Below, piece after piece: positions 1-64,000 of a DNA stretch of 64,000 nt. The notes below the pieces were generated by a model, which saw only the letters and a list, made by a program, of their open reading frames with translations, was not told the DNA's origin and did no database searches. The position numbers and the translations under genes are program-made. The first letter of the stretch is position 1, and the number at the start of each line of letters is the position of its first letter. Location: contig JAYRSE010000001.1 of NCBI GenBank assembly GCA_041920275.1, positions 2,004-66,003 on the forward strand, read 5' to 3'. Source of the DNA: Minisyncoccota bacterium (GTDB lineage: Bacteria > Patescibacteriota > Minisyncoccia > Phycocordibacterales > UBA12088).

Positions 1-393
1 CTTGGTTCAGGGGTGGTATTTCTTCTCGTTCGACGCTATGGCAGGACGCTGGTGCATCGGTATGTCGAACCCTCGACCCTCAAGCGGTTTGCCTACATGG
101 CACGAACCAAGGGCCCGGTCGCACTCTTTTTTGTCTACCTCGTACCCGGTCTTCCGGACGACGTGGTGAGCTTCATTGCCGGCCTGAGTAGCTTACCGAT
201 ACGCACACTTCTCGCCATTTCGTTCATAGGAAGACTGCCCGGATATTTCGCGCTCGCGTACGTTGGTGATAGTTTGGCACAGGGTAGAGAACCGACGGTT
301 ACGATCGGATTGTGTTGCGCGGTTACAGCCGTATTGGTGTTGGCCTATTACAACGCAGGACGCATTGAGCGCTACATACGGCGGTACGCATGA
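1..393 (+). CDS. DedA/SNARE-associated (TVP38/TMEM64) family membrane protein, 5'-partial (continues upstream of window)
   Basis: Open frame from nt 1. C-terminal motifs KGP..LFF.YL.PGLPDD and SF.AG match the DedA family. Confidence 0.7.
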   Translation, partial: LGSGVVFLLVRRYGRTLVHRYVEPSTLKRFAYMARTKGPVALFFVYLVPGLPDDVVSFIAGLSSLPIRTLLAISFIGRLPGYFALAYVGDSLAQGREPTVTIGLCCAVTAVLVLAYYNAGRIERYIRRYA

Positions 394-534
394 GCGATCG
401 CACCCGTGCGCAGTCGTGAGGACAAACATCATCCATAATTCGAGGGTGGAGTGGGTGATCGGGGTATTCGCGTCACTGTATGACGGTGAACGGTTGCCCG
501 AAACATAGACGCATCTAACGTCGATACCCTGCTC

Positions 535-1332
535 TCACTTTCTTCGAAATGCGAGGTAGGCGAGTGTGCAGAGGAATATGCCGATGCAGGCGGCTGCGGC
601 AAGTATGATGTGCGGATACTGCCCGTCGAAACCCGAAGGCGCGAGGTGTTTGTAGAGGATTCCCGCGTACGCCCACACGAGCACGGCTCCGTATGCCGAT
701 GAGCGATCTTGGAGCGTGCGCCACGTCCCGATGAGTGCGCCGATACAGAGTACGATGATCGTCCAGACGTCTTTTGCGAGTCCGAACCCGTTCCATTCAA
801 TACTGACGAGCAGTACGGTGATGTTCGCGATCGTGGCGACCGTGATCCAACCGAAATACACGCTGAAGGGGGTGCGAATGAGGAGCTCGTCGCGTTTCGA
901 AAATGTTTCTCCTCGCAGCATGTGCGCGATGTGGGTGAGGGTGGTGAGGAGGGTGAGCATGATGATCACCGAGAGTGCGATGTGTCCGTGGTGCCACGCG
1001 AAGATCCATGCGACGTTGGCGAGCGAGGTTACGACAAAATACCAACCGACCCGCGCAAGGAGTCGTTCGCGCGCTCGCGAGGATCCGCTCGCCCAGCACC
1101 CGAGTTGGCGCAGTGTGTGTATACCGAGCAGGAGGTAGATGAGGCCCCATATCGCAAAGGTCAATCCCGCCGGAGTGAAGAGGTTCGGGTACGCGTCGGA
1201 CGCTTGTCCGGTGGTGACGCCCCCGATGGGAAGTGCGTTCGCAAGATAGTTCACGAACACCGTGCCGAGGTACGCCACCACCAATATGGCTTTGCGGAGG
1301 TGCGAATGATATTCGGTGAGTAGGGTGTGCAT
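535..1332 (-). CDS. Multi-pass tryptophan-rich membrane protein, TspO/MBR-like
   Basis: 265 aa with 5-7 hydrophobic helices. Segment FTPAGLTFAIWGLIYLLLG resembles the TspO signature. No competing ORF on the other strand. Confidence 0.55.
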   Translation of the reverse strand: MHTLLTEYHSHLRKAILVVAYLGTVFVNYLANALPIGGVTTGQASDAYPNLFTPAGLTFAIWGLIYLLLGIHTLRQLGCWASGSSRARERLLARVGWYFVVTSLANVAWIFAWHHGHIALSVIIMLTLLTTLTHIAHMLRGETFSKRDELLIRTPFSVYFGWITVATIANITVLLVSIEWNGFGLAKDVWTIIVLCIGALIGTWRTLQDRSSAYGAVLVWAYAGILYKHLAPSGFDGQYPHIILAAAACIGIFLCTLAYLAFRRK

Positions 1333-1485
1333 GGTGTGCGGTACGCGGAGTTGGAGCTTACAGACAGTATGACATACCTCTCAGTGGTGACACAACCGTG
1401 ATCCGGCTCATGCGCGTTGCGTCTCACATTTGCGAAGCGCTCGCACAACTCCATGTGAAAAGTTTTTGCGTGGTATACTGCATGG

Positions 1486-2184
1486 ATGCAAGAACTCACG
1501 TGTCCCGAGTGTCGTGTTGTGATGCGTCCGGTACGTGTTTCCGCTCATTACCATGGTCAGGCGATCCAAGTTGAACAATGCGCGTCGTGCGGTGGTCTGT
1601 GGTTTGACCGCTCAGAGCAGCACCGTGTCTCCGTAGAGCACATCGAGTCGCTTGATCCTTATGATGAGCGTGCGCTTCTGCGTCTACACACGGTTCGCGA
1701 TGGTGCGTGCCCCAAGGACGGTGCCGGGTTGCGGCGCTTTGTTGATGTTCAGTTTCCAAAGAATATTGTCATTGAGACCTGTGATGTGTGCGGGGGGTTG
1801 TGGTTCAATCGAGGTGAGTATTGCGCCTATCGGAGGTTTTTTGAACATTTCAAAAAACGTCAAGAGAGAAAGGATGCGGACCATGAGTCTCCGGTTCAGC
1901 ATCTGACGCGGGCATTTATGCATTTTCAACGTAACAAGGAGGTGCGAAATCGTAAACGACTCGTGATGCGCACACTTTCGGTCGAAACCATGAAATCGCT
2001 TCTCGTGTTCCTGTTTTCCGGTCCCGTGGGAGGATTGTCATTGGCCACACTGTACCTGGTGCCGCTCGCAGTGGTCTTGCAAGTTCTGTTGAGATCAGAG
2101 CACGGCTTCGGCATACAGGTCGATATGGAAGAATTCAAACGTCTCGTCAGTGAGTTGCAAGCGGAACAAAGAAAACGAGAGTAG
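1486..2184 (+). CDS. Zinc-ribbon (zf-TFIIB-like, two CPxC...CxxCGGxWF repeats) protein with C-terminal TM segment
   Basis: Two copies of C-P-x-C ... C-x-x-C-G-G-L-W-F-[DN]-R motif; hydrophobic C-terminus. Confidence 0.6.
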   Translation: MQELTCPECRVVMRPVRVSAHYHGQAIQVEQCASCGGLWFDRSEQHRVSVEHIESLDPYDERALLRLHTVRDGACPKDGAGLRRFVDVQFPKNIVIETCDVCGGLWFNRGEYCAYRRFFEHFKKRQERKDADHESPVQHLTRAFMHFQRNKEVRNRKRLVMRTLSVETMKSLLVFLFSGPVGGLSLATLYLVPLAVVLQVLLRSEHGFGIQVDMEEFKRLVSELQAEQRKRE

Positions 2185-2285
2185 TATCGGAAATGTGTAC
2201 TCGTGTGATCGATGAAGACGTGGAGTAATTTTGCGAAGCCCGATCTGAAACCTCACAGTGAGATTTGGTCGGTTTTTAAATTTAG

Positions 2286-2337
2286 TGTTGTGCGTGTCGG
2301 TACTCGGCACAACTCAAACCCCCGCGGTTTGCGGGGG
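2286..2337 (-). terminator. Double-hairpin terminator region. Second hairpin CCCCCGC-ggttt-GCGGGGG, followed by T-run on minus strand.
   Basis: Perfect 7-bp GC stem at 2319-2337 plus a second stem TTGTGC..GCACAA at 2288-2312. The minus strand reads stem then TTTGAGTT. Confidence 0.4.
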
Positions 2338-2395
2338 GTATCGAGTGGCGTGAGAGGTGAGATCGTTTGGTCGTGAAGGTGAGCGGATCGCACGC

Positions 2396-2605
2396 TTATC
2401 CTCGACCTCCACGCCAACGTTTACCTCCTCTGTGGGGGTGGATTTGGGATCCGTCGCAGGGTGTACGCGCACGATCATCTCTTGTGCGGTCACCGGTCTT
2501 GGAGTTGCGGCGCAATAGCATAAAGATAAGAACGAGTATGACAGCACCCGTGATCAAAAGTATGGGCGGTATGTTTTCGATCGTCTCGAAGATGGAATTC
2601 ATTGC
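2396..2605 (-). CDS. Small membrane protein (one TM, Arg-rich tail), hypothetical
   Basis: Start MNSIFETIEN.. followed by TM helix. Lies between the upstream membrane-protein gene and a downstream hairpin terminator. Low-complexity tail lowers confidence. Confidence 0.3.
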   Translation of the reverse strand, partial: AMNSIFETIENIPPILLITGAVILVLIFMLLRRNSKTGDRTRDDRARTPCDGSQIHPHRGGKRWRGGRG

Positions 2606-2716
2606 CGTGCTCCTTACAAGGTGTGAGTGATCTCCGGTCGCTATCATACGTGTGCGCTCAAGGTGGCGCAAGTGGTGCGGGGTAAGGTACAACCGCCCGA
2701 GGGCGGTTGTGATCTG

Positions 2717-3328
2717 CTACGCGCGTAGGTACTCCTGTGGCGCGGACGCGTTTGGGCGTGCAAACGATAGTGCGATGAGGTACGTTGCCACAAAGAGCAC
2801 GCCGAGTGTCATCTGGAACATGATCACAACGAAGAATAGTGCCCAGAACACGACACGAAACTGTCGGTGCGCATTACCCAATGCAGTGCTGATGTTGGAG
2901 ACACCGCGAATGTACTCGAAGTATGGGTCAAGAAACACGCGCCGATGTGCGTAGAGTATCAGTGGAACGGGGATATACACCGCAAAGGCGAGGGTGAAAG
3001 CGAACATATCGTCTCGGGCAACTCTTCCCAATGATACCGCATCGAAGAAAAGGTGTATCGCGAAATACATCCAGATCGCGAAAGCGCCCAAGATGACCGA
3101 TGTGCGTGCGAGGGCGTACCGGTCCCATCCAAAATATGCTTGCGTATAGTCTGCCAGTCTACCCAAGATGTCGCAAAACCGGTGATCGAGATCGTACTTG
3201 CTGTACATGGTGAACACCTCTGTTTTTGGATCTGTCGCAACAATACGCGCAATGTATGCCGAGCACAATGCCTCTGGCCGCATGCCGGTCGTGTTGCCGT
3301 ATGCTGCTTTTCCGGAACTTTTGATCAT
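2717..3328 (-). CDS. Hypothetical integral membrane protein
   Basis: 203-aa ORF with 4 predicted hydrophobic helices. No recognizable family. True start may be an internal Met (3283 or 3208). Confidence 0.5.
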   Translation of the reverse strand: MIKSSGKAAYGNTTGMRPEALCSAYIARIVATDPKTEVFTMYSKYDLDHRFCDILGRLADYTQAYFGWDRYALARTSVILGAFAIWMYFAIHLFFDAVSLGRVARDDMFAFTLAFAVYIPVPLILYAHRRVFLDPYFEYIRGVSNISTALGNAHRQFRVVFWALFFVVIMFQMTLGVLFVATYLIALSFARPNASAPQEYLRA

Positions 3329-3419
3329 GTGACACGGATCTCGCAGTATTTTTCCTTCGGAAGATCTGTGTACCTATGACGAATTTGGTGCGCAGGTGTG
3401 CAGCACTTGCAGTCCTCAG

Positions 3420-3448
3420 TTGTGGATTATGTAGTGCGGCGGTATGAT
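3420..3448 (+). promoter_or_regulatory. Sigma70-like promoter TTGTGG-17nt-TATGAT, 6 nt upstream of ATG (leaderless)
   Basis: -35 at 3420-3425, -10 at 3443-3448, ATG at 3455. Confidence 0.4.
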
Positions 3449-3454
3449 GTTTGT

Positions 3455-3748
3455 ATGGATAAAGACCTGGAGGAACGACTGAGCTCGCTCGAGGATACGC
3501 TCGAGATGGTGCTCGAACGGCAAAAAGAGACCACCGACCTCATGCAGGGGTATCTGGAGAACATGACGGAGCTCGTGCGGGGTTTGCAGGGGCAGGTGGG
3601 TGATGTGGTAGACGAGGAGCATGACGAGGAGCCGGAGTATGTTTCCGTGATCACGGAAAAGCTGGACGAGTTGTCGGAAAAGTTCGATGACCTCGACCGA
3701 GCCAGGGGTGAGGCGTCGGAACCAGCGCCCGGGCGTACGGATGCGTAA
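3455..3748 (+). CDS. Acidic coiled-coil hypothetical protein
   Basis: ORF with heptad-like Leu/Glu-rich sequence. Its promoter is immediately upstream. Confidence 0.45.
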   Translation: MDKDLEERLSSLEDTLEMVLERQKETTDLMQGYLENMTELVRGLQGQVGDVVDEEHDEEPEYVSVITEKLDELSEKFDDLDRARGEASEPAPGRTDA

Positions 3749-3791
3749 GTGCGCGTTCGGTATGGCAGTATCCACCGTCTTTCATTAGCGC

Positions 3792-4742
3792 ATGTTTCCG
3801 GCCTATCTTTCTTTGTCACTCTTCGCACTCTTCGCGTTCACCACGCAAGCGCTTGTGCCCCTGTGGGAGCGAGTGGGGAAAGATGAATCCGCCGTCACAG
3901 AACTTCCTCCCATTACGCTCACTTTTGTCGGCGACATGATGTTCGATCGGTACGTGCGCGAAAAGGCGGAGGTGAACGGCTATGATGTCATCCTTGAGAA
4001 GACGGCGCCGCTCTTTGCATCGAGCACTTACGTGTTCGGCAATCTTGAGGGACCGATCACCACCTTCGCGCCCGTCGCGGACTATCGCGACAGCGGGCCG
4101 GACCATTTCCGCTTTACGTTCGCCACGAAGACCGCGCGCGTGCTTCGCGAGCACCGATTCAGCGCCGTTACCCTCAACAACAACCATATCACCAACTTTG
4201 GGACGGAAGGAGTGGTGCAGACCAAGGAGTGGCTCGCGCATGCCGGTGTGGGCCACGTTGGTGCACCGGATGATCTGTACACTCCCTGGCGAACGGCGAC
4301 CAGCGGCATTGAGATCGCTGTCTATTCGTACAGTCCATGGCACACAAAAGACTTTGAGCGCATGCGTATGAGCATCGGAGCCGAAGCAACATCGACGCTC
4401 GTCGTGGTGCTTACGCATTGGGGTGAAGAGTACGAGACGGTACCGAATGCAGCACAGGTTGCGCGTGGGCGTTCATTCGTCGATGCGGGAGCGGACCTTG
4501 TGATCGGCTCGCATCCGCATGTGATCCAGCGCAAAGAAGTATACAAAGGGGTGCCGATCTATTACTCGCTCGGCAACTTCGTGTTCGATCAGTATTTCTC
4601 GAGCGAGGTGCAATGCGGCGCGGTCGTTTCGTACACCCGTTTTCCCGACGGTGGTGCGACCACGAGTGAAGCGTTCATCGAACTGCGTAAAGACGGCACC
4701 ACCGCCACCTCGTCATGTGCTTCGAGCGTTTTGGTGTTGTGA
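3792..4742 (+). CDS. capA: CapA/PgsA-family poly-gamma-glutamate synthesis metallophosphatase-like protein
   Basis: Signal/TM N-terminus. Motifs FVGDMMFDR, NNNHITNFG, VVLTHWGEEY, GSHPHVIQ and SLGNFVFDQ are typical of CapA (calcineurin-like). Confidence 0.8.
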   Translation: MFPAYLSLSLFALFAFTTQALVPLWERVGKDESAVTELPPITLTFVGDMMFDRYVREKAEVNGYDVILEKTAPLFASSTYVFGNLEGPITTFAPVADYRDSGPDHFRFTFATKTARVLREHRFSAVTLNNNHITNFGTEGVVQTKEWLAHAGVGHVGAPDDLYTPWRTATSGIEIAVYSYSPWHTKDFERMRMSIGAEATSTLVVVLTHWGEEYETVPNAAQVARGRSFVDAGADLVIGSHPHVIQRKEVYKGVPIYYSLGNFVFDQYFSSEVQCGAVVSYTRFPDGGATTSEAFIELRKDGTTATSSCASSVLVL

Positions 4743-4840
4743 CCAACGCAGGATGGAACACATCGTGTAGTGATGAAAACCGCATCATACGGTACTCGTG
4801 TTTCGGCCGTACCGGTAAAGAGTAAGAAATAATACCCTAT

Positions 4841-4969
4841 GAAATCACCATGAACTCCGCCTGTACACCTTATGAGAAACCGCTCCAAGGGAGCTTGCCC
4901 GGTCTTAGTTTCTCAAAAGGTGTACAGACTCCGTGTCCCGGTGGTTAGTTGAAGATGGTATAAATAATG
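4841..4969 (+). repeat. Structured intergenic repeat, copy A (nested inverted repeats around conserved 27-nt loop)
   Basis: P1 CTGTACACC/GGTGTACAG, P2 GAGAAAC/GTTTCTC, loop CGCTCCAAGGGAGCTTGCCCGGTCTTAG. ~85% identical to the copy at 21619-21748. Confidence 0.7.
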
Positions 4970-5040
4970 CTGGTTGTGGTGGGCTTGTTTTGTGTTTCGG
5001 AGTGCTGGGCGGGGTATTGCGTGGGTGCTATACTGGTTCA

Positions 5041-5424
5041 ATGCAGCATCAAGAACATTGGCGACGGTTGCTGCTCCGCACCGAGGAAACGGCACGCCGC
5101 TACGAGGAGGCCTGTGCACAGCAGAAGGCCGACGGTGGGTGTCGTTTATGCAACGATCCCGAGTCGATCGAGGAGTACGCGCATTGGCGTCTCATGCCGA
5201 ACAAGTTCCCGTACGATCGTCTCTTCGCGAAAAGCGACATGCTGGTGACTCGGCGTCATACCGATGAGTACGATCTTTCGGACGAGGAGCGTTCGGAGCT
5301 GCTTTCGCTCAAGGTGGGAGTGCTTGCCGACCGGTACGACTCACTGCTTGATCATTTGCCACGTCAAAAATCCATTCCGCACCACTACCACGTGCATCTT
5401 GTCTCGTTCAAACGACCGCTCTAA
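5041..5424 (+). CDS. HIT (histidine triad) family protein
   Basis: C-terminal H-H-Y-H-V-H-L-V histidine-triad motif. TATACT box 6 nt upstream of the ATG. Confidence 0.65.
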   Translation: MQHQEHWRRLLLRTEETARRYEEACAQQKADGGCRLCNDPESIEEYAHWRLMPNKFPYDRLFAKSDMLVTRRHTDEYDLSDEERSELLSLKVGVLADRYDSLLDHLPRQKSIPHHYHVHLVSFKRPL

Positions 5425-5612
5425 AATCGACCACCGCGTCAGTGCAGGTGATCCGAGTGGGGAGTGAACGGGTGCGGTGCGAATGTGGCGGGAACGGGTC
5501 GGCGCATCGTCCAACCAAGGTCTTGTCGTGCACAATGACCCGCAACGGCAGACGAGGGATTGCCTCAATGGGCCTGTGCGCCAGGAATCAAGGCGAAAAA
5601 ACGGTAAAAAAC

Positions 5613-5641
5613 TTGCATTGACAACAAACATGTGGTATAAT
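5613..5641 (+). promoter_or_regulatory. Strong sigma70-type promoter TTGCAT-17nt-TATAAT with downstream GGAG RBS
   Basis: -35 at 5613-5618, -10 at 5636-5641, GGAG ~9 nt before ATG 5673. Confidence 0.55.
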
Positions 5642-5672
5642 ATAAAAAGGTAAACGAACTGGAGTAGTAATT

Positions 5673-5912
5673 ATGAAGTTTTTCGCACTCGCGACCGTGC
5701 TCATGCTGGCAGGTTGTCAGCATGTGCAGTACGTACCGTACGTTCCGCCCAATTCGCAGGCTGATTCGGCGCGGTACGTGAACGAGACGCTTCGGCCGGG
5801 ACTTTTCCCATGGCTTGAGCACTGTCGGCGTTCGGCGTCAGCGACCGCCTACTCGACCGAGTCGAGAAGTGGTCATCAGTATCAGGCAAATCAGGTCTGT
5901 AAGGACCGTTAG
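5673..5912 (+). CDS. Small lipoprotein (lipobox LAGC)
   Basis: Signal peptide MKFFALATVLMLAGC. Consensus promoter and RBS are upstream. Confidence 0.55.
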   Translation: MKFFALATVLMLAGCQHVQYVPYVPPNSQADSARYVNETLRPGLFPWLEHCRRSASATAYSTESRSGHQYQANQVCKDR

Positions 5913-5921
5913 GAGGTTCAG

Positions 5922-6455
5922 GTGAGAGCAATTATTCTTATCATCGTCTCGTTGCTTTTCGTGGGGTGCACCGGCATGGCGCCGAGGACCCCGCAGGAAG
6001 TGGCTGCCATGTGTCCCCCCGGTTCGCAAGCGGTAGCAGAAGCGGTCGCCGGCGAACGGGGACCATCGAACAAAAAGGCGATGCGAGTCGCTTGCGTGAG
6101 ACCGGACGGGACCTATGTTGCCGCACGAGAAGCGGCGGTGAACGGGCCCAGAGGGTATCAGGCCAAGCGGGAAGAGGTGACGAACTTCGAACGCAAGAAC
6201 ACGTCCGTTGCGATAGAAAATAGGGCGCGGGGTGTTCATGCGGAAGCCGGATACTCCTACCGGAACCCGTTTTTTGGCCTGCGCGTGCAGGCTGGTACGG
6301 GTGGCGATCGTTACCCGTACGGGGGGTACCGCTCATTTCAGGACCGGAGAGGGATGTGCTATGTAGCACATAAGAACGGCCTCTCGGGGTGGTACCACAA
6401 GTCATCGGTGTCGCGCTCCGTCACAGAGAGTGCAAGGAGTGTGCGATGTTATTGA
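5922..6455 (+). CDS. Lipoprotein (lipobox LFVGC), hypothetical
   Basis: Signal peptide with LFVGC, placed in tandem after the previous lipoprotein gene. Confidence 0.6.
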   Translation: MRAIILIIVSLLFVGCTGMAPRTPQEVAAMCPPGSQAVAEAVAGERGPSNKKAMRVACVRPDGTYVAAREAAVNGPRGYQAKREEVTNFERKNTSVAIENRARGVHAEAGYSYRNPFFGLRVQAGTGGDRYPYGGYRSFQDRRGMCYVAHKNGLSGWYHKSSVSRSVTESARSVRCY

Positions 6456-6461
6456 GCAAGC

Positions 6462-6492
6462 TCGACCATGGAGGGTCGGGCTTTTTCTTGTT
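6462..6492 (+). terminator. Rho-independent terminator CGACC-atggag-GGTCG followed by GGCTTTTTCTT
   Basis: Stem-loop followed by T-run, directly after the lipoprotein gene. Confidence 0.45.
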
Positions 6493-6909
6493 CGGCATGG
6501 AGAGGACTCGGTCACGACTCACTAAGTATTTTGCTTCGTTCCTCGCAAAATTCCAAGTGGTCTCGAAGTTTTGCACTTGTTTTTGTAACTCGTTCCTCGT
6601 AACAAAAACTACGCCCGGCTCGGCTGTGCCTGCGGCACATGCCTCCGCCTTTCTCGTCCTCACGCGAGCAAAGCAGTTTGCTCGCTTCGTGCCCACTTGA
6701 ACAAAAACGGCCGCCTTGCGAGGCGGACACGTTTTTGTATTCAAGTGGACTTTGACTTTGCTTTTATAAACCCCTTGATTGATGAGTTGGAGTATTTGGC
6801 GGAGGTTTTGAATGGGATGTATGGGAAAGCGACAGAAAATAAGAAATGAAAATGCCCGCCCTGTGGTGAAAGGCGGGTACAAAGCACAAGTGCATTTTCG
6901 CACATACAG

Positions 6910-7531
6910 TCATCGAAACAGTGGCGCACGTCCTGTGTTCTCAAGACTCACTTCGTTGCCGATCATTTTTCGTTTAGCAAATGTGTATATGGTCGGCGGG
7001 AATATGTCAAGCAGGTTGCCCTGTATACCACGAAAGCGAGACTGTATTCTTTCAGCGACCTCTTCAAAGGTGTGTTGTGGGTACAGTGCAACAAACACCT
7101 TCACCATGCGTGCGATAAGGTAGTCACCAATAAAGTGGTCAAAGACCAAACTATATTGTTCTTCTTTGGTTGAGTAGTGTTCGCGTCGAGGAAGTTGGTG
7201 ATGCGGTGATGTGTCCATCCGTGCGCCTAAAAGGTGAGGGTATATCGGGGTGCCACATAAACAGTGCGCCACCACCACCAAATATCGCTTCTCGCACTTC
7301 TGGTGAAGGCATATCCTCAAAAACCGTTACCTCATCGCGGTCTACTCGAACGAAAGGCACTCCAAATTCACGCATACCACATTCTGGCGAGTATCGCGGG
7401 TCAACGTCGGAAAAGTGAGTAAAGTCACCCTTCGCATCGTTAACGTATCGTTCGAGATACAGGAAACCTGCTTCCCGAATATGTGTATTGGAAACACCGA
7501 CAAGAAGTTGATCGAGTCGCATTGCGTACAC
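6910..7531 (-). pseudogene. Probable frameshifted gene (two overlapping minus-strand ORFs 7151-7531 and 6910-7320 in different frames), function unknown
   Basis: Two ORFs overlap by ~170 nt and have similar composition. One indel in the poly-G region (GGGGG near 7230-7260) would fuse them into a ~200 aa product. Confidence 0.3.
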
Positions 7532-7578
7532 TCATTGTTGAGTTGAAAAGAACCACCGCTAGAGGATACTAGCGGTGA

Positions 7579-8364
7579 TTATACCGTACCATGAACGTGT
7601 AAGAAGTCAAACACTGCATCTGCAAATGCCTTGTGCGCTTCGGCTGACTCTACTCCATATAGTGTTCGAAAATCGTGGTTTGCACCCAAAACAACACGAG
7701 ACGATGTGTTTGCATGTGTGGCGTGCTCAAGAATCTTAAACGAGGATTCCTTCGGGACGATGGTGTCTTTTTCCCCGTAGAGTAAGAACATGTCGCCGGT
7801 GAATTGCTGTGCGACGGAAAGCAATGTGCTCTGTTCGGGCATTGTTGAGACAATAGGCTTGCTCGAGTTTCCCCTGCTCGAAGGTGGCGCACACAGAGAA
7901 AGTTTTTTTATGTTTGGGTATTTCGAAGTCAACATAAGTGCGAGCGTGCCACCAATCGAGGTGCCGTGCACATACAGTGTGACCTTCGCACTGTCACATC
8001 CAAACAACTCTTCCGCATGTTCCGTCACATATGACGCAACCATCCGCAGGTCATCAAGTTCGTCGCTAAATGACTTGTCACCGAACGCCCTTTTGCGGTC
8101 TTCAAAATTGCTGTCTGCCGAAAACGTGAAGTCTCGTGAGGAGTTATAAAACACCACATGACTCACGTTATGTTCAATCAACATGTCACCAAGTACGTTC
8201 ACTGCACACGCATGTGAAGGGTCAAAAACACCGAACAACCCCTTGCAGATAATGGTGACTACCGGTGTCGGTTGAGTGGGTGCGTATAAATACACATCCA
8301 CTGGTTTGTCGTGGTAACTTCCATGAAGTTGCACATGTTTCATTGTCTTTTTCTCCAAAGTCAT
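7579..8364 (-). CDS. Alpha/beta-fold hydrolase (GXSXG: HGTSIGG)
   Basis: Nucleophile elbow VHGTSIGGTLAL. Downstream Asp/His residues are consistent with a dienelactone-hydrolase-like fold. Confidence 0.7.
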   Translation of the reverse strand: MTLEKKTMKHVQLHGSYHDKPVDVYLYAPTQPTPVVTIICKGLFGVFDPSHACAVNVLGDMLIEHNVSHVVFYNSSRDFTFSADSNFEDRKRAFGDKSFSDELDDLRMVASYVTEHAEELFGCDSAKVTLYVHGTSIGGTLALMLTSKYPNIKKLSLCAPPSSRGNSSKPIVSTMPEQSTLLSVAQQFTGDMFLLYGEKDTIVPKESSFKILEHATHANTSSRVVLGANHDFRTLYGVESAEAHKAFADAVFDFLHVHGTV

Positions 8365-8409
8365 CTGAATTGCAGAGTATAGAATTTGAATAATGAGTCA
8401 AGGATGTGC

Positions 8410-10959
8410 CTACTTGAACAACTCGCGTATTGCTCGTCGGGTTTCGGATTGGGGGACCATTTGGAAGTCGTATTGCGAGAAGGTTTTGAGGGTGCCTGCC
8501 TTACGCTTCGCACTCTCGGTCATTTTTTGAAATACAAGCTCTTTGTATTTGGTGTCGAGGTTTTCCGCGAGTTGGTCCCCTTTGCTTTCGAGGATATACA
8601 CGAGTTCCACCTTTCCTTCGTCGTTTTGTTTGGCAATCACAAAGTCGGGGTATATCTTATTTTTCCGCCACGCTTGTATGTGGTAAAAACTATCTTCCAC
8701 TTTGTTACGCATCCACCACAGTACCTTGTCTTGTTTGCCGAGTTCTTCCACGATCTGCTTTTCAAGGTTGTTCATGGTCACAAAGTCTACCGCACCATGC
8801 AAAGACTTCGGGTCGGTGCGTATGGGGACCATCTTTTTCGGGTCGTCTTCGCTCTCTTTGGCGGGAGCATTGTACTTTTCGGGTACGTGGTAGCCACCTT
8901 CTTCAGTGATAGCCAGAAATACCGTACCATCCTCCACAAGGGCATTAAATACCGCGAGCTCTTCGGTGTGGCACACTTGCTTCACAAAGGACGCAAGCTC
9001 ATGCGCTATGTACCCAAAGTCGCTTTCTATGATCTCGCGTGAAAATGTCTCTGAAAGCCCCGCTACGACGCGCTCGACAAAAGAAAAAGCAACAAAGGGG
9101 TTGGTGATGTGTTCGGAAACGATTTGTGTGATGATGTACTCATCGCCACCCTCCACACCCTCTTTTTCGTAGGCGGTCCCGTCACCTTGGTACGTGTCAC
9201 CGAGGAAATACTGCAAGTCTTTACCGCGCACTTTTTGCTGTCCGACACTTGCACGCAATGTTTGAAGGAGTGGGGCAATGTCTACCGTGTGCCAATCTAT
9301 CCGTGGCAAGATGTCGGAGCGGTAGGAAAGTACCCGCACGCGTTTGCCGTCTTGTATGTGCCACAAGGGAAGGGCGAGTGACGAAGCGTACTTCCTTTTG
9401 AAGTGTGGCTGTATGGGAAACGCCCGCCATGCAAGCTCTCGCCCGCTTGGTCCCGACGTACCACGTACGGTGTCCACGACGTCCTCAAGTCCGTCCGCCT
9501 CAAGTGATTTTTTAATGCCGTGCAAAAGCTCTTGCCCGTCGCTATGGTTGAAAAACGTGTAGCACTGATCAAGCTCCGGTACGCCCGTCCTCTTGGTGTA
9601 TGGCTGGCGCAACACACGCCCTACGAGCTGGGTGAGTGCGGTCACGCTACGTGAAGCAGACACCACCCCGAGTACATAGGCAAACGGGCAGTCCCACCCC
9701 TCCATGAGTGCCTGTTTGGTGATGATGTAGCGTATTTCACAGGTGTCTGAAAGGAGTACCTCATCTTTGAGCTCATCGACGTACGAGGACTTTATAGCTA
9801 TCTGTGAGGCGGGTATGCCCAGTTCCGAAAGGTAGTCTTTTATGTCGTCGGCGTGTACGTGCATACCGTCACGCTTATCCTTTCCCGTGCGTTCTGCCTG
9901 TAAAAGGGCAATAGGGCGTATGTAGTCACCGCGCGCCTCACCGTGTCGCTTTGCAATCTTTTCGAGTTCATCGCGTCTATCCCGCACATCATGAATAAGT
10001 TCGCGCCAGTTGTCGTTTTTTTCGGGGCGGACGTTTATCGGGAGCTTGATCATTTCATCGCGGTACAGGTCCATGCCTTTTATTTTTACGAGCACATTCA
10101 TGTCGGGCTTGGGGGTGGCGGAAAGTCCCACGATACAGCGCGGGTTTAAGGAGTCGAGTACTTTCCTTTGTGCGTCGGTATACACTTTGTGGAACTCATC
10201 GACGACAAAGAGTGGGTTGCATACACGTACGACATTGCCGAGACTTGTCTTCAGGGAAGGTATACCGAGGAAGTCATCTTTGAAGCACTCAAGCGAAGGG
10301 TACGCCTCCAAAAGTGCCACTATCTTTTCCCGCTCATGTTCGTGAGGGAAAAAGTCCATGAACACACCCGAGTCTTTGAACACTTTCAAGTTTTCTTTAC
10401 TCTCTTGGTTTGCCGACTGTATCATGAGCATGAGCACCACCAAGTTTTCTTCTATATCTTGATAGCGTAGCGTGTCGCTTTTTTCCACTATGCGCGTACG
10501 GTCCCCGCTCATTTGGTCTAATATTTGGCGGTATGGGTTTGTTTTGTCTTGTAGTTTTTCTATGGTCTGGCGGTATATCGCTTCGGAGTGCACGATCCAT
10601 ACCACGAGCCCTTTGCTTTTTTCCAAAAACTGCTCGTGAAATAGTTCAATAGCCTTTACCCCGAGGAGTGTCTTTCCGCCACCTGTCGGCACTTGCAGAC
10701 ACAGGCGCGGGTACAGCGTACCGTCTGCCGTGGCGGGTAGGTCCCGAAACGCGTCACCTTGAAACGTGTCGCCGTATGCTTTGTGGTACAGGGTACGCAA
10801 GGGCGGGGCGTCCGCCTTGAGGTCGTGTACCATGTCGGAGAGTCCCGCTTGTGTAAGCTTCGCCACCTTTTCCTCATGCGCGCCGAGCTCACTTTTCCAA
10901 GCACGGAAAAATGCTTCAAGCTCGTGCACTACTTTTTGTTGCGAACTTTTGAGGAGCAT
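8410..10959 (-). CDS. res: Type III restriction endonuclease Res subunit (SF2 helicase-nuclease)
   Basis: Walker A PTGGGKT, DEFH box VVDEFHKV, LSATP motif. 849 aa. Immediately downstream of the mod gene. Confidence 0.85.
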   Translation of the reverse strand: MLLKSSQQKVVHELEAFFRAWKSELGAHEEKVAKLTQAGLSDMVHDLKADAPPLRTLYHKAYGDTFQGDAFRDLPATADGTLYPRLCLQVPTGGGKTLLGVKAIELFHEQFLEKSKGLVVWIVHSEAIYRQTIEKLQDKTNPYRQILDQMSGDRTRIVEKSDTLRYQDIEENLVVLMLMIQSANQESKENLKVFKDSGVFMDFFPHEHEREKIVALLEAYPSLECFKDDFLGIPSLKTSLGNVVRVCNPLFVVDEFHKVYTDAQRKVLDSLNPRCIVGLSATPKPDMNVLVKIKGMDLYRDEMIKLPINVRPEKNDNWRELIHDVRDRRDELEKIAKRHGEARGDYIRPIALLQAERTGKDKRDGMHVHADDIKDYLSELGIPASQIAIKSSYVDELKDEVLLSDTCEIRYIITKQALMEGWDCPFAYVLGVVSASRSVTALTQLVGRVLRQPYTKRTGVPELDQCYTFFNHSDGQELLHGIKKSLEADGLEDVVDTVRGTSGPSGRELAWRAFPIQPHFKRKYASSLALPLWHIQDGKRVRVLSYRSDILPRIDWHTVDIAPLLQTLRASVGQQKVRGKDLQYFLGDTYQGDGTAYEKEGVEGGDEYIITQIVSEHITNPFVAFSFVERVVAGLSETFSREIIESDFGYIAHELASFVKQVCHTEELAVFNALVEDGTVFLAITEEGGYHVPEKYNAPAKESEDDPKKMVPIRTDPKSLHGAVDFVTMNNLEKQIVEELGKQDKVLWWMRNKVEDSFYHIQAWRKNKIYPDFVIAKQNDEGKVELVYILESKGDQLAENLDTKYKELVFQKMTESAKRKAGTLKTFSQYDFQMVPQSETRRAIRELFK

Positions 10960-10961
10960 GA

Positions 10962-12569
10962 TTATTTTCTCTGAAAGAGGGCAAAGGGTATTTGTACAAA
11001 GGAAATACCGCGTGCATCAAGCTCATCTTTGTCGATAAAACAGGCGGGTGCGTACACTATCTTTTTACCTTCGGTGTCTTGCACGAGGTCAAGCCAGTCG
11101 CGGGTGAGGGCGAGGGTTTTCAACCCTTCGAGCGTGTCTTTGTACAAACAGTACACGCGGGTGTGTTTGGTACCCGAGACTATCTCCCATGTGGCGTTTG
11201 GCTTCTTTACTTCCTCTATGGGCTTGCCGGTCGCGAGATAGTGTACGTATTTGGCGAAACTCTCCCATGAGGGCAAGTCTTTGCCTTTCAGTATGTCCCG
11301 CGCGTTTATGGAAGGACCGAGGGTGTAGTAGGTGAAGCCCACGTCGAGCTTGTCGCGTTTGATCACGCGACGTACACGTTCAGCGGTTGTTTTGTTTGCA
11401 TAACTCTCTGTTTCGACAAGAATGTACTTTCTATCGCCACCGTCTTCTTTGTTGAGCTCTAGTATAGCTTGTGCAGTGGTGCCAGAGCCAGCAAAGGAGT
11501 CAAGGATAACATCCTTGTCAAAAGTAACTTGTTGCATGAGAGTCTTGATAAGGGATACTGGTTTTGGGAAAGGAAAAGTATCATCGTCGAGTATTTCTCG
11601 AACTTCACGAGTGCCGTGTAATGTGTATCCGACAGATTCATTAAGTATAGTTGAAAATCCTGTATTTTTGTCTGCCAATTCCGAAAAAAATTTCTTCTCT
11701 CTTGGTCGTCCCTCCACTTTGCGAGGAAATATTATTCGACTGTCTTCAATTTTACCTTTCATTGTTTCTTTTGAGTATCGCCATCCAGTGTCCTTTGGAC
11801 ATGAGTAACTTTGTCCAGTTTTTGGGTCAATAATCGGGTAGTGTAAGTTGGGTCTTTGTGATTCATTTGCAAGTCCAAGAATACTGTTACTCATCCATAT
11901 GCCACGTTCGTCATTGTCTGGGTTTGAATATTTGCCAATATCAGAAGGCTTACCCTTGAATGAAAGCGTATCATTCTTGCCATAAACAAGAATATACTCA
12001 TGGTCGTTAGATACTTTGTTGATATTCCTACTGTCAACAATCTGTCTACTTTTCCAAATCAATGTGGTTAAAAAGTTTTTATCGCCAAATACTTCATCTA
12101 GTAGAATTTTCAATCTTGATTGTTCTATATCGTCGATACTGATGAATATGACACCATCTTCTGCCAACAACTCCCGTAAAAGTTTGAGACGCGGAGTCAT
12201 CATGCACAGCCACTTGTCGTGGCGGGTGAGGTCTTCACCCTCTTTGCCGACCGTTTGCCCGAGCCAGTCTTGTATCACAGGACTGCTCACGTTGTCGTTG
12301 TATACCCACCCCTCATTGCCTGTGTTGTAGGGTGGGTCGATGTAGATACATTTCACTTTGCCTTGATATTTAGGAAGAAGTGCTTTCAAGGCAAGGAGGT
12401 TGTCGCCTTCGATGATCATGTTTTCGTGTTCACCCGCGCCCGCAAGCGAGGACTTCTTGTCTTTATCGAGCGTGTGGTAGGGCACCGAGAGGTGGTGGTT
12501 CCATACCGCCGTTTTGCCTTTGAAGTTGAGTGATGCCATGGTGTGTGTATTATGGCACAAGTATACCAC
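10962..12569 (-). CDS. mod: Type III R-M Mod subunit, N6-adenine DNA methyltransferase (beta class)
   Basis: Motif IV IYIDPPYNTG precedes motif I DSFAGSGTTAQA. 535 aa. Adjacent to res. Confidence 0.85.
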   Translation of the reverse strand: MVYLCHNTHTMASLNFKGKTAVWNHHLSVPYHTLDKDKKSSLAGAGEHENMIIEGDNLLALKALLPKYQGKVKCIYIDPPYNTGNEGWVYNDNVSSPVIQDWLGQTVGKEGEDLTRHDKWLCMMTPRLKLLRELLAEDGVIFISIDDIEQSRLKILLDEVFGDKNFLTTLIWKSRQIVDSRNINKVSNDHEYILVYGKNDTLSFKGKPSDIGKYSNPDNDERGIWMSNSILGLANESQRPNLHYPIIDPKTGQSYSCPKDTGWRYSKETMKGKIEDSRIIFPRKVEGRPREKKFFSELADKNTGFSTILNESVGYTLHGTREVREILDDDTFPFPKPVSLIKTLMQQVTFDKDVILDSFAGSGTTAQAILELNKEDGGDRKYILVETESYANKTTAERVRRVIKRDKLDVGFTYYTLGPSINARDILKGKDLPSWESFAKYVHYLATGKPIEEVKKPNATWEIVSGTKHTRVYCLYKDTLEGLKTLALTRDWLDLVQDTEGKKIVYAPACFIDKDELDARGISFVQIPFALFQRK

Positions 12570-12582
12570 AGGGTTTGCGTGT

Positions 12583-12756
12583 GACCCGAGAGGACTCGAC
12601 GATGTGTCACTAACCGCTTTTATACTAGACCCGAGAGGACTCGTCCCGCTTTTTCTAATTCGCTTCGCTCATAAGAACGCTGGACGCGGCTCGCAGCCCC
12701 ATTCCGCTTCGCTACATGGGGACCCGCTGCTCCGCCGTTCGAGTCCTCTCGGGTCC
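12583..12756. repeat. Cluster of degenerate tRNA-Ala 3'-end copies (att-site remnants)
   Basis: Two direct copies, GACCCGAGAGGACTCGA at 12583-12599 and GACCCGAGAGGACTCG at 12638-12653. One inverted copy GTTCGAGTCCTCTCGGGTCC at 12737-12756. Confidence 0.6.
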
Positions 12757-12805
12757 TACCGGAACGCAACAAAACCGAAGCGTTCGCTTCGGTTTTGGCG
12801 TCCGG

Positions 12806-12878
12806 TGGACCCGAGAGGACTCGAACCCCCTACCTCCTCAGTGCAAATGAGGCGCTCTACCAGGTGAGCTACGGGCCC
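12806..12878 (-). tRNA. tRNA-Ala (anticodon UGC)
   Basis: Manual fold: acceptor GGGCCCG/CGGGUCC, D-arm GCUC-ACCUGGUA-GAGC, anticodon loop UUUGCAC, T-arm GGGGG-UUCGAGU-CCUCU, discriminator A. A hairpin plus T-run terminator follows the 3' end. Confidence 0.8.
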
Positions 12879-12986
12879 GGTGATAAGAAGGTGAGCGAAC
12901 CGTTCGTTCGCACCCTCAACAGAACGAATAGTACAGAAATTTTCCCGGATGCGCAAGGAGCGCAAGTGTGTGTCCAAGTGCGTGCA

Positions 12987-13598
12987 CTAGACGAGTGAAC
13001 GTATGTCCGCTTCGAGTTGTGGGAATGTGGGAGTGTTGAAGTGCCCCATGTTCTCACAGGTGCGCACTGTCGCGTCGGTGAGTTTGCGCGCGTAGAGCTC
13101 CACGTGCGTGTAGGGCACCACCGGGTCGTCGGTGCTGTGGTAAAGGAATATGCGACCCGCCCGCGCCTCGAACACCCGCAGGTCTTGCGGGGGCACGAAC
13201 TCGCCCAGTGATTCGTCCAGATCGGTATCTTGAAATGGCGCCGCAACAAGCAGGGTCGCGGTGATCCGCACCGGAAGCTCGTGTTCCGAGAGGTACCGCA
13301 CCAGGAAGACGCCACCCAACGAGTGGCCGATCAGTATGAGACCGTCGTTGAAGAGCGGTAGTATGCGTGAGAAGTAGAGTTCCCACTCGGTGTACACCGC
13401 GTTCGTGCCGTTCGGCATATGTGGAGCGAACACATCGAACGAGGGGCCGAGCGTTTCCGCGAGATTGCTCTTCCAGTCTCGTAGGGATCGCACTCGGTCG
13501 AGTGTGAGAGTCTTGGTGCGGAGGAAGGCAAGATACTCTTCGTGGGAAGGGAATGTGGTGCCCCCGTGGATATAAAGCAGTTGTTGCGTTCTTTGCAT
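12987..13598 (-). CDS. Serine hydrolase of the YdeN/RBBP9 (Ser_hydrolase) alpha/beta family
   Basis: IGHSLGG nucleophile motif. ~200 aa size and pattern are typical of the PF06821-like family. Confidence 0.65.
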   Translation of the reverse strand: MQRTQQLLYIHGGTTFPSHEEYLAFLRTKTLTLDRVRSLRDWKSNLAETLGPSFDVFAPHMPNGTNAVYTEWELYFSRILPLFNDGLILIGHSLGGVFLVRYLSEHELPVRITATLLVAAPFQDTDLDESLGEFVPPQDLRVFEARAGRIFLYHSTDDPVVPYTHVELYARKLTDATVRTCENMGHFNTPTFPQLEADIRSLV

Positions 13599-13779
13599 AA
13601 AGGGAAATGGTTATCTACTGGCGCTCGCGGGAGCTTTCGATCAGTGCGCCTGCAGTGATCATGATACCACAATTCATTACGTGGTACGGAGCAGGTTCGT
13701 GGTACACTGTAATGAATGGTCATGGCGACCGAACACCCTGTTGGGTTATTAAGGGTATCAATACTCACATACTGTCTAT

Positions 13780-14574
13780 ATGGAACACATCAAATCCAAT
13801 GTCGGCCTGTATGTCATCCTCGGGATCGTGCTGCTCCTCGGAGTCGTGTCGGGGATCGTCATAACAACACAGCACTCCGATGAAGGGTCCGAAACAAAAA
13901 AGGACGACCCGGTTCCGGGCGGGGAGGACGCGTCGCGGTCGATCGAGGTCGAGCTTGCTTGCACGAACGAGTATGCGATGCGTGCGACCTACTCAGAGCC
14001 GGATGCCCGAGGGGTGATGCAAAAGCTCACCTTGACCGTAACCCAAGGGGAAGTCGCGACCCTGCACGTGATGACGCCCGCCCGTTCCGGAAGCGGATCA
14101 CGGTTCGAGACCTCGGATGGCGTGTATGCGCTCTGGGAACACCAGGATGAGTTTCGGTACATGGTGAATGATGTTGATACTGCGGTGTGTCACAGGGTTG
14201 ATCTTTCGCAAGACACCGGTGCCGTGGGCGATGTCTCGGAAGACGGCCTTACCGGCAGGGTGTGGGTATTTGCGGATGCGGCGACACCCGAGGGCGGTGT
14301 GTTTCGACCCAAGGTGGCGGGTGCGTTCACGGTACGATTCGAAGCGGATGGAACGGTGGCCATGGGCACCGATTGTAACAATGCGAGCGGTGAATATACA
14401 CTGTCAGGAGATATGCTTGCCGTGAAGAACATCGCAAGCACCATGATGTACTGCGAAGGTTCTGAAGAAAGCAGTTTTCTGTCTCTCATCACATCGGTCG
14501 AGCGGTATACCCTTGAGGGTGATACACTCCGACTCATCCTCGCCGGAGGTTCGGGCGAGATGCGCTTTCGTTAA
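13780..14574 (+). CDS. Membrane-anchored MliC-like + META/HslJ-domain protein
   Basis: N-terminal TM anchor. Central Cys-containing MliC-like beta region. C-terminal META-like motif YTLSGDMLA...RYTLEGDTLRL. Confidence 0.6.
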   Translation: MEHIKSNVGLYVILGIVLLLGVVSGIVITTQHSDEGSETKKDDPVPGGEDASRSIEVELACTNEYAMRATYSEPDARGVMQKLTLTVTQGEVATLHVMTPARSGSGSRFETSDGVYALWEHQDEFRYMVNDVDTAVCHRVDLSQDTGAVGDVSEDGLTGRVWVFADAATPEGGVFRPKVAGAFTVRFEADGTVAMGTDCNNASGEYTLSGDMLAVKNIASTMMYCEGSEESSFLSLITSVERYTLEGDTLRLILAGGSGEMRFR

Positions 14575-14586
14575 CATTCTTCCGTT

Positions 14587-15741
14587 GTGTCCATCGCATA
14601 TACTCGTCTGTGTCGTGTAAAAAACCGAATGCTTTTTTTCGCGCTCATGGGTGCGATGTTCGTGACGGCTGCGCCCGGAGTGCACGCGCAAACGGAAACG
14701 GTACACGACGACTTGTCGGGTGTTGAGCGAGCAAAGGTGGTGCGGGTCATGGAGAGTGAGACGCGTCTCATACCGGGCACCGAAACCCCGCACCGGTACC
14801 AAACACTCGAGGCGGAACTTTTGACCGGTACCAAAGCGGGAGAGCGGGTGGTCGTGGCGAACGATTTTCTCGAGCTTGAACCGAACGACCGCTTTTATGT
14901 CATTCACTATACGGATGTTGACGGGACGGAGACGTACTCGGTGCAAGACGTTGATCGACGAGGCGCGCTGGTGCTTCTCCTCGTGCTGTTCGTGTGCATG
15001 ATCGTTGCGTTTGGCGGATGGTACGGCGTACGTGCGCTCGTTTCTCTTGCCGCCTCCCTCTTCGTGCTCGCGTACGTGCTCGTGCCCGGGCTGGTGGCGG
15101 GGTGGCCTCCGCTTGCAACATCGTTCGCGGTCGCCGGAGCGGTGCTCGGTGGAGCGATCTTCATGACGCACGGCTTCAACCGAGAATCGGTGATCGCATT
15201 TTCCGGAACCCTTGCCGCCGTCGGTGCGACGCTTCTTTTTGCGGCATGGTCGGTGTCTTTCGCTGCGCTTTCCGGCTTCTCCGCCGATGAGAGCGTGTAC
15301 CTCAATTTCAACACACGCGGGGCGCTCGACCTGGTCGCGCTTTTGGTCGGAGGTATTGTCATCGGTGCGATCGGTGTGCTTGATGATGTCGCCATCACCC
15401 AGGTCGCGGTGGTACGTGAGTTGCTCGCGAGCGCGGGGCACGAAGGGCGTGCGCATGTGTTCGTCCGTGCACTGCGGGTCGGCAGGGAACATGTCGGTGC
15501 GGTCGTGAACACGCTCGCGCTCGCGTATGTCGGAACATCGCTTCCGCTCGTGCTGCTTATGCACCTCTATCCCGCCACCGACAGCGCGCTTTTTAACATG
15601 GAGGTGTTCGCGGTCGAGATCGTTCGTACCATTGCCGGTTCTTTCGGTATCGTCCTTGCGGTGCCGCTCGTGACCCTGCTTGCGGTACGATTCCTGCGCC
15701 CGCAAGAACACTTGTCCGTGGGATCGAGAGTGGTACACTGA
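14587..15741 (+). CDS. YibE/F-family integral membrane protein
   Basis: Signal peptide, then a periplasmic domain, then 6-7 Gly/Ala-rich TM helices typical of YibE/F. Confidence 0.7.
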   Translation: MSIAYTRLCRVKNRMLFFALMGAMFVTAAPGVHAQTETVHDDLSGVERAKVVRVMESETRLIPGTETPHRYQTLEAELLTGTKAGERVVVANDFLELEPNDRFYVIHYTDVDGTETYSVQDVDRRGALVLLLVLFVCMIVAFGGWYGVRALVSLAASLFVLAYVLVPGLVAGWPPLATSFAVAGAVLGGAIFMTHGFNRESVIAFSGTLAAVGATLLFAAWSVSFAALSGFSADESVYLNFNTRGALDLVALLVGGIVIGAIGVLDDVAITQVAVVRELLASAGHEGRAHVFVRALRVGREHVGAVVNTLALAYVGTSLPLVLLMHLYPATDSALFNMEVFAVEIVRTIAGSFGIVLAVPLVTLLAVRFLRPQEHLSVGSRVVH

Positions 15742-15835
15742 AGCGGCAAGATCGTGCTGTGCACCGCGTTCGGTGCGACATCGCGCGAAGCGCACATCAC
15801 GGCGATGTGCATGAGTGGTTAATGTAACGTGCAAT

Positions 15836-16258
15836 ATGAAATCTTTTCTCGATGAGTTCAAAGCGTTCGCGATGCGGGGCAATGTGGTCGATCTTGCGAT
15901 CGGCGTGGTCATCGGTGCGGCGTTCGGCAAGATCGTCACATCGCTCGTCGACGATGTGATCATGCCGTTCTTCGGTTTTCTTACGGGCGGTATCAACTTC
16001 ACCGGGCTCGCCTGGACCCTGCGCGAAGCGTCGGGGACAGTGCCCGCGATCGTCTTCAAGTACGGAGTCTTCTTGAATGCGGTCATCAACTTCCTCATCA
16101 TCGCATTCGCTATTTTCGTCGTGATGAAACAGATGAATCGCTTCATGAAGAAGCAAGGTGAGAAGAAGACAGAGGAAGCGCCAAAACCGAGCAAAGAGGA
16201 AGTGTTGCTCACGGAGATCCGCGACCTCCTGCAAAAGGGTGCCGGTTCTTCAAAGTAA
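15836..16258 (+). CDS. mscL: Large-conductance mechanosensitive channel MscL
   Basis: Canonical MscL N-terminus [27 protein letters not shown] and a second TM helix. ~140 aa. Confidence 0.85.
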
Positions 16259-16273
16259 TCTTGAATACCCGGT

Positions 16274-16900
16274 ATGAACAAACAAGTACTCATGGGCACC
16301 GTGGCGGTCACACTTATTTTCGGGGGGTTTTTCACCTACGCATCGCTTCGGCTTGTGAACGCTCCCACAGAGACGGTCGTTCCTTCCGCCGAAGACCCCT
16401 CGCTTCGACCCGTGGATGCTCCCGTAAGCGAGGTCGTACAGCAGAACGGCTCCGCAGAGGATCGCTATCGGTTGGATGAAGAGGATGATGACAGGGACGA
16501 GGGGTCTTCCGAGTCGGAAAAAGATGATGATGACGACACCCCAAAGGAAGAAGAGGTGACACCTGCCGAAAAGAAGGTCGAACCCGCGACAAGCGGCACG
16601 GCCGGAAGCAGCACTGCGACACCTGTCCAACCGGCGGTCGCACCGCAAGTAACCGCTCCATCGGGGATCACCCTCGCCGAAGTCGCCACACACGGTTCCG
16701 AGGCGAGTTGCTGGATGGTGATCCGTGGCAAGGTGTACGACGTCACTTCCTACATCGGCAAACATCCGGCGGGGAAAAGCAGTATCCTCAAGGGGTGCGG
16801 AAAAGATGCGACGAGCATGTTCGAGGGGGTGAAGGGGCACCTGAAGCAAGCGACGCTCAATCTTTTACCCGGATACTATAAAGGAGAGCTTGCTTCTTAG
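16274..16900 (+). CDS. Membrane-anchored cytochrome b5-like heme-binding protein with acidic linker
   Basis: N-terminal TM helix, D/E-rich low-complexity linker, C-terminal cyt-b5 fold with HPAG/HPGG-type motif (GKHPAGKSSILKGCGKDATSMFE). Confidence 0.7.
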   Translation: MNKQVLMGTVAVTLIFGGFFTYASLRLVNAPTETVVPSAEDPSLRPVDAPVSEVVQQNGSAEDRYRLDEEDDDRDEGSSESEKDDDDDTPKEEEVTPAEKKVEPATSGTAGSSTATPVQPAVAPQVTAPSGITLAEVATHGSEASCWMVIRGKVYDVTSYIGKHPAGKSSILKGCGKDATSMFEGVKGHLKQATLNLLPGYYKGELAS

Positions 16901-16905
16901 AACGC

Positions 16906-18213
16906 ATGTCCCGCGATACGTTGCACAAGGTGTTTTGGAACGGGCTATTCGTCGCCAATCTGTACGCGATCGGGTATATATGGTTTCTGGGGAGTGCGGA
17001 CCTCCTCCGTGGCGACACCTCGGATGTCCTCGTGGCGCTCGGGCGATTTGCCGGTCTTCTGCTCCAGTACCTCATTCTGGTCGAGCTTGTGCTCGTGAGC
17101 CGTCTGCCGGCGCTGGAACGACTGTACGGCTTCGATAAACAGAATGTGGTGCATCGCAGGATCGGCTACTTTCTGATCGGTTTCCTCCTCGCACATCCGG
17201 TGCTTCTTTCCTTCGGGTACGGCCTCGGTATGGAACGAAGCGCTTCGGAGCAGTTCGCACGCTTCGTGTCCGACTGGGACGGTGTCATGGCGGCGACTGT
17301 CGGAGTCGTACTCATGGTTGTGGCGGGTACCCTTTCGATGCCGAAGGTGCGCAAGTTGGTGTCGTACGAGTTTTGGTATTTTTCCCATGTGCCACTGTAC
17401 CTTGCGGTGGCACTTGCGTTCGATCACCAGCTCTCTTCGGGTGATGTGGCGCAAGGAGGGCCGTTTGCTTACTGGCTTGTGATCAATTTCGCGGTGTTCG
17501 GTGCGGTCTTGATCTATCGATTTTTAGTACCCTTGTATCGGAATTGGAGGCATCGCTTTCGTGTTGCGCGGGTCGTGCGCGAGACGGACGCGGCGGTGTC
17601 CGTGTATCTCACCGGCATCCGGATGGGAGAGTTTCGGTTCGAAGCGGGGCAGTGGGTGCGTGTGCTCTTCATGCAACGGACGATGTGGCACGGGCACCCG
17701 TTCTCTCTTTCCGCGCCGTACGACGGAAAGGAGCTTCGACTCACGATCAAAGCGCTCGGCGATTGGACGAGTAGGGCGGGCGAGCTGTGTAAGGGGGTGC
17801 GGGTGTGGGTCGAAGGACCGCTCGGTACGTTCACGCTCTCTCACGCAAAGACTCGGAAGTACCTCTTCGTTGCGGGAGGGATCGGGATCACTCCCATCGT
17901 TGCCATGCTGCGCACGCTTTCTCCGGATGCGGACGCGATCTTTCTGTACGGTGTGCGTGCTCGCAAAGACCTCCTGTTCACCAAAGAGCTTTCGAAGTGC
18001 TCCGTTCGGGGTACGGTCTTCCTTTCCGACGAATCGGTCGAGGGGTTCGAGGTCGGCAGGATCACTGTGGAGCGCATCCATACGGCATGCCCGGATATCC
18101 TTACCCGCGATGTGTATCTTTGCGGGCCTCCGGCAATGGTCAGTGGATTAAAAAGGGAGCTTATCGAGGCCGGTCTTCCGTACGAACAGCTTCATTTCGA
18201 AGCGTTCGGCTAG
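16906..18213 (+). CDS. NOX-like ferric-reductase-domain flavoprotein (6-TM FRD + FAD/NAD(P)-binding dehydrogenase domain)
   Basis: TM ferric reductase domain with paired His residues. FAD motif HPFSLS. NAD(P) motif GGIGITP. C-terminal CGPPAM. Confidence 0.75.
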   Translation: MSRDTLHKVFWNGLFVANLYAIGYIWFLGSADLLRGDTSDVLVALGRFAGLLLQYLILVELVLVSRLPALERLYGFDKQNVVHRRIGYFLIGFLLAHPVLLSFGYGLGMERSASEQFARFVSDWDGVMAATVGVVLMVVAGTLSMPKVRKLVSYEFWYFSHVPLYLAVALAFDHQLSSGDVAQGGPFAYWLVINFAVFGAVLIYRFLVPLYRNWRHRFRVARVVRETDAAVSVYLTGIRMGEFRFEAGQWVRVLFMQRTMWHGHPFSLSAPYDGKELRLTIKALGDWTSRAGELCKGVRVWVEGPLGTFTLSHAKTRKYLFVAGGIGITPIVAMLRTLSPDADAIFLYGVRARKDLLFTKELSKCSVRGTVFLSDESVEGFEVGRITVERIHTACPDILTRDVYLCGPPAMVSGLKRELIEAGLPYEQLHFEAFG

Positions 18214-18313
18214 GGTCGCACAGTTCGGAACACCCGGTGTGGCGAATATGATGCGATGAGCAGTGTTCATGCTACCGTTGCGCACTTTGTGGTGACACGG
18301 TATCGTACCGTGC

Positions 18314-19336
18314 ATGGAATGGCAAAAGGTACAATCGGTATTGGCGCACGAGCCGAAGTTTCGGATCGAGCAGGTACGCAAGGCGGTCTTCGTCGATCTT
18401 GTGGAAGATTGGAGCCGAGTGACGGTGCTTCCCGCACCTTTGCGCGAGAAGCTCTCCGAGGAGTGCCCGCTTACGATACCTGCGGAGAAGTTGGTATCGG
18501 CCGATGGTAAGACCGTGAAGGCGCTTATCGCTCTTGCGGACGGTAAACGCATCGAGACCGTGCTCATGCGCCACGGTGACCGCAACACGGTGTGCGTGTC
18601 GACGCTTGTCGGGTGCCCCATGGGGTGCACCTTTTGTGCGACCGGCACCATGGGGATGGTGCGCAAGCTCGCCGCCGACGAGATCGTGTTGCAGGTACTC
18701 TATTTCGCGCGGTACCTTCATGCGGAACATGCTCGTGTGGGCAGTGTGGTCTTTATGGGGATGGGTGAGCCCTTTTTAAACTACGAGGCGGTGATGGAGT
18801 CGATACGCATACTGAACGATCCGAAGCTATTCTGCATCGGCGCGCGCCACATCTCCATTTCGACCTGCGGTATCTTGGATGGGATAGCGCGGCTCGCCGA
18901 AGAGGACCTGCAGGTGAATCTCGCGATATCGCTTCACGGAAGCAACGATGCCGTGCGTGCAAAACTTATGCCGATCGCACGCACGTACCCCATTGCGGAT
19001 CTGCTCAAAGCGGTCGACGCCTATACCGCAAAGACCAAACGCAAGGTGATGTTCGAGTACTTGCTTGTCGACGGAGTGAACGATGCGGACGAGCATGCAC
19101 GAGAGCTTGCGGTGCTCATGAACCGGCCACTCTCCATGGTGAACTTGATCTCATACAATCCGACGGGAAAGTACACCGCCTCGAGCGAAAAGCGGATCGA
19201 GCATTTTCGAGATATCTTGCGCAGTGCGGGAGTGGAAGCGACCATCCGTTTCCGATTCGGGCGTGACATCGAAGGGGCGTGCGGGCAGCTTGCGACCGAA
19301 AAGGTTGTGGACACAAAAAACAATCCGCCGGCGTGA
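18314..19336 (+). CDS. rlmN: 23S rRNA (A2503-C2)/tRNA methyltransferase RlmN, radical SAM
   Basis: CxxxCxxC cluster in VGCPMGCTFCATG. 340 aa with RlmN family architecture. Confidence 0.85.
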   Translation: MEWQKVQSVLAHEPKFRIEQVRKAVFVDLVEDWSRVTVLPAPLREKLSEECPLTIPAEKLVSADGKTVKALIALADGKRIETVLMRHGDRNTVCVSTLVGCPMGCTFCATGTMGMVRKLAADEIVLQVLYFARYLHAEHARVGSVVFMGMGEPFLNYEAVMESIRILNDPKLFCIGARHISISTCGILDGIARLAEEDLQVNLAISLHGSNDAVRAKLMPIARTYPIADLLKAVDAYTAKTKRKVMFEYLLVDGVNDADEHARELAVLMNRPLSMVNLISYNPTGKYTASSEKRIEHFRDILRSAGVEATIRFRFGRDIEGACGQLATEKVVDTKNNPPA

Positions 19337-19368
19337 GCCGACGGATAGATGGAATATTTCTACGGTTT

Positions 19369-19635
19369 CTACGGGATGATGCACTTTATTATGCCGCATC
19401 CCACCTGCAAATTTAGTACCCCCCCGTCTTTTTCTCTGACCTGTGCGTTGCAGTTGTTGTGAACGCAATTGATGACCTGCACCTGCTCCGGGGGCACCTC
19501 GTACAAGTCGGAGAGATAGTCAGCTGCCCTCTGTGCGGGCGGAACTACCGTGCGGTAGAAGAGCGCCCACACGAATACAGCGATCACCATGATCAGCGCG
19601 ATGCTAATCAAAGAAACTTCGTTGGTTTTTCCCAC
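19369..19635 (-). CDS. Small hypothetical membrane protein (one N-terminal TM)
   Basis: 88-aa ORF MGKTNEVSLISIALIMVIAVFVWALFY.. in a 460-bp gap with no competing ORF. Confidence 0.35.
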   Translation of the reverse strand: MGKTNEVSLISIALIMVIAVFVWALFYRTVVPPAQRAADYLSDLYEVPPEQVQVINCVHNNCNAQVREKDGGVLNLQVGCGIIKCIIP

Positions 19636-19799
19636 TGCGTCACCTCTTTTGATTGCTTAAACTCTTTAGATTATAACATTAATCTATTATCTTTGCAATA
19701 CCACGTGCTCACGATAGCCACTCGTCTGCGGGACTTGAGAAGTCGATGGTATGGAAAAGTGAAAGAGAAATATTTACGCTCGCGTAGTACACTGTATCC

Positions 19800-20366
19800 G
19801 TGGAACAATGTGATGGACAGACCGACGAAGAACTGATGAGGCGCGTGCCGGACGAACGCGAAGTGTTTGCGTGCATCATTCGTCGGTACGAGGACAAGCT
19901 CCGGCGTTATTTGAAGCGCGTGATGCCGTGGATGGGAGATGAGACCGAAGATGTGCTCCAAGAGATCTTCATCAAAGTGTACGTGCATGCACGCGGTTTT
20001 GATACCACACTCTCGTTCTCTTCATGGGTGTATCGGATCGCGCACAACGAAGCGGTGAGCTGGTTGCGCAAGAAAAAAGCCCGGCCGGAGACGGTCGAGT
20101 TGGGTGAGGACGAAGTGCAGACCTTCCTTGAGAGTGTCGAGGTGGCGCGTGACCACGCGGAGGAGCGTTTGACCCGCGATGCGGTCGCTCGAGTACTTGC
20201 GCGTATGCGGGAGAAGTACCGTGCGGTGCTCGTACTGCGCTTCTTGGAAGGCAAAACGTACGAGGAGATAGGTGACATTCTCACCGTACCGAACGGGACC
20301 GTTGCCACGTTGGTGCACCGAGCAAAAAAAGAATTTAGCAGTCTATATGACACCCACCATGCTTGA
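19800..20366 (+). CDS. ECF-type RNA polymerase sigma-70 factor (GTG start)
   Basis: Region 2 (FACIIRRYEDKLRRYL, VYRIAHNEAVSWLRKK) and region 4 HTH (LVLRFLEGKTYEEIGDILTVPNGTVATLVHRAKKEF). Confidence 0.8.
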   Translation: MEQCDGQTDEELMRRVPDEREVFACIIRRYEDKLRRYLKRVMPWMGDETEDVLQEIFIKVYVHARGFDTTLSFSSWVYRIAHNEAVSWLRKKKARPETVELGEDEVQTFLESVEVARDHAEERLTRDAVARVLARMREKYRAVLVLRFLEGKTYEEIGDILTVPNGTVATLVHRAKKEFSSLYDTHHA

Positions 20367-21114
20367 TCGAACATCACTTGCCGAACGTGTCTTCGAGACC
20401 ATCGACACGCGCGGTGTGGAGCCGAAGCCGCACTGGCATTTTCTACTCCACGAGTGGGTGGTATGGGGAATCGCATGCGTCATGTTCCTCTTGGGAAGTG
20501 TCGCGACGGCGCTTTCGTTGTATATTGTCGAGGCTTCCTTCTTTGTTGAACGTCACATCGCACAGACGGACCTCGGCCGCATTTTCGGGATGTTGCCGTG
20601 GGTGTGGTTGGTGCTTATCGTCGTGGCGGTCGCGTATGCGGTGTACGCCCTCTCGTCGACCGAGCATGGGTACCGATGGCACGTCGGCTACTTGGTACTC
20701 GCGGCACTTTTTTTGAGCGTTTGCGCAGGATATGCGCTCAACCGGTTCGGTATGGGTGAAGCGATCGATCGGTACTTGCTCACCCAGGTCGCACTGTACC
20801 GTCCGATGTCCGGCTTTTTTCCCGAGCACTGGATGAACGTCTCCGAGGGAAGGTGGGTGGGTGTGGTCGCAGACGAGGTCGACCCGAACGTCTTCGTGCT
20901 ACACTCCATCGATGGGACGGTGTGGAACGTGCGGGTGACCGACGAGACCGTGTACCGAGGATTACAAGACGTCCATGAGTATATGCGGGTGCGGGTGGTC
21001 GGCACCAGCACCGAAGAGGGTATGTGCGAAGCGTACGAGGTGCACACCTTCCGCGGCCGCGGGGGAGGGATGCGCCGAGAACATGCCCAACCTGTGCTCT
21101 TGTTCACCTTTTGA
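20347..21114 (+). CDS. Putative anti-sigma factor / membrane protein co-transcribed with ECF sigma
   Basis: ATG overlaps the sigma stop by 20 nt. The product has 4 TM helices and a C-terminal soluble domain. Confidence 0.5.
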   Translation: MTPTMLDRTSLAERVFETIDTRGVEPKPHWHFLLHEWVVWGIACVMFLLGSVATALSLYIVEASFFVERHIAQTDLGRIFGMLPWVWLVLIVVAVAYAVYALSSTEHGYRWHVGYLVLAALFLSVCAGYALNRFGMGEAIDRYLLTQVALYRPMSGFFPEHWMNVSEGRWVGVVADEVDPNVFVLHSIDGTVWNVRVTDETVYRGLQDVHEYMRVRVVGTSTEEGMCEAYEVHTFRGRGGGMRREHAQPVLLFTF

Positions 21115-21144
21115 TCCAATCCCATACCATATTCAACTAACCTG

Positions 21145-21240
21145 CAGGATGCTCCGCCGGCATGCTTCACAAGAGACCTTCTAGGGCGCTTACCCGGTCT
21201 TAGTCTCTTGTGAAGCATCCCGGCTTTGCCCATAATCGTA
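21145..21240. repeat. Structured intergenic repeat, copy C (divergent stems, same conserved loop)
   Basis: Perfect 17-bp stem GATGCTTCACAAGAGAC/GTCTCTTGTGAAGCATC enclosing loop CTTCTAGGGCGCTTACCCGGTCTTAGT. Confidence 0.65.
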
Positions 21241-21381
21241 TTCCTTGTGGTCAGTTGGGGGGAACAATGGTCCTTTGAAGGGTTCCGTGATGGTGCCGAG
21301 GTGGTACCCTTCGATTCGTGCGGTCACATCATAACGAGTCTCCACACCTCGTCGATCTCTTCTCGTGCAGTGGTCGGGGCA

Positions 21382-21579
21382 TCACCGCTTTGGTGCACCT
21401 GACACGCGCGCCCACCAGTTCGTCATGGGACAGTTACCGGTGATACCCGCACGAACAAGTCCGATGCCCATGAGGCCCGGGAGTACGAGCGGGTACCATT
21501 GTTCGGTGATCGCGTATGCCGCAAGAGAAGTAAGTATGATGATGCCGACGGTCAAGTGGGTCTTTTGCAATGGGTTCAT
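21382..21579 (-). CDS. DUF2892 (YgaP C-terminal-like) small inner-membrane protein
   Basis: 65 aa with two TM helices and the characteristic GLxRAGITGNCP motif. Confidence 0.6.
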   Translation of the reverse strand: MNPLQKTHLTVGIIILTSLAAYAITEQWYPLVLPGLMGIGLVRAGITGNCPMTNWWARVSGAPKR

Positions 21580-21618
21580 AATGTGAGTGGTGTGAAGGGT
21601 GTTAGTTATATCAACCTA

Positions 21619-21748
21619 AGAAACCATCAGGAACTCCGCCTGTACACCTGTTTGAGAAACCGCTCCAAGGGCGCTTGCCCGGTCTTAGTCTTTCAAAAAG
21701 GTGCACTGGCATCGTGTCCCATTGGTTAGTCGAATATGGTATTAATCG
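21619..21748. repeat. Structured intergenic repeat, copy B
   Basis: ~85% identity to copy A across ~125 nt, including loop CGCTCCAAGGGCGCTTGCCCGGTCTTAG. Stems are partly degraded relative to A. Confidence 0.7.
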
Positions 21749-22023
21749 ATCGAGAGCGCTTCGAGCGCTTGGGCGATATTGCGACTTCGTTCGGGCTCCG
21801 GCAGGTCTGCGCATGTGATGATCTGTGAAGAGATGTACAGCTCCCCGACCTTGCGGAGCGCGCCTCGTGCCGCGCGGATCTGGGAGACGACCTCCTTACA
21901 TCCGTACTGTTCGGGTGATTCGAGCATGCGGCGTATCGCCTGTATCTGGCCACTCGCACGGTTCAGGCGGTGTGCGATACGGTCCATCGATACGGTATTT
22001 TTGTGCGGTACTGGGGCATTCAT
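21742..22023 (-). CDS. CsoR/RcnR/CstR-family (DUF156) transcriptional repressor
   Basis: 93 aa with alpha-helical CsoR architecture. Cys42 and Cys71 are 29 residues apart, as in CsoR C36/C65. The His position is Gln67. Confidence 0.75.
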   Translation of the reverse strand: MNAPVPHKNTVSMDRIAHRLNRASGQIQAIRRMLESPEQYGCKEVVSQIRAARGALRKVGELYISSQIITCADLPEPERSRNIAQALEALSID

Positions 22024-22089
22024 AGGTACTGGTATGGGTATGTTAGATTAAATCTTGTAATTCTGTTTTAAATAATAAGTATTCATCTA

Positions 22090-22120
22090 TTGACAGCAGT
22101 ATACCCCATTGGGTATACTG
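22090..22120 (+). promoter_or_regulatory. Promoter TTGACA-18nt-TATACT overlapped by CsoR-type operator palindrome CAGTATACCCCATTGGGTATACTG
   Basis: -35 at 22090-22095, -10 at 22114-22119. The 24-nt inverted repeat at 22097-22120 matches the CsoR operator pattern ATACC-N-GGGTAT. ATG is 9 nt after the -10. Confidence 0.55.
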
Positions 22121-22128
22121 CCGCAACT

Positions 22129-23733
22129 ATGCTTGATACACGCATCTTGCGATCCTTCGCTCTGGTGAGTACACACCGAACGGTCGCACTCGTGAGTGCT
22201 GCGGCTCTGTTCGCAGTGGTTCTTTTTGTTGCACTTCCCGACAAGAGTCGCGTGGTGAGCGACGACCAGACGGTGCCCACCCATATCCTTGTCCGTGCGG
22301 AACGGATACCGCTTCCGTTCGAAGGCGTCTTGGTATCAAAGGAGGATGCCGTACTGGCGTCACAGGCGCAGGGTCGCTTGAGCGACTTACCGGCTCGCGA
22401 GGGATCGGTGGTGCATGCCGGCGACGTGCTTGCGGTCGTTGGTCAACCGGTGCTTGCGGCTCAGCGGTCGACGCTGGTCGCCAAGATACGGCTCATGGAA
22501 GAGCAACGTGGACTGGTGGAAGCTGAGCGCGACACCGCTTTGGTGCTCGCGGCGAAGGCGGCGCAAACGAATGCGACCGTTGGTACCGCACAGGTGGCAC
22601 TTACCGATGCGCAGGTGAGCACGGCGGCAAAGGCGCTGCGCGTGACCCTCACACAGCAGTACCTTTCCGCAACCGAGGCGCTGAAATTCCTTGCAGACAC
22701 CGCGGCCCTTTCAACAAGCGAAGTTTCCGAGCTTCGAGTGAAGGCGGCCCGTACGCTTGCCGGCTCCGAGCGTGCGAGCTACTTGGGTCAGCGGGTCATG
22801 ACAGGTGGAAGAGATCGCGGTCTGTATGATGATCTGCAGGCATTAAAAACGGATGAACCCCAGGTACTGCTCGATCTTTCTCAGCGCTTGCTCGACGGTC
22901 TTTCAACACTCGCCCGTGCGTACGAATCGGCCGAACGTAAGGCCTACGAGCGTACCAGTGCTTTGAGCGAAGGTGAGCGTGCACAGTACAACACCTACCG
23001 CAATGCGGTGCGGACCGCACAGGCGTCCGTGGAGGGCGCGCAGGGTATGCTCCGTACCGCGCTTGAGGCACACGAACTTGCGGTCGCAACTGCGGGTGGA
23101 ACACGAACGGTTCGTGATGCGGAACTCGAGCAAGCGAAAGTGGTGCAGGCCGGAGAGATGCGCGTGAGCGGAGCGACGCTTGCGAACCTGTATGCCGAGC
23201 TGCGCGCACTCGACGCTTCACTCGGGGAAGCGGTCGTGAAGGCGCCCTATACGGGTACGATCGTGGAGACATTCGTCGACCCCGGCACCTATGTGGCACC
23301 CGGAACACCGCTCGTGCGCATACAGAGCGCGACCGGTCTCGAGGTGCGTGCTACGATCCCGGGGCGTTATCTGTCTCGAATGACGATCGGTGCGTCCGCG
23401 ACCTTTCGCGATGGGGGAGCTGGAGTGCTTGATCGGATCTCACCGCACGTCGATGAACGTACGGGCGGGGTGACCGCATACATCGTGCTCAATGCGGTGG
23501 AGGCGCCGTATACCACCGGGTCGCACATCCGTGGCGAGCTTGAGCTTGTGGTCGATAAGGATGAGGACGGTGTGTATGGCATCCCGCACCGGTACCTCTC
23601 GTTCGATTGGAGCGGGCCCGTGGTGCGTACCGAAACGAATATGACACTGCCGGTCACGATCGTGCGTGACATGGGACAGGTAGTGTACGTGACCGGTCGG
23701 GACCTTGTAGACGGCCTTGCGCTTGTCCCGTAG
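22129..23733 (+). CDS. Efflux RND periplasmic adaptor (HlyD/membrane-fusion protein family)
   Basis: N-terminal TM anchor, long Ala-rich coiled-coil, C-terminal beta-barrel-like region. Immediately precedes the RND pump gene. Confidence 0.75.
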   Translation: MLDTRILRSFALVSTHRTVALVSAAALFAVVLFVALPDKSRVVSDDQTVPTHILVRAERIPLPFEGVLVSKEDAVLASQAQGRLSDLPAREGSVVHAGDVLAVVGQPVLAAQRSTLVAKIRLMEEQRGLVEAERDTALVLAAKAAQTNATVGTAQVALTDAQVSTAAKALRVTLTQQYLSATEALKFLADTAALSTSEVSELRVKAARTLAGSERASYLGQRVMTGGRDRGLYDDLQALKTDEPQVLLDLSQRLLDGLSTLARAYESAERKAYERTSALSEGERAQYNTYRNAVRTAQASVEGAQGMLRTALEAHELAVATAGGTRTVRDAELEQAKVVQAGEMRVSGATLANLYAELRALDASLGEAVVKAPYTGTIVETFVDPGTYVAPGTPLVRIQSATGLEVRATIPGRYLSRMTIGASATFRDGGAGVLDRISPHVDERTGGVTAYIVLNAVEAPYTTGSHIRGELELVVDKDEDGVYGIPHRYLSFDWSGPVVRTETNMTLPVTIVRDMGQVVYVTGRDLVDGLALVP

Positions 23734-26700
23734 GTGCGGCTCTTGCGAGAAAGGATGCGAAAAAGCTGTGGTATGAAGCATGAACAGTCACCATTCGGTC
23801 GGAATAATGAAGAAGGGGTACCGACGACCTTGGTGCATGACACGGTTTCCGATTCGAGCGAGGGTTTGAATTGGACGGGCAAGCTTGCGGAGACGTTCGT
23901 CATGAACCGTTCGCTCTCGTTGTTGATCGTGGGACTCGCACTTGCCTTTGGAGTGTTCGGCTTTTTGGCAACGCCGAAGCAGTATAATCCTCAGATCACG
24001 CGTCCCGCGTTCATCGTGGAAGTGTCGTATCCCGGTGCGACCGTAGATGAAGGGTACCGATTGGTTGCGACGGAACTCGTGGAAAAGGTTCAAGCTCTCG
24101 CGGGTGTGGATGAAGTGACCGTGCAGGTCCGTGACGGTGCTTCCATTGCGGCGGTAGTCATTTTTGACGTCGGCTTTTCGAAAGATACGGCAAAGGTCTC
24201 CCTGCAAACCCAACTCGCGCAGCATAGCTACCTGGCGCGTGGCGCCATTCGACAGCCGACGATCCGCGAGCTCGATCCGGACGAGGTTCCCATCCTGACG
24301 GTCCGGATCGTGGGTGCGGAGCATTCGCTCGCTTCACTGCGCGAGCACGCCGTTTCCGTGTCGCACGTACTTGCCGATGTGCCCGGCGTAGCCGAGGTCG
24401 AAGTGCACGGGGGGTATGCACCTGCTCTGGTGGTGGAATTGCTTCCGGAGGAAATGGCTCGCAGTGGTGCATCGCTTGGTGATGTGCAACGTGCACTAGC
24501 GGATGCGAGTACCGAACACTCGCTTCTTGCGTTAGGTGATGGTACGCGTCGCGTGGTCGTGGATATAGAGAATGCGGCTATGACACCCGAGGCCCTGGCG
24601 GAGGTGGGAGTACATCAAAGCGTACGTTTGGGTGATATCGCCCGCATATACGAGGGGACGAAAGAGGTATCATCGTATGTTCGTGCGCTGTATCCGGATG
24701 GTGTGCCGGAAGATGCGATCCTGCTTTCCGTCTCGAAGCGCGGAACGGCGAGTGCTCCGTCCGTGTCTCGGGACGTGCTTGAAGCACTGCGTGCCACACT
24801 CACGAACACCGCACACACGGGCGTCTCATTCGAGGTGATCAACGATGATGGTGCGATGGCAAGTGCGGAGATCGGCGGACTCATGATGAACCTCATCCAG
24901 TCCATCGTGATCGTCGGAGCGGTGCTCATGCTTTTCCTCTCACCGCGCAGTGCGGTGGTGGTGGGACTCTCCATACCGCTCACGATGCTCATCGTGTTCG
25001 GGCTCGGATACTTGGAAGGTCAGACCGTCAATCGCATCACACTCTTTGCGCTCATTTTGTCGCTGGGCCTTTTGGTCGACGCGGCGATCGTGGTCGTCGA
25101 GGCGATCCATACCGCGACCAAGCGGGTATGCTCGGAACAGGCGCGTGTGCGTGCGGTGGTGCGTGCCGTGAACGGCATCGGCGTCGGTCTGTTCCTTTCC
25201 ATGCTCACCAGCGTGGTCGTGTTCATGCCCATGCTGTTCATCACCGGCATGATGGGGCCGTACATGGGCCCCATCGCGTTCTTCGTACCGGCCGCACTTC
25301 TCGTTTCGTTCCTGATCGCGGTCACGGTCATGCCATACTTCGCGCTCTCTTTTATGCGGAGTGATGAAAGGACCACTGCCGCTTCCCGATTCTTCAACGG
25401 TCTCATTGAAACGATCACGCGGCGATACTCGGACCTGTTGTGTTCGATCATCGGCTCGCGAGTGATACAACGGCGCGTGTTGGTGTCCGCGGGTATCGCG
25501 TTTGCGCTCGCGCTTACGTTACCTGTGGCGCAGTTCGTGCATTTCCAAATGCTACCGAAAGCGGATCGTGACCAGTACTTCGTTTACGTTGATATGCCCG
25601 CCGGCACTGATGTTGTCGCGACGCGAGTTGCCGCCGAAGAGGTGGCACGGATCGCACTTGCGGACGAATACGCTCGGTCGGTGCAGCTGTTCGTCGCCGA
25701 TTCCCAGGTGCTGGATTTTAACGGCATGTTCAAGGGGGCGCATGTGCGCACCGCACCGCATCAAGCGACCCTTCGGGTCAACCTGGTACCGAAAGGCGAG
25801 CGGGATGATTCCTCGACCGATATCGTGGAACGTGCGCGTGCGGAGTACGCGGAACACGATGTCGCCTCGAAGGCGGAACGGGTCCGTTTCGTAGAGGACC
25901 CTCCCGGACCGCCGGTGTCCGCAACGTTCGTTGCAAAGGTATTCAGTGGTGAACATGCTGACCGCGTTGCCGTTTCGAACGGACTGTATGAGCTGCTCAG
26001 GGGCGTTTCCGGTATCGTGGACGTTGACGATGGAGCCGAGGAAGGGTACCTGCGGGCGGTACTCACGGTCGATCATGTGGCCGCGCGTTCGTTCGGTGTT
26101 TCGGTCGAAGACATCCACTCGGCACTCACGGTGCTCGGAGCTCCGGTCGAGGGAGCGCAGTACCATGACGCGCATCTTGCGGAATACGCCCCGATAGAGT
26201 TGCGTGTACCCCGTGAAGCGCGGAGTGCCCCGAGCGATCTTTCGTTCGTGACGGTCAGATCGCGGGAAGGTGTACCGGTTCCTCTGGAGTCGCGTGTTGA
26301 CATTCGGTATGAACGGAGTAGGGAGCCGGTGCATACCGAAGGGATGGTGCCGATCCGCTCCGTTACCGCGGAAACACAGGGCAGGTCGATTGTGTATGTC
26401 ATGCTCGAGGTGATGCGAAAGGCGCGAAGCGAAGGGATCGCGGGGTACCACGTCATCGCTTGGGACCTGTTCGGTATGGACCTTAAACGCGACGGGGCCC
26501 GTGTACGGATCGAGTGGGGTGGAGAGTGGGAGATGACTCTGGAGAATTTTCGCGATCTCGGTCTTGCGATGCTTGCCGCCATCTTCTTTGTATACGCGAT
26601 ACTGGTCGCGCAGTATCGCACGTTCCGCACACCCGGGCTTATCCTTACCACGGTGCCGCTCGGTTTGGTGGGAATACTCGCGGGCTTTTCGGTGCTCGAC

Positions 26701-27039
26701 GCGGTGGCGGGAGTACCGCTTACGGCGACCGCACTCATCGGCTTCATTGCACTCATTGGAATCGTCGTTAATAACGCGATCATCTTTCTTGAACGTTTCG
26801 ATGAGGTGCGGCAAGACGGTCTCGCCTATGATGCGGCTCTTGTGGAGGCGGCGCGTTCTCGTTTGCGGCCGATACTCCTTACATCGCTCACCACGGTGCT
26901 CGGCTCGCTCACGATCGCGTTCGATCCCGTGTGGAGCGGTCTTGCGTGGGCGATCGTCTTCGGCCTCTCGCTCTCTACGCTCCTTACGCTCGTGGTACTG
27001 CCGACGCTGTTGGTCTACACGGGACGGGGAGACAAATGA
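23734..27039 (+). CDS. RND efflux transporter permease (AcrB/CusA/CzcA superfamily); exact start uncertain (GTG 23734, or downstream ATG/TTG)
   Basis: ~1050-1100 aa, 12-TM RND architecture with two large periplasmic loops. Typical N-terminal segment ...LIVGLALAFGVFGFLATPKQYNPQITRP..VSYPGA. Confidence 0.85.
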   Translation: MRLLRERMRKSCGMKHEQSPFGRNNEEGVPTTLVHDTVSDSSEGLNWTGKLAETFVMNRSLSLLIVGLALAFGVFGFLATPKQYNPQITRPAFIVEVSYPGATVDEGYRLVATELVEKVQALAGVDEVTVQVRDGASIAAVVIFDVGFSKDTAKVSLQTQLAQHSYLARGAIRQPTIRELDPDEVPILTVRIVGAEHSLASLREHAVSVSHVLADVPGVAEVEVHGGYAPALVVELLPEEMARSGASLGDVQRALADASTEHSLLALGDGTRRVVVDIENAAMTPEALAEVGVHQSVRLGDIARIYEGTKEVSSYVRALYPDGVPEDAILLSVSKRGTASAPSVSRDVLEALRATLTNTAHTGVSFEVINDDGAMASAEIGGLMMNLIQSIVIVGAVLMLFLSPRSAVVVGLSIPLTMLIVFGLGYLEGQTVNRITLFALILSLGLLVDAAIVVVEAIHTATKRVCSEQARVRAVVRAVNGIGVGLFLSMLTSVVVFMPMLFITGMMGPYMGPIAFFVPAALLVSFLIAVTVMPYFALSFMRSDERTTAASRFFNGLIETITRRYSDLLCSIIGSRVIQRRVLVSAGIAFALALTLPVAQFVHFQMLPKADRDQYFVYVDMPAGTDVVATRVAAEEVARIALADEYARSVQLFVADSQVLDFNGMFKGAHVRTAPHQATLRVNLVPKGERDDSSTDIVERARAEYAEHDVASKAERVRFVEDPPGPPVSATFVAKVFSGEHADRVAVSNGLYELLRGVSGIVDVDDGAEEGYLRAVLTVDHVAARSFGVSVEDIHSALTVLGAPVEGAQYHDAHLAEYAPIELRVPREARSAPSDLSFVTVRSREGVPVPLESRVDIRYERSREPVHTEGMVPIRSVTAETQGRSIVYVMLEVMRKARSEGIAGYHVIAWDLFGMDLKRDGARVRIEWGGEWEMTLENFRDLGLAMLAAIFFVYAILVAQYRTFRTPGLILTTVPLGLVGILAGFSVLDAVAGVPLTATALIGFIALIGIVVNNAIIFLERFDEVRQDGLAYDAALVEAARSRLRPILLTSLTTVLGSLTIAFDPVWSGLAWAIVFGLSLSTLLTLVVLPTLLVYTGRGDK

Positions 27040-27143
27040 CCGCGCTTGGAGCGATCCGTTTGTGCACAGGGCGGGGGTGGTAATGATGCGAAGTATGTGG
27101 TACTGTTGCGCCTGCCAGTGTAACTCTACCGTATCGATCCTCC

Positions 27144-27452
27144 ATGCCCTACCTGCAGACCATTCTCGATGCCGAAGAACAAGCGCGCACCATACGCGAA
27201 AAGGCCGAGCGTGAAGCCGCGGCAATCGTGTCCGAGAAACGAACGGAGATTGCGGAGCGATTCGAAGCGCTCAAACTATCGCTCGATACCAAGCGGAGCG
27301 AGACGCTTGCCGAACGGAGAGTGCTCCTTGATCGTGCGTACGATACCGCGCTCGCTCATGCGAACGATGAAGCGAAGCGGCTGGTCGAACAGGTGCGACC
27401 GCGCGAGGTGCAAGCAGTCGCTCGAATTCGCGCTCGCGTGCTCGATCGGTGA
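27144..27452 (+). CDS. atpH: V/A-type ATPase peripheral-stalk subunit H/G
   Basis: 102-aa all-helical charged protein, first gene of the V-ATPase operon. Confidence 0.55.
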   Translation: MPYLQTILDAEEQARTIREKAEREAAAIVSEKRTEIAERFEALKLSLDTKRSETLAERRVLLDRAYDTALAHANDEAKRLVEQVRPREVQAVARIRARVLDR

Positions 27453-29443
27453 GAGTCGTTGCGCACCGATATCACCATATCACATACCATATGGCAGTTC
27501 TCCCGATGCAGAAGATCCGTTTGTACTTGCATCGAGGATCTGCAAGCGAGGTGTTGCGTGCGATCCAAAAACTCGGGGTGCTCCATCTCGAGGAGGTGAC
27601 GATCGGGGAAAGAGAGCTTGTTACCCGTGAGAAGGAGGCATTTGAATTCAATTACGCGAGCAGTCGTCTCGAGCTTGCCGTTCGGTTCCTCTCACGGTAC
27701 GAGGTTCCGAAGACCGGTCTACGCGCCGTGGTGGAAGGTACGAAAGTACGCATCACCGGAACGGCGCTCTACGAGGTGGTACAGACATTTGATTACAATA
27801 CGGTGGTGGATGCGGTGCAGGACATCGAACGCACGATCGTCGACGCCCGAACACGGATCGAAGAGCTTGAGGCGGAACGCGCACTGCTCGAACGCTGGCG
27901 CGGACTCGATCGAGTACTTGCCGCGGGACGAGAGACACCGTCCACCCGCACTCACTTTGTGGCCGGCACACTCGCGGGGGCGCACGATCTCTTGGTGTCG
28001 ATGTGTGCGGAACGATCGATCGTGTATCACACACTTATCGCCTCAGATACCGATCGATTGTATGCCATACATAGAAATGACGAAGCATCGTTCTTGCGAT
28101 GTGTTGCCGATTCCGGTTGCGAGACGGTCGAACTGCCACTCAGGCGCGGTACTCCCGCGGAAGAGCTTGAGCGTATCGATCGTGCACTCGGCTCGCAGCG
28201 TGAAGATATCGTTCATGCGGAGAGGCGAGCGGCAGAGATGGCGCGCGAATCTCTCGATAACCTCCGTGTCGTGAGCGATTACATGCTTTGGCAGAAAGAG
28301 AAGCATGATCTGCTTTCCACCGCCCGTGCAAGCGCCGAAACGATCGTGTTCGAAGGATGGTCTCCGACCGCGGACCTGCACGTCCTCGAGGAGCGTATCA
28401 AGAACAAGACCGAGCGGTACGCCCTTGAGTCGGTGGCACCGCATGAAGATGAGACGCCACCCGTGGAGTTGCGCAATCATCCCGCGATCGCACCGTTCGA
28501 GACCGTGACCCGTCTGTACGGACTTCCCGGACATACCGACCTTGACCCGACAGCATACCTTGCGGGGTTCTTCTTCCTCTTTTTCGGACTCGCACTCTCC
28601 GATCTGGGCTACGGACTCGTGATGGTGATGGGTCTCGGGTACATACTATACCGTTACCGTGTGCCAAAAACGGTTCGACCGATGCTTATTCTCATGTTTG
28701 CGGGAGGTGTTTCCACCACAGTTGTCGGTGCGTTGTACGGCGGGTACTTCGGTGTTTCGATGGACGTGATGCCGGAGTGGGTGAGGTCTTTGCAGATTTT
28801 TGATCCGATCAAAGATCCGATGCCGGTATTTTATCTCGCGCTTGCGCTCGGTGTGTTGCAGATCACGGTGGGTTTGTTCCTGTCAATGGTCTCTGAGGCA
28901 AGGAACGGGCGTCTGCTCACCGGTATTGCGGAAAAGGGTCCATGGGTCGGATTTTTTCTCTTCGGCAGTGCATTGCTTGGCGCACGCCTTGCATACATTC
29001 CGGGATCGGTCGATATGTACCGGTATGGTGTATACGCGTGCATTGCGAGCATTGTTGCGGTTGCGGCATACAAAGAAAAAAACTGGTTCCTGAAACCGAT
29101 CAAAGGCGTGTTGAGTTTGTACGACCTGGTTGCGTATTTTTCCGACATACTTTCATATTCACGCCTCCTTGCGTTGGGACTTGCTACGAGCGCACTCGCG
29201 TACGCAGTGAATCTCATAGCGGCAATGGTGCAAGACGCGCCGTACTATTCGGGGTATATCTTCATGACGGCAATACTGTTGGTAGGGCACCTGTTCAATC
29301 TTGCGCTTAACGTGCTTGGTGCATTCATTCATTCCGCTCGCTTGCAATTCGTTGAGTTCTTCGGCAAATTTGTGAACGGTACCGGGAGGCCGTATGCACC
29401 GTTCAGGCGGCGAGAACGGTATGTGGAGCTGGTCGATTCGTGA
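27449..29443 (+). CDS. atpI: V/A-type ATPase subunit I (a subunit)
   Basis: 664 aa with soluble N-terminal half and 7-8 TM C-terminal half. Confidence 0.85.
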   Translation: MRVVAHRYHHITYHMAVLPMQKIRLYLHRGSASEVLRAIQKLGVLHLEEVTIGERELVTREKEAFEFNYASSRLELAVRFLSRYEVPKTGLRAVVEGTKVRITGTALYEVVQTFDYNTVVDAVQDIERTIVDARTRIEELEAERALLERWRGLDRVLAAGRETPSTRTHFVAGTLAGAHDLLVSMCAERSIVYHTLIASDTDRLYAIHRNDEASFLRCVADSGCETVELPLRRGTPAEELERIDRALGSQREDIVHAERRAAEMARESLDNLRVVSDYMLWQKEKHDLLSTARASAETIVFEGWSPTADLHVLEERIKNKTERYALESVAPHEDETPPVELRNHPAIAPFETVTRLYGLPGHTDLDPTAYLAGFFFLFFGLALSDLGYGLVMVMGLGYILYRYRVPKTVRPMLILMFAGGVSTTVVGALYGGYFGVSMDVMPEWVRSLQIFDPIKDPMPVFYLALALGVLQITVGLFLSMVSEARNGRLLTGIAEKGPWVGFFLFGSALLGARLAYIPGSVDMYRYGVYACIASIVAVAAYKEKNWFLKPIKGVLSLYDLVAYFSDILSYSRLLALGLATSALAYAVNLIAAMVQDAPYYSGYIFMTAILLVGHLFNLALNVLGAFIHSARLQFVEFFGKFVNGTGRPYAPFRRRERYVELVDS

Positions 29444-29513
29444 CCGGCTACCAGGGTGTCGAAGGGCGATATCGTGGCATTATTCTTTACCAATTAATTA
29501 ACATCATTTACTT

Positions 29514-29996
29514 ATGGAAGGATCAATCACGTGGGGAGTGGCATTCGTCATGCTTGCAGCGGCATTGCCTGCGATACTCGGATTTATCGGCTCCGCCCTT
29601 GGCATGGCTACAGCAGGAAAAGCGGCAGCAGGTGTCGTGGCCGAGAAGCCCGACCTTTTTGGCAAGTTGCTCTTGATGCAGGCACTTCCGGGTTCACAGG
29701 GTATCTACGGTTTGGTGATCTCGTTTCTTGTGTTGCAGTTCAGTGGAGTTCTTGGTGCATCGGAACTGCCTAATGTTTCCAATATGAGCGGTGTGTTGTA
29801 CCTACTTGCCTCGTTGCCGCTCGCCATTTCAGCTATCGCAAGTGCGATTCTGCAGGGCAAGGTCGCTGCAAACGGTATCCTTTCGATTGCCAAGGATGGC
29901 ACATTGGTCGGAAAGGTGCTCCTGTTCGCGGCCATGATCGAGACATGGGCGATCTTCGGCTTCTTGATCACGGTCATTCTATTGTTGTCGATCTAG
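29514..29996 (+). CDS. atpK: V/A-type ATPase proteolipid subunit K (c; double-hairpin, 4 TM)
   Basis: Aligns with E. hirae NtpK. Motifs LPGSQG, ILQGKVAANG and AMIETWA retain the Gln/Glu (and Ser for Thr) Na+-ligand positions. Confidence 0.85.
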   Translation: MEGSITWGVAFVMLAAALPAILGFIGSALGMATAGKAAAGVVAEKPDLFGKLLLMQALPGSQGIYGLVISFLVLQFSGVLGASELPNVSNMSGVLYLLASLPLAISAIASAILQGKVAANGILSIAKDGTLVGKVLLFAAMIETWAIFGFLITVILLLSI

Positions 29997-30010
29997 CACA
30001 TTGCACTACC

Positions 30011-30583
30011 ATGGCACTCGAAGACCTTGTTCGGAAGATAGTCCGCGATGTTGAAGAGTCGGCGGATGCGATGCGTGCCTCCGCGAAGCGGACCGCGGAG
30101 GTGTTGGACCGTGAGGCGAGGGAGCGTGAAGAGGAGTACGTCGCTCGCTTTGCACACGAAACGGAGACGCTCTGTGCGAAAGAAAAGGCATCTGCAGATG
30201 AGCGCGCGCGTCGCGATGCGCAGATGGTGCTGGAGAAGGAGCGGCGGCGTTTGCTCGACGGCGTCTTTGCGAGCGTGGAAGAAGAAATGACCGGTGTCGA
30301 TGCGGACACGTATCGCGCGTTCGTTCGTGCCGAACTCGTACGCATCGCATCCGATCTTTCCACACTCCATACGTTCTACGCACCCGCTTGCTACAGTGCT
30401 ATCGTGGAGGAGGAGGTGCGTGCCGCGGGCGGAACCGCACGGGTCGGCGTGCGTGATGATGTGCGGAACGGTTTTGTCGCCGTCGGTGATGTCTGTGAGT
30501 ATGACCTTCGTTTCGATCGGCTTGTCCTTCAAGTGAAACGTGCCTGCGAGCCGGAGGTCGCGAACATGCTCTTTATGTCCTGA
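30011..30583 (+). CDS. atpE: V/A-type ATPase subunit E
   Basis: ~190-aa helical N-terminus plus globular C-terminus, in operon position. Confidence 0.7.
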   Translation: MALEDLVRKIVRDVEESADAMRASAKRTAEVLDREAREREEEYVARFAHETETLCAKEKASADERARRDAQMVLEKERRRLLDGVFASVEEEMTGVDADTYRAFVRAELVRIASDLSTLHTFYAPACYSAIVEEEVRAAGGTARVGVRDDVRNGFVAVGDVCEYDLRFDRLVLQVKRACEPEVANMLFMS

Positions 30584-30591
30584 ACATTCGT

Positions 30592-31575
30592 ATGGCCGAT
30601 TACATGTATGCAGGTGCACGGGTCAAGGCATTGGAGTCGATGCTCCTTTCGGCTTCACAGATCGAGCTTTTGGTGTCTGCCAAAGGCCCCGACGAATTAT
30701 ATGCCGCACTGTACGATTCCTACCTGGCCTCATACCTGAGACGCAATACCGAGCACGACATACTTTCGGCACTTGAGGAGCAGGTCAATGATACGAAGAT
30801 GCTTCTGCTATCGATCGTGCCGGAACCGCACGTACTCGATATTCTCTGGATCAAGTACGATTACCACAACGTAATGGTGATCGTGAAGGGGGTGCGTACG
30901 GGCGCTTCGGATGCCGAGATGCTCGCATCATGCTACATGCAGGGAACGGTGGAGCCGGGAGTGCTGATTGAGCATATGCGAACGGGAACACTTTCGTCGT
31001 TCGAACCGGAACTCGCCGAGGCCTTTCGTGACGGAATGGCCTCGACGTTGCCGGGTGCGGTCGATGAAGTTTGCAATGCATTGTATTTTGCGCACGCGCT
31101 TCGAGTGGCGTCGGTGAGCGGCGATCCGTTCGCACTTGCGTATGTCCGTGCGCTCATCGATCTTTTCAACATCAAGGCGCTTGCGCGTGGGGAGTTGCGT
31201 GACACGTTTCGTTCGAGACGAGCACTCGTTTCAGGAGGCGTGTGTCCGGTGTTCGATTCGTTCGATCCGGCACGCCTCGTTCGTTCCTATGCGTGCTACG
31301 GCGGGGAGGACCAATGGAGGACGGTCTTTCAGTCTGTGCGGGAAGGAGGGACGGCGATACCGCTCGAGAAACTGGCGGACGAATCGTTTGCGGAATGGTT
31401 GCGTGCACAAGCAATGTCGGTCATTGGTCTTGCAAATGTTGTGTGGTATTTCCATGCCGTGAAGAACAACGCACAGATCATTTCCGCGATCAGCAAAGCA
31501 AAGCGAGCGAACATGCCGGAGAAGGAGCTGCGATCCATCCTGCGGATCCCGTCGTCTAACAAGCAAAGAGTATGA
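30592..31575 (+). CDS. atpC: V/A-type ATPase subunit C (V0 d)
   Basis: 327 aa, N-terminus MADYMYAGARVKALESMLL typical of subunit C/d. Confidence 0.8.
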   Translation: MADYMYAGARVKALESMLLSASQIELLVSAKGPDELYAALYDSYLASYLRRNTEHDILSALEEQVNDTKMLLLSIVPEPHVLDILWIKYDYHNVMVIVKGVRTGASDAEMLASCYMQGTVEPGVLIEHMRTGTLSSFEPELAEAFRDGMASTLPGAVDEVCNALYFAHALRVASVSGDPFALAYVRALIDLFNIKALARGELRDTFRSRRALVSGGVCPVFDSFDPARLVRSYACYGGEDQWRTVFQSVREGGTAIPLEKLADESFAEWLRAQAMSVIGLANVVWYFHAVKNNAQIISAISKAKRANMPEKELRSILRIPSSNKQRV

Positions 31576-31910
31576 GTACGTACCGTATCGCGATCGTAGG
31601 GCCGATCGATGTCGTTTCCGGCTTTCGCGCGTTTGGTGTCGATGTGTTTCCCGCCGAGCGGGCCTCCGTGCTACTCGAGACACTCGCGAAAATGCGCAAA
31701 GAAAGTGCGGACGGCAAGGGCGAGTACGCGGTTGTGATAGCGATCGAATCTCTCGTTGCTGAGGTGCCGCGTGATGAGTGGGAACGCACCACGCGAGGTG
31801 TGCTTCCCGCCGTTGTCGTGCTGCCCGGGATCGAGGGATCGAGCGGGCAGGGGATACGCACCTTGCGCAAGCTCGCGGAGCGAGCGGTCGGGAGCGATAT
31901 TTTACAATAG
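31572..31910 (+). CDS. atpF: V/A-type ATPase subunit F
   Basis: 112 aa, N-terminus MSTYRIAIVGPIDVVSGFRAFGVDVF typical of subunit F. Confidence 0.8.
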   Translation: MSTYRIAIVGPIDVVSGFRAFGVDVFPAERASVLLETLAKMRKESADGKGEYAVVIAIESLVAEVPRDEWERTTRGVLPAVVVLPGIEGSSGQGIRTLRKLAERAVGSDILQ

Positions 31911-31942
31911 TGAAAATTATCAGTGGGGTAATAATTTTACAT

Positions 31943-33733
31943 ATGAATGATCATGCAACAGAGCACGGTGGCGCGGGAACGATCGTTCGCGTGTCGGGTC
32001 CGCTCGTCCAGGCGAACGGCATGCGTGCGGCAAAGATGTATGAAGTGGTGAAGGTCTCGGACCGGGAGCTGTTGGGCGAGGTCATTCAGCTCGAGGGGGA
32101 TGTGGCTTCGATCCAGGTGTATGAAGAGACTGCGGGGATCGGTCCCGGTGAGCGTGTGGTGCGAACGGGACATACCATGACGGTGATGCTCGCACCCGGT
32201 CTCCTCACCAGCATATATGACGGCATACAGCGTCCGTTATCCGACATTGAAGCGCATTCCGGTGGACACTACATCACACGGGGCATCAGCGCGTCAGGCA
32301 TCGATCTTTCTCGGACCTGGGACTTCGTTCCCGTTGTCAAAGAAGGATCATCGGTCATCGCCGGCGATGTTTTGGGTGAAGTGCGAGAAACGACGCTCAT
32401 CACGCACAAGATCATGGTCCCTCCCGGTATCGCGGGGGTGGTGCGAAAGATCGAGAAGGGTGCTCACACCGTTTCGGACGTGATCGCGCTCATTGTGAAT
32501 GAGCAGGGTGTCGAGTGTCCCGTGAGCATGCTTCAACGCTGGCCGATCCGCACACCGCGACCGACCGCGGCGAAATTGTTTCCCGATCAGCCGCTCGTGA
32601 CCGGTGGGCGTTCGATCGATATGTTCTTCCCCATAGCGAAGGGCGGAGCCGGATGCATTCCGGGTCCGTTCGGTGCGGGTAAGACCGTGACGCAGCAATC
32701 GATCGCCAAGTACTGCGATGCAGAGGTCATCGTGTACATCGGCTGTGGCGAGCGGGGTAACGAAATGACCGAAGTGTTGAGCGAGTTCCCGCATCTTATC
32801 GACCCGAACTCGGGCGAGCCGCTGATGAAGCGCACGGTCCTCATCGCGAACACGTCGAATATGCCGGTCGCCGCCCGAGAAGCGAGCGTGTATACCGGTA
32901 TCACGATCGCCGAATACTATCGGGATATGGGATACTCCGTTGCGCTCATGGCCGATTCAACGTCACGGTGGGCCGAAGCGATGCGTGAGATCAGCGGCCG
33001 TATGGAGGAAATGCCGGGTGAGGAAGGGTATCCCGCATACCTTTCGAGTCGTACGGCGGAGTTCTATGAACGTGCGGGGCGTGTTCGCTGTTTGGGAAGC
33101 GATGCGCGCACCGGCGCTCTGACCGTCATCGGCGCGGTCTCTCCTCCGGGTGGCGACCTTTCCGAACCGGTATCGCAGGCCACCTTGCGTGTCACCAAAT
33201 GTTTCTGGGGGCTCGACGGCGCTCTTGCGTACAAGAAACATTTCCCCTCGATCAACTGGCTTACCAGCTATTCGCTCTACGCGGAGAATTTCAAGGAATA
33301 CTGGTCGCACCATATCGCGTCCGATTTCACCGAAGTGCGAGGGGAAGCACTCTCGTTGCTGCAGCGCGAGGCGAAGCTTATGGAGATCGTGCGGTTGGTC
33401 GGCATGGAGGCGTTGAGCAATGAGGAGAAGTTGGTGCTCGAAGTGGCACGCGCGCTCCGTGAGGATTACCTGTTCCAAAACGCATTCGACAAAGACGATG
33501 CGTACACGGCACCGAAGGTGCAGTACCAGATCGTTAGAACGATCGTGACGCTCTACACCGAAGGGAAAGAGGTCCTCTCCGATCCGGAGGTAGAGTTTTC
33601 TCGTTTTCGTGAATTGCCGAACGTGCGAAAGATCGCCACACTGAAAACACTTAAGGAGGAACGGGACTTCACGGCGTTTCGTACCGAGCTTCACGAGCAG
33701 ATTATCGGCTTACGCGCGAGCGAGCGCGTCTAA
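31943..33733 (+). CDS. atpA: V/A-type ATPase catalytic subunit A
   Basis: Walker A GPFGAGKT, ~596 aa with the non-homologous insert region of A subunits. Confidence 0.9.
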
Positions 33734-33747
33734 TTAGAGTAACGACC

Positions 33748-35124
33748 ATGTATCGAGAATATAAAACAGTGACCTCAGTTTCGGGACCGCTCCTGGTCGT
33801 GCGCAAGGTCGAGGGTGTGAAGTACGAGGAATTGGTGGAGGTGTCGGTTCCGGGAGAGACGAAGCCGCGACTCGGCAAGGTGCTCGATGTCGCCGGCGAC
33901 AAGGCGGTCGTGCAGATGTTCGCACCGACCGCGGGTATACCGACCGAAGATACCAAGGTGCGCTTTCGCGGTGAGACATTCACCTTCGGGGTGGCAAAGA
34001 ACATGTTGGGACGCATCTTTTCCGGCGGAGGTACGGTGATCGACGGGGGTCCTGACCTCATTCCCGAAAAGCATATCGACATAGCCGGGGCTCCCATCAA
34101 TCCGTACAGTCGCGAGTACCCGAACGATTTCATCCAGACCGGTATCTCTTCGATCGACGTGATGAATACCTTGGTACGAGGACAGAAGCTCCCCATCTTC
34201 TCGGGATCGGGATTGCCACACAATCGTCTGGCCGCGCAGATCGCGCGACAGGCGAAGGTGACGACCGGCGAAGAGTTCGCGATCGTGTTTGCGACCATGG
34301 GTGTCACCTTCGAGGAGGCGGAGTACTTCAAGCGTGAGTTCGAGAAGGCGGGGGCGCTTTCGCGTTCCGTGCTCTTTGTGAACACTGCGGCTGACCCCGT
34401 GGTCGAACGCATTGCGGTGCCCAGGCTCGCGCTCACGACCGCGGAATACCTTGCGTTCGAGCATGACATGCATGTGCTTGTGGTATTGACCGACATGACC
34501 AACTACGCCGAGGCGCTGCGCGAGGTCTCGAGCGCCCGCAAGGAGGTGCCGGGTCGGCGCGGGTATCCCGGATACCTCTATACCGACTTCTCGACCATAT
34601 ATGAACGTGCCGGGCGGGTGAAGGGGAAAAAGGGCACCATTACGCAGATCCCGATCCTCACCATGCCGGACGATGACAAGACGCATCCGATCCCCGATCT
34701 CACCGGCTACATCACGGAAGGTCAATGTATCGTTTCGCGAGAATTTCACACCAAGGGTCTTTTCCCACCGATCGATGTGCAGGGCTCTCTCTCGCGACTG
34801 TGGTCGGCCGGCGTGGGCTCCGATAAGACGAGGGAGGATCATGCGCAGGTCAAGGACCAACTCTTCGCTTCGTATGCGCACGGCAGAGAGATGCGCGAGC
34901 TCGCTGTGGTGTTGGGAGAATCATCGCTCGACGAGGTGGATAAGCTACATTTGATTTTTGCGGATGCGTTCGAGCGTCAATTTTTGAGTCAAGGAGAGTT
35001 TGTCGACCGTCCGGTCACCGAGTCGCTCGATATCGGCTGGAAGCTGCTCTCGATGCTTCCGGTGGAAACCTTGAAGCGCGTCAAGTCTGACATGATCGCG
35101 AAGTATATGCCGAAGTCGGAGTAA
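33748..35124 (+). CDS. atpB: V/A-type ATPase subunit B
   Basis: 458 aa with the typical B-subunit sequence and no intact P-loop. Confidence 0.9.
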
Positions 35125-35137
35125 TCGAACCGGTCCC

Positions 35138-35788
35138 ATGATACTCAAGATAAGTCCAACCCGTGTCGCTCTGCTCAACCTGAAACGTGAACTCAAGGTC
35201 GCCGAGAAGGGGTACAAGCTGCTGAAAGACAAACGCGATGGCCTCATGAAGGTGTTCCTTGCCGTCATTCGCGATGCGCGCGCGTTGCGTGCGGACATCG
35301 AGGATCGTTCCGGTGATGCGTTTGCCATGTACGCCCGAGCGAGCGCTCTCATACACACCAAGAACTTGCAGGCGGCGTTCCTTGAGCCCGGCGTGTCCTT
35401 TGCGCTTGAAGTGAGTACCGCGCATGTCATGAGTGTGCCGGTGCCGACGTTCGACATTAAAAAGAGCGGTGATCCCTATGCGTACGGCATGTTGGAGTCG
35501 AACGCGGACCTCGATGCGTCGATCGAGCGTTTCGACGGTGTGCTCACCGATATCGTCCGTTTGGCGGCGCTCGAAAAGACCGCCGAACGATTGGCGGAAG
35601 AGATCGAACGAACGCGCAGAAGGGTTTCCGCACTCGAGAACACGCGTATCCCGAACCTCCGCGACACGATCCGTTTCATCAATCAGCAGCTCGAAGAGCG
35701 TGCACGCGATGCGGTGGTCTCGACCATGCGCGTCAAGGCGATGATATTGGCGAAAGAAGAGCGACTTTCCGAAGAGGCCCGCGAATGA
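35138..35788 (+). CDS. atpD: V/A-type ATPase subunit D
   Basis: 216-aa coiled-coil central-stalk protein, last gene of the operon. Confidence 0.85.
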   Translation: MILKISPTRVALLNLKRELKVAEKGYKLLKDKRDGLMKVFLAVIRDARALRADIEDRSGDAFAMYARASALIHTKNLQAAFLEPGVSFALEVSTAHVMSVPVPTFDIKKSGDPYAYGMLESNADLDASIERFDGVLTDIVRLAALEKTAERLAEEIERTRRRVSALENTRIPNLRDTIRFINQQLEERARDAVVSTMRVKAMILAKEERLSEEARE

Positions 35789-35813
35789 TGGTCGCTTTCT
35801 CCCGCGGGTCGAA

Positions 35814-36791
35814 GTGGGGTATACTACACATCTCATGCTTACGGCCCTCTTGATGCTCGTGCTCGGATTCGCGCTTTTGATAAAAGGTGCCGATCTTCTT
35901 GTGGATGGTGCGAGCTCCTTCGCAAAGCGCTTCGGTGTGTCCGACCTCATGATCGGTCTTACCGTCGTTGCATTCGGCACCTCGGCGCCCGAGTTCGTGG
36001 TGACGCTTCGATCCGCGCTCGATGGGAACACGGGAATCGCGATCGGAAACATTCTGGGGAGCAATATCGCGAACATTCTGCTCATTCTGGGTCTGGCATC
36101 GCTCGTGCGCCCGCTCGCGGTACAGCGTATGACCACTTACAAGGAGATCCCTTTCTCGCTCCTTGCCGCACTGATGCTCTACGTTCTCGTGAATGACGTG
36201 TCGTTGAACGGCGGGGCGGCGGCGATGCTCTCTATGGCGGACGGCCTCGTGTTCTTGGGATTTTTCATTATCTTTCTCTACTATGTGTTCGGTATCGCCA
36301 AGATCGACGCCGGTGATTCGGATGAGGCGGTGAAGCGGCACTCAAAGAGTAAAAGTGCGGCACTGGTCGCACTCGGACTCGCAGGTCTGGTGCTCGGAGG
36401 TGGATGGGTGGTCGACAGTGCGATAACACTCGCTTCTCTTTGGGGCATGAGTGAAGCGGTGATCGGGCTTACGGTCGTTGCGGTCGGCACGTCGCTCCCC
36501 GAGTTGTTCACTTCGATCGTTGCCGCCTACAAGGGCAAGGTGGATATTGCGATCGGCAACGTGGTGGGGTCGAACATATTCAATATCTTTTGGATACTCG
36601 GGTCCGTGGCGGTCTTCTCACCGCTCCCGTTCGATCTTGCGAGCAATGTCGACGTGATCGCGGTCCTGCTTTCCACGGCGCTCCTCTTCATCTGGATGTT
36701 CGTCGGGCGTCGACATGTGCTGCAACGGTGGCAGGGAGGGGTGTTCATAGGTCTTTATGTCGCGTATGTCGCGTACCTGCTCATACGTTGA
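35814..36791 (+). CDS. CaCA-family Na+(H+)/Ca2+ exchanger (YrbG-like)
   Basis: Two alpha-repeat motifs, GTSAPEFVVT and GTSLPELFTSIVAA. 10 TM helices. Confidence 0.8.
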   Translation: MGYTTHLMLTALLMLVLGFALLIKGADLLVDGASSFAKRFGVSDLMIGLTVVAFGTSAPEFVVTLRSALDGNTGIAIGNILGSNIANILLILGLASLVRPLAVQRMTTYKEIPFSLLAALMLYVLVNDVSLNGGAAAMLSMADGLVFLGFFIIFLYYVFGIAKIDAGDSDEAVKRHSKSKSAALVALGLAGLVLGGGWVVDSAITLASLWGMSEAVIGLTVVAVGTSLPELFTSIVAAYKGKVDIAIGNVVGSNIFNIFWILGSVAVFSPLPFDLASNVDVIAVLLSTALLFIWMFVGRRHVLQRWQGGVFIGLYVAYVAYLLIR

Positions 36792-36861
36792 CACCTCCAC
36801 GGGCGTGGATAGTTTTGTTGTTTATGTACAAACTAAAGCCGCCGAAATGGCGGCGTACGAT

Positions 36862-37425
36862 TCAGAGACCATCGAGCAGTTCGATGATCATTTCGACGGG
36901 AACGTACTCCTTTTTCCCGCGACTTCGATAGATGATGCTGATCGATGTGTGCGGTTCGTTTCGTGCGTCTGCGATCACTTCCGCGAGTATTCGAAGGAAC
37001 CATACGCTTTTGAACCACTGTTCGGAAAAATCGAACAATGTCGCCGCGAAGATGGTCTTCTGTTTGCATTCGGACGCAGTGATCACTTCGATTATGGTCG
37101 ACCTGTCACGCGAAGGCGATCCGGCGATGGTCGGCACCTCCTTGCGCAGGGCATACAAACCATGCCTTCGCATGGCGAGTAATTTTGGTAAGAGCCATGG
37201 AATCTGGTGATCTGATATGATGGTGACGATGACGTTGTTTTTAATGATCGCACCAAGGCATTCCATGTCGTATGGTGCGTATACCACATGGTACTCGCAG
37301 TGCCGCACTACCAGTTCCGGTTTGGAGAAAAGTTGCCGGACTTGGTGCGCTTTGGTGGTTGTTCGTCTCAGTTCCGAGTCGCCATACTGTACTCGTTTTC
37401 GTGCGTGATGCGATAGTCTGTACAT
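36862..37425 (-). CDS. Hypothetical protein in a lower-GC segment
   Basis: 187-aa ORF with no recognizable motifs and atypical GC3. Competing plus-strand ORFs are shorter. Confidence 0.3.
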   Translation of the reverse strand: MYRLSHHARKRVQYGDSELRRTTTKAHQVRQLFSKPELVVRHCEYHVVYAPYDMECLGAIIKNNVIVTIISDHQIPWLLPKLLAMRRHGLYALRKEVPTIAGSPSRDRSTIIEVITASECKQKTIFAATLFDFSEQWFKSVWFLRILAEVIADARNEPHTSISIIYRSRGKKEYVPVEMIIELLDGL

Positions 37426-37640
37426 CGCGTGACCCCCTTTTTCTTATCTTGCCGTAGTATACGGTTGCGGCGAATCATTGCAAGGAGATTGGAGACGGAT
37501 ACGGATCACGATCGCGCTCCGGTGCACATCACTATTGCGTGGTCGGTGGTGTATCGAGGCCCGCAGGAAGTGTTCTGTGAGCGTCGGCCGATCTCTATGG
37601 ATCACAGGTCGGATACGTCGTCCGTGACTTCGTCGAAGGT

Positions 37641-38633
37641 TCAATGTAGACGTCGATGGATCGTGTGCACCCGTTCCGGTCGTAATGCGTCATTTCCGTT
37701 TATACAGGTCACATCCACCATGTTACCGTCCGCGCGTACCATTGTGGAGCCGATACGATGCTCGCGACCCGGGTTCTTCGTGATCGCAACCGCGGTGTCG
37801 TTGTTGATCATGCACACTCCCGGTATGTCCTTTTCAACGAGCTGCTTGCCGGACGCACGTTTTTTGTGACCGTGCACGACCACCTTTACGTGCAATCGTT
37901 CCAGGAGCAGCGATATCTCGGTCGACTCTTCGGGGCCATGTCCGTGTTCTTGTGGTCGAGGTGCTTTGGTGAGTGCGTGGAGTTCTTCAAATATGCGTAC
38001 GCTTTCGGCAGGTGTGTGAGGGAGTAGTGCAAACGCTCGAGCGAATCGTTCGTTCACGCGCCAACGGTCGTTCGGCACATCACCTTTATGCTCTTCATAC
38101 TGACGCACCATCTCTTCGAGCATTGATCGTGTCGGGTATGCGTGCAAAAAAAGAACGGAGCCCTGTTTGTACACCATCTTTCCCGTACCCAAGAATGCCA
38201 GGTCCTTCCGGCTCGGCGCCTCCTCTGGGGGTCCGTGCGGCAATGCCATAAGGAGGTCCAGTTCGTGGTTTCCAAGAAGGAGCGTAACCCGGTTGCCGTT
38301 CTTCGCTCGTTCGGAAAGGTGCCTGAAAAGGCGAATGACGTGGTGATGTGCGGATCGTCGGTCTATGAGGTCACCGGTAAGCACGAGGTGGGTATCGTGC
38401 ACGTCGGGGTGCCAGTCTTCAGAGTCCTTTGCAATGATGCCACGTTCAAGCAAGCTTCCTTTCGCGGAAATGGTATCATCATGTATGTCTGAGAGGAGTA
38501 CATAGTTGATCTCCCGCGGTTCTCTTTCCTTCGATAGTGCGAGTCCCGGTGAAGTACGTTCGAAGCCGGAAGTGCATTTTGTCTGTTCAGGGCCGCGTTC
38601 CGGCACGACGGGTATGCGCTCGAATGAGTTCAT
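37641..38633 (-). CDS. Calcineurin-like metallophosphoesterase (Ser/Thr phosphatase-type)
   Basis: Motifs GDLIDRR, GNHE and VHGH. Start assigned to internal Met MNSFERIP. Confidence 0.7.
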   Translation of the reverse strand: MNSFERIPVVPERGPEQTKCTSGFERTSPGLALSKEREPREINYVLLSDIHDDTISAKGSLLERGIIAKDSEDWHPDVHDTHLVLTGDLIDRRSAHHHVIRLFRHLSERAKNGNRVTLLLGNHELDLLMALPHGPPEEAPSRKDLAFLGTGKMVYKQGSVLFLHAYPTRSMLEEMVRQYEEHKGDVPNDRWRVNERFARAFALLPHTPAESVRIFEELHALTKAPRPQEHGHGPEESTEISLLLERLHVKVVVHGHKKRASGKQLVEKDIPGVCMINNDTAVAITKNPGREHRIGSTMVRADGNMVDVTCINGNDALRPERVHTIHRRLH

Positions 38634-38761
38634 GAGAGTCAGTATACTATATCTCAGTTGCCACCGACGAGGTGTGCGCGACGCGGCGCACTTGTTCAGG
38701 TGGGCGCGGCGGGGTACTATTGCGTTGTAACGTTCACGCTCGGCGAGGAACGAACAGCAGT

Positions 38762-39259
38762 ATGCAGAATTCACAGATACGACACTGGCTTACAAAGATC
38801 ACGGATGTCTTTCGGAGGAGCGGAAGTCGTCATGCTCGTGCAATGAAAGAGAGTGCGCATGATCGAGCCGCCGAGGTGCAAGAGCGTATCGTTGAGCATC
38901 GCATGCAGGAACGAGCGCGAAAGGGGATAAGTGGTCCCGGGGGTATGCGCATACCCGAAGACTGGAGCATGCGGACGCTGGGTGACTTGCGGCGCGTATA
39001 TGCGCTCTCTCGAACGCCTGAGGGTGCGGATACGCTTTCCGACAGCGAATGGGGACTCGTACATCAGGCGGAAAAGATCCTCACCGCCGATGCTCATTCG
39101 CTATCCCCCGAACACCTCGATGTGTTGGCGGGACTTGCATCGGATTCCGAACAACCGGACGAACTTACCCTGCAAACGCTCTTTGACCGTATGCAGGTAC
39201 GCAATGAGCGTATCGAGCGCGTTCGAGTGCAGACGATCAAAGCGAAGGGGCACCTTTAG
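38762..39259 (+). CDS. Hypothetical protein
   Basis: 165-aa ORF from MQNSQIRHW with compositional coding signal and no family assignment. Confidence 0.4.
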   Translation: MQNSQIRHWLTKITDVFRRSGSRHARAMKESAHDRAAEVQERIVEHRMQERARKGISGPGGMRIPEDWSMRTLGDLRRVYALSRTPEGADTLSDSEWGLVHQAEKILTADAHSLSPEHLDVLAGLASDSEQPDELTLQTLFDRMQVRNERIERVRVQTIKAKGHL

Positions 39260-39305
39260 CCCGTATCTAATGTTGCGCGAAAGATGTCCGCGTCCACTCG
39301 CCACG

Positions 39306-39554
39306 TTACCCTTTGTCGGCTCTTGGCGGCATTCCGAGGGTGTGCCTTATTTCCGCCATTGCTTCGGCGTGCGCTTTGGTGAGCCGTGCTTGCTTTTCCA
39401 GCATCGCATCGATCACCGCCTGTTCTTCGGTGGATGTTCCGCATGTCTCTCCCGGTACCTCAACAAGCCCTTGCGCGGCATGCACTTGTTCTATTGTGTC
39501 CAGAGATTTGCGATGTTCTCGGTACAATGCTTCGCCAAAACCCTTATTGCTCAT
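39306..39554 (-). CDS. Small hypothetical protein
   Basis: 82-aa helical ORF MSNKGFGEALYREHRKSLD.. between two genes. Confidence 0.3.
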   Translation of the reverse strand: MSNKGFGEALYREHRKSLDTIEQVHAAQGLVEVPGETCGTSTEEQAVIDAMLEKQARLTKAHAEAMAEIRHTLGMPPRADKG

Positions 39555-39572
39555 ATTGAAGATAACTTTGCA

Positions 39573-40037
39573 TTAGCCCAACACTTGCTCGACAACCTCC
39601 TTGACGAGTGCGCCATCCGCGGTGCCTTTACATGCCGCCATGACCGCACCGGTAAGTTTGCCGATGCCTGAACGGTCGGTAATGCCGAGCTCCGCCATCT
39701 TTGTGCGAACGATACCCTCGATCTCTTCGCGGGTGCGTTGCGGAGGGAGGTACGTTGCCAGTATCTGCGCCTCCGATCCCTCTTTTTCAGCAAGGTCCGG
39801 ACGACCTCCCGTACGGAATTGCTCCGCGGCATCCTTTCGCTGTTTCAGTGCGCGACGTATGACCGAGAGTGTCTCGTTGTCGGAGAGTCGGTCTTGCGGA
39901 GTGCGCTTGGTCGCGGTGAGTTCCTGCATGAACATGGTAAGGAGACCGCGCAGAACGCTCAGGCGCAATTCTTCGCGTGCTTTCATGGCGGCAACCATAT
40001 CGGCACGTACCTGTTCCTGCAGATCCATATCTGTCAT
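39573..40037 (-). CDS. yqeY: GatB/YqeY-domain protein
   Basis: Segments VAAMKAREELRLSVLRGLL...ILATYLP are typical of YqeY. Confidence 0.75.
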   Translation of the reverse strand: MTDMDLQEQVRADMVAAMKAREELRLSVLRGLLTMFMQELTATKRTPQDRLSDNETLSVIRRALKQRKDAAEQFRTGGRPDLAEKEGSEAQILATYLPPQRTREEIEGIVRTKMAELGITDRSGIGKLTGAVMAACKGTADGALVKEVVEQVLG

Positions 40038-40122
40038 GGTAGCACGAAATACGATAACGCGCATGGGGTCGTTGTGGACTACCGTGTTTCGAATATCTCC
40101 GAAAAGCTCTATACTGAGCGCT

Positions 40123-42798
40123 ATGAGTGGCGGGGAAAAGAGTTGGGAACGAATGAATATCGATCAAGTGCGCCGTGTGCTTGCTGTCGACCTTGTGCAG
40201 GGACTTTCCGATGAGGAAGTCGCGCGAAGGAGCCGATTGTACGGAACGAACGAGTTGCGACGTACGAAGCAAGACAGTGTGCTCTCCATCATCGCTCGTC
40301 AGTTCAAGAACCCTCTCGTACTGGTGTTGTGTGCCGCAAGTGTGATAACCGCACTGCTCGGAGAGTCGGTCGATTCCATTGTCATTTTGCTCGCACTTTG
40401 CATAAACGTGCTCGTCGGGACCTTCCAGGAGGAGCGTGCGGGGAAGGCGTTCGAAAAGCTTAACGCATCGCAGGAGCGTCATGCGATCGTGATCCGCAAC
40501 GGAACCCGTGAAAATATCTTAGCGAAGGATCTCGTGCCCGGAGACGTGTTGCTCATGGAGGGTGGCAATTTCGTACCCGCAGATGTGCGCTTGATCGAAG
40601 AGAAAGACCTTCGGGTGAACGAAGCCGCTCTGACGGGCGAGTGGCTTGCGGTCGCCAAGGACGTGGCGCCGCTTGCGAGTGCAGTACCGCTTGCCGAACG
40701 CGCCAATATGGCATGGATGGGTACGCTCATTGAGGCCGGCTATGGCAAGGGTGTCGTGGTCGATACGGGCGCACGCACACAGATCGGGCTGATCGCGAAC
40801 GAGCTAGCGTCGATCGAAGAACAGGTGACCCCGCTCCAGCGGAACATACGATCGATCGCGCATTTCATCTCCTACGCGATCGCGTTCGCATTGTTCTTGA
40901 TCTTTGTTGTGGGAATGGTCAAGGGGTATGCGATACGAGAGATGTTCTTTATCGGCATCGCCGTCGCCGTTGCCGCCGTACCGACCGGGCTTCCCGCCGC
41001 CTTGACGATCGTGCTCGCGATCGGCATGGAGACCATTCTCAAGCGCGGAGGTCTGGTGCGAAACCTGCTCGCGGCGGAGACGCTCGGTAGTACGACCATG
41101 ATACTCACCGACAAGACCGGTACGCTTACGGAGGCACGCATGAAGCTCGCGGGACTTTACAGTCGGCAAGGATCGAAAGATGGTGTGATCGTCCCCGTGG
41201 GCGATAATCGGTTCCTTCTGGAGCTGGCGGTCTTGGCCTCGGATGCGTTCATAGAAGAAAAAGAGGATGCCCCGAACAAGCTTACCGTGCATGGTCGGCC
41301 CATCGAGAAGGCCGTTGCGTTGTGTGGGTTGGAAGTGGGGCTTGTGCAGAGCATCCTGCTCGAGGAAAACCCCTGTATCGATCGGTTGCAATTCACCTCG
41401 GCACGACGGTTCGGCGCATCATTGCATAAGCATCCTCACAAGAAAACCCACCGTCTGATCATAACCGGGGAGCCGGAGAAGCTCATCGAAGCGGCGACCA
41501 CCTGTCGGGTCGAAGGAAAGCGTCAAAAAATGGCCGATGAAGACCGACGAAGGTTCCATGAGACCATGGAACGGCTTGCCGGAGAAGGTAAACGGGTGAT
41601 CGGTGTTGCGTATCGTGACGCAACGTTCGAGCGTATACCCGAGGACGGTGCGGAGGTGAACGAGCTTCCGAAGAATCTCGTCTTGGCGGGTCTTATTGCG
41701 TTCGAAGACCCTATTCGTACGGATGTTCGGGTTGCTGTCGCGGAGGTCCGTGAGGCGGGTGCCCGCGTGATCATGCTCACCGGTGATAATCCGGAAACCG
41801 CTCGTCACATTGCTCGCGAAGTGGGTATTGTCGGGAAGGCGGACGATATGGTGATACGAGGTGCTGAGATCGATGCGTGGGACGACCGAGAGTTGTACAC
41901 GAAACTGCGCACGGTGCGTGTGATCGCGCGAGCATTGCCCGCCCACAAGTTACGGATCGTGCGCTTGTTGAAGGCGCAAGGGGAGGTGGTGGCAATGACA
42001 GGTGACGGGATAAACGACGCACCGGCGTTGCGTGCGGCAAATATCGGGGTATCGGTGGGGAGTGGCACCGAGGTTGCCAAGGAGGCAAGTGATCTGGTAC
42101 TCATTGATGATAGTTTTTCGGTCATTGTGGCCGCTGTCGAGGAGGGGAGACGGATCATGGATAACCTCAAACGGATCATCGCGTTTCTTCTCTCCACCTC
42201 GTTCAGTGAGATCATTCTTATCGCCGGTGCGCTTGCGGGTGGCGTTTCAATCCCGCTTACTCCGGTGCAAATCCTGTGGGCGAACATTGTGGGCGGGGAT
42301 CTTGTGAGTTTTGCGTACGCGTTTGAAAAGAAGGACCCGACCGTTATGCGTCGTGATCCGCGAAGTGCACGTGCGAAGAACATAGTCACAAAAAAGCTCA
42401 TCTCGATGATCGTGATCCTTTCGATCGTTTCCGGCACCACGACCATTCTTCTGTACTACTGGCTGTTGGGAAGAGGGGTTTCGATGGAAGAGATCCGCAC
42501 CATCATGTTCGTCACCATTTCGCTCGACAGTATTTTCTTCAGCTTTTCTTTGAAAGCGTTCGACACTCCCGTGTGGCGTGTCAACATATTCGACAATCGA
42601 TACCTGTTGGGTACGCTTTCCTTCAGTCTCGTACTTCTGATCATTGCATTGTTCTTCGCTCCCATGCGGGAACTGCTTTCACTCGTTACGCTTGCGCCGT
42701 GGGAATTCGGACTCTTGCTCGGCGTCGGTCTCTTTAACTTGGCAACGATCGAGGTGGTAAAATGGGCGTATTTTCAGCGGTCGGCACGCAACTCGTAG
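40123..42798 (+). CDS. Cation-transporting P-type ATPase (type II, Ca2+-ATPase-like)
   Basis: DKTGTLT phosphorylation site, TGDN and GDGINDAPAL motifs, 10 TM helices. Start is the internal ATG of a long read-through ORF. Confidence 0.85.
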   Translation: MSGGEKSWERMNIDQVRRVLAVDLVQGLSDEEVARRSRLYGTNELRRTKQDSVLSIIARQFKNPLVLVLCAASVITALLGESVDSIVILLALCINVLVGTFQEERAGKAFEKLNASQERHAIVIRNGTRENILAKDLVPGDVLLMEGGNFVPADVRLIEEKDLRVNEAALTGEWLAVAKDVAPLASAVPLAERANMAWMGTLIEAGYGKGVVVDTGARTQIGLIANELASIEEQVTPLQRNIRSIAHFISYAIAFALFLIFVVGMVKGYAIREMFFIGIAVAVAAVPTGLPAALTIVLAIGMETILKRGGLVRNLLAAETLGSTTMILTDKTGTLTEARMKLAGLYSRQGSKDGVIVPVGDNRFLLELAVLASDAFIEEKEDAPNKLTVHGRPIEKAVALCGLEVGLVQSILLEENPCIDRLQFTSARRFGASLHKHPHKKTHRLIITGEPEKLIEAATTCRVEGKRQKMADEDRRRFHETMERLAGEGKRVIGVAYRDATFERIPEDGAEVNELPKNLVLAGLIAFEDPIRTDVRVAVAEVREAGARVIMLTGDNPETARHIAREVGIVGKADDMVIRGAEIDAWDDRELYTKLRTVRVIARALPAHKLRIVRLLKAQGEVVAMTGDGINDAPALRAANIGVSVGSGTEVAKEASDLVLIDDSFSVIVAAVEEGRRIMDNLKRIIAFLLSTSFSEIILIAGALAGGVSIPLTPVQILWANIVGGDLVSFAYAFEKKDPTVMRRDPRSARAKNIVTKKLISMIVILSIVSGTTTILLYYWLLGRGVSMEEIRTIMFVTISLDSIFFSFSLKAFDTPVWRVNIFDNRYLLGTLSFSLVLLIIALFFAPMRELLSLVTLAPWEFGLLLGVGLFNLATIEVVKWAYFQRSARNS

Positions 42799-42892
42799 CC
42801 CCGCCCGGGCGTCGCTCCGAGGCGTTGTTTTTTGTGCGGAATTCGGGTATATCTTAGGTGGAGAATAAATCACCAGCACTGCGGAGGTCACG

Positions 42893-43579
42893 ATGCAAAG
42901 GGTTCTGGAGGTTCCGCCGTCGTTTGAAGCGGCAATGCGGAGTTTGCTTTCGCACCATGCGGATAGGTTGATCGACCTCATTCCGCTTGATCACTGTACG
43001 GTCTGTACCGCCACACAAACGAACGGTGCATTCCCGGTCAGAATATTCTTGGAGCGGGACATGGTCGATGTGCGGGGTGTTACCGGTTCACGGAGCACCG
43101 CGAACCGAGCGAGGAAGGTGATAGGGTCGGCAAGGTGTCAGTTTGCCGCGCAGCATACGGGTTCGCGATTGCACATCTATCAAAAATCCTTGAGCAAGTA
43201 CGCGCAAGAACATCCGTGTTGTCACGATGTGGTGTATTACATACCCCGCATACCCGCTCTCCACTCCCCGAATGAGGTCTTCACGGAGCGGTGTCGGATC
43301 CACAATCTTGTGTGCCGGTGGGTTGGAGCGTTAAAGATGGGCGGGGTGCTCGTAGTGGTGCTCGTCAACCCTTGCACACATCTCACGTTCGAGTTCCGCA
43401 ACACGCTCGCACGATGTGTCAGACACGCGCTCGAATTCGCAGGTGCTTCTTTGCGGGAAGAGTGCGTGCTCGACCTGCCGGATCTTGATGTTCCGGAGGG
43501 GCGTACGGACGAGCAAATACGTGTCGCCCGTTCCTGTCTGCTGCTTGTCGGACAAGGAGGGGAAGGAGGGCTGTGTTAA
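42893..43579 (+). CDS. Cys/His-rich hypothetical protein
   Basis: Strong RBS GGAGG 6 nt before the ATG. Hairpin terminator immediately after the TAA stop. Confidence 0.4.
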   Translation: MQRVLEVPPSFEAAMRSLLSHHADRLIDLIPLDHCTVCTATQTNGAFPVRIFLERDMVDVRGVTGSRSTANRARKVIGSARCQFAAQHTGSRLHIYQKSLSKYAQEHPCCHDVVYYIPRIPALHSPNEVFTERCRIHNLVCRWVGALKMGGVLVVVLVNPCTHLTFEFRNTLARCVRHALEFAGASLREECVLDLPDLDVPEGRTDEQIRVARSCLLLVGQGGEGGLC

Positions 43580-43585
43580 GCCCGC

Positions 43586-43613
43586 GGGGTCGTTTCAATG
43601 CGACCCCTTTCGT
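43586..43613 (+). terminator. Hairpin GGGGTCG-loop-CGACCCC followed by TTT
   Basis: Perfect 7-bp stem after the stop of the preceding ORF. Confidence 0.4.
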
Positions 43614-43649
43614 ATACAGACCGATCTCTTCGCGGTACAATGGGTACCT

Positions 43650-44714
43650 ATGGAGCCATTGATCGCAGTACTTGTCGTACTTCTCATCGCCAATGTCGTG
43701 CTTGTTTTCATGTTGGTGCGCGGACGTGAAAAGAAGGATGATGGTTCGGCGCTTTTACTCCAGCAGCAGCTTCAAGAACTTTCACGAACGCTCGATACTC
43801 GGCTTTCCGAGTCGACCCGTCATGTGCAGCAGTCGCTTCAGAACCAGCTCTCCGAAAGCGCCTCGCTCGTTCGAGAGGTCACCGCAGGACTCACCAAACT
43901 CGATGAGACCAACCGGCAGGTCGTGTCGTTCGCCGATGAGCTTCAGAACTTGCAGGATATTCTAAAAAACCCGAAACAACGCGGGGTACTCGGGGAGTAC
44001 TACTTGGAGACCGTGCTCAAGAACGTGCTTCCTCCGGGTCGTTTTCAAATGCAGTACGCGTTTGCGGACGGGGACGTTGTTGATGCCGCCGTATTTTTGG
44101 ACAAAGGAAAAGTGCTTCCCATTGATTCGAAGTTCTCGCTCGAGAATTATAACCGTCTCATAGAGACGCGAGACCATGCGGAGCGGGACCGTCTCGAAAA
44201 GTCTTTCCGTCAGGATCTCAAACAACGTATTGATGAGACGTCGAAGTATATTCGACCTCGCGAGAATACCATGGACTTCGCGTTCATGTTCATTCCGAGC
44301 GAGGGCATCTACTACGATCTTTTGGTGAACCAAGTGGGAGCGATGCGTTCGACGAGCCGTGACTTGCTTGAGTATGCATTTCGAGACAAGAAGGTCATCA
44401 TTGTTTCCCCGACAAGCTTTTTGGCATACCTTCAGACCGTGCTCCAGGGACTGCGCGCACTTGAGATAGAGGAGGGTGCCAAGGAGATACGCAAGAATGT
44501 TGAACAGCTCGGTCGGCACCTGCAAACGTACGCCGATTTTCATACAAAGCTGGGCGCTTCACTTGCAACCACGGTGAATCATTACAATGCCTCGGGAAAG
44601 GAGTTCTTGAAGATCGACAAGGATGTGCTGCGCATCACTTCGGAGAGTCCGGAGCTCACGCATGGTGCGGTGGAGCGTCCGCTGCCGACGGGAGAGCGCG
44701 AAAATGACCGCTAG
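43650..44714 (+). CDS. rmuC: DNA recombination protein RmuC
   Basis: N-terminal TM, long coiled-coil, C-terminal RmuC nuclease-like domain (FMFIPSEGIYYDLL). Confidence 0.8.
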   Translation: MEPLIAVLVVLLIANVVLVFMLVRGREKKDDGSALLLQQQLQELSRTLDTRLSESTRHVQQSLQNQLSESASLVREVTAGLTKLDETNRQVVSFADELQNLQDILKNPKQRGVLGEYYLETVLKNVLPPGRFQMQYAFADGDVVDAAVFLDKGKVLPIDSKFSLENYNRLIETRDHAERDRLEKSFRQDLKQRIDETSKYIRPRENTMDFAFMFIPSEGIYYDLLVNQVGAMRSTSRDLLEYAFRDKKVIIVSPTSFLAYLQTVLQGLRALEIEEGAKEIRKNVEQLGRHLQTYADFHTKLGASLATTVNHYNASGKEFLKIDKDVLRITSESPELTHGAVERPLPTGERENDR

Positions 44715-44761
44715 TGTCGAGTGCGGTTGCATTTTTAGCGATCCGGTGTATAATGGATGTA

Positions 44762-45073
44762 ATGGCATTTGCTATTGTCGAAACGGGCGGAAAGCAGTAT
44801 CGCATCACCGAGGGCGATGTGTTTCGTGTGGAAAAACTCGCCGGTCACAAGGCCGGAGACACGGTCGTGTTCGACAAGGTGTTGCTTGTGGATGATGGCG
44901 AGGAGACGGTCGTCGGCACTCCGTACATCGAGGGCAAGACGATCGAGGTGACACTGATCGAAGAAGGAAAAGGCAAGAAGCTGCATATACAGAAGTTCAA
45001 ATCCAAGAGCCGCTACAAGAGGCGTCTCGGTCATCGTCAGGTTTTCTCGAAAGTACAGGCGAGCGCACTTTAA
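44762..45073 (+). CDS. rplU: 50S ribosomal protein L21
   Basis: MAFAIVETGGKQYRITEGDVFRVEKL..KSKSRYKRRLGHRQ is canonical bL21. Confidence 0.85.
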   Translation: MAFAIVETGGKQYRITEGDVFRVEKLAGHKAGDTVVFDKVLLVDDGEETVVGTPYIEGKTIEVTLIEEGKGKKLHIQKFKSKSRYKRRLGHRQVFSKVQASAL

Positions 45074-45096
45074 GTGTAGGCGATATTGCGGAGTGT

Positions 45097-45117
45097 ACCG
45101 CGGGAGCGGTTTTTTTG
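45097..45117 (+). terminator. Rho-independent terminator ACCGC-ggga-GCGGT + TTTTTTT
   Basis: Stem-loop plus U-run 24 nt after the rplU stop. Confidence 0.55.
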
Positions 45118-45280
45118 TGTTCGGAACTCAATATCGCCGGTGTAGGCACTTGACCGTGTCGAACAAGGAACGGATGACGGTGTCAAGGTATGGTGTGCCG
45201 GGGTATATGGTACCGTATGGGTGATGACAGGTCTTCAATTGATGTGGTGAAGCCTTTCGCGAATAATCGATCATTTTTCC

Positions 45281-47101
45281 ATGTGCGGTATCATCGGATA
45301 TACGGGCGTACGGCCGGCAAGCCCCATCCTGCTCGACGGTCTTCGTTTGATGGAGTATCGAGGGTATGACTCCGCGGGGATCTATGTCCCGGGCTCCGGT
45401 GTGTTCAAGGCGGTCGGTCCGGTACAGAACCTGTCCGATACGATTCCCGGTCTGCTGCCGTGGAATGCCGGTATCGGCCACACGCGTTGGGCAACTCACG
45501 GGGTGCCGAACACCGCGAACGCGCATCCACATTCCGACGCTCGTGGTAGGATCTGGCTCGTACACAACGGTATCATAGAAAATTTTACGGAGTTGCGAGA
45601 CATGCTTGTTCGGCGGGGACATGTGTTCTTGTCCGAGACGGATACCGAGGTGCTCGCGCACTGTATCGGTGAAGAGTATGATAAAACACATGACCTCGCT
45701 CGCGCGGTGACCTCCGCATTCATGTACGTGCGTGGCACGTACGGCATCGCGGTCATGAGCGAAGATGAACCGGATACGATACTTGCCGCTCGAATGGGAA
45801 GTCCGATCGCGATCGGGATCAAAGATGCGGAATATATCGTCGCGAGCGATACTGCGCCGCTCTTGCGACATACCCAGCAAGTGCTCTATTTGAGCGATGG
45901 TGAGTACGCGCTCTTGAAGCCGAGCGGATATGTGGTTTGCAGCTTCGACCATGAAAAGCGGTCGCCGGATATCCAGATGCTCACCATGTCCGTTGACGCG
46001 GTGCAAAAGGGCGGGTACCCGCACTTCATGCTCAAGGAGATCATGGAAATTCCACACGTGCTCGAAAATAGCGCACGTGGCAGAATCGTGGTCGTTGATG
46101 GTACCGCGCGTCTCGGTGGTCTGGATGCGCATGCCGAACTGTTGCGAAAGGTCACACGCATGACCATTGTCGGATGCGGATCCGCATACTACGCGGGCAT
46201 GGTCGGCAAGTTGCTGTTCGAAGATCTGGCGGGCATTCCCGCGGAGATCGAGATCGCATCGGAGTACCGTCATCGAACCATCGTGCCTCAGGCGCACCAT
46301 GCCGCACTGTTCATTTCGCAGTCGGGTGAGACGGCTGATACGCTGGCGTCCTTGCGCGCCGTGAAGCGTGTCGGTATGCCGACCATCGGCATTGTGAACG
46401 TGGTCGGTTCGACCATAGCGCGAGAGACCGATATGGGAGTGTACAATCATGCAGGTCCCGAGATCGGCGTCGCCTCAACGAAGGCGTTCTTGAGTCAGCT
46501 CGAAGTCCTCACCCTTGTTGCGATCGCTCTCGGTCGGACGCGCGGCCTTTCCGAAGCGAGAGGTGCGGGTATCCTTCTCGAACTCAGGGAGCTCAAGGGT
46601 AAGGTTGAGCGGATACTCGAACAACGTGAAGTAATTCGGCGTCTGGCAGAGGAGTATCTCGGGTATGACGATTTTCTTTACCTGGGTCGCGGGTACAATG
46701 TTGCGACCGCGTACGAAGGGGCGTTGAAGTTGAAAGAGGTCTCGTATGTCCACGCGGAAGGGTATCCTGCGGGTGAGATGAAACACGGTCCGATCGCCAT
46801 GATCGACGAGACCTTTCCTTCGATCGTCATTGTGCCCGGCGATCAATACTACGAAAAAAATCGGAGTGCGATCCAAGAATTGCGCGCACGTTCGGGAAGG
46901 GTCCTTGCGATCGCGACCGAAGGCGATAGCGACATCGCCCGTTTGGTCGATGATGTGTTCCATATTCCCGATACGATGGAGATGTTGACACCGATACTCG
47001 CCAACGTGCCGTTGCAATTGTTCGCATATTACATGGGCGTCTTGCGCGGGTTCAATGTCGACCGTCCGCGCAACCTCGCAAAAAGCGTTACCGTGGAGTG
47101 A
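45281..47101 (+). CDS. glmS: Glutamine--fructose-6-phosphate aminotransferase
   Basis: N-terminal MCGIIGY (Cys2 nucleophile) and two SIS domains. 606 aa. Confidence 0.9.
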   Translation: MCGIIGYTGVRPASPILLDGLRLMEYRGYDSAGIYVPGSGVFKAVGPVQNLSDTIPGLLPWNAGIGHTRWATHGVPNTANAHPHSDARGRIWLVHNGIIENFTELRDMLVRRGHVFLSETDTEVLAHCIGEEYDKTHDLARAVTSAFMYVRGTYGIAVMSEDEPDTILAARMGSPIAIGIKDAEYIVASDTAPLLRHTQQVLYLSDGEYALLKPSGYVVCSFDHEKRSPDIQMLTMSVDAVQKGGYPHFMLKEIMEIPHVLENSARGRIVVVDGTARLGGLDAHAELLRKVTRMTIVGCGSAYYAGMVGKLLFEDLAGIPAEIEIASEYRHRTIVPQAHHAALFISQSGETADTLASLRAVKRVGMPTIGIVNVVGSTIARETDMGVYNHAGPEIGVASTKAFLSQLEVLTLVAIALGRTRGLSEARGAGILLELRELKGKVERILEQREVIRRLAEEYLGYDDFLYLGRGYNVATAYEGALKLKEVSYVHAEGYPAGEMKHGPIAMIDETFPSIVIVPGDQYYEKNRSAIQELRARSGRVLAIATEGDSDIARLVDDVFHIPDTMEMLTPILANVPLQLFAYYMGVLRGFNVDRPRNLAKSVTVE

Positions 47102-47180
47102 TGGCGCATGAAAGGATCGAACCCGCCCGTGCGTTATAAGGGTAGCGCGGTGTTTATGAGTATCTTAAAACGATCCCCCT

Positions 47181-48446
47181 ATGAAACTGCGATACGGTGA
47201 AGTGTTTCGGTCGTTGCATCTTTCGAACGAAGTGTTACGTACGGTAGTGGTCGCCACCGCGACCTCTGCGGCGTTTGTGCTTCTCGTGGCGGGTTTTGCG
47301 TATCGGTACCGCTTCGAGTTGTTCCCGGATATGGCGGCAGGTGTGGGCGAGCGATCGGTCTCTGAAATGGAGGCGTATACTCGTGCGACTGAGCCGATAG
47401 TCGACGTGGTGGCGCGAGCGAGCGATGCGGTGGTGTCGGTCGTTATCACCAAGGACATACCCGTACTGGAGCGATATTACGAACGCGTCAATCCGTTCGA
47501 GGACTTTGGTTTTTTCGGCGGTGGGTTCGAAGTGCCTCGTGTGCGCCAATTGGGTACCGAGGAGCGCGAGGTGGGTGGCGGCACCGGTTTCTTCGTGTCG
47601 GATGACGGCCTGTTGGTTACCAACCGTCATGTCGTCGAAGATGAAGAAGCTCGGTACAGTATCGTCACGAATGCGGGAACGCATTACGAAGCGGAAGTGT
47701 TGGTGCGTGACACGCGTTTGGACATCGCGATACTGCGTGTGGAAGATGTTCCGAAGGAGGAGTATTCGCCCCTTGTGTTCGGCGATTCGAGCGCGCTCCT
47801 TCCGGGGCAAACCGTGATCGCGATCGGGAACGCACTTACGGAGTTTCGTAATTCGGTGTCGGTAGGGGTCGTCTCCGGGCTTTCACGAACGATCACGGCG
47901 GGGGATCGCTACGGCGGCCGTACCGAGCGTCTCGACGGTGTCATCCAAACCGATGCGGCGATAAACCCGGGTAACAGCGGTGGGCCGCTTCTCGACCTTA
48001 CCGGTGCGGTCGTGGGTGTCAATGTGGCCGTTGCGGGAGGTGCGGAGAACATCGGTTTCGCGATCCCCGCACAGGTGGTCGCAAGCGCGGTCGCGTCGGT
48101 GCAAGAGCATGGTGAGATCCGTAGACCGTATCTCGGTGTTCGGTATATTGAACTCTCCGATACGATCGCGCGAAACAATGAGTTGCCGGTCTCCTACGGC
48201 GCATGGTTGAAAGGAGGTGTTGACGGTCCGGCGATCATCAAGGACTCGCCGGCGGCTCGTGCCGGGCTGGTCGAGAACGACATCATTGTTTCTTTTGGCG
48301 GGGTCTCGCTCGAAAAGAGGTCGCTCGCCGCGTCGGTGCAAGAGCATGCGGTGGGCGAACGTGTCAAGGTGGAATACCTGCGAGAGGGTGAGCGGCACAC
48401 CGCCGAAGTCGCTCTTGAACGTATGCCGGAGGGGCAGGGCGAGTAG
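47181..48446 (+). CDS. htrA: HtrA/DegP-family serine protease with PDZ domain
   Basis: Catalytic triad context with GNSGGPL. C-terminal PDZ domain. Confidence 0.85.
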   Translation: MKLRYGEVFRSLHLSNEVLRTVVVATATSAAFVLLVAGFAYRYRFELFPDMAAGVGERSVSEMEAYTRATEPIVDVVARASDAVVSVVITKDIPVLERYYERVNPFEDFGFFGGGFEVPRVRQLGTEEREVGGGTGFFVSDDGLLVTNRHVVEDEEARYSIVTNAGTHYEAEVLVRDTRLDIAILRVEDVPKEEYSPLVFGDSSALLPGQTVIAIGNALTEFRNSVSVGVVSGLSRTITAGDRYGGRTERLDGVIQTDAAINPGNSGGPLLDLTGAVVGVNVAVAGGAENIGFAIPAQVVASAVASVQEHGEIRRPYLGVRYIELSDTIARNNELPVSYGAWLKGGVDGPAIIKDSPAARAGLVENDIIVSFGGVSLEKRSLAASVQEHAVGERVKVEYLREGERHTAEVALERMPEGQGE

Positions 48447-48471
48447 TGTCGATCGCCGATCTCGGAAGCTT

Positions 48472-49125
48472 TCAAATGGTGCGTCCTCGCAGTGCGTTTC
48501 TCATGGTTTCGGCATCGACATACTCGAGTTCCGTGCCGGTCGATAGGCCGCGCCCGAGGACGGTGACCCGTATATTGTGAGAACGTATGAGCGGCGTAAG
48601 ACGTTCTTTCAGATATTGCGCGGTGTCTTCACCTTCCGTTGTGGCCGAGAGTGCGAATATGACCTCCGAAATCGTTCCCCCATCCTTCTCACCTCGTGCC
48701 CCGTCTCGATCTGTCGCAGTGTTCCGTATGCGTTGCTCGAGGTCTCGGATTCGGATCTTCGCTTCGGGATCCTTGTCGAGCGCACTTACGGTCCCGCCGA
48801 GTACGAAGTACAAACCTCGGTACACACCGGTGCGTTCGATGTTCTCAAGATCGACGTCCTTTTCCACGAGCATGAGCGTATTCGTTTCGCGTGTCGTGTT
48901 CATACATATCGGACATTCCGTATGTCCGGAAGATGGGAACATGCGCATGCAGCGCGAGCAGAGTGCCACTTCCGAACGGGCGCGCACGATGGTCTGTGCG
49001 AGCGATTGCACCCAGGGTCGTTCTTTGCGTACGATGAAAAGCGCCAAGCGTCTCGCCTGACGTGGACCGATGCCGGGCAGCCCGCGCAACATTTCGGTGA
49101 GTTCGTCCAATGTGTTGGCTGCCAT
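48472..49125 (-). CDS. recR: Recombination protein RecR
   Basis: HhH N-terminus LPGIGPRQARRLA, C4 zinc finger, Toprim domain. Confidence 0.85.
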   Translation of the reverse strand: MAANTLDELTEMLRGLPGIGPRQARRLALFIVRKERPWVQSLAQTIVRARSEVALCSRCMRMFPSSGHTECPICMNTTRETNTLMLVEKDVDLENIERTGVYRGLYFVLGGTVSALDKDPEAKIRIRDLEQRIRNTATDRDGARGEKDGGTISEVIFALSATTEGEDTAQYLKERLTPLIRSHNIRVTVLGRGLSTGTELEYVDAETMRNALRGRTI

Positions 49126-49156
49126 ACGATGTTCTTGTCGACCCGATCCGATGATC

Positions 49157-50551
49157 TCACCATTCCTCGTCCGCGCCGCCCGCGGTCGATGTTTCTTCGA
49201 AACCGGCCATGTGTGACTTGTCGATCGAGAGGTAACTTGTTTTCTTTGCGTCGAAATACAGGTCGATCTTTCCTACCGGACCGTTTCGATGTTTCTCGAC
49301 CAAGATCTCGGTCATGTTGTTACGTTCGTTCGGGTCCGCGTTCTTATCTTCGCGATGAATGAACATCACCACGTCGGCGTCTTGTTCGATGGAACCCGAA
49401 TCACGAAGGTCCGAGAGACGCGGCTTGCCACCACGTTGCTCGACAGCGCGTGAAAGCTGTGAGAGGGCGAGTACCGGCACATCGAGTTCGCGTGCAAGCC
49501 CCTTGAGCGAGCGTGAGATCTCCGTCACCTGCTGGACGGTCGAATCGGCGGAATGTTTACCGGTGGGGCTCATGAGTTGCAGATAGTCTACGATGATGAG
49601 CCCGAGTCCATGCTCGCGCTTCATGCGTCGTGCGACGGAGCGCATCGAGAGTATGTTGTTGCCGGGTTTGTCGTCCATATAGATCGGAGCGGTGGATAAT
49701 CGATCGATCGCTTCTCGCACTTGTTCGAATTCGGTGTCCGTGGTCAGGTTTCCGGTACGCAATTTCCATGCATCGACCCGCGCTTCGCTTGCCAACATAC
49801 GGTCGACCAACTGTTGCGAGCTCATCTCGAGCGAAAAGATGCCCACGGCCGTGCCGTGCTGGATCGATGTTTGTCGCGCGATGTCGAGTGCAAGGGCGGT
49901 CTTTCCGACCGATGGACGTGCCGCAAGGATGATAAGGTCGGACCGTTGCAACCCCGCAAGTAGGTTGTCGAGCGAGGGGAAACCGGTGGGAATCCCGCGC
50001 ATCTCATCTTTCGATTTTTGGAGCGTCTCAAAACGATCCCATGCCGATACCAGTTCGTCACGCATGGCGACGAATTTGTGAAGTGAAGGAGTGTTGGTGA
50101 TCTCCATCAAGCGTTTTTCCGCGGAGTCGAGGACATCTTCGAGCTCTCTGCTTTCATCGAAACCGAGCTCCGCGATGAATTCCGCCCCTTCGATGAGCGC
50201 TCGCAAGGTCGCGGTCTTGCCGACCAATCGCGCGTAGTGGTATGCGTTCGCGCTCGCGGGGACGGTGTTCGCAAGGTCGGCAAGGTATGTTCTTCCTCCT
50301 ATACGTTCGAGGTCCTTGGTGGCCTTGAGACGCTCCGAGACCGAAAGTACGTCGATGGGGTCGCTTTTTACAAAAAGGTCTCGGATCGCAGCGAAGATCG
50401 TTCGATGCTTTTCGACATAGAAACTATCGGAAGAGACGATATCGGAGACGTCATACATGCAGTCCGGCTTGAGCATGATCGCGCCCAGTAGACCCTTTTC
50501 GGCATCGATCGCTTGAGGTGGAATGCGGACATGTCCGAGCGAGTTCGACAT
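49157..50551 (-). CDS. dnaB: Replicative DNA helicase DnaB
   Basis: Walker A ARPSVGKT, RecA-like C-terminal domain. 464 aa. Confidence 0.9.
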   Translation of the reverse strand: MSNSLGHVRIPPQAIDAEKGLLGAIMLKPDCMYDVSDIVSSDSFYVEKHRTIFAAIRDLFVKSDPIDVLSVSERLKATKDLERIGGRTYLADLANTVPASANAYHYARLVGKTATLRALIEGAEFIAELGFDESRELEDVLDSAEKRLMEITNTPSLHKFVAMRDELVSAWDRFETLQKSKDEMRGIPTGFPSLDNLLAGLQRSDLIILAARPSVGKTALALDIARQTSIQHGTAVGIFSLEMSSQQLVDRMLASEARVDAWKLRTGNLTTDTEFEQVREAIDRLSTAPIYMDDKPGNNILSMRSVARRMKREHGLGLIIVDYLQLMSPTGKHSADSTVQQVTEISRSLKGLARELDVPVLALSQLSRAVEQRGGKPRLSDLRDSGSIEQDADVVMFIHREDKNADPNERNNMTEILVEKHRNGPVGKIDLYFDAKKTSYLSIDKSHMAGFEETSTAGGADEEW

Positions 50552-50865
50552 AGTTGGTACATTGTATCACCTTCGGACGGTTCGCGTATTTTGACAAAAG
50601 TGTGGACACGGTGCACTAACGGGGGATATCACGAAAGGACCATTTCGCGCACATCTCGAAAAGGCCGCTTCGTCAACGCTGTGTTGTTGAGAGACCGCTC
50701 CTGGGCGTTTTTCCAAGTCGCAGTCTCTCGCCCGAACATGTTGACTTTCGCCACGGTTTCCCTTAACAGAGTATGAGGTGGGTGTGGCAGTTGCCCCGGG
50801 GGACCGGCTCGGGCGATCGATCGTTTCGGTTCTCATGCGCGTTCATTGTGTGATACTATGAACTC

Positions 50866-51531
50866 ATGACCGCACACCACGCTGTTGTCTATGAGGGGGA
50901 CCGCTCTGCGGGATCACAGGTCGCACGATCGTACATAGAGGATGTCCTTGGCGTCAGATATCGGTCCAATCCGGACGTCTGCATCATCGAAGGTGAACAG
51001 TGTACGATACATGATGTGCGCGCACTCAAAGATCGTGCGTATCGTCATGCGTTCGGTGTCGTGCAGGTATTCATCATTGCGTTCGATCGCTTCACGGTGC
51101 AGGCTCAGAACGCATTGTTGAAACTTCTCGAGGAACCGGCTTCGAATACTCATGTGGTGCTTCTCATACCCACGCTCGAGCATTTCATTCCGACCGTGCG
51201 GTCGCGTTTGGAATACGGTGGTGCTGTGCGAGCGGAACACCCCCCCGAACTGCCGTTTGCGCGTGATTTTTTGCGCGCATCCCCCGAAGAGCGCATCGCT
51301 CTCTTGGGTCCTCTTACCAAAAGTGTTCCCGATGCGGAAAAGCCTGCAGCACGGTCTCGCGCGTCTCGGATACTGGATGCGCTTGAGTCATCGCTTGAGG
51401 CATATGGTCCGAGAACACATGCGGATTCGTTACGTGAGGTGTTGTTCGTTCGTCGATACCTTGTCGACACGAGCAGCTCTCTCAAGATGCTGTTCGAACA
51501 CCTTGCGATCACGTTAGATCGTGTCGCATGA
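50866..51531 (+). CDS. holB: DNA polymerase III delta-prime-like clamp-loader subunit (short form)
   Basis: ALLKLLEEP motif and TVRSR sensor motif. 221 aa. Confidence 0.6.
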   Translation: MTAHHAVVYEGDRSAGSQVARSYIEDVLGVRYRSNPDVCIIEGEQCTIHDVRALKDRAYRHAFGVVQVFIIAFDRFTVQAQNALLKLLEEPASNTHVVLLIPTLEHFIPTVRSRLEYGGAVRAEHPPELPFARDFLRASPEERIALLGPLTKSVPDAEKPAARSRASRILDALESSLEAYGPRTHADSLREVLFVRRYLVDTSSSLKMLFEHLAITLDRVA

Positions 51532-51617
51532 ACGGTTTTTCGCACGTGATCGCTTTGGAGTCCGGTGGCACCTTGCGGTATCATGCGAGTGTGTTACCCG
51601 TATAACGGTATATATCT

Positions 51618-52073
51618 ATGCACACAAGATCAATCATCATCGCGGTGCTTTTACTCATCATCTTCGCACTCTCGGTCAATTTGGCGGTCAGGGGTCGCAA
51701 CTCGGAGACCGCTCGTTCGCTCGCCGGGTCGTTCGAGGAATGTGCGCGGCAAGGGAATCCTGTTGCGGAATCATATCCGCGACAATGCACGGATGCGGGT
51801 GGAGCAGTGCATGTGGAACCGTCGTTGGTTGCTGAGCCGGTGGTCGATTTTGGTGATCCACGTTTGACCGTCGCATCCGCACGAGACATGGCTCTCGAGG
51901 CATCTGTATGCACTCGTGAAGGGACGGTTGGTGATTTCGAGACGTTCGATTTCGAGACCGGTGCGTGGCGTTTCTCCATCAAAGGATCCGTTCGAGAATT
52001 TTGCTCGCCCGCATGTGTGGTGTATGACGGAACGGGAAGTGTGGAGTTCGAGTGGCGTTGCGAGGATGAGTAG
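51618..52073 (+). CDS. Secreted/membrane-anchored Cys-containing hypothetical protein
   Basis: N-terminal TM/signal MHTRSIIIAVLLLIIFALSV, soluble domain with 6 Cys. Confidence 0.5.
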   Translation: MHTRSIIIAVLLLIIFALSVNLAVRGRNSETARSLAGSFEECARQGNPVAESYPRQCTDAGGAVHVEPSLVAEPVVDFGDPRLTVASARDMALEASVCTREGTVGDFETFDFETGAWRFSIKGSVREFCSPACVVYDGTGSVEFEWRCEDE

Positions 52074-52234
52074 ACAAACGGTGTCGGAGTTGATGCGGAC
52101 ACTTTCCGAGTCGGGGATATTGGGATATACTTTCACATACTCTGTCATCGGTTCGTGTGCGGGAGGCGTAAGTGAGGGAATGCGCACGGACATGAGGAAC
52201 TTACCAGGTTCGTCGGCGCTGTTCACACATCACC

Positions 52235-52783
52235 ATGTACAATTTCACTACATTCGAACAATCGCTTAGGTCGGTGCAGGAACGTTTTCGTCAAGAGCTT
52301 GCCACGATACGTACCGGTCAGGCGGCACCGTCCATATTGGATCGTGTTCGTGTCGATGCGTACGGTACGCAGGTGCCCATTCAGCAAGTGGGGAGTATCA
52401 CGATCGAGGATGCTCGGACGCTGCGGGTCTCAGCATGGGATCGCGCGCAGGTTCGCGCGCTTGAAGTGGCGATACGGGAAGCGGACCTTGGGGTTTCCGT
52501 TTCCGCAGATGAGAAAGGGGTGCGGGTCTGTTTTCCCGAGCTTACGAGCGATCGACGCACACAACTCACCAAGCTTGCCCGCTCGAAACTCGAAGAAGCG
52601 CGCACCGGTGTTCGTCAGGCGCGCGACCATGTGTGGCAGGACATTCAAAAGATGGAAAAAGACAAACTTCTCTCAGAAGACGATAAATTTCGCGCAAAGG
52701 AGGACATGGAACGACGGGTGCGTGAATCGAATGACGTGCTTGAGAGCATGATGCGCACCAAGGAGGAAGAACTTGAAGCGTAG
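52235..52783 (+). CDS. frr: Ribosome recycling factor
   Basis: 182 aa with canonical RRF sequence. Confidence 0.9.
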   Translation: MYNFTTFEQSLRSVQERFRQELATIRTGQAAPSILDRVRVDAYGTQVPIQQVGSITIEDARTLRVSAWDRAQVRALEVAIREADLGVSVSADEKGVRVCFPELTSDRRTQLTKLARSKLEEARTGVRQARDHVWQDIQKMEKDKLLSEDDKFRAKEDMERRVRESNDVLESMMRTKEEELEA

Positions 52784-52843
52784 TCTCTGCCGACACTCAG
52801 CCCCTCGTACACCGTTCGATTACTTTTCACACCCATACCGATC

Positions 52844-53968
52844 ATGAGCATACTCATATTCATTGCCGTCCTTGTTGTTCTCATTCTCGTTCACGAGCTC
52901 GGACATTTTGCGGTCGCCAAGTGGTTCGGGATCAGGGTCGATGAATTCGGTATCGGTTTTCCTCCAAAGGTGTGGGGGAAGAAGTACGGTGAGACCGAGT
53001 ATACCCTGAATGCATTGCCGATCGGCGGTTTCGTTCGCATTTGGGGTGAAGATCCGACGCAGGAACACTACGAAAACGGTCCCGAAAGTGAGCGAAGTTT
53101 CGTAAAGAAACCTCGGTATGTCCAAGCGTTGGTACTGGTCGCCGGTGTCGGCATGAACTTCCTGCTCGCATTCGTGCTCTATACGATGACCTTCATGCTC
53201 GGCATGCCGACCGCCATCGATGAGAGTGAGGTCGGTCTATCGACATCCGAAACGCGATTGCTCGTCGAGGGTACGGTGCCGGACAGCCCGGCCGCCGATG
53301 CTCTGAAGTATAACGACGAGATCCTGAAGCTTTCTTCCGGTAGCGAAGTGCTTGGAGCAGGTGAGGCGATCGTTCCAAGTGCCGTGATCGGTTTCGTGCA
53401 AGAGCATGCCGGTCAACCGATCGTGTTTAAAGTCTTGCGCGGCGGCGAGGAGGTTATGGTCGAACTTACATCTCGTGCGGGACTTGATCCCGAGGATCCC
53501 GAAAAGGAGCTCGTTGGAGTGCAAATGCAATTGGTGGGCACGCTTGCGTCCGGTCCGTTCGAATCGATCAAGAAGGGGATGGTCCATACCTACGACAGCC
53601 TGCTTCGGGTGTCTTCCGGACTCGGTCATTTCTTCATGCAGGCGATCCGTGGCGATGCGGATCTTGACCAGGTGGCAGGCCCCGTCGGTATGGCGGGCAT
53701 GGTTGGTGAGCAGGCGTCGCGTGGCTTTACTTGGCTCCTTGCGTTCGCTGCGCTGATCTCGCTCAATCTTGCAGTGATCAACCTTTTGCCGATACCGGCA
53801 CTCGATGGTGGTCGTCTGCTTTTTGTACTCATCGAAGCGATCACACGGCGACCCATCAAGCCGGCGTTTGCGGTGCGTGCGAACCAACTTGGATTCTTGG
53901 CGCTTCTGGCACTCATGGCGGTCGTGACCTTGAGCGATCTTTTCAAATTGTTCGGAACGTCGCAGTAA
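52844..53968 (+). CDS. rseP: RIP zinc metalloprotease RseP (site-2 protease, M50)
   Basis: HELGH zinc motif in TM1, PDZ domain, LDG motif. Confidence 0.85.
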   Translation: MSILIFIAVLVVLILVHELGHFAVAKWFGIRVDEFGIGFPPKVWGKKYGETEYTLNALPIGGFVRIWGEDPTQEHYENGPESERSFVKKPRYVQALVLVAGVGMNFLLAFVLYTMTFMLGMPTAIDESEVGLSTSETRLLVEGTVPDSPAADALKYNDEILKLSSGSEVLGAGEAIVPSAVIGFVQEHAGQPIVFKVLRGGEEVMVELTSRAGLDPEDPEKELVGVQMQLVGTLASGPFESIKKGMVHTYDSLLRVSSGLGHFFMQAIRGDADLDQVAGPVGMAGMVGEQASRGFTWLLAFAALISLNLAVINLLPIPALDGGRLLFVLIEAITRRPIKPAFAVRANQLGFLALLALMAVVTLSDLFKLFGTSQ

Positions 53969-53981
53969 TGAATCGGGACGG

Positions 53982-54863
53982 TCAATTTCCCGTACCAAGA
54001 AGGAACGCCTCGTAGGACATCTCTTTTTTCCCCTCAGGGATCACCCTCGTTATCTCGAACAAGTCGTTCCGATACACGGCATCTGTGATCTTGACCCGTA
54101 TCGCCGAACCCGTATCGGTGCGGGTGTGATAGTAGAATGTTCCAGGCCATCCATCCATGGCGCAAAATCGCAGGTACTGTCGGTATGCCGTTTGTGTTCT
54201 GTCGAGTTCTCCATCTTCTTTTTTAAATTTCTTCGTGAAGGTCGCGTGTGTATGATCTTGCTCGTGTGGTGTGATCGAACCTGTCATCCAAAGGGGAATC
54301 ACCTCGGCAAGCAGACGTCCGCCCTCGCGAAAGAGTATCTCATCAAGGATGTTTCCGCGCACCGGCCACTCCGGCAGTTCCACGGTCGCCTGAGCGACCA
54401 AGGGACCGTGGTCCACTTTTTCGTCAAGCTGTATGATCGATACACCCACCGCATCCCGCGCGTCGTCAAGGATCGCGCTTCGTACGGGCGATGGCCCGCG
54501 ATACTTCGGGAGCAGGGAAGGATGCACGTTCAGTACCCCGTATTGCGGGTGAGCGAGTGCCCACCCGGGGAGAATGATGTTGTACGCTGCCACAATGAAT
54601 AGATCAAAAGGAGTGTTCGCGAGTTCTGGAAGCGTGCTCGGATCTTTGAGCGATGCGGTCTGCAGTACCGGTATACCCGCACGGTCCGCCCATGTTTTGA
54701 CCGGCGGAGGAGTGAGTGAGAGGCGCCGCCCGGCCGGCATATCCGGTGCGGTCACAATGAGGTCGGGAACGAAACCACGTTCGCGCAATTCGTCAAGTAC
54801 CCACACAGCGAGCGTCGGTGTGCCAAAAAAAACGGTTCCTTGATTCGCATTTCGCATGGCCAT
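53982..54863 (-). CDS. fmt: Methionyl-tRNA formyltransferase
   Basis: N-terminal VFFGTP..A...L, formyltransferase domain plus C-terminal domain. Start at internal Met MAMRNA. Confidence 0.85.
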   Translation of the reverse strand: MAMRNANQGTVFFGTPTLAVWVLDELRERGFVPDLIVTAPDMPAGRRLSLTPPPVKTWADRAGIPVLQTASLKDPSTLPELANTPFDLFIVAAYNIILPGWALAHPQYGVLNVHPSLLPKYRGPSPVRSAILDDARDAVGVSIIQLDEKVDHGPLVAQATVELPEWPVRGNILDEILFREGGRLLAEVIPLWMTGSITPHEQDHTHATFTKKFKKEDGELDRTQTAYRQYLRFCAMDGWPGTFYYHTRTDTGSAIRVKITDAVYRNDLFEITRVIPEGKKEMSYEAFLLGTGN

Positions 54864-54876
54864 ATCCTTCGGTTCA

Positions 54877-55404
54877 TCATGCACTTTGAACCCCGTCGTG
54901 TTTCTTTGTGACAACATCCCACAGTTCGCCGGCACTGTCGATGAAAAGCACCCCATCGAGATGATCGGTCTCGTGTTGGAACGCTTGAGCCATGAGTCCA
55001 CCAGCACCGCGGACGAACTTGACTCCGTGCTCATCGTACGCCTCTATGGTCACGTTCGTCGAACGTATGATAGTGCCGTACTTTCCGCGCACCGAAAGGC
55101 ATCCCTCGTCGACACGGTGTTTCCGCTTCGAACGTTTGATGATGTTGGGGTTGATGAACACAAAGTGTTCGTCCGCGTTCTCGACCCCGTCTTTCGGGGC
55201 GAACACTTTACGAGAGAGTATGAAGATTCGGAGTGGTATGCCGATCTGTGGCGCCGCGAGCGCCGCACCGTCCGGCTCAGCGTTCAACGCCTGTTCCATG
55301 TCATGCAAGATCGTCCGAACGCGTTGTCCGGAGATCTCACTGATCGGTACCTCCTCGGCACGCTTTCTCAGTACCGTTTCTCCCACTTGTACGATTGTGC
55401 GCAT
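54877..55404 (-). CDS. def: Peptide deformylase
   Basis: Motifs GIGLAAPQIG, EGCLS and HETDH. Start MRTIVQVGE. Confidence 0.85.
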   Translation of the reverse strand: MRTIVQVGETVLRKRAEEVPISEISGQRVRTILHDMEQALNAEPDGAALAAPQIGIPLRIFILSRKVFAPKDGVENADEHFVFINPNIIKRSKRKHRVDEGCLSVRGKYGTIIRSTNVTIEAYDEHGVKFVRGAGGLMAQAFQHETDHLDGVLFIDSAGELWDVVTKKHDGVQSA

Positions 55405-55469
55405 GGATTGCACTATAACAAACATCAGGTGTCTTCTCCAGTGTCGGACGTTCCGGGACACGCGGGTCA

Positions 55470-57371
55470 TCAAAATACCCCGACGGGATTCACTGTGACC
55501 TGTACGATCGGTGGGAATGTTGAGAGTGTTTCAATGAGTCGCTTGTCCGGCCAGGAGGAGCGTCCGATGCGGAGGAACCCGTGCATTTGGATCTTTCCGC
55601 CTGTAACTTTGAGCACTTGCGGATAGATCGCGAATCGATGAACCGCGAGCCGCTCGCTTACTTGGTGCATGATGTCTCGAGTCTGGGATTCGGTCCCGGT
55701 GACGGTCAGTTTAATGAGTACGGTGTATGGGGGGTATCCCATGCGTTTCCGCATCGCAAGCTCGCTTCGGTAGAATCCGGAGAAGTTGCCGTTGAGCGCG
55801 AGAGAAAAAATGTTCGTATCAGGGTGGCGCGTCTGGAGTAAGAATGATCGGGTGGCCATCTCATGCAGGCGAGTCAGTGTGCCGGTGATGCGTTCGTATA
55901 TGTTCCAGTTCGCAAGCGAAAGAAGTGAGTCGAGCGAGACGACCGCCACCACGGGTACGCTGTGCCGTATGTAAGGGAGTGAAAGTTCGGTGCCGACAAG
56001 GATGGACGCGGGAGTGTTGGCGAAATCGTTCGCCGTGCACAATGCGTCACGGTGTGATGGTGCGGTATCGCTCGAGAGTTCGTATACCGTCGTGTTCGGA
56101 AGTCCCGCACGCACTTCTCGTACCACTTGCTCAATACCTATTCCGAGTGTCTCGAGTCGCCAGCTGGTGCAATGTGCGCATCGTTCACGCGCACTGCGGA
56201 CCGCCCCACAGCTGTGGCACATGAAGTGATTTCCCGTTTCTCCCGAGTGGAGTACTACGGATGCGCCACACTCAGCACAGGTCACCACGGTCCCGCAGTC
56301 GCCGCACAGAGTGACCGGCGATAATCCACGGCGCGCGACATAGAGGAACACTCGCTCGCCCTCTGCTATGGCGGATCCGATGTGTGTGCGGAGTTCGGCT
56401 CCAACGGCTCGGAAACGCTGCTTTGGGGGACGCGCGAGACCTGCCTGTGAAAGGATGCATGCCTCCGCGTTGAATCGGAATCGATGGTGTCCCGTCACCA
56501 CCTCTTCGTACTCCCCACACTCTTTGCGATACACGCTCTCAATCGAAAGCGGAAGGTCTGCGAGGTACATCTGTCCTCCGAGCGCGTTTGCGTATTCCAG
56601 GGCGAGCGTGCGTTGATCGATCACAGGGTGGTTGCGTGCGCGGTACATATCGCTCGCTTCGTGTTCGAGTGCGATGGCGCAAAGATCGTTCCGAGGCAAT
56701 CCCAAGAACGCCGGCGTCGTGACGAACAGGATCGGATGACTTTCCTCAAGTGCGGCACGCACCAGCTTCTTCTGTGTGGCGGCCGTGAAGCCGCTGTGTA
56801 ACAGAACGGCGTACCGTTCGATACCTCCACGGAGTGTTTCGTAAAGAGATTCCGCTTCTATGATGGTGGGCGCGACTATGGCGATCGAACCGCCGCTCGC
56901 GAACGCCTCACGGATGGTGCTTTTATAGAATTCACAACGGTGTTCGAACAATCCCTGGAATACACGCGGTACGATGTGGCCGCGCATTCGCGGCTTCGTT
57001 GGGCCGTTCGTATGTCCGACGCCGACAAGGTCGCGGAACACGTTCGGAACGTACCGGGCGAATAGTGCGGAGGGTGAGACCGCGTGTTGTTCCGCGGTCT
57101 TCAGTATCGCTTCGAAGTAGGCGGCCGTGAGCGATGCGTGCGGGGTTTGCTGACGGATCTTTCGTAGCGGATAGGAGGCGGCGCGTACCGAACTGCGCAC
57201 TTCACGAGCGTCTCGGACGTTCGAGACAATCGCCTGCACCTCCTTGGTGCGCATGGGTACGGAAACGATCGCGCCTATGGGATAAGAAACGGCGCTGAAA
57301 TAGGTACACGCGTGCGCGGTTCGACTCTGGGTAAGCGGTAGCACATCGACCGTGAACATGGCGGTCGTCAT
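55470..57371 (-). CDS. priA: Primosomal protein N-prime (PriA helicase)
   Basis: SF2 helicase motifs, Cys-rich zinc insertion CGDCG..CAECG..CHSCG. 633 aa. Confidence 0.85.
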   Translation of the reverse strand: MTTAMFTVDVLPLTQSRTAHACTYFSAVSYPIGAIVSVPMRTKEVQAIVSNVRDAREVRSSVRAASYPLRKIRQQTPHASLTAAYFEAILKTAEQHAVSPSALFARYVPNVFRDLVGVGHTNGPTKPRMRGHIVPRVFQGLFEHRCEFYKSTIREAFASGGSIAIVAPTIIEAESLYETLRGGIERYAVLLHSGFTAATQKKLVRAALEESHPILFVTTPAFLGLPRNDLCAIALEHEASDMYRARNHPVIDQRTLALEYANALGGQMYLADLPLSIESVYRKECGEYEEVVTGHHRFRFNAEACILSQAGLARPPKQRFRAVGAELRTHIGSAIAEGERVFLYVARRGLSPVTLCGDCGTVVTCAECGASVVLHSGETGNHFMCHSCGAVRSARERCAHCTSWRLETLGIGIEQVVREVRAGLPNTTVYELSSDTAPSHRDALCTANDFANTPASILVGTELSLPYIRHSVPVVAVVSLDSLLSLANWNIYERITGTLTRLHEMATRSFLLQTRHPDTNIFSLALNGNFSGFYRSELAMRKRMGYPPYTVLIKLTVTGTESQTRDIMHQVSERLAVHRFAIYPQVLKVTGGKIQMHGFLRIGRSSWPDKRLIETLSTFPPIVQVTVNPVGVF

Positions 57372-57422
57372 TGTACCATGCCGCGTGGTTTTCGGTAGGC
57401 ATGTAAGATCGTCGTGGTGACG

Positions 57423-58769
57423 TCACTGCGCATCTCCGTGTGCGGTCTCGTTCGTGCAGGTTTCGTGTACGATGTCGATGTGTGCCCCGAGCGTGCGCAG
57501 GCGGCCGGCGATATCTTGGTATCCTCGATTGATCATGTAGACGTTGCGGAGCACCGATCTCCCGGTGGCGCCAAGCATGGCAACAAGAAGCACCGCTGCG
57601 GGACGAAGCGCCGGGGGTGCCATGAGTTCCGCCGGACGCAAACGAGTTGGTCCTTCGATGAAGATGCGATGGGGATCGGCAAGCATGGTCTCCGCACCGA
57701 GTTTGTCGAGTTCGGTGAGGTATATTGCCCGTTTCTCGTACATCCAATCGTGAATGAGCGTCGTCCCTTTCGCCTGTGTTGCGATGACCGCAAAAAAGGG
57801 TAAGTTGTCCATATTGAGGCCCGGGTATGGTCGCGCATGTATCTTGTCTTCGACCGCGGTGAGGGTGCTCGGATGTGTCCTGATATCGACAAGTCTGGTC
57901 CGCTTGTTGTACGACCGGTACCGACGCACGATGTCATACTTGAAGCCCATTTTCTCAAGAACGAGAAGTTCCTGCTCCAAGAAATCGATCGGTGCGCGGG
58001 TGATGAGTATTGATGAGCGGGTTACGATCGCCGCGGAAAGGTAGAACATCGCCACTACCGGATCCTCGGAAAGCTCGTATACGATGGGGACGGAAATGCT
58101 CCGCTTTCCATGGACCACAAGCGTGGTGGTACCAACCCCTTCGATGCGCACCCCGCATCGTTCAAGGTAGTGGCATACTTCTTGCACCTGATAGTTTGCG
58201 CTCGCGTACTTTATGGTGGTCTTTCCCGAGATGCTTGCGGCGGCAAGTAGAGCATTCTCCGTTGCGGTATCGCTCGATTCGTACATCACGATCTCGGACG
58301 GGTAGAGACCGCCGTGGGTCACGTGCCACCACCCGTCCTTCGTGTCTATGGAAACACCGAGGCGTTCGAGTGCATAGAAGTGAGGGCGCACCGTTCGGCT
58401 GCCCAGGCGACACCCGCCCGCGTGGGGGAGTTTAAAGTCCTTCAGATGAGCGATGAGCGGTCCGATGAACATGATGATCGAACGTGTCTTTCGAGCCGCA
58501 TGCTCGTCCAGTTTTTCAAGGTCAAAGTGTTTCGGAGGGACGATCACCATGTCGTCCTTTTCCCACACAATGGAAACACCGATCGATTCCAGTACTTCCA
58601 CCAGGCGTTTTACTTCCTCGATGCGCGGCACTCGACGCAAGGTCGTCGGTGCTTTATTGAGCAGTGCGGCGGCAATGAGTCCCATGGCGCCATTCTTAGA
58701 GGTGTCGACCCGGATGGACCCGGTGAGTGGGACACCGCCGTTCACGACAAAATGCATGCTTTGTTCCAT
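57423..58769 (-). CDS. murA: UDP-N-acetylglucosamine 1-carboxyvinyltransferase
   Basis: EPT-family fold; typical MurA N-terminus VNGGVPLTGSIRVDTSKN. Confidence 0.85.
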   Translation of the reverse strand: MEQSMHFVVNGGVPLTGSIRVDTSKNGAMGLIAAALLNKAPTTLRRVPRIEEVKRLVEVLESIGVSIVWEKDDMVIVPPKHFDLEKLDEHAARKTRSIIMFIGPLIAHLKDFKLPHAGGCRLGSRTVRPHFYALERLGVSIDTKDGWWHVTHGGLYPSEIVMYESSDTATENALLAAASISGKTTIKYASANYQVQEVCHYLERCGVRIEGVGTTTLVVHGKRSISVPIVYELSEDPVVAMFYLSAAIVTRSSILITRAPIDFLEQELLVLEKMGFKYDIVRRYRSYNKRTRLVDIRTHPSTLTAVEDKIHARPYPGLNMDNLPFFAVIATQAKGTTLIHDWMYEKRAIYLTELDKLGAETMLADPHRIFIEGPTRLRPAELMAPPALRPAAVLLVAMLGATGRSVLRNVYMINRGYQDIAGRLRTLGAHIDIVHETCTNETAHGDAQ

Positions 58770-59062
58770 ATGTTCGGCAGTATAGCATGCGGTGGCGACC
58801 GGTACGATAGGCACATGTGCCATGCTTTCGGCGCTTGCGTGAACATGGGTCGGGAACGTATAGTATCGACATGGGAGACAATACGAAAACGCGGGCCTAT
58901 GTGGCATTCGCCCTCTCGATCATCTCGGCGGGTATCGCGATCTTCATCTTGAGCTACACGTTGTAAGTCGTTTGCCACCAAGCGTTGTTTTTTGGGTCGG
59001 ACGTCACCCCACGAACCGGCGGAACTGGATTATTCTCCGTTTTCTGTATATGCTTTGAGTGC

Positions 59063-60076
59063 ATGAACTTCTTTGCACCGAAGCTTGGCATTGATCTGGG
59101 CACCACCACAACGCTCGTGTATGTGCCCGGCAAGGGTATCGTGTTCAATGAACCATCCGTGGTGGCCGTTTCGTTGCAGGATCGCCGAGTGCTTGCGGTC
59201 GGTACGGAAGCGAAAACCATGGTCGGGAAGACACCCGAGACGATCGTCGCATACCGCCCCATGAAGGATGGAGTGATCGCGAACTACCATGTGACGGAGA
59301 TCATGCTCGCGTACTACTTCCGTAAGGCGCTTGGTCGATTTAATCCGTTCAAGCCCGAGGTCGTGCTTTCGGTTCCCGCCGGCGTCACTTCGACCGAGCG
59401 TCGTGCGGTCATCGAGGCGGCGGTCAAGGCGGGTGCACGCCATGCTTACGTCATCAAGGAGCCGGTCCTTGCCGCGATCGGTGCCGGTATTCCGATACAT
59501 GAACCTCGTGGACACATCGTGACCGACATCGGGGGAGGAACCATCGATGTCGCGGTCATTTCGCTCGGTGGCATCGTCGCGTCGACGTCGGTCAAGTGTG
59601 CCGGCAATCATCTCGATCGCGCGATCCAGGACTATGTCAAGAAAAAGTTCAATATGGCCATTGGTGAGAAGATGGCCGAGGAGATCAAGATCACGATCGG
59701 GTCGGCACTTCCGCTCCAGGAAGATCTGGTCATGGACGTGAAAGGGCGCGACATCATCTCCGGTCTCCCGCGAACGGCCGAGATCGCGACCATTGATGTG
59801 GTGCGGGCGACCGGCAAGGAGCTGCGTGAGATGATCGAAGCGATCAAAGTGGTGCTGCAGGATACACCACCCGAGATAGCGGCGGATATCATCGATCGAG
59901 GCATCATCATGACCGGTGGCACCTCGCAGTTGCGCAATCTCGACGAGTACATCTTTCGGCGTACGGGCGTACGGGCCACGCTCGCCGAACAGGCGCCCTT
60001 GTGTGTGGCGCGAGGAACGGGTATCGCGCTTTCGCACCTTTCGACCTACAAAAAGAGCCTCTCCACCAAACGGTGA
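59063..60076 (+). CDS. mreB: Rod-shape-determining actin homolog MreB
   Basis: IGIDLGTT phosphate-1 motif; MreB length and sequence. Confidence 0.9.
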   Translation: MNFFAPKLGIDLGTTTTLVYVPGKGIVFNEPSVVAVSLQDRRVLAVGTEAKTMVGKTPETIVAYRPMKDGVIANYHVTEIMLAYYFRKALGRFNPFKPEVVLSVPAGVTSTERRAVIEAAVKAGARHAYVIKEPVLAAIGAGIPIHEPRGHIVTDIGGGTIDVAVISLGGIVASTSVKCAGNHLDRAIQDYVKKKFNMAIGEKMAEEIKITIGSALPLQEDLVMDVKGRDIISGLPRTAEIATIDVVRATGKELREMIEAIKVVLQDTPPEIAADIIDRGIIMTGGTSQLRNLDEYIFRRTGVRATLAEQAPLCVARGTGIALSHLSTYKKSLSTKR

Positions 60077-60132
60077 GATACTATCCACGGTCACGCAGCG
60101 AACATGTCGGCATTCTGGGGTATACTGGTGTC

Positions 60133-62907
60133 ATGTCCGACCAGATCGTTTTTTCCCACGAACGTGGCGACACGCGGTTCCATTCGCCCGAGGAAGAGAT
60201 CGCGTTCCTGCGTGCGCAAGTCGCCGAGAAGGAGCGCCAGCTTCTGGAAGCGGGACATCCCGCGGACAGAGAAGCACTGGCGCATGAAGAACTGATGCGC
60301 TACCGGGAACGTCCCGCACACGAAGTGCTGCACGAACAACATCGAATCGCAACCCATGAGGTGGAAGCGATCGCGCTCGGACTTCCGCCCGACAACGTCG
60401 ACGATGGCGTCATGTGGGAGCTTGTCGGCGTGGTTCGTGAGAGTGGTGTGCGCAATGCGCTCGCGGTCACCGAGCGCCTTGCCAATCCCCATGTCGAAGA
60501 CGATTTCCATAAGGTGCTCGTACAGTACATCGCGAACGGATACCCGATCGAAAAGTTACCGACGAACGGTCCGCTCTGGCAAGCGCTCCATATGGCGCTG
60601 TACGAGGTTACTTTGCCCGATCCGGCAAAGGACGAACGTGAGCGTCCCTTGAAGGAGATCGTGTCGGCTATGGAACAGTTCTACTACGGTATGCTGTCGG
60701 TCGCGGCGGATCGGTACGGTAAGGAAGACCGTTACTTTTCGCTCGAGGTGGCAGTGTCGGGTGACCGTGAGGATATCGTGTTCTATCTGGCGATCCCTCG
60801 TGACAAGGAGGACCTCTTCGAGAAGCAATTGCTCGCCGTCTTCCCGAAAGCGCGTGCGAGACATGTGCCTCAGGATTACAATGTCTTTTTGCATGACGGG
60901 GCCGTTGCGGTCGCGTCGGCTCGTTATGCGGCCGAATCGATCCTGCCGCTCAAAGACTATGAATCGTTCGATCATGATCCGCTCTCCGCATTCATCAATG
61001 CGCTTACGAAGATCGCACCGGTGGGAGAAGGTGCGGCCATACAGTACATCGTGAACCCCGTGGGAGACAAATATGACAAGCGGTATCGCAAGATACTTGA
61101 AAAATTGGAACGGGGTGTGAAGCTCAAGGATGCCATACGGGACACGCCGGAGGGTGTTGGAGGTGAAGTGCTGAAGACCTTGAGAGAGATCATCCGAACG
61201 GAAAAACAGGAAAAAGACAAAAAAGAAAAGGAACGAGAACCGGTCGATCAGCTACTGGTCGAGTCGGTCAAAAAGAAGATCGCGACCCCGGTGATGGCGA
61301 TCAATGTTCGTATCGTCGCAAGCGCGGCGAACGAGATGCGTGCGGAGAGTATTCTTGGGGATCTGATCGCAAGTTTCAATCAGTTCCAGAACACCACGGG
61401 AAATCGACTGGTGTTCGATCGGAAGTCGGGCGCGAAGGCGCTCATGCAAGAATCGAAGCGATTCATATTTCGTGAATTTGATTCCCGTGAGGCGATTCCC
61501 ATGTCACTCCGAGAACTCACCACGCTCATGCACTTTCCCACCCATGCGGTCTCACACACTCCGCAACTTAAACGGGTGCAGGCCGCGCTCGCGCCCGCTC
61601 CGCTCGACATGCCGACGGATGGCACCAAGATCGGGGTGAACACGTACCGCGGGAAGAGTACCGACATTTTTCTCACCGACGAAGATCGCCTGCGACATCT
61701 CTACATCATCGGACAGACCGGTACCGGAAAGTCCGGTTTCATTCGAACGCTCATTCGACAAGACATCGAACGTGGCGCCGGACTGTGCTTTATCGATCCG
61801 CACGGTACCGATGTGCAGGAGATACTTGAGGTGATCCCCGAGCACAGGATGCAGGACGTCATTTACTTCGATCCATCGGACACACAGCATGTGCTCGGCC
61901 TCAATATGCTCGAGTACGACCCGAAGAAACCGGAACAAAAGACATTCGTCATCAATGAGTTGTTCTCGATCTTCAAGAAACTGTACAGCAACTCTCCAGA
62001 GAGTATGGGGCCGGCATTCGAGCAGTATTTCAGAAACGCCACCGCACTTGTCATGGAAGATCCGGCCACGGGGAACACGATGCTCGACATATCGCGAGTA
62101 CTTGCGGATGCGCGATACCGTGAGGTCAAGCTCTCGCGGAGCAAGAACCCCGTTGTCAATCAATTCTGGCGTGAGATCGCGACCAAGGCGCAGGGCGAGG
62201 CGTCCCTTGCGAACATTGTGCCGTACATCACCAACAAGTTTGACATCTTTACTGCAAACGACATCATGCGCCCCATTATCGCACAGCAGACCTCGGCGTT
62301 CCGCATGCGTGAGCTCATGGATTCGCGCAAGATACTCCTGGTCAATCTTTCAAAAGGGTTGTTGGGAGATATCAATGCGAACCTGATCGGCATGATATTG
62401 GTCGGCAAGATACTGATGGCGGCGCTTTCACGGGTAGACTCCATCGGACTTGATCTCCCGCACTTCTACCTGTACATCGATGAGTTCCAAAACATTACCA
62501 CCGACTCCATCAGTGCGATCCTGTCGGAGGCGCGAAAATACAAACTTTCGCTCACCGTGGCGCACCAGTTCATTGCGCAGCTGGATGAGCGGATTCGGGA
62601 CGCGGTGTTCGGTAACGTGGGATCGATGGCGATCTTTCGTGTGGGATATGAGGATGCGGACTTCTTGGCAAAACAGCTCGCGCCGGTCTTTGAAACACAG
62701 GACATTATGAACATAGAGAACCAGCACGCCTATGTTCGTTTGCTTGCGCGCGGCGTGCCTCAAAAACCTTTTTCAATAAAGACGCTTTGGTTCGAGAAGG
62801 GAAGCTCGGATCGTGCGGAGCATATGAAGCGGGTCTCGCGGCATGCGTACGGTCGTGCTCGAGAGGACGTGGAACGTGAGATACAGATGCGGTACGGGAT
62901 CAGTTGA
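60133..62907 (+). CDS. Soluble TraD/VirD4-like AAA ATPase (AAA-like/DUF87 + TraG-D_C-type C-terminus) with ~480-aa N-terminal domain of unknown function
   Basis: Walker A GQTGTGKSGF, Walker B LYIDEF, C-terminal motif LTVAHQFIAQL. No TM segments. TATACT box 6 nt before the ATG. Confidence 0.8.
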   Translation: MSDQIVFSHERGDTRFHSPEEEIAFLRAQVAEKERQLLEAGHPADREALAHEELMRYRERPAHEVLHEQHRIATHEVEAIALGLPPDNVDDGVMWELVGVVRESGVRNALAVTERLANPHVEDDFHKVLVQYIANGYPIEKLPTNGPLWQALHMALYEVTLPDPAKDERERPLKEIVSAMEQFYYGMLSVAADRYGKEDRYFSLEVAVSGDREDIVFYLAIPRDKEDLFEKQLLAVFPKARARHVPQDYNVFLHDGAVAVASARYAAESILPLKDYESFDHDPLSAFINALTKIAPVGEGAAIQYIVNPVGDKYDKRYRKILEKLERGVKLKDAIRDTPEGVGGEVLKTLREIIRTEKQEKDKKEKEREPVDQLLVESVKKKIATPVMAINVRIVASAANEMRAESILGDLIASFNQFQNTTGNRLVFDRKSGAKALMQESKRFIFREFDSREAIPMSLRELTTLMHFPTHAVSHTPQLKRVQAALAPAPLDMPTDGTKIGVNTYRGKSTDIFLTDEDRLRHLYIIGQTGTGKSGFIRTLIRQDIERGAGLCFIDPHGTDVQEILEVIPEHRMQDVIYFDPSDTQHVLGLNMLEYDPKKPEQKTFVINELFSIFKKLYSNSPESMGPAFEQYFRNATALVMEDPATGNTMLDISRVLADARYREVKLSRSKNPVVNQFWREIATKAQGEASLANIVPYITNKFDIFTANDIMRPIIAQQTSAFRMRELMDSRKILLVNLSKGLLGDINANLIGMILVGKILMAALSRVDSIGLDLPHFYLYIDEFQNITTDSISAILSEARKYKLSLTVAHQFIAQLDERIRDAVFGNVGSMAIFRVGYEDADFLAKQLAPVFETQDIMNIENQHAYVRLLARGVPQKPFSIKTLWFEKGSSDRAEHMKRVSRHAYGRAREDVEREIQMRYGIS

Positions 62908-63067
62908 GCGATCGTGAGATGTCGTACCCACACGGTTCCTCCATGGTCCGAACCGTCTTTCTTGTTCATGAGAGGTGTTATGCATAACTCGCTTGATTTC
63001 CATCGTGCGCGAGTCGTACACTGGAGCATATGCACACGGTCATGACCTCGTTCGCACCGATCTCGTT

Positions 63068-64000
63068 ATGATAGGTGATCGATCAAAGCGATTGTTGCGC
63101 GTGTTCGGGCCATACCTGGGCATGTTGGTCGCCGCGGTCGGACTATCGTACGTGAGCACGACCATACCGTGGGTATCGGCATTGTTCCTGGGACCATCGG
63201 GCCATGAAGGATTCTTCGCCGAGGGTTTCTACCTCTCACTCGCGTTACTTTTTTCGGTCGGATACGGACTGAATTGGTTCGCTCCACGTACCGCGGTGCC
63301 GTCTTTCGTGTGGGCGATCGTATTTGGCATGGCGCTTCAGACCCCGCTCATTTCGCTCACCGCACATACGGAGAGTCTGCTCGTGGTGATAGAGCTCCTC
63401 GCAGCTTTCGTTCTGTTCGCCGGTGGTGTGGAGGTTCCCATTAAGAACTTCAAGAAATATTTCGCACCGATCGCCGCGCTCGCATGTTTCGGCACGATAC
63501 TCACGGTTCTGTTGTTCGCGTACGCTCTTTCGGGACTCACCACTCTGCTCGGGCTCGAGGTTCCGATCATGGCACTTCTGGTACTCTCGGCGATACTCGC
63601 ATCGATCGATCCCACGGCCATCATCCCCACATTGGACCGCATTCATTTCAAAAAGCCGTTCTTGCGCGATATTGCCGTTTCGGAGAGTGCGGTCAATGAT
63701 GTGGTGGGGACCATGGTGACCCGTTTCTTTTTAGTGGCGGCACTCGGTACGTCTGCGACGATCGCGAGCGTGCATGAGGGATTTTTTCCGATCTTCTCGA
63801 AGGAGGTGCTCGAGAGTTTTGCGCTCGAAGTGCTGTGGGGTACGCTCATCGGACTGCTCGGCGCGTGGATCCTGCGCACCTGGGGCGAATCCGTGCGCAC
63901 AATGCATTGGAGCGATCCCGCACTCTTCTTTGCGGTGCCGATATTTTGTTTCGCCCTGGGTTCGCTGGTCGGCGGCTCGGGTTTTCTTGCGGCGTTCGTT
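63068..64000 (+). CDS. Monovalent cation/H+ antiporter, CPA1 (NhaP-type), 3'-partial
   Basis: Open frame to window end. Polytopic membrane protein with SESAVNDVVG motif (cf. NhaP/NHE). Only appears in the ORF track (63423..63719) as a truncated 98-aa ORF with an internal start. Confidence 0.65.
   Translation, partial: MIGDRSKRLLRVFGPYLGMLVAAVGLSYVSTTIPWVSALFLGPSGHEGFFAEGFYLSLALLFSVGYGLNWFAPRTAVPSFVWAIVFGMALQTPLISLTAHTESLLVVIELLAAFVLFAGGVEVPIKNFKKYFAPIAALACFGTILTVLLFAYALSGLTTLLGLEVPIMALLVLSAILASIDPTAIIPTLDRIHFKKPFLRDIAVSESAVNDVVGTMVTRFFLVAALGTSATIASVHEGFFPIFSKEVLESFALEVLWGTLIGLLGAWILRTWGESVRTMHWSDPALFFAVPIFCFALGSLVGGSGFLAAFV

Follow-up and report, generated by a model that had tools for sequence, protein, structure and literature searches.

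The intergenic hairpin element analyzed here is best explained as a set of MITEs (non-autonomous DNA transposons) from CPR bacteria, with a conserved hairpin as their core, a reading to which we give a probability of about 0.7. There are four copies (A to D) in the window, i.e. the whole stretch of 64,000 nt of Minisyncoccota DNA that was analyzed; sequences from other genomes and from metagenomes are designated here by L numbers. The targets of the family represented by A, B and C are TNA triplets, which become duplicated on insertion, and copies have been gained and lost between closely related genomes. The element is real and apparently undescribed: a MITE family of CPR bacteria, the hairpin core of which is unusually conserved and common to two different carriers.

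The core AGGGNGCTTNCCCGGTCTTAG was found at 4888, 21183 and 21668, only on the plus strand, in agreement with the three copies described in an earlier, sequence-only reading of this DNA. Its chance expectation in the window was 0.01, and three matches were reached in 0 of 100 shuffles. Direct reading bore out the stems proposed for the three copies, apart from the size of that of C. In copy A, CTGTACACCTTATGAGAAA (4861-4879) pairs with TTTCTCAAAAGGTGTACAG (4909-4927) with a single A·A mismatch, copy B has an A-type stem with four mismatches and one G·T, and in copy C ATGCTTCACAAGAGAC is paired with GTCTCTTGTGAAGCAT. The perfect stem of C had been taken as 17 bp long, but it has 16 bp, because the sequence reads CATGC and not GATGC, which makes the 17th position a C·C; beyond it there are four further pairs (CCGG/CCGG). 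The loop, described as invariant, is nearly but not strictly so, A and B being one base apart and the tip of C having three substitutions and 2 nt less. The identity of about 85% estimated between A and B was reproduced (85-86%, with indels), and the reading frames are not conserved between copies, as expected from the claim that this is not a peptide gene. The fourth copy, D, is degenerate and was detected with a covariance model at 50670-50747 (16.4 bits, E about 0.02-0.07); it is visibly homologous over about 150 nt to positions 11724-11801 of L031, which is a different locus. When folded, both strands of each window copy gave a single long hairpin (z between -2.1 and -6.2), the minus strand folding slightly better than the plus strand. 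The features of the copies, in window coordinates, are the following:

4830..4832, no strand: TAA, left target-site duplication (TSD) of copy A, read directly; TAA recurs after the element at 4961-4963.
4833..4960, plus: MITE copy A, 128 nt, from TACCCT to ATGGTA (79.5 bits with the covariance model); ends set by comparison with L009/L013, L006 and B.
4833..4849, plus: left terminal inverted repeat (TIR) of A, degenerate, TACCCTATGAAATCACC.
4854..4859, plus: direct repeat DR1 (ACTCCG), 5' foot of the A hairpin.
4861..4879, plus: 5' arm of the P1 stem of A.
4880..4908, plus: 29-nt conserved tip of A, CCGCTCCAAGGGAGCTTGCCCGGTCTTAG.
4889-4891 with 4898-4900, plus: inner mini-hairpin in the tip of A (GGG paired with CCC).
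4909..4927, plus: 3' arm of P1 of A.
4928..4933, plus: direct repeat DR2 (ACTCCG) of A.
4943..4960, plus: right TIR of A, GGTTAGTTGAAGATGGTA, three matches in the window versus 0.08 expected.
4961..4963, no strand: TAA, right TSD of A.
21125..21271, plus: MITE copy C, about 147 nt; the anti-sigma-like gene and the DUF2892 gene converge on the spacer that holds it.
21125-21142, plus: left TIR of C, TACCATATTCAACTAACC.
21249-21271, plus: right TIR of C, decayed.
21162..21218, plus: core hairpin of C, 60.2 bits.
21162-21177 with 21203-21218, plus: 16-bp perfect stem of C, with its 27-nt tip at 21177-21203.
21606..21608, no strand: TTA, left TSD of copy B.
21609..21741, plus: MITE copy B, 133 nt, 77.3 bits, between csoR and the DUF2892 gene.
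21660-21688, plus: tip of B, with arms at 21640-21659 and 21689-21708 and right TIR at 21724-21741.
21742..21744, no strand: right TSD of B; TTA on the plus strand is the TAA stop of the csoR-like gene (minus strand).
50670..50747, plus: copy D, degenerate, of the second carrier family, between the divergent dnaB and holB-like genes.
50695-50723, plus: type-2 tip of D, CCGCTCCTGGGCGTTTTTCCAAGTCGCAG.

The sequence-only reading had considered that compensatory change around a fixed loop is not expected of a simple REP or MITE. Nevertheless, the A/B/C family has terminal inverted repeats, target-site duplications of 3 bp and empty sites in related genomes. Its members are about 130-165 bp long with 5'-TACCAT...ATGGTA-3' ends, and the three window copies (128, 133 and about 147 nt) are non-coding and of the size of MITEs. 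The pairing of TACCAT(N)..AACYAACC with GGTTNGTT..ATGGTA is found in A, B, C, L006, L009, L013 and L031_C. The triplets flanking the element at the left and right are TAA and TAA in A, TTA and TTA in B, TGA and TGA in L009, TAA and TAA in L013, TTA and TTA in L006, and TTT and TTG in L031_C, so that five of the six readable copies have perfect duplications, all of them TNA. Between L009 and L013, the stretch of 160 nt that runs from ATACCAT to ATGGTAT has an identity of 96%, with unrelated sequences at both sides. Duplications of 3 bp of the TWA/TNA type are typical of the PIF/Harbinger-IS5 superfamily (PMC4482050). A duplication of TA, as in the IS630/mariner reading, was rejected on the basis of the empty site of B, which holds a single TAA.

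The sites of the copies were compared with two related genomes, in which the flanking proteins are 78-88% identical. The spacer between csoR and the DUF2892 gene measures 162 nt in the window versus 24 nt in L035 and L036, where the empty site of B consists of the single TAA followed by a homologous leader of 24-26 nt. Copy B is inserted exactly at the TAA stop of csoR, with TAA duplicated and the native leader of 24-26 nt kept after the insertion. In the same way, copy A is absent from the orthologous PGA_cap/HIT-like spacer of the relative L031, the C-type copy L031_C occupies a site that is empty in the window, and D-type copies are located at different loci in the window and in L031. In the spacer of C, L035 has a 31-nt remnant identical to the window and about 200 nt have been deleted; copy C predates the split between the window and L035. 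Besides, copies B, D and L031_C have decayed in place. The promoter region of the sigma factor gene (about 19700-19760 in the window and about 19820-20040 in L031) contains a stretch of 52 nt, from TACCAC to GATGGTA, that may be an old core-less relic of a TACCAT MITE, and in L031 a full C-type copy is nested inside it.

The search for the core in related genomes that had been suggested from the sequence gave further copies in CPR bacteria. Scanning public genomes and metagenomes, we found about 24 further non-redundant copies, all from CPR/Patescibacteria. The exact core was present at 10 loci when one genome per species was scanned, 8 of them in CPR (Saccharibacteria, Paceibacterota and Parcubacteria), and the two matches outside this group had no stem at all. 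In metagenomes there were about 15 further true loci, most matches being CPR and the remaining ones stemless. Exact copies amount to one or two per representative genome, in only seven representative genomes. Every true copy has the tip CCGCTCC(A/G)AGGGCGCTTGCCCGGTCTTAG inside a stem of 14-28 bp, the sequence of which varies from copy to copy. L029 has a second copy (about 6150-6210, minus strand), truncated at 5' and with the variant tip GGGGCGTTTGCCCAAGTCTTAG, directly after a full one, and both are followed by CGCTCCAAC, an echo of the start of the tip.

A covariance model, also suggested previously, was built together with an alignment, and stem covariation across copies was very strong. 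In the ungapped alignment of 22 copies, 94.4% of the stem cells were paired, compared to 33-45% with slid partners, and 16 of the 19 P1 pairs had changes on both sides. With 28 copies the paired cells were 93.1% (slid partners 32-49%), and 17 of the 25 pairs were doubly changed. The P1 arms show identity at the random level with complementarity kept. At the inner mini-hairpin (P2) there was a single double change, GGGC/GCCC to GGCC/GGCC. The uniformity of the tip is partly an ascertainment effect of the retrieval by exact tip pattern, and the tips of the copies retrieved by covariance model were more diverged. Even so, the nine tip bases that lay outside the search pattern had a pairwise identity of 94% versus 33% (about random) for the distal stem. 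The repeats at the foot of the hairpin, DR1 and DR2 (RCTCCGYC), resemble their partner in the same copy more than their counterparts in other copies (p=0.0006). At 17 of 23 loci it is the G-rich strand on which the element reads; a bias of replication strand (17 to 6) was rejected as explanation, being confounded with the coding strand.

The hairpin is real, its tip is conserved and its stems covary fully, and to this extent the hairpin proposed from the sequence stands. What is not supported is the step from compensatory change to a selected RNA. Stem mismatches comprise 13 G·T versus 17 A·C, which gives no signal of an RNA strand; both strands fold, and copies decay in place. Compensatory change alone does not prove an RNA, because templated repair within a DNA palindrome would produce the same pattern, and selection on an RNA is not required. 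The complementarity of P1 probably has one or both of two sources: proliferating lineages are selected for fold-back, or one arm of the palindrome serves as template for the repair of the other. We consider that the tip is kept by purifying selection, and most likely, as our best guess, it is a putative binding site on the folded strand for a protein, either a host factor or the mobilizing enzyme.

The core consists of DR1 (RCTCCGCC), P1 of 15-28 bp, the 29-nt tip, P1' and DR2. As a module it is separate from its carriers, since the same core is found in a second carrier with different ends and also occurs bare. The second carrier has the ends GTAACTGCTCACA...TGTGAGYAGTTAC and an 8-bp duplication, and its members are four metagenome copies, D and the relative of D. 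Its duplications were GACAGTAG/GACAGTAG, CTCTGGTG/CTCTGATG and TTATCCAC/GTATCCAT, with 8/8, 7/8 and 6/8 matching positions. The cores of the two carriers are related even in the distal stem (L006 versus L026). Bare cores follow housekeeping genes, about 6-50 nt beyond their stop codons; the genes are rpoC, metK (twice), an Asx-tRNA synthetase gene, secA, a PBP gene, a methyltransferase gene and two consecutive pilin genes. Among co-directional gene pairs they are co-oriented with the flanking genes about 7-8 to 1, which hints at a role at the transcript level or at a strand-specific mechanism of insertion. They are not explained by DDE transposition, given that they have no recognizable TIR or TSD of either carrier, and an empty site was found for none of them. 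After metK the core is present in two of eight relatives, plus one possible remnant with a deleted loop; an element conserved by the host at the 3' end of metK was rejected, as it is absent in six of the eight. In L039, at 640-670 after metK, there is a 9-bp hairpin (TTAGAAACC-GAC-GGTTTCTAA) flanked by ACGCTCC and CGCTTCGC that may be a core without its tip. The string GTTCGAATC near this hairpin was part of no tRNA in an Rfam search of L039.

We infer that the A/B/C family depends on a DDE transposase acting in trans, of the IS5/PIF-Harbinger kind, where duplications of 3 bp are typical. Counted against the MITE reading is that neither an autonomous element with matching ends nor a transposase turned up among the ORFs scanned in the window, and that no transposase recurs among 84 neighboring ORFs. 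In the window and 34 loci the TIR motif was found at MITE copies only, with no cognate autonomous element, and a Pfam analysis of the 84 ORFs, from 21 loci, showed no recurrent gene family near the copies. Also counted against it is the fact that the tip is better conserved than the TIRs, which is unusual for a MITE. Two transposase genes were considered and rejected. One is an IS30-like gene of L024 (228-1220, in the region 100-1400), which has a truncated copy of the second carrier on one side and a full one on the other, abutting GTTAC and GTAAC, respectively or in reverse, at its two sides; its ends are its own inverted repeats, of the TTGAATTCTATCTTGAAA type, and differ from those of the MITE. 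The other is a RAYT-like Y1 (IS200-type) transposase gene (224 aa, 5005-5679) in L033, a genome related to the window, where it is located beside a fragment of an rve integrase gene (region 4448-5679) and is unlinked to copies of the element.

The bare cores and the conservation of the tip have to be weighed for other explanations. The core could be primarily a host RNA element that the MITEs only spread. Co-transcribed with the gene before it, as a hairpin in the 3'-UTR or between cistrons, it would protect the message of that gene, be cut by a double-strand RNase or recruit a CPR protein by its tip. The position after the stops of housekeeping genes, mostly in co-orientation, the strong conservation of the tip, the double change in P2 and the fact that in A and C the P1 stem is better kept than the outer TIRs point in this direction. 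We find it unlikely, however: G·T mismatches do not outnumber A·C, the lack of a U-tract rules out an intrinsic terminator, B runs antisense to its operon, the genes on either side of D are divergent, the presence after metK is patchy, some copies have decayed in place, C was deleted in a relative, and exact copies are rare. We saw no evidence for a conserved host RNA. A riboswitch, an intrinsic terminator or an integron attC site are very improbable in spite of the strong hairpin, the position after genes and the loose resemblance of GAGAAAC/GTTTCTC to attC. The sequence-only reading had already found no riboswitch class to match and no more than that resemblance to attC, and in this it is supported. 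The boxes of attC (R''/L''-L'/R') have the form RYYYAAC...GTTRRRY at the base of the stem, a consensus that GTTTCTC does not fit, the conserved part here is the loop and the variable one the stem, the reverse of attC, and the neighbors are housekeeping genes. These neighbors are unrelated to each other, with the element usually at their 3' side, and there is no consistent class of downstream gene as for a riboswitch. Nor is there an Rfam match. As for terminators, the stem of 15-28 bp with a 29-nt loop is followed by no run of T, and canonical terminators exist elsewhere in the window.

Another explanation is that the core is a mobile element of single-stranded DNA, moved by an HUH/Y1-type enzyme as in REP-RAYT or IS200/IS605, which would recognize the tip and make its cuts in the RCTCCG motifs at both sides of the hairpin, inserting the core into both carriers and at the 3' ends of genes. 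This would account for a core with related distal stems (L006, L026) within carriers with unrelated ends, for the covariation of DR1 and DR2 within copies, for a conserved tip on a stem free to vary, for the truncated second copy of L029 and for the orientation on the G-rich strand, and a RAYT-like Y1_Tnp gene does exist in a related genome (L033). We regard it as quite improbable, given that no Y1 gene adjoins any copy or is found in the window (tblastn with the Y1 protein of L033 gave no match in the window or in the element loci), that the genome with the Y1 gene has no copy in 36 kb and no hairpins flanking the gene, that no empty site of a bare core was found and that the strand bias is confounded with gene orientation. 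A broader alternative, doubtful but deserving more weight, is that the core of 85-95 nt is an autonomous unit merely carried by the MITEs, either an undescribed CPR substrate of structure-specific transposition or recombination of single-stranded DNA or a protein-binding RNA module at gene ends, the tip being the recognition site of a conserved CPR protein.

No known family was found to match the element. An Rfam search, as had also been suggested, gave only tRNA-Ala over the whole window at gathering thresholds and, in E-value mode, generic noise of miRNA hairpins far below threshold for both regions and L039. There was no match in plasmid and phage collections, a single chance match without stem in viral contigs, and nothing relevant in literature searches for CPR with repeats or ncRNA or for the tip sequence. 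By inspection, no consistent pattern was seen for a boxA/boxB-like tip, a sigma-54 or sigma-70 promoter, an IHF site, a CsoR operator or an anti-Shine-Dalgarno role of CUCC. The closest likeness is to the Tourist-like MITEs and derivatives of IS5 and PIF-Harbinger, with which the element shares the size (128-165 bp), the lack of coding capacity, the imperfect TIRs, the 3-bp T-N-A duplications and the insertion polymorphism between relatives. Unlike them, it is most conserved at the center, this center is present also in a family with 8-bp duplications, and no parent transposon was found. The Correia, ERIC/IRU, BOX and RUP repeats are likewise intergenic and palindromic, about 100-170 bp in size, with long hairpins, often co-transcribed, conserved at a site in their center, which in Correia is an IHF site, and with no known transposase. 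However, the arms of Correia and ERIC are conserved whereas the stem of the CPR element is free to vary between subfamilies, and it differs from all of these repeats in sequence, host group and low copy number. REP/REPIN sequences with their RAYT (Y1 HUH) enzymes are also extragenic hairpins at gene ends, with short conserved foot motifs, and what is recognized in them is the structure and not the sequence of the stem. This identity was rejected because here the stem varies, even within one genome, and the loop is conserved, with four copies in 64 kb; besides, there is no GTAG-type foot motif, the copies are tens at most and not hundreds, and no RAYT gene is linked. Sites of attC share with the element the imperfect palindromes at the 3' end of genes, the recognition of the folded strand and the conserved structure with variable sequence. 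They conserve the R and L boxes at the base of the stem and vary the loop, and the CPR element has neither integrase nor cassette array.

Several features of the surroundings deserve mention. At 8410-12569 of the window (minus strand) there is a type III restriction-modification pair (ResIII helicase and N6_N4 methylase) with a GC of 0.47-0.50, versus about 0.56 elsewhere, adjoining tRNA-Ala (12806-12878); it looks like an acquired island. The region 19800-27039 codes for an ECF sigma factor and a membrane anti-sigma-like protein, followed by a metal-resistance cluster (csoR-like repressor, DUF2892/YgaP-like small membrane protein, HlyD-type adaptor and RND pump), and two MITE copies (B and C) are located inside it. 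At 5020-5045 of the window and at 11070-11095 and 11860-11920 of L031, genes appear to start a few bases after an extended -10 (TGnTATACT or TGGTATAAT) with no Shine-Dalgarno sequence, which suggests that their mRNAs may be leaderless or nearly so. The right end of the MITE, ATGGTATAA, resembles an extended -10 box. At the edge of the window (60001-62907) there is a large TraG/VirD4-like coupling protein (DUF87, TraG-D_C and T4SS-DNA_transf domains), which fits the conjugation-type secretion systems reported in Patescibacteria.

CPR/Patescibacteria genomes are tiny and streamlined, and the data presented here provide a clear case of active MITEs in them, including an insertion onto a stop codon inside an operon. 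Two unrelated transposon shells carry one and the same hairpin core, which is also found bare where housekeeping genes end. There is also a word of caution in that a DNA palindrome can give rise to perfect covariation of the stem around a fixed loop, and such a pattern is by itself no proof of a structured RNA. If it is true that the tip is a protein-recognition site, it would point to a new nucleic-acid-handling activity in these poorly known bacteria.

Follow-up and report, generated by a model that had tools for sequence, protein, structure and literature searches.

Cu(I) sensors of the CsoR family (M. tuberculosis, B. subtilis and S. aureus) carry an x-C-H-C fingerprint at positions W-X-Y-Z, in which the His at Y acts with Tyr35 and Glu81, two residues that hardly vary among bona fide Cu sensors (PMC8643695). 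Their genes have copA/copZ neighbours. CstR (S. aureus, E. faecalis and S. pneumoniae/S. mitis; PDB 7MQ1) has an x-C-x-C fingerprint, and the missing Y-position His makes it insensitive to Cu(I), which CstR binds without releasing DNA (PMC8643695). The S. mitis cst operator is ATATACCC-TTAT-GGGGTATAT, and the same paper treats as open how CsoR proteins with the same Cys pair discriminate between Cu(I) and reactive sulfur species (PMC8643695). The cargo of CstR comprises rhodaneses, CstB, SQR, CoAPR and TauE. E. coli ygaP, with its YgaP-type two-helix membrane domain, adjoins ygaV, which encodes a sulfide-responsive regulator (PMC9774250), and a DUF2892 gene of Azospira is induced about 10-fold under H2S (PMC5358917). 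Tandem membrane-fusion protein (MFP) and RND genes are familiar from CusCFBA and AcrAB, which are under two-component or TetR control. Gene regulation in CPR bacteria is almost unstudied, and a literature search on CsoR in CPR or Saccharibacteria found nothing relevant among the papers covered.

In the window, as we call the whole 64-kb stretch of DNA analysed, a CsoR-family repressor gene diverges from the genes of an MFP–RND pump, with the following features.

21382–21579, minus strand: 65-residue, two-helix YgaP-like_TM/DUF2892 membrane protein with an invariant G-x-T-G-x-C-P motif (Cys50)
21609–21741, no strand assigned: mobile hairpin repeat inserted between the repressor and DUF2892 genes, not in the ancestral module
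21742–22023, minus strand: CsoR-family repressor, 93 residues (X = Cys42, Y = Gln67, Z = Cys71, no conserved W residue)
22024–22043, minus strand: OP2/P2, an eroded second operator–promoter unit upstream of the repressor ATG, ACATACCCATACCAGTACCT, placed by comparison with relatives
22090–22119, plus strand: predicted pump promoter, −35 TTGACA (22090–22095), 18-nt spacer, −10 TATACT (22114–22119)
22096–22121, no strand assigned: predicted operator OP1, perfect palindrome GCAGTATACCC-CATT-GGGTATACTGC, arms 11+4+11
22098–22126, minus strand: candidate mirrored promoter towards the repressor, read from the sequence, TTGCGG (22126–22121), 17 nt, TATACT (22103–22098)
22129–23733, plus strand: HlyD-family membrane-fusion (periplasmic adaptor) protein, 534 residues (PF13437 HlyD_3, E = 1e-15; TIGR01730 RND_mfp, E = 2e-23)
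23734–27039, plus strand: RND permease, about 1,090 residues (PF00873 ACR_tran, E = 2e-129, residues 52–1094)

The repressor is a CsoR/RcnR-superfamily protein with an x-C-x-C fingerprint. It matched PF02583 at 60.8 bits in a profile search (gathering cut-off, 22.8; E = 1.8e-16), and the 64-kb window held no second PF02583 paralogue. The AlphaFold model of the monomer (pLDDT 87.5) has three helices, at residues 10–35, 42–71 and 78–91, and its top 13 Foldseek matches were all InrS, CstR, FrmR or CsoR proteins (TM 0.47–0.78), the nearest structural neighbours being InrS, S. pneumoniae CstR (SpCstR), FrmR and CsoRs. An earlier note on this DNA had described two Cys spaced as in CsoR and no His at the metal-ligand position, and alignment against CsoR, RcnR, FrmR and CstR bore out both points. 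Cys42 and Cys71 align with C36 and C65 of M. tuberculosis CsoR (MtCsoR), at the same spacing of 29, and Gln67 occupies the column of the ligand His in MtCsoR, RcnR, FrmR, InrS and TtCsoR, which in SpCstR is the Asn55 ‘wedge’. For MtCsoR we used what we take to be the reference sequence, the numbering of which reproduces the published Y35/C36/H61/C65/E81.

Both Cys are invariant in the window clade. Gln stands at Y in eight of the nine sequences of alignment A1, where C42 and C71 are likewise invariant, and in 11 of all 13 clade sequences, the remaining two having Arg. Position 85, the equivalent of MtCsoR E81, is Gln in the window and Q/H/R/T/K/E across the clade, and the Tyr lies at C−2 rather than at C−1 as in Cu(I) CsoR. 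The flanking motifs Y-x-C-K and C-x-x-LPEPER stay strictly conserved at identities as low as about 55–60%; together with the invariant Cys this indicates that the putative sensor site has stayed under selection. The repressor thus shares family, fold and two Cys with Cu(I) CsoR but differs from it at Y and at the Glu81 equivalent. With CstR it has in common fold, size, x-C-x-C and the 29-residue Cys spacing, as well as an amide at Y (Gln in the window, Asn55 in SpCstR). Two other sensor types were considered and set aside: an RcnR/InrS-type Ni/Co sensor (H-C-H-H / H-C-H-C), as no His is conserved in the variable N-terminal tail and Gln stands at Y, and an FrmR-type formaldehyde sensor (P-C-H-x; Pro2, His60), as the N-terminus MNAPVPH is unconserved in the clade and Y is again Gln.

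The earlier note had gone further and linked the missing His to the CstR branch. Membership of this branch is doubtful: CstR is not the closest relative of the protein (23–25% identity to SpCstR; E = 2e-5, weaker than the 7e-7 of InrS), and its nearest relatives outside its own small clade form a large CPR family in which 117 of 120 members have His at Y and 107 of 120 have Glu85. Unlike CstR, the window repressor is nested next to this C-H-C family and, to judge from the alignments, is a rare offshoot of it. Identity to the sister clade is 38–45%, with 38–40% to P0215 (Ca. Kaiserbacteria), P0213 (Ca. Nomurabacteria) and P0195 (Ca. Parcubacteria), and 45% to P0011, the closest. The two groups share the C-x-x-L-P-x-x-E-R motif and, at the locus, the divergent HlyD–RND genes, the DUF2892 gene, the operator and a TTGACA-18-TATAnn-7..10-ATG promoter; the sister family is predicted to control an orthologous HlyD–RND–DUF2892 module through the same operator, and the window RND is 45–49% identical to the sister pumps. 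The sister family has Glu85, Glu24, Asp41 and Phe45, where the window clade has a variable residue 85, Ser24, Gly/Ser/Thr41 and Val45, in addition to Gln/Arg67. In the window branch the His therefore appears to have been lost and the second-shell Glu relaxed, with the Cys pair, operator and cargo retained.

OP1 is a perfect palindrome within the spacer and −10 of the divergent pump promoter, in agreement with the CsoR-type operator claimed before. Its inner 24-nt palindrome, CAGTATACCCCATTGGGTATACTG, spans 22097–22120, and its core, TATACCC-N4-GGGTATA, spans 22100–22117. The G/C core with AT-rich flanks is of the type-2 palindromic form shared with Cu(I) CsoR, which likewise has divergent or adjacent efflux cargo, and is nearly identical to the cst operator of S. 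mitis cited above (PMC8643695), the comparable stretch of the window being AGTATACCC-CATT-GGGTATACT. OP1 is the sole perfect TATACCC-N4-GGGTATA within the 64 kb; by an arithmetic estimate, chance would produce such a 14-base match without mismatches about 2e-4 times. The predicted operator is kept in more than ten loci, with the OP1 core in place in relatives L002, L004, L006, L012, L013, L014, L015 and L018 and in sister loci L021, L023 and L025. The outer arm bases covary symmetrically between loci (CAG/CTG, TAG/CTA, GAG/CTC). The operator statistics rest on about ten loci, the window clade being rare. Two near-matches elsewhere in the window, at 14506 (three mismatches) and 16961 (two mismatches), were rejected as regulon members, because shuffled sequence gives 0.59 matches per window at three or fewer mismatches and because, in each locus scanned, the motif is limited to the repressor–pump intergenic region.

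The predicted pump promoter, with the hexamers and spacer given in the earlier note, matches the consensus at 11 of 12 positions, and the HlyD ATG at 22129 lies 9 nt past the −10, leaving no space for a Shine–Dalgarno site. The pattern TTGACA-18-TATAnn followed by ATG 7–10 nt on recurs in ten loci, with a TTGTCA-19 variant in L021, and the HlyD start keeps its position relative to the −10 despite differing N-terminal sequences. With ten related loci of the same layout, the prediction of a leaderless (or nearly leaderless), operator-controlled pump promoter, also made by the earlier note, is well supported.

Towards the repressor, the −10 of the candidate mirrored promoter is the other arm of OP1, with a predicted leader of about 68 nt. 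Its −35 matches only three of six positions and it fell below the scan threshold; relatives have GTGACA-18-TATACT (L004, L006) or TTGCGA-17-TATACT (L002) at this position. Like CstR, most relatives of the window have two intergenic operator sites: at the OP2 position, L004, L006, L012, L013, L014, L015 and L018 carry TTGnnn-17/18-TATAnn-6..8-ATG with TATACC-N4-6-GGTATA in the spacer. The right half-site and −10 of OP2 are missing in the window and in L002. Because this proximal unit has decayed, autoregulation of the repressor is less certain in the window than it appears in the relatives.

Downstream of the repressor, the DUF2892 reading frame scored just under the PF11127 cut-off (23.7 against 25.3 bits; E = 5e-5), and seven of seven DUF2892 orthologues matched PF11127 (best E = 5e-7). 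A profile of the orthologues aligned to E. coli YgaP residues 117–169 with an hhalign probability of 83%, Cys on Cys. The YgaP-type domain named in the earlier note thus stands, although the gene is not adjacent in the window: it lies 162 nt from the repressor, against about 19–35 nt in L002, L004, L006, L015 and L018 and about 120 nt in L007. This distance in the window is due to the insertion of the mobile hairpin element, which is missing from the approximately 90%-identical L002. Further copies of the repeat lie at 4832–4940 and 21155–21235, and its fold is stable (z = −3.6 to −8.9). Rfam searches with the repeat and with the regulatory region gave nothing beyond a chance sub-threshold hit. 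In the sister loci the DUF2892 gene follows the RND gene instead. The association of DUF2892 with the module is therefore older than the loss of the His, being the same in the C-H-C sister modules, and cannot by itself serve as an argument for a response to sulfane-sulfur stress. The E. coli ygaV–ygaP pair is similar in placing a small thiol-based repressor gene beside a two-helix membrane domain with a conserved Cys, but has an ArsR/SqrR-type regulator, a catalytic rhodanese domain and no RND pump; the window differs on all three, and its DUF2892 protein has no rhodanese domain.

The pump, like CusCFBA and AcrAB, has MFP and RND in tandem, and keeps the TM4 Asp/Glu and the TM11 Arg that belong to the proton relay, but the module has no outer-membrane factor gene, its RND is 21–23% identical to both, and its predicted control is by a CsoR-family repressor in a CPR host. 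The RND frame opens with GTG at 23734, right after the HlyD stop (alternative starts, ATG 23755 and ATG 23773; the L002 RND is called from the equivalent of 23773). Its best NCBIfam model is multidrug RND_permease_2, and in PDB it matches 6vej and MdtB best and ZneA almost as well; the HlyD protein gave no sequence match in PDB. We inspected the RND for the Met triad of CusA, as the earlier note had advised: Met573/Met623/Met672 are replaced by Tyr, a gap and Pro in four of four clade RNDs, in an alignment at 23% identity in which single positions are approximate. The CusA transmembrane Met pairs are absent from the same four proteins, and conserved Met, His and Cys residues in RND and HlyD are scattered, with no cluster diagnostic of a metal path. 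H603 and M606, for example, are common to the window and sister clades. The AcrB relay of TM4 and TM10 is not matched either: TM4 reads VDAAIVVVEA, with D-A where AcrB has Asp407-Asp408, and in TM10 an Asn stands where AcrB has K940 and CusA E939, so that Asp408 and Lys940 are lacking. The positions of AcrB Arg971 and Thr978 are conserved.

We propose, with the balance of probability close to even, that the locus is an efflux module complete in itself and controlled by its own repressor, in which a CstR-like dithiol switch replaces Cu(I) allostery. The repressor, presumably a tetramer as elsewhere in the family, would bind the TATACCC-N4-GGGTATA dyad; as OP1 overlaps both the spacer/−10 of the pump promoter and the −10 of the probable mirrored repressor promoter, one bound repressor would shut both directions. 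The repressor transcript may ancestrally have carried the DUF2892 gene as well. Dithiol chemistry is proposed over Cu(I)–His–Glu allostery on account of the lost His, the relaxed Glu and the retained Cys pair: derepression would come from covalent chemistry on the inter-subunit Cys42/Cys71′ dithiol, through a disulfide or polysulfide cross-link or alkylation, as in CstR. The likeness of OP1 to the S. mitis cst operator (PMC8643695) and the sulfide links of E. coli ygaP (PMC9774250) and of the Azospira DUF2892 gene (PMC5358917) are in keeping with this proposal. The inducer would most likely be a thiol-reactive small molecule, with persulfide/polysulfide the leading single candidate, and the general, non-CusA-type pump and the Cys-bearing DUF2892 protein would clear or handle the inducing compound.

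Several observations count against a dithiol switch. The cargo is that of the C-H-C sisters, and the simplest assumption would be that the inducer has stayed the same and is a metal; genes for sulfur oxidation or sulfurtransferases are missing from the module and its immediate surroundings; and L008, a relative at 39% identity whose regulator gene comes last in a cst-like operon with a YgaP-like rhodanese, keeps the His even though rhodanese, CstB/PDO, SQR, CoAPR and TauE are all encoded around it, which makes the Y residue an imperfect predictor and means that the inducer cannot be read off the fingerprint alone. We consider it rather unlikely, but the least improbable of the alternatives, that the repressor still senses Cu(I) or another thiophilic metal through the Cys pair, possibly aided by Gln67 or some other residue, and that the pump exports this metal. 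Gln does ligate copper in some proteins, such as stellacyanin, but two clade members have Arg at Y, which speaks against Gln67 as a ligand. The orthologous sister module, with x-C-H-C and a second-shell Glu, presumably exports a metal; its operator and promoter design are identical, its pumps are 45–49% identical to that of the window, and in one sister locus the gene that directly follows the repressor encodes a P-type cation ATPase. The window RND, like CusA, contains a single Asp in its TM4 motif, VDAAIV. Against metal sensing stand the loss of the Y-position His in all 13 clade members and the unconserved E81 equivalent, the behaviour of CstR, which without this His binds Cu(I) yet stays on DNA (PMC8643695), an RND without the CusA Met triad or Met pairs, and the absence of copA/copZ from the module and flanking genes of the window, L002, L004 and L018. 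Were the inducer still copper, the locus would be a metal-efflux regulon like others, unusual in its ligand set.

That the repressor is instead a true, persulfide-sensing CstR and the locus a sulfide/sulfane-sulfur detoxification system is improbable: x-C-x-C, the Gln aligned to SpCstR N55, the cst-like operator and the DUF2892/YgaP link (PMC8643695) would fit, but the protein matches InrS better than SpCstR, its nearest relatives are C-H-C CPR proteins and its DUF2892 partner has no rhodanese domain. The cargo of MFP–RND pump and DUF2892 protein also differs from that of CstR, with no rhodanese, persulfide dioxygenase, SQR, CoA-persulfide reductase or TauE in or beside the module. We hold it equally doubtful that the sensor site has decayed, so that the protein represses without answering to any effector, or simply regulates itself, and keeps the pump at a low constitutive level, or that the pump is controlled otherwise. 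The loss of both His and Glu, the erosion of OP2 and the mobile element that splits the repressor–DUF2892 operon in the window could be read in this way, but both Cys are invariant, Y-x-C-K and C-x-x-LPEPER are strictly conserved and OP1 is perfect.

Beyond the dithiol switch proposed for the window itself, we suggest more tentatively that the modules represent an undescribed, CPR-wide system, in a sub-branch of which, including the window, the effector has switched from a Cu(I)-type Cys-His-Cys/Glu site to a CstR-like dithiol sensor. In such a system the predicted leaderless MFP–RND pump would always be accompanied by a Cys-bearing DUF2892 protein, which could be an accessory subunit of the pump or a partner in substrate hand-off. 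The modules also tie the uncharacterized DUF2892 domain to RND pumps. If the switch is real, the same pump would now answer to persulfide or electrophile stress where it once answered to metal stress. The large C-H-C family and the small C-Q/R-C offshoot form a matched natural pair that has operator and promoter design in common and pumps that are orthologous, and the few residues that differ (H67, E85, E24, D41, F45) could reveal the basis of effector specificity. For CPR bacteria, the loci offer a conserved, apparently regulated efflux module with a consistent, predicted leaderless promoter architecture.

The ECF sigma/anti-sigma pair that neighbours the module in the window was rejected as part of it, not being conserved beside the module in L004 or L018. 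P0007 could be placed on no contig. Scans with the clade profile found one close locus in GTDB species genomes (L006) and one in JGI metagenomes (L007), and the repressor–pump module is kept amid differing flanking genes.

An earlier note had described a His-less CsoR-family repressor facing an HlyD/RND efflux operon across a CsoR-type operator, and every detail of that sequence observation holds (open reading frame, Cys and Gln residues, palindrome, promoter and ATG spacing).

Features of the repressor–pump module in the window
21382–21579, minus strand: 65-aa two-helix membrane protein of the DUF2892/PF11127 family, with an invariant G-x-T-G-x-C-P
21742–22023, minus strand: CsoR-family repressor, 93 aa, MNAPVPHKNTVSMDRIAHRLNRASGQIQAIRRMLESPEQYGCKEVVSQIRAARGALRKVGELYISSQIITCADLPEPERSRNIAQALEALSID (translation; PF02583)
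22024–22043: eroded remnant of a second operator unit (OP2), ACATACCCATACCAGTACCT, also decayed in the 90%-identical locus L002
22090–22095 and 22114–22119, plus strand: pump promoter, TTGACA, 18 nt, TATACT (11/12 consensus match)
22096–22121: OP1, predicted operator, a perfect 11+4+11 palindrome, GCAGTATACCC-CATT-GGGTATACTGC
22129 (ATG), plus strand: HlyD-family adaptor, 534 aa, starting 9 nt past the −10
23734–27039, plus strand: RND permease, directly after the HlyD adaptor gene, with a full-length ACR_tran match

The repressor scored 60.8 bits (E = 1.8e-16) against the Pfam family PF02583 (Trns_repr_metal), and its AlphaFold model (54 homologues as input; pLDDT 87.5) has three helices, with InrS, S. 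pneumoniae CstR, FrmR and three CsoRs as top structural neighbours. Its W-X-Y-Z sensor-site fingerprint was read from four independent pairwise alignments (InrS, TtCsoR, SpCstR 7MQ1 and FrmR) and one multiple alignment, all in agreement; the latter took in SpCstR, E. coli RcnR and FrmR (from the genome record) and an MtCsoR sequence with numbering that matches the published Y35/C36/H61/C65/E81. Position X is Cys42 (aligned with MtCsoR C36, RcnR and FrmR C35, and SpCstR C30) and position Z is Cys71 (MtCsoR C65, SpCstR C59). Gln67 falls at Y, as the earlier note had read it, where MtCsoR, RcnR, FrmR, InrS and TtCsoR have His and SpCstR has Asn55; alignments with CsoR-family members gave no conserved N-terminal candidate for the W residue. 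Across the 13 sequences of the repressor's own small clade both Cys are invariant, and Y is Gln (11 of 13) or Arg (two). The pattern x-C-x-C is the mark of three candidate persulfide-sensor clusters; in bona fide Cu sensors the Y His acts together with Tyr35 and Glu81, and Cu(I) binds CstR without releasing DNA because this His is missing (PMC8643695).

The 105-nt region between repressor and pump genes has a G+C content of 34%, versus 56% window-wide, and holds the only perfect TATACCC-N4-GGGTATA of the 64-kb window, the core of OP1, which is nearly the same as the S. mitis cst operator, ATATACCCTTATGGGGTATAT (PMC8643695). We compared the module DNA with nine further independent clade loci and three sister-family loci. 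The pump promoter of ten loci has the form TTGACA, 18 nt, TATA(C/T)(T/A), 7–10 nt, ATG, with a TATACCC-N4-GGGTATA-type dyad lying within the spacer and −10, and in each locus the operator motif is confined to the repressor–pump intergenic region. The distance from −10 to ATG is maintained across loci despite differing N-terminal protein sequences and leaves no room for a Shine-Dalgarno site, from which we infer that a leaderless pump mRNA is probably a conserved feature of these loci. The outermost OP1 arm bases vary symmetrically (CAG...CTG in the window, TAG...CTA in L002 and GAG...CTC in L004, another clade locus), which argues for selection on dyad symmetry. These covarying positions (22097–22099 and 22118–22120) lie outside both −10 hexamers and are compensatory between lineages.

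Seven loci carry a second operator–promoter unit of like design directly 5' of the repressor gene (TTGnnn, 17–18 nt, TATAnn, 6–8 nt, ATG; the spacer contains TATACC-N4-6-GGTATA). A mirrored minus-strand promoter candidate in the window (TTGCGG-17-TATACT) uses the other OP1 arm as its −10, and its counterpart in L004 is GTGACA-18-TATACT; in the window and L002, this mirrored promoter, rather than the eroded OP2 unit, would probably drive the repressor gene.

The clade is rare, with one GTDB species representative (an uncultured Candidatus Saccharibacteria MAG), one member labelled Candidatus Pacebacteria, and only four 50%-identity clusters at E<1e-10 from the repressor among 1.8 billion proteins. 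Its closest outside relatives (41–45% identity, sharing a C-x-x-L-P-x-x-E-R motif) belong to a large sister family of at least 709 proteins at E<1e-8, from sources including Candidatus Kaiserbacteria, Nomurabacteria and Parcubacteria, in which Cys-His-Cys is found in 117 of 120 sequences and position 85, the equivalent of MtCsoR Glu81, is Glu in 107 of the 120. Sister loci have the repressor divergent from genes for HlyD (520–536 aa), RND (~1065 aa) and then a YgaP-like_TM protein, with operators and promoters designed as in the window clade; their RNDs are 45–49% identical to the window RND, versus 21–23% for AcrB and CusA. This shared arrangement, with an orthologous pump and like operators, places the window repressor, by sequence comparison, as a derived branch of a CPR-wide module. 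Relative to the sister family the clade has His67 changed to Gln/Arg, Glu24 to Ser, Asp41 to Gly/Ser/Thr and Phe45 to Val, with Glu85 relaxed; the cysteine pair is kept, along with operator and cargo. A 63%-identical C-R-C member (P0010) has the full module with both operators.

Several individual loci extend this picture. Cys-His-Cys repressors diverge from an orthologous HlyD-RND-DUF2892 operon, with the same operator and leaderless design, in L021, L023/L024 and L025/L026. In L025 and L026, from a Candidatus Nomurabacteria genome, a gene for a P-type cation ATPase (L025 5340–7751; L026 4925–7336) follows the repressor after 75 nt in the same orientation, which suggests a broader cation-related regulon; the ATPase has Cation_ATPase_N and Cation_ATPase_C domains and is not of the heavy-metal P1B type. 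In L020 (3658–4116), one of three near-identical P0010 contigs, DUF2892 was not called 3' of the repressor and an opposite-strand ORF was called in its place, possibly reflecting a frameshift or an assembly variant.

The RND was compared with E. coli CusA and AcrB for Met-triad versus HAE signatures, and fits neither pattern. In this alignment neither the CusA Met573/623/672 triad nor any of the Met pairs is present; TM4 (VDAAIVVVEA) has one Asp as in CusA, versus the Asp-Asp of AcrB, and TM10 has Asn at the site of AcrB Lys940/CusA Glu939. Curated models for generic multidrug RND permeases scored best and the CusA/CzcA model lower, and the closest solved structures were 6vej, MdtB and further multidrug pumps, and ZneA came soon after them. 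By sequence the window RND is deep-branching and outside both signatures, so its substrate is not readable from them. The RND gene is immediately followed by a V/A-type ATPase operon (27144–29443 on: a 102-aa coiled-coil subunit, then a V_ATPase_I homologue); we rejected this operon as part of the module, since synteny is found in L002 and not in L004 or L018.

PF11127 was matched by all seven DUF2892 orthologues (best 5e-7), the window copy being slightly below cut-off, and the orthologue profile aligns to the E. coli YgaP membrane domain with the Cys matched up. The gene lies ~19–35 nt 3' of the repressor in L002, L004, L006, L015 and L018, ~120 nt in L007, and 162 nt in the window owing to an inserted mobile hairpin element. 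L007 (163–1400) has lost the pump and has upstream an IS-like orfA, a helix-turn-helix transposase fragment; repressor, OP2-type operator and DUF2892 are retained, so the repressor–DUF2892 pair may be the minimal unit. The earlier note had taken DUF2892 as a pointer to sulfane sulfur rather than copper, an argument that is weakened here. The domain has circumstantial links to sulfide: E. coli ygaP adjoins ygaV, which encodes a sulfide-responsive regulator (PMC9774250), an Azospira DUF2892 gene rises ~10-fold under H2S (PMC5358917), and a 39%-identical relative of the repressor (L008 1635–4481) is encoded last in a classic cst-like operon, after a YgaP-like rhodanese that has a DUF2892 membrane tail, TauE/SafE, a rhodanese and a persulfide-dioxygenase-like metallo-beta-lactamase. 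Against this, DUF2892 is present in the C-H-C sister operons, so its association is older than the loss of His, and the L008 regulator still has His at Y (KCHLETC), so the fingerprint alone does not predict the inducer.

In the best-supported reading, repressor bound at OP1 would shut off the leaderless promoter of the pump and probably also the mirrored one of its own gene, and induction would come from covalent thiol chemistry, of the kind seen in CstR, on the conserved pair of Cys42 and Cys71', the His–Glu allosteric route of Cu(I) sensors presumably being lost and the Cys pair held under strict selection. The repressor–operator–pump logic is highly probable, and we lean slightly towards a repressor that is not Cu(I)-allosteric; persulfide specifically as the inducer is a tentative suggestion. 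OP1 repression of the pump combined with a Cys-pair covalent switch in place of Cu(I) allostery has, as a whole, even chances. A repressor that is still a metal sensor would fit a cargo unchanged from that of the C-H-C family, and we consider it unlikely. Improbable, too, is a true CstR in charge of a sulfur-detoxification locus, which phylogenetic position and gene content contradict, and we set just as low a decayed, effector-blind repressor, a reading at odds with the conservation of the sensor site.

Systems in which a CsoR-family repressor is paired with a type-2 operator at a divergent efflux promoter are of an already known kind. Our literature searches found no description of the CPR-wide pairing of this repressor family with an MFP-RND-DUF2892 module, of its uniformly leaderless promoter design, or of a sub-branch lacking His and Glu with operator and cargo unchanged. 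The main value lies in a natural matched pair (C-H-C versus C-Q/R-C) for the study of effector specificity.

The hairpin element is a dispersed repeat of ~80–110 nt (21611–21720, 4832–4940 and 21155–21235), two copies of which flank the DUF2892 gene. Its apical loop is conserved, CUAAGACCGGG(C/U)AAGC(G/U)CCCU, with three exact-motif matches versus none expected; the third copy differs in stem sequence with pairing kept, and RNA folding gave z-scores of −3.6 to −8.9. No Rfam family matched the repeat, which could be a MITE/REP-like element or a terminator-like cassette. The window's insertions are missing from L002, where a copy sits elsewhere (7976–8115), hence the element is mobile. A gene for a ferritin-like DUF2202 protein is a repeated neighbour of the module, no more than a few kb away, in the window clade (L004 8519–9253) as well as in the sister family (L023 5446–6069 and L024 5287–6069). 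By synteny with L002, window positions 16274–19336 (plus strand) encode in a row a cytochrome-b5-domain protein, a NOX-like ferric-reductase/FAD/NAD-binding membrane protein and a radical-SAM enzyme, a redox gene set a few kb from the module that one would not expect in a reduced CPR genome.
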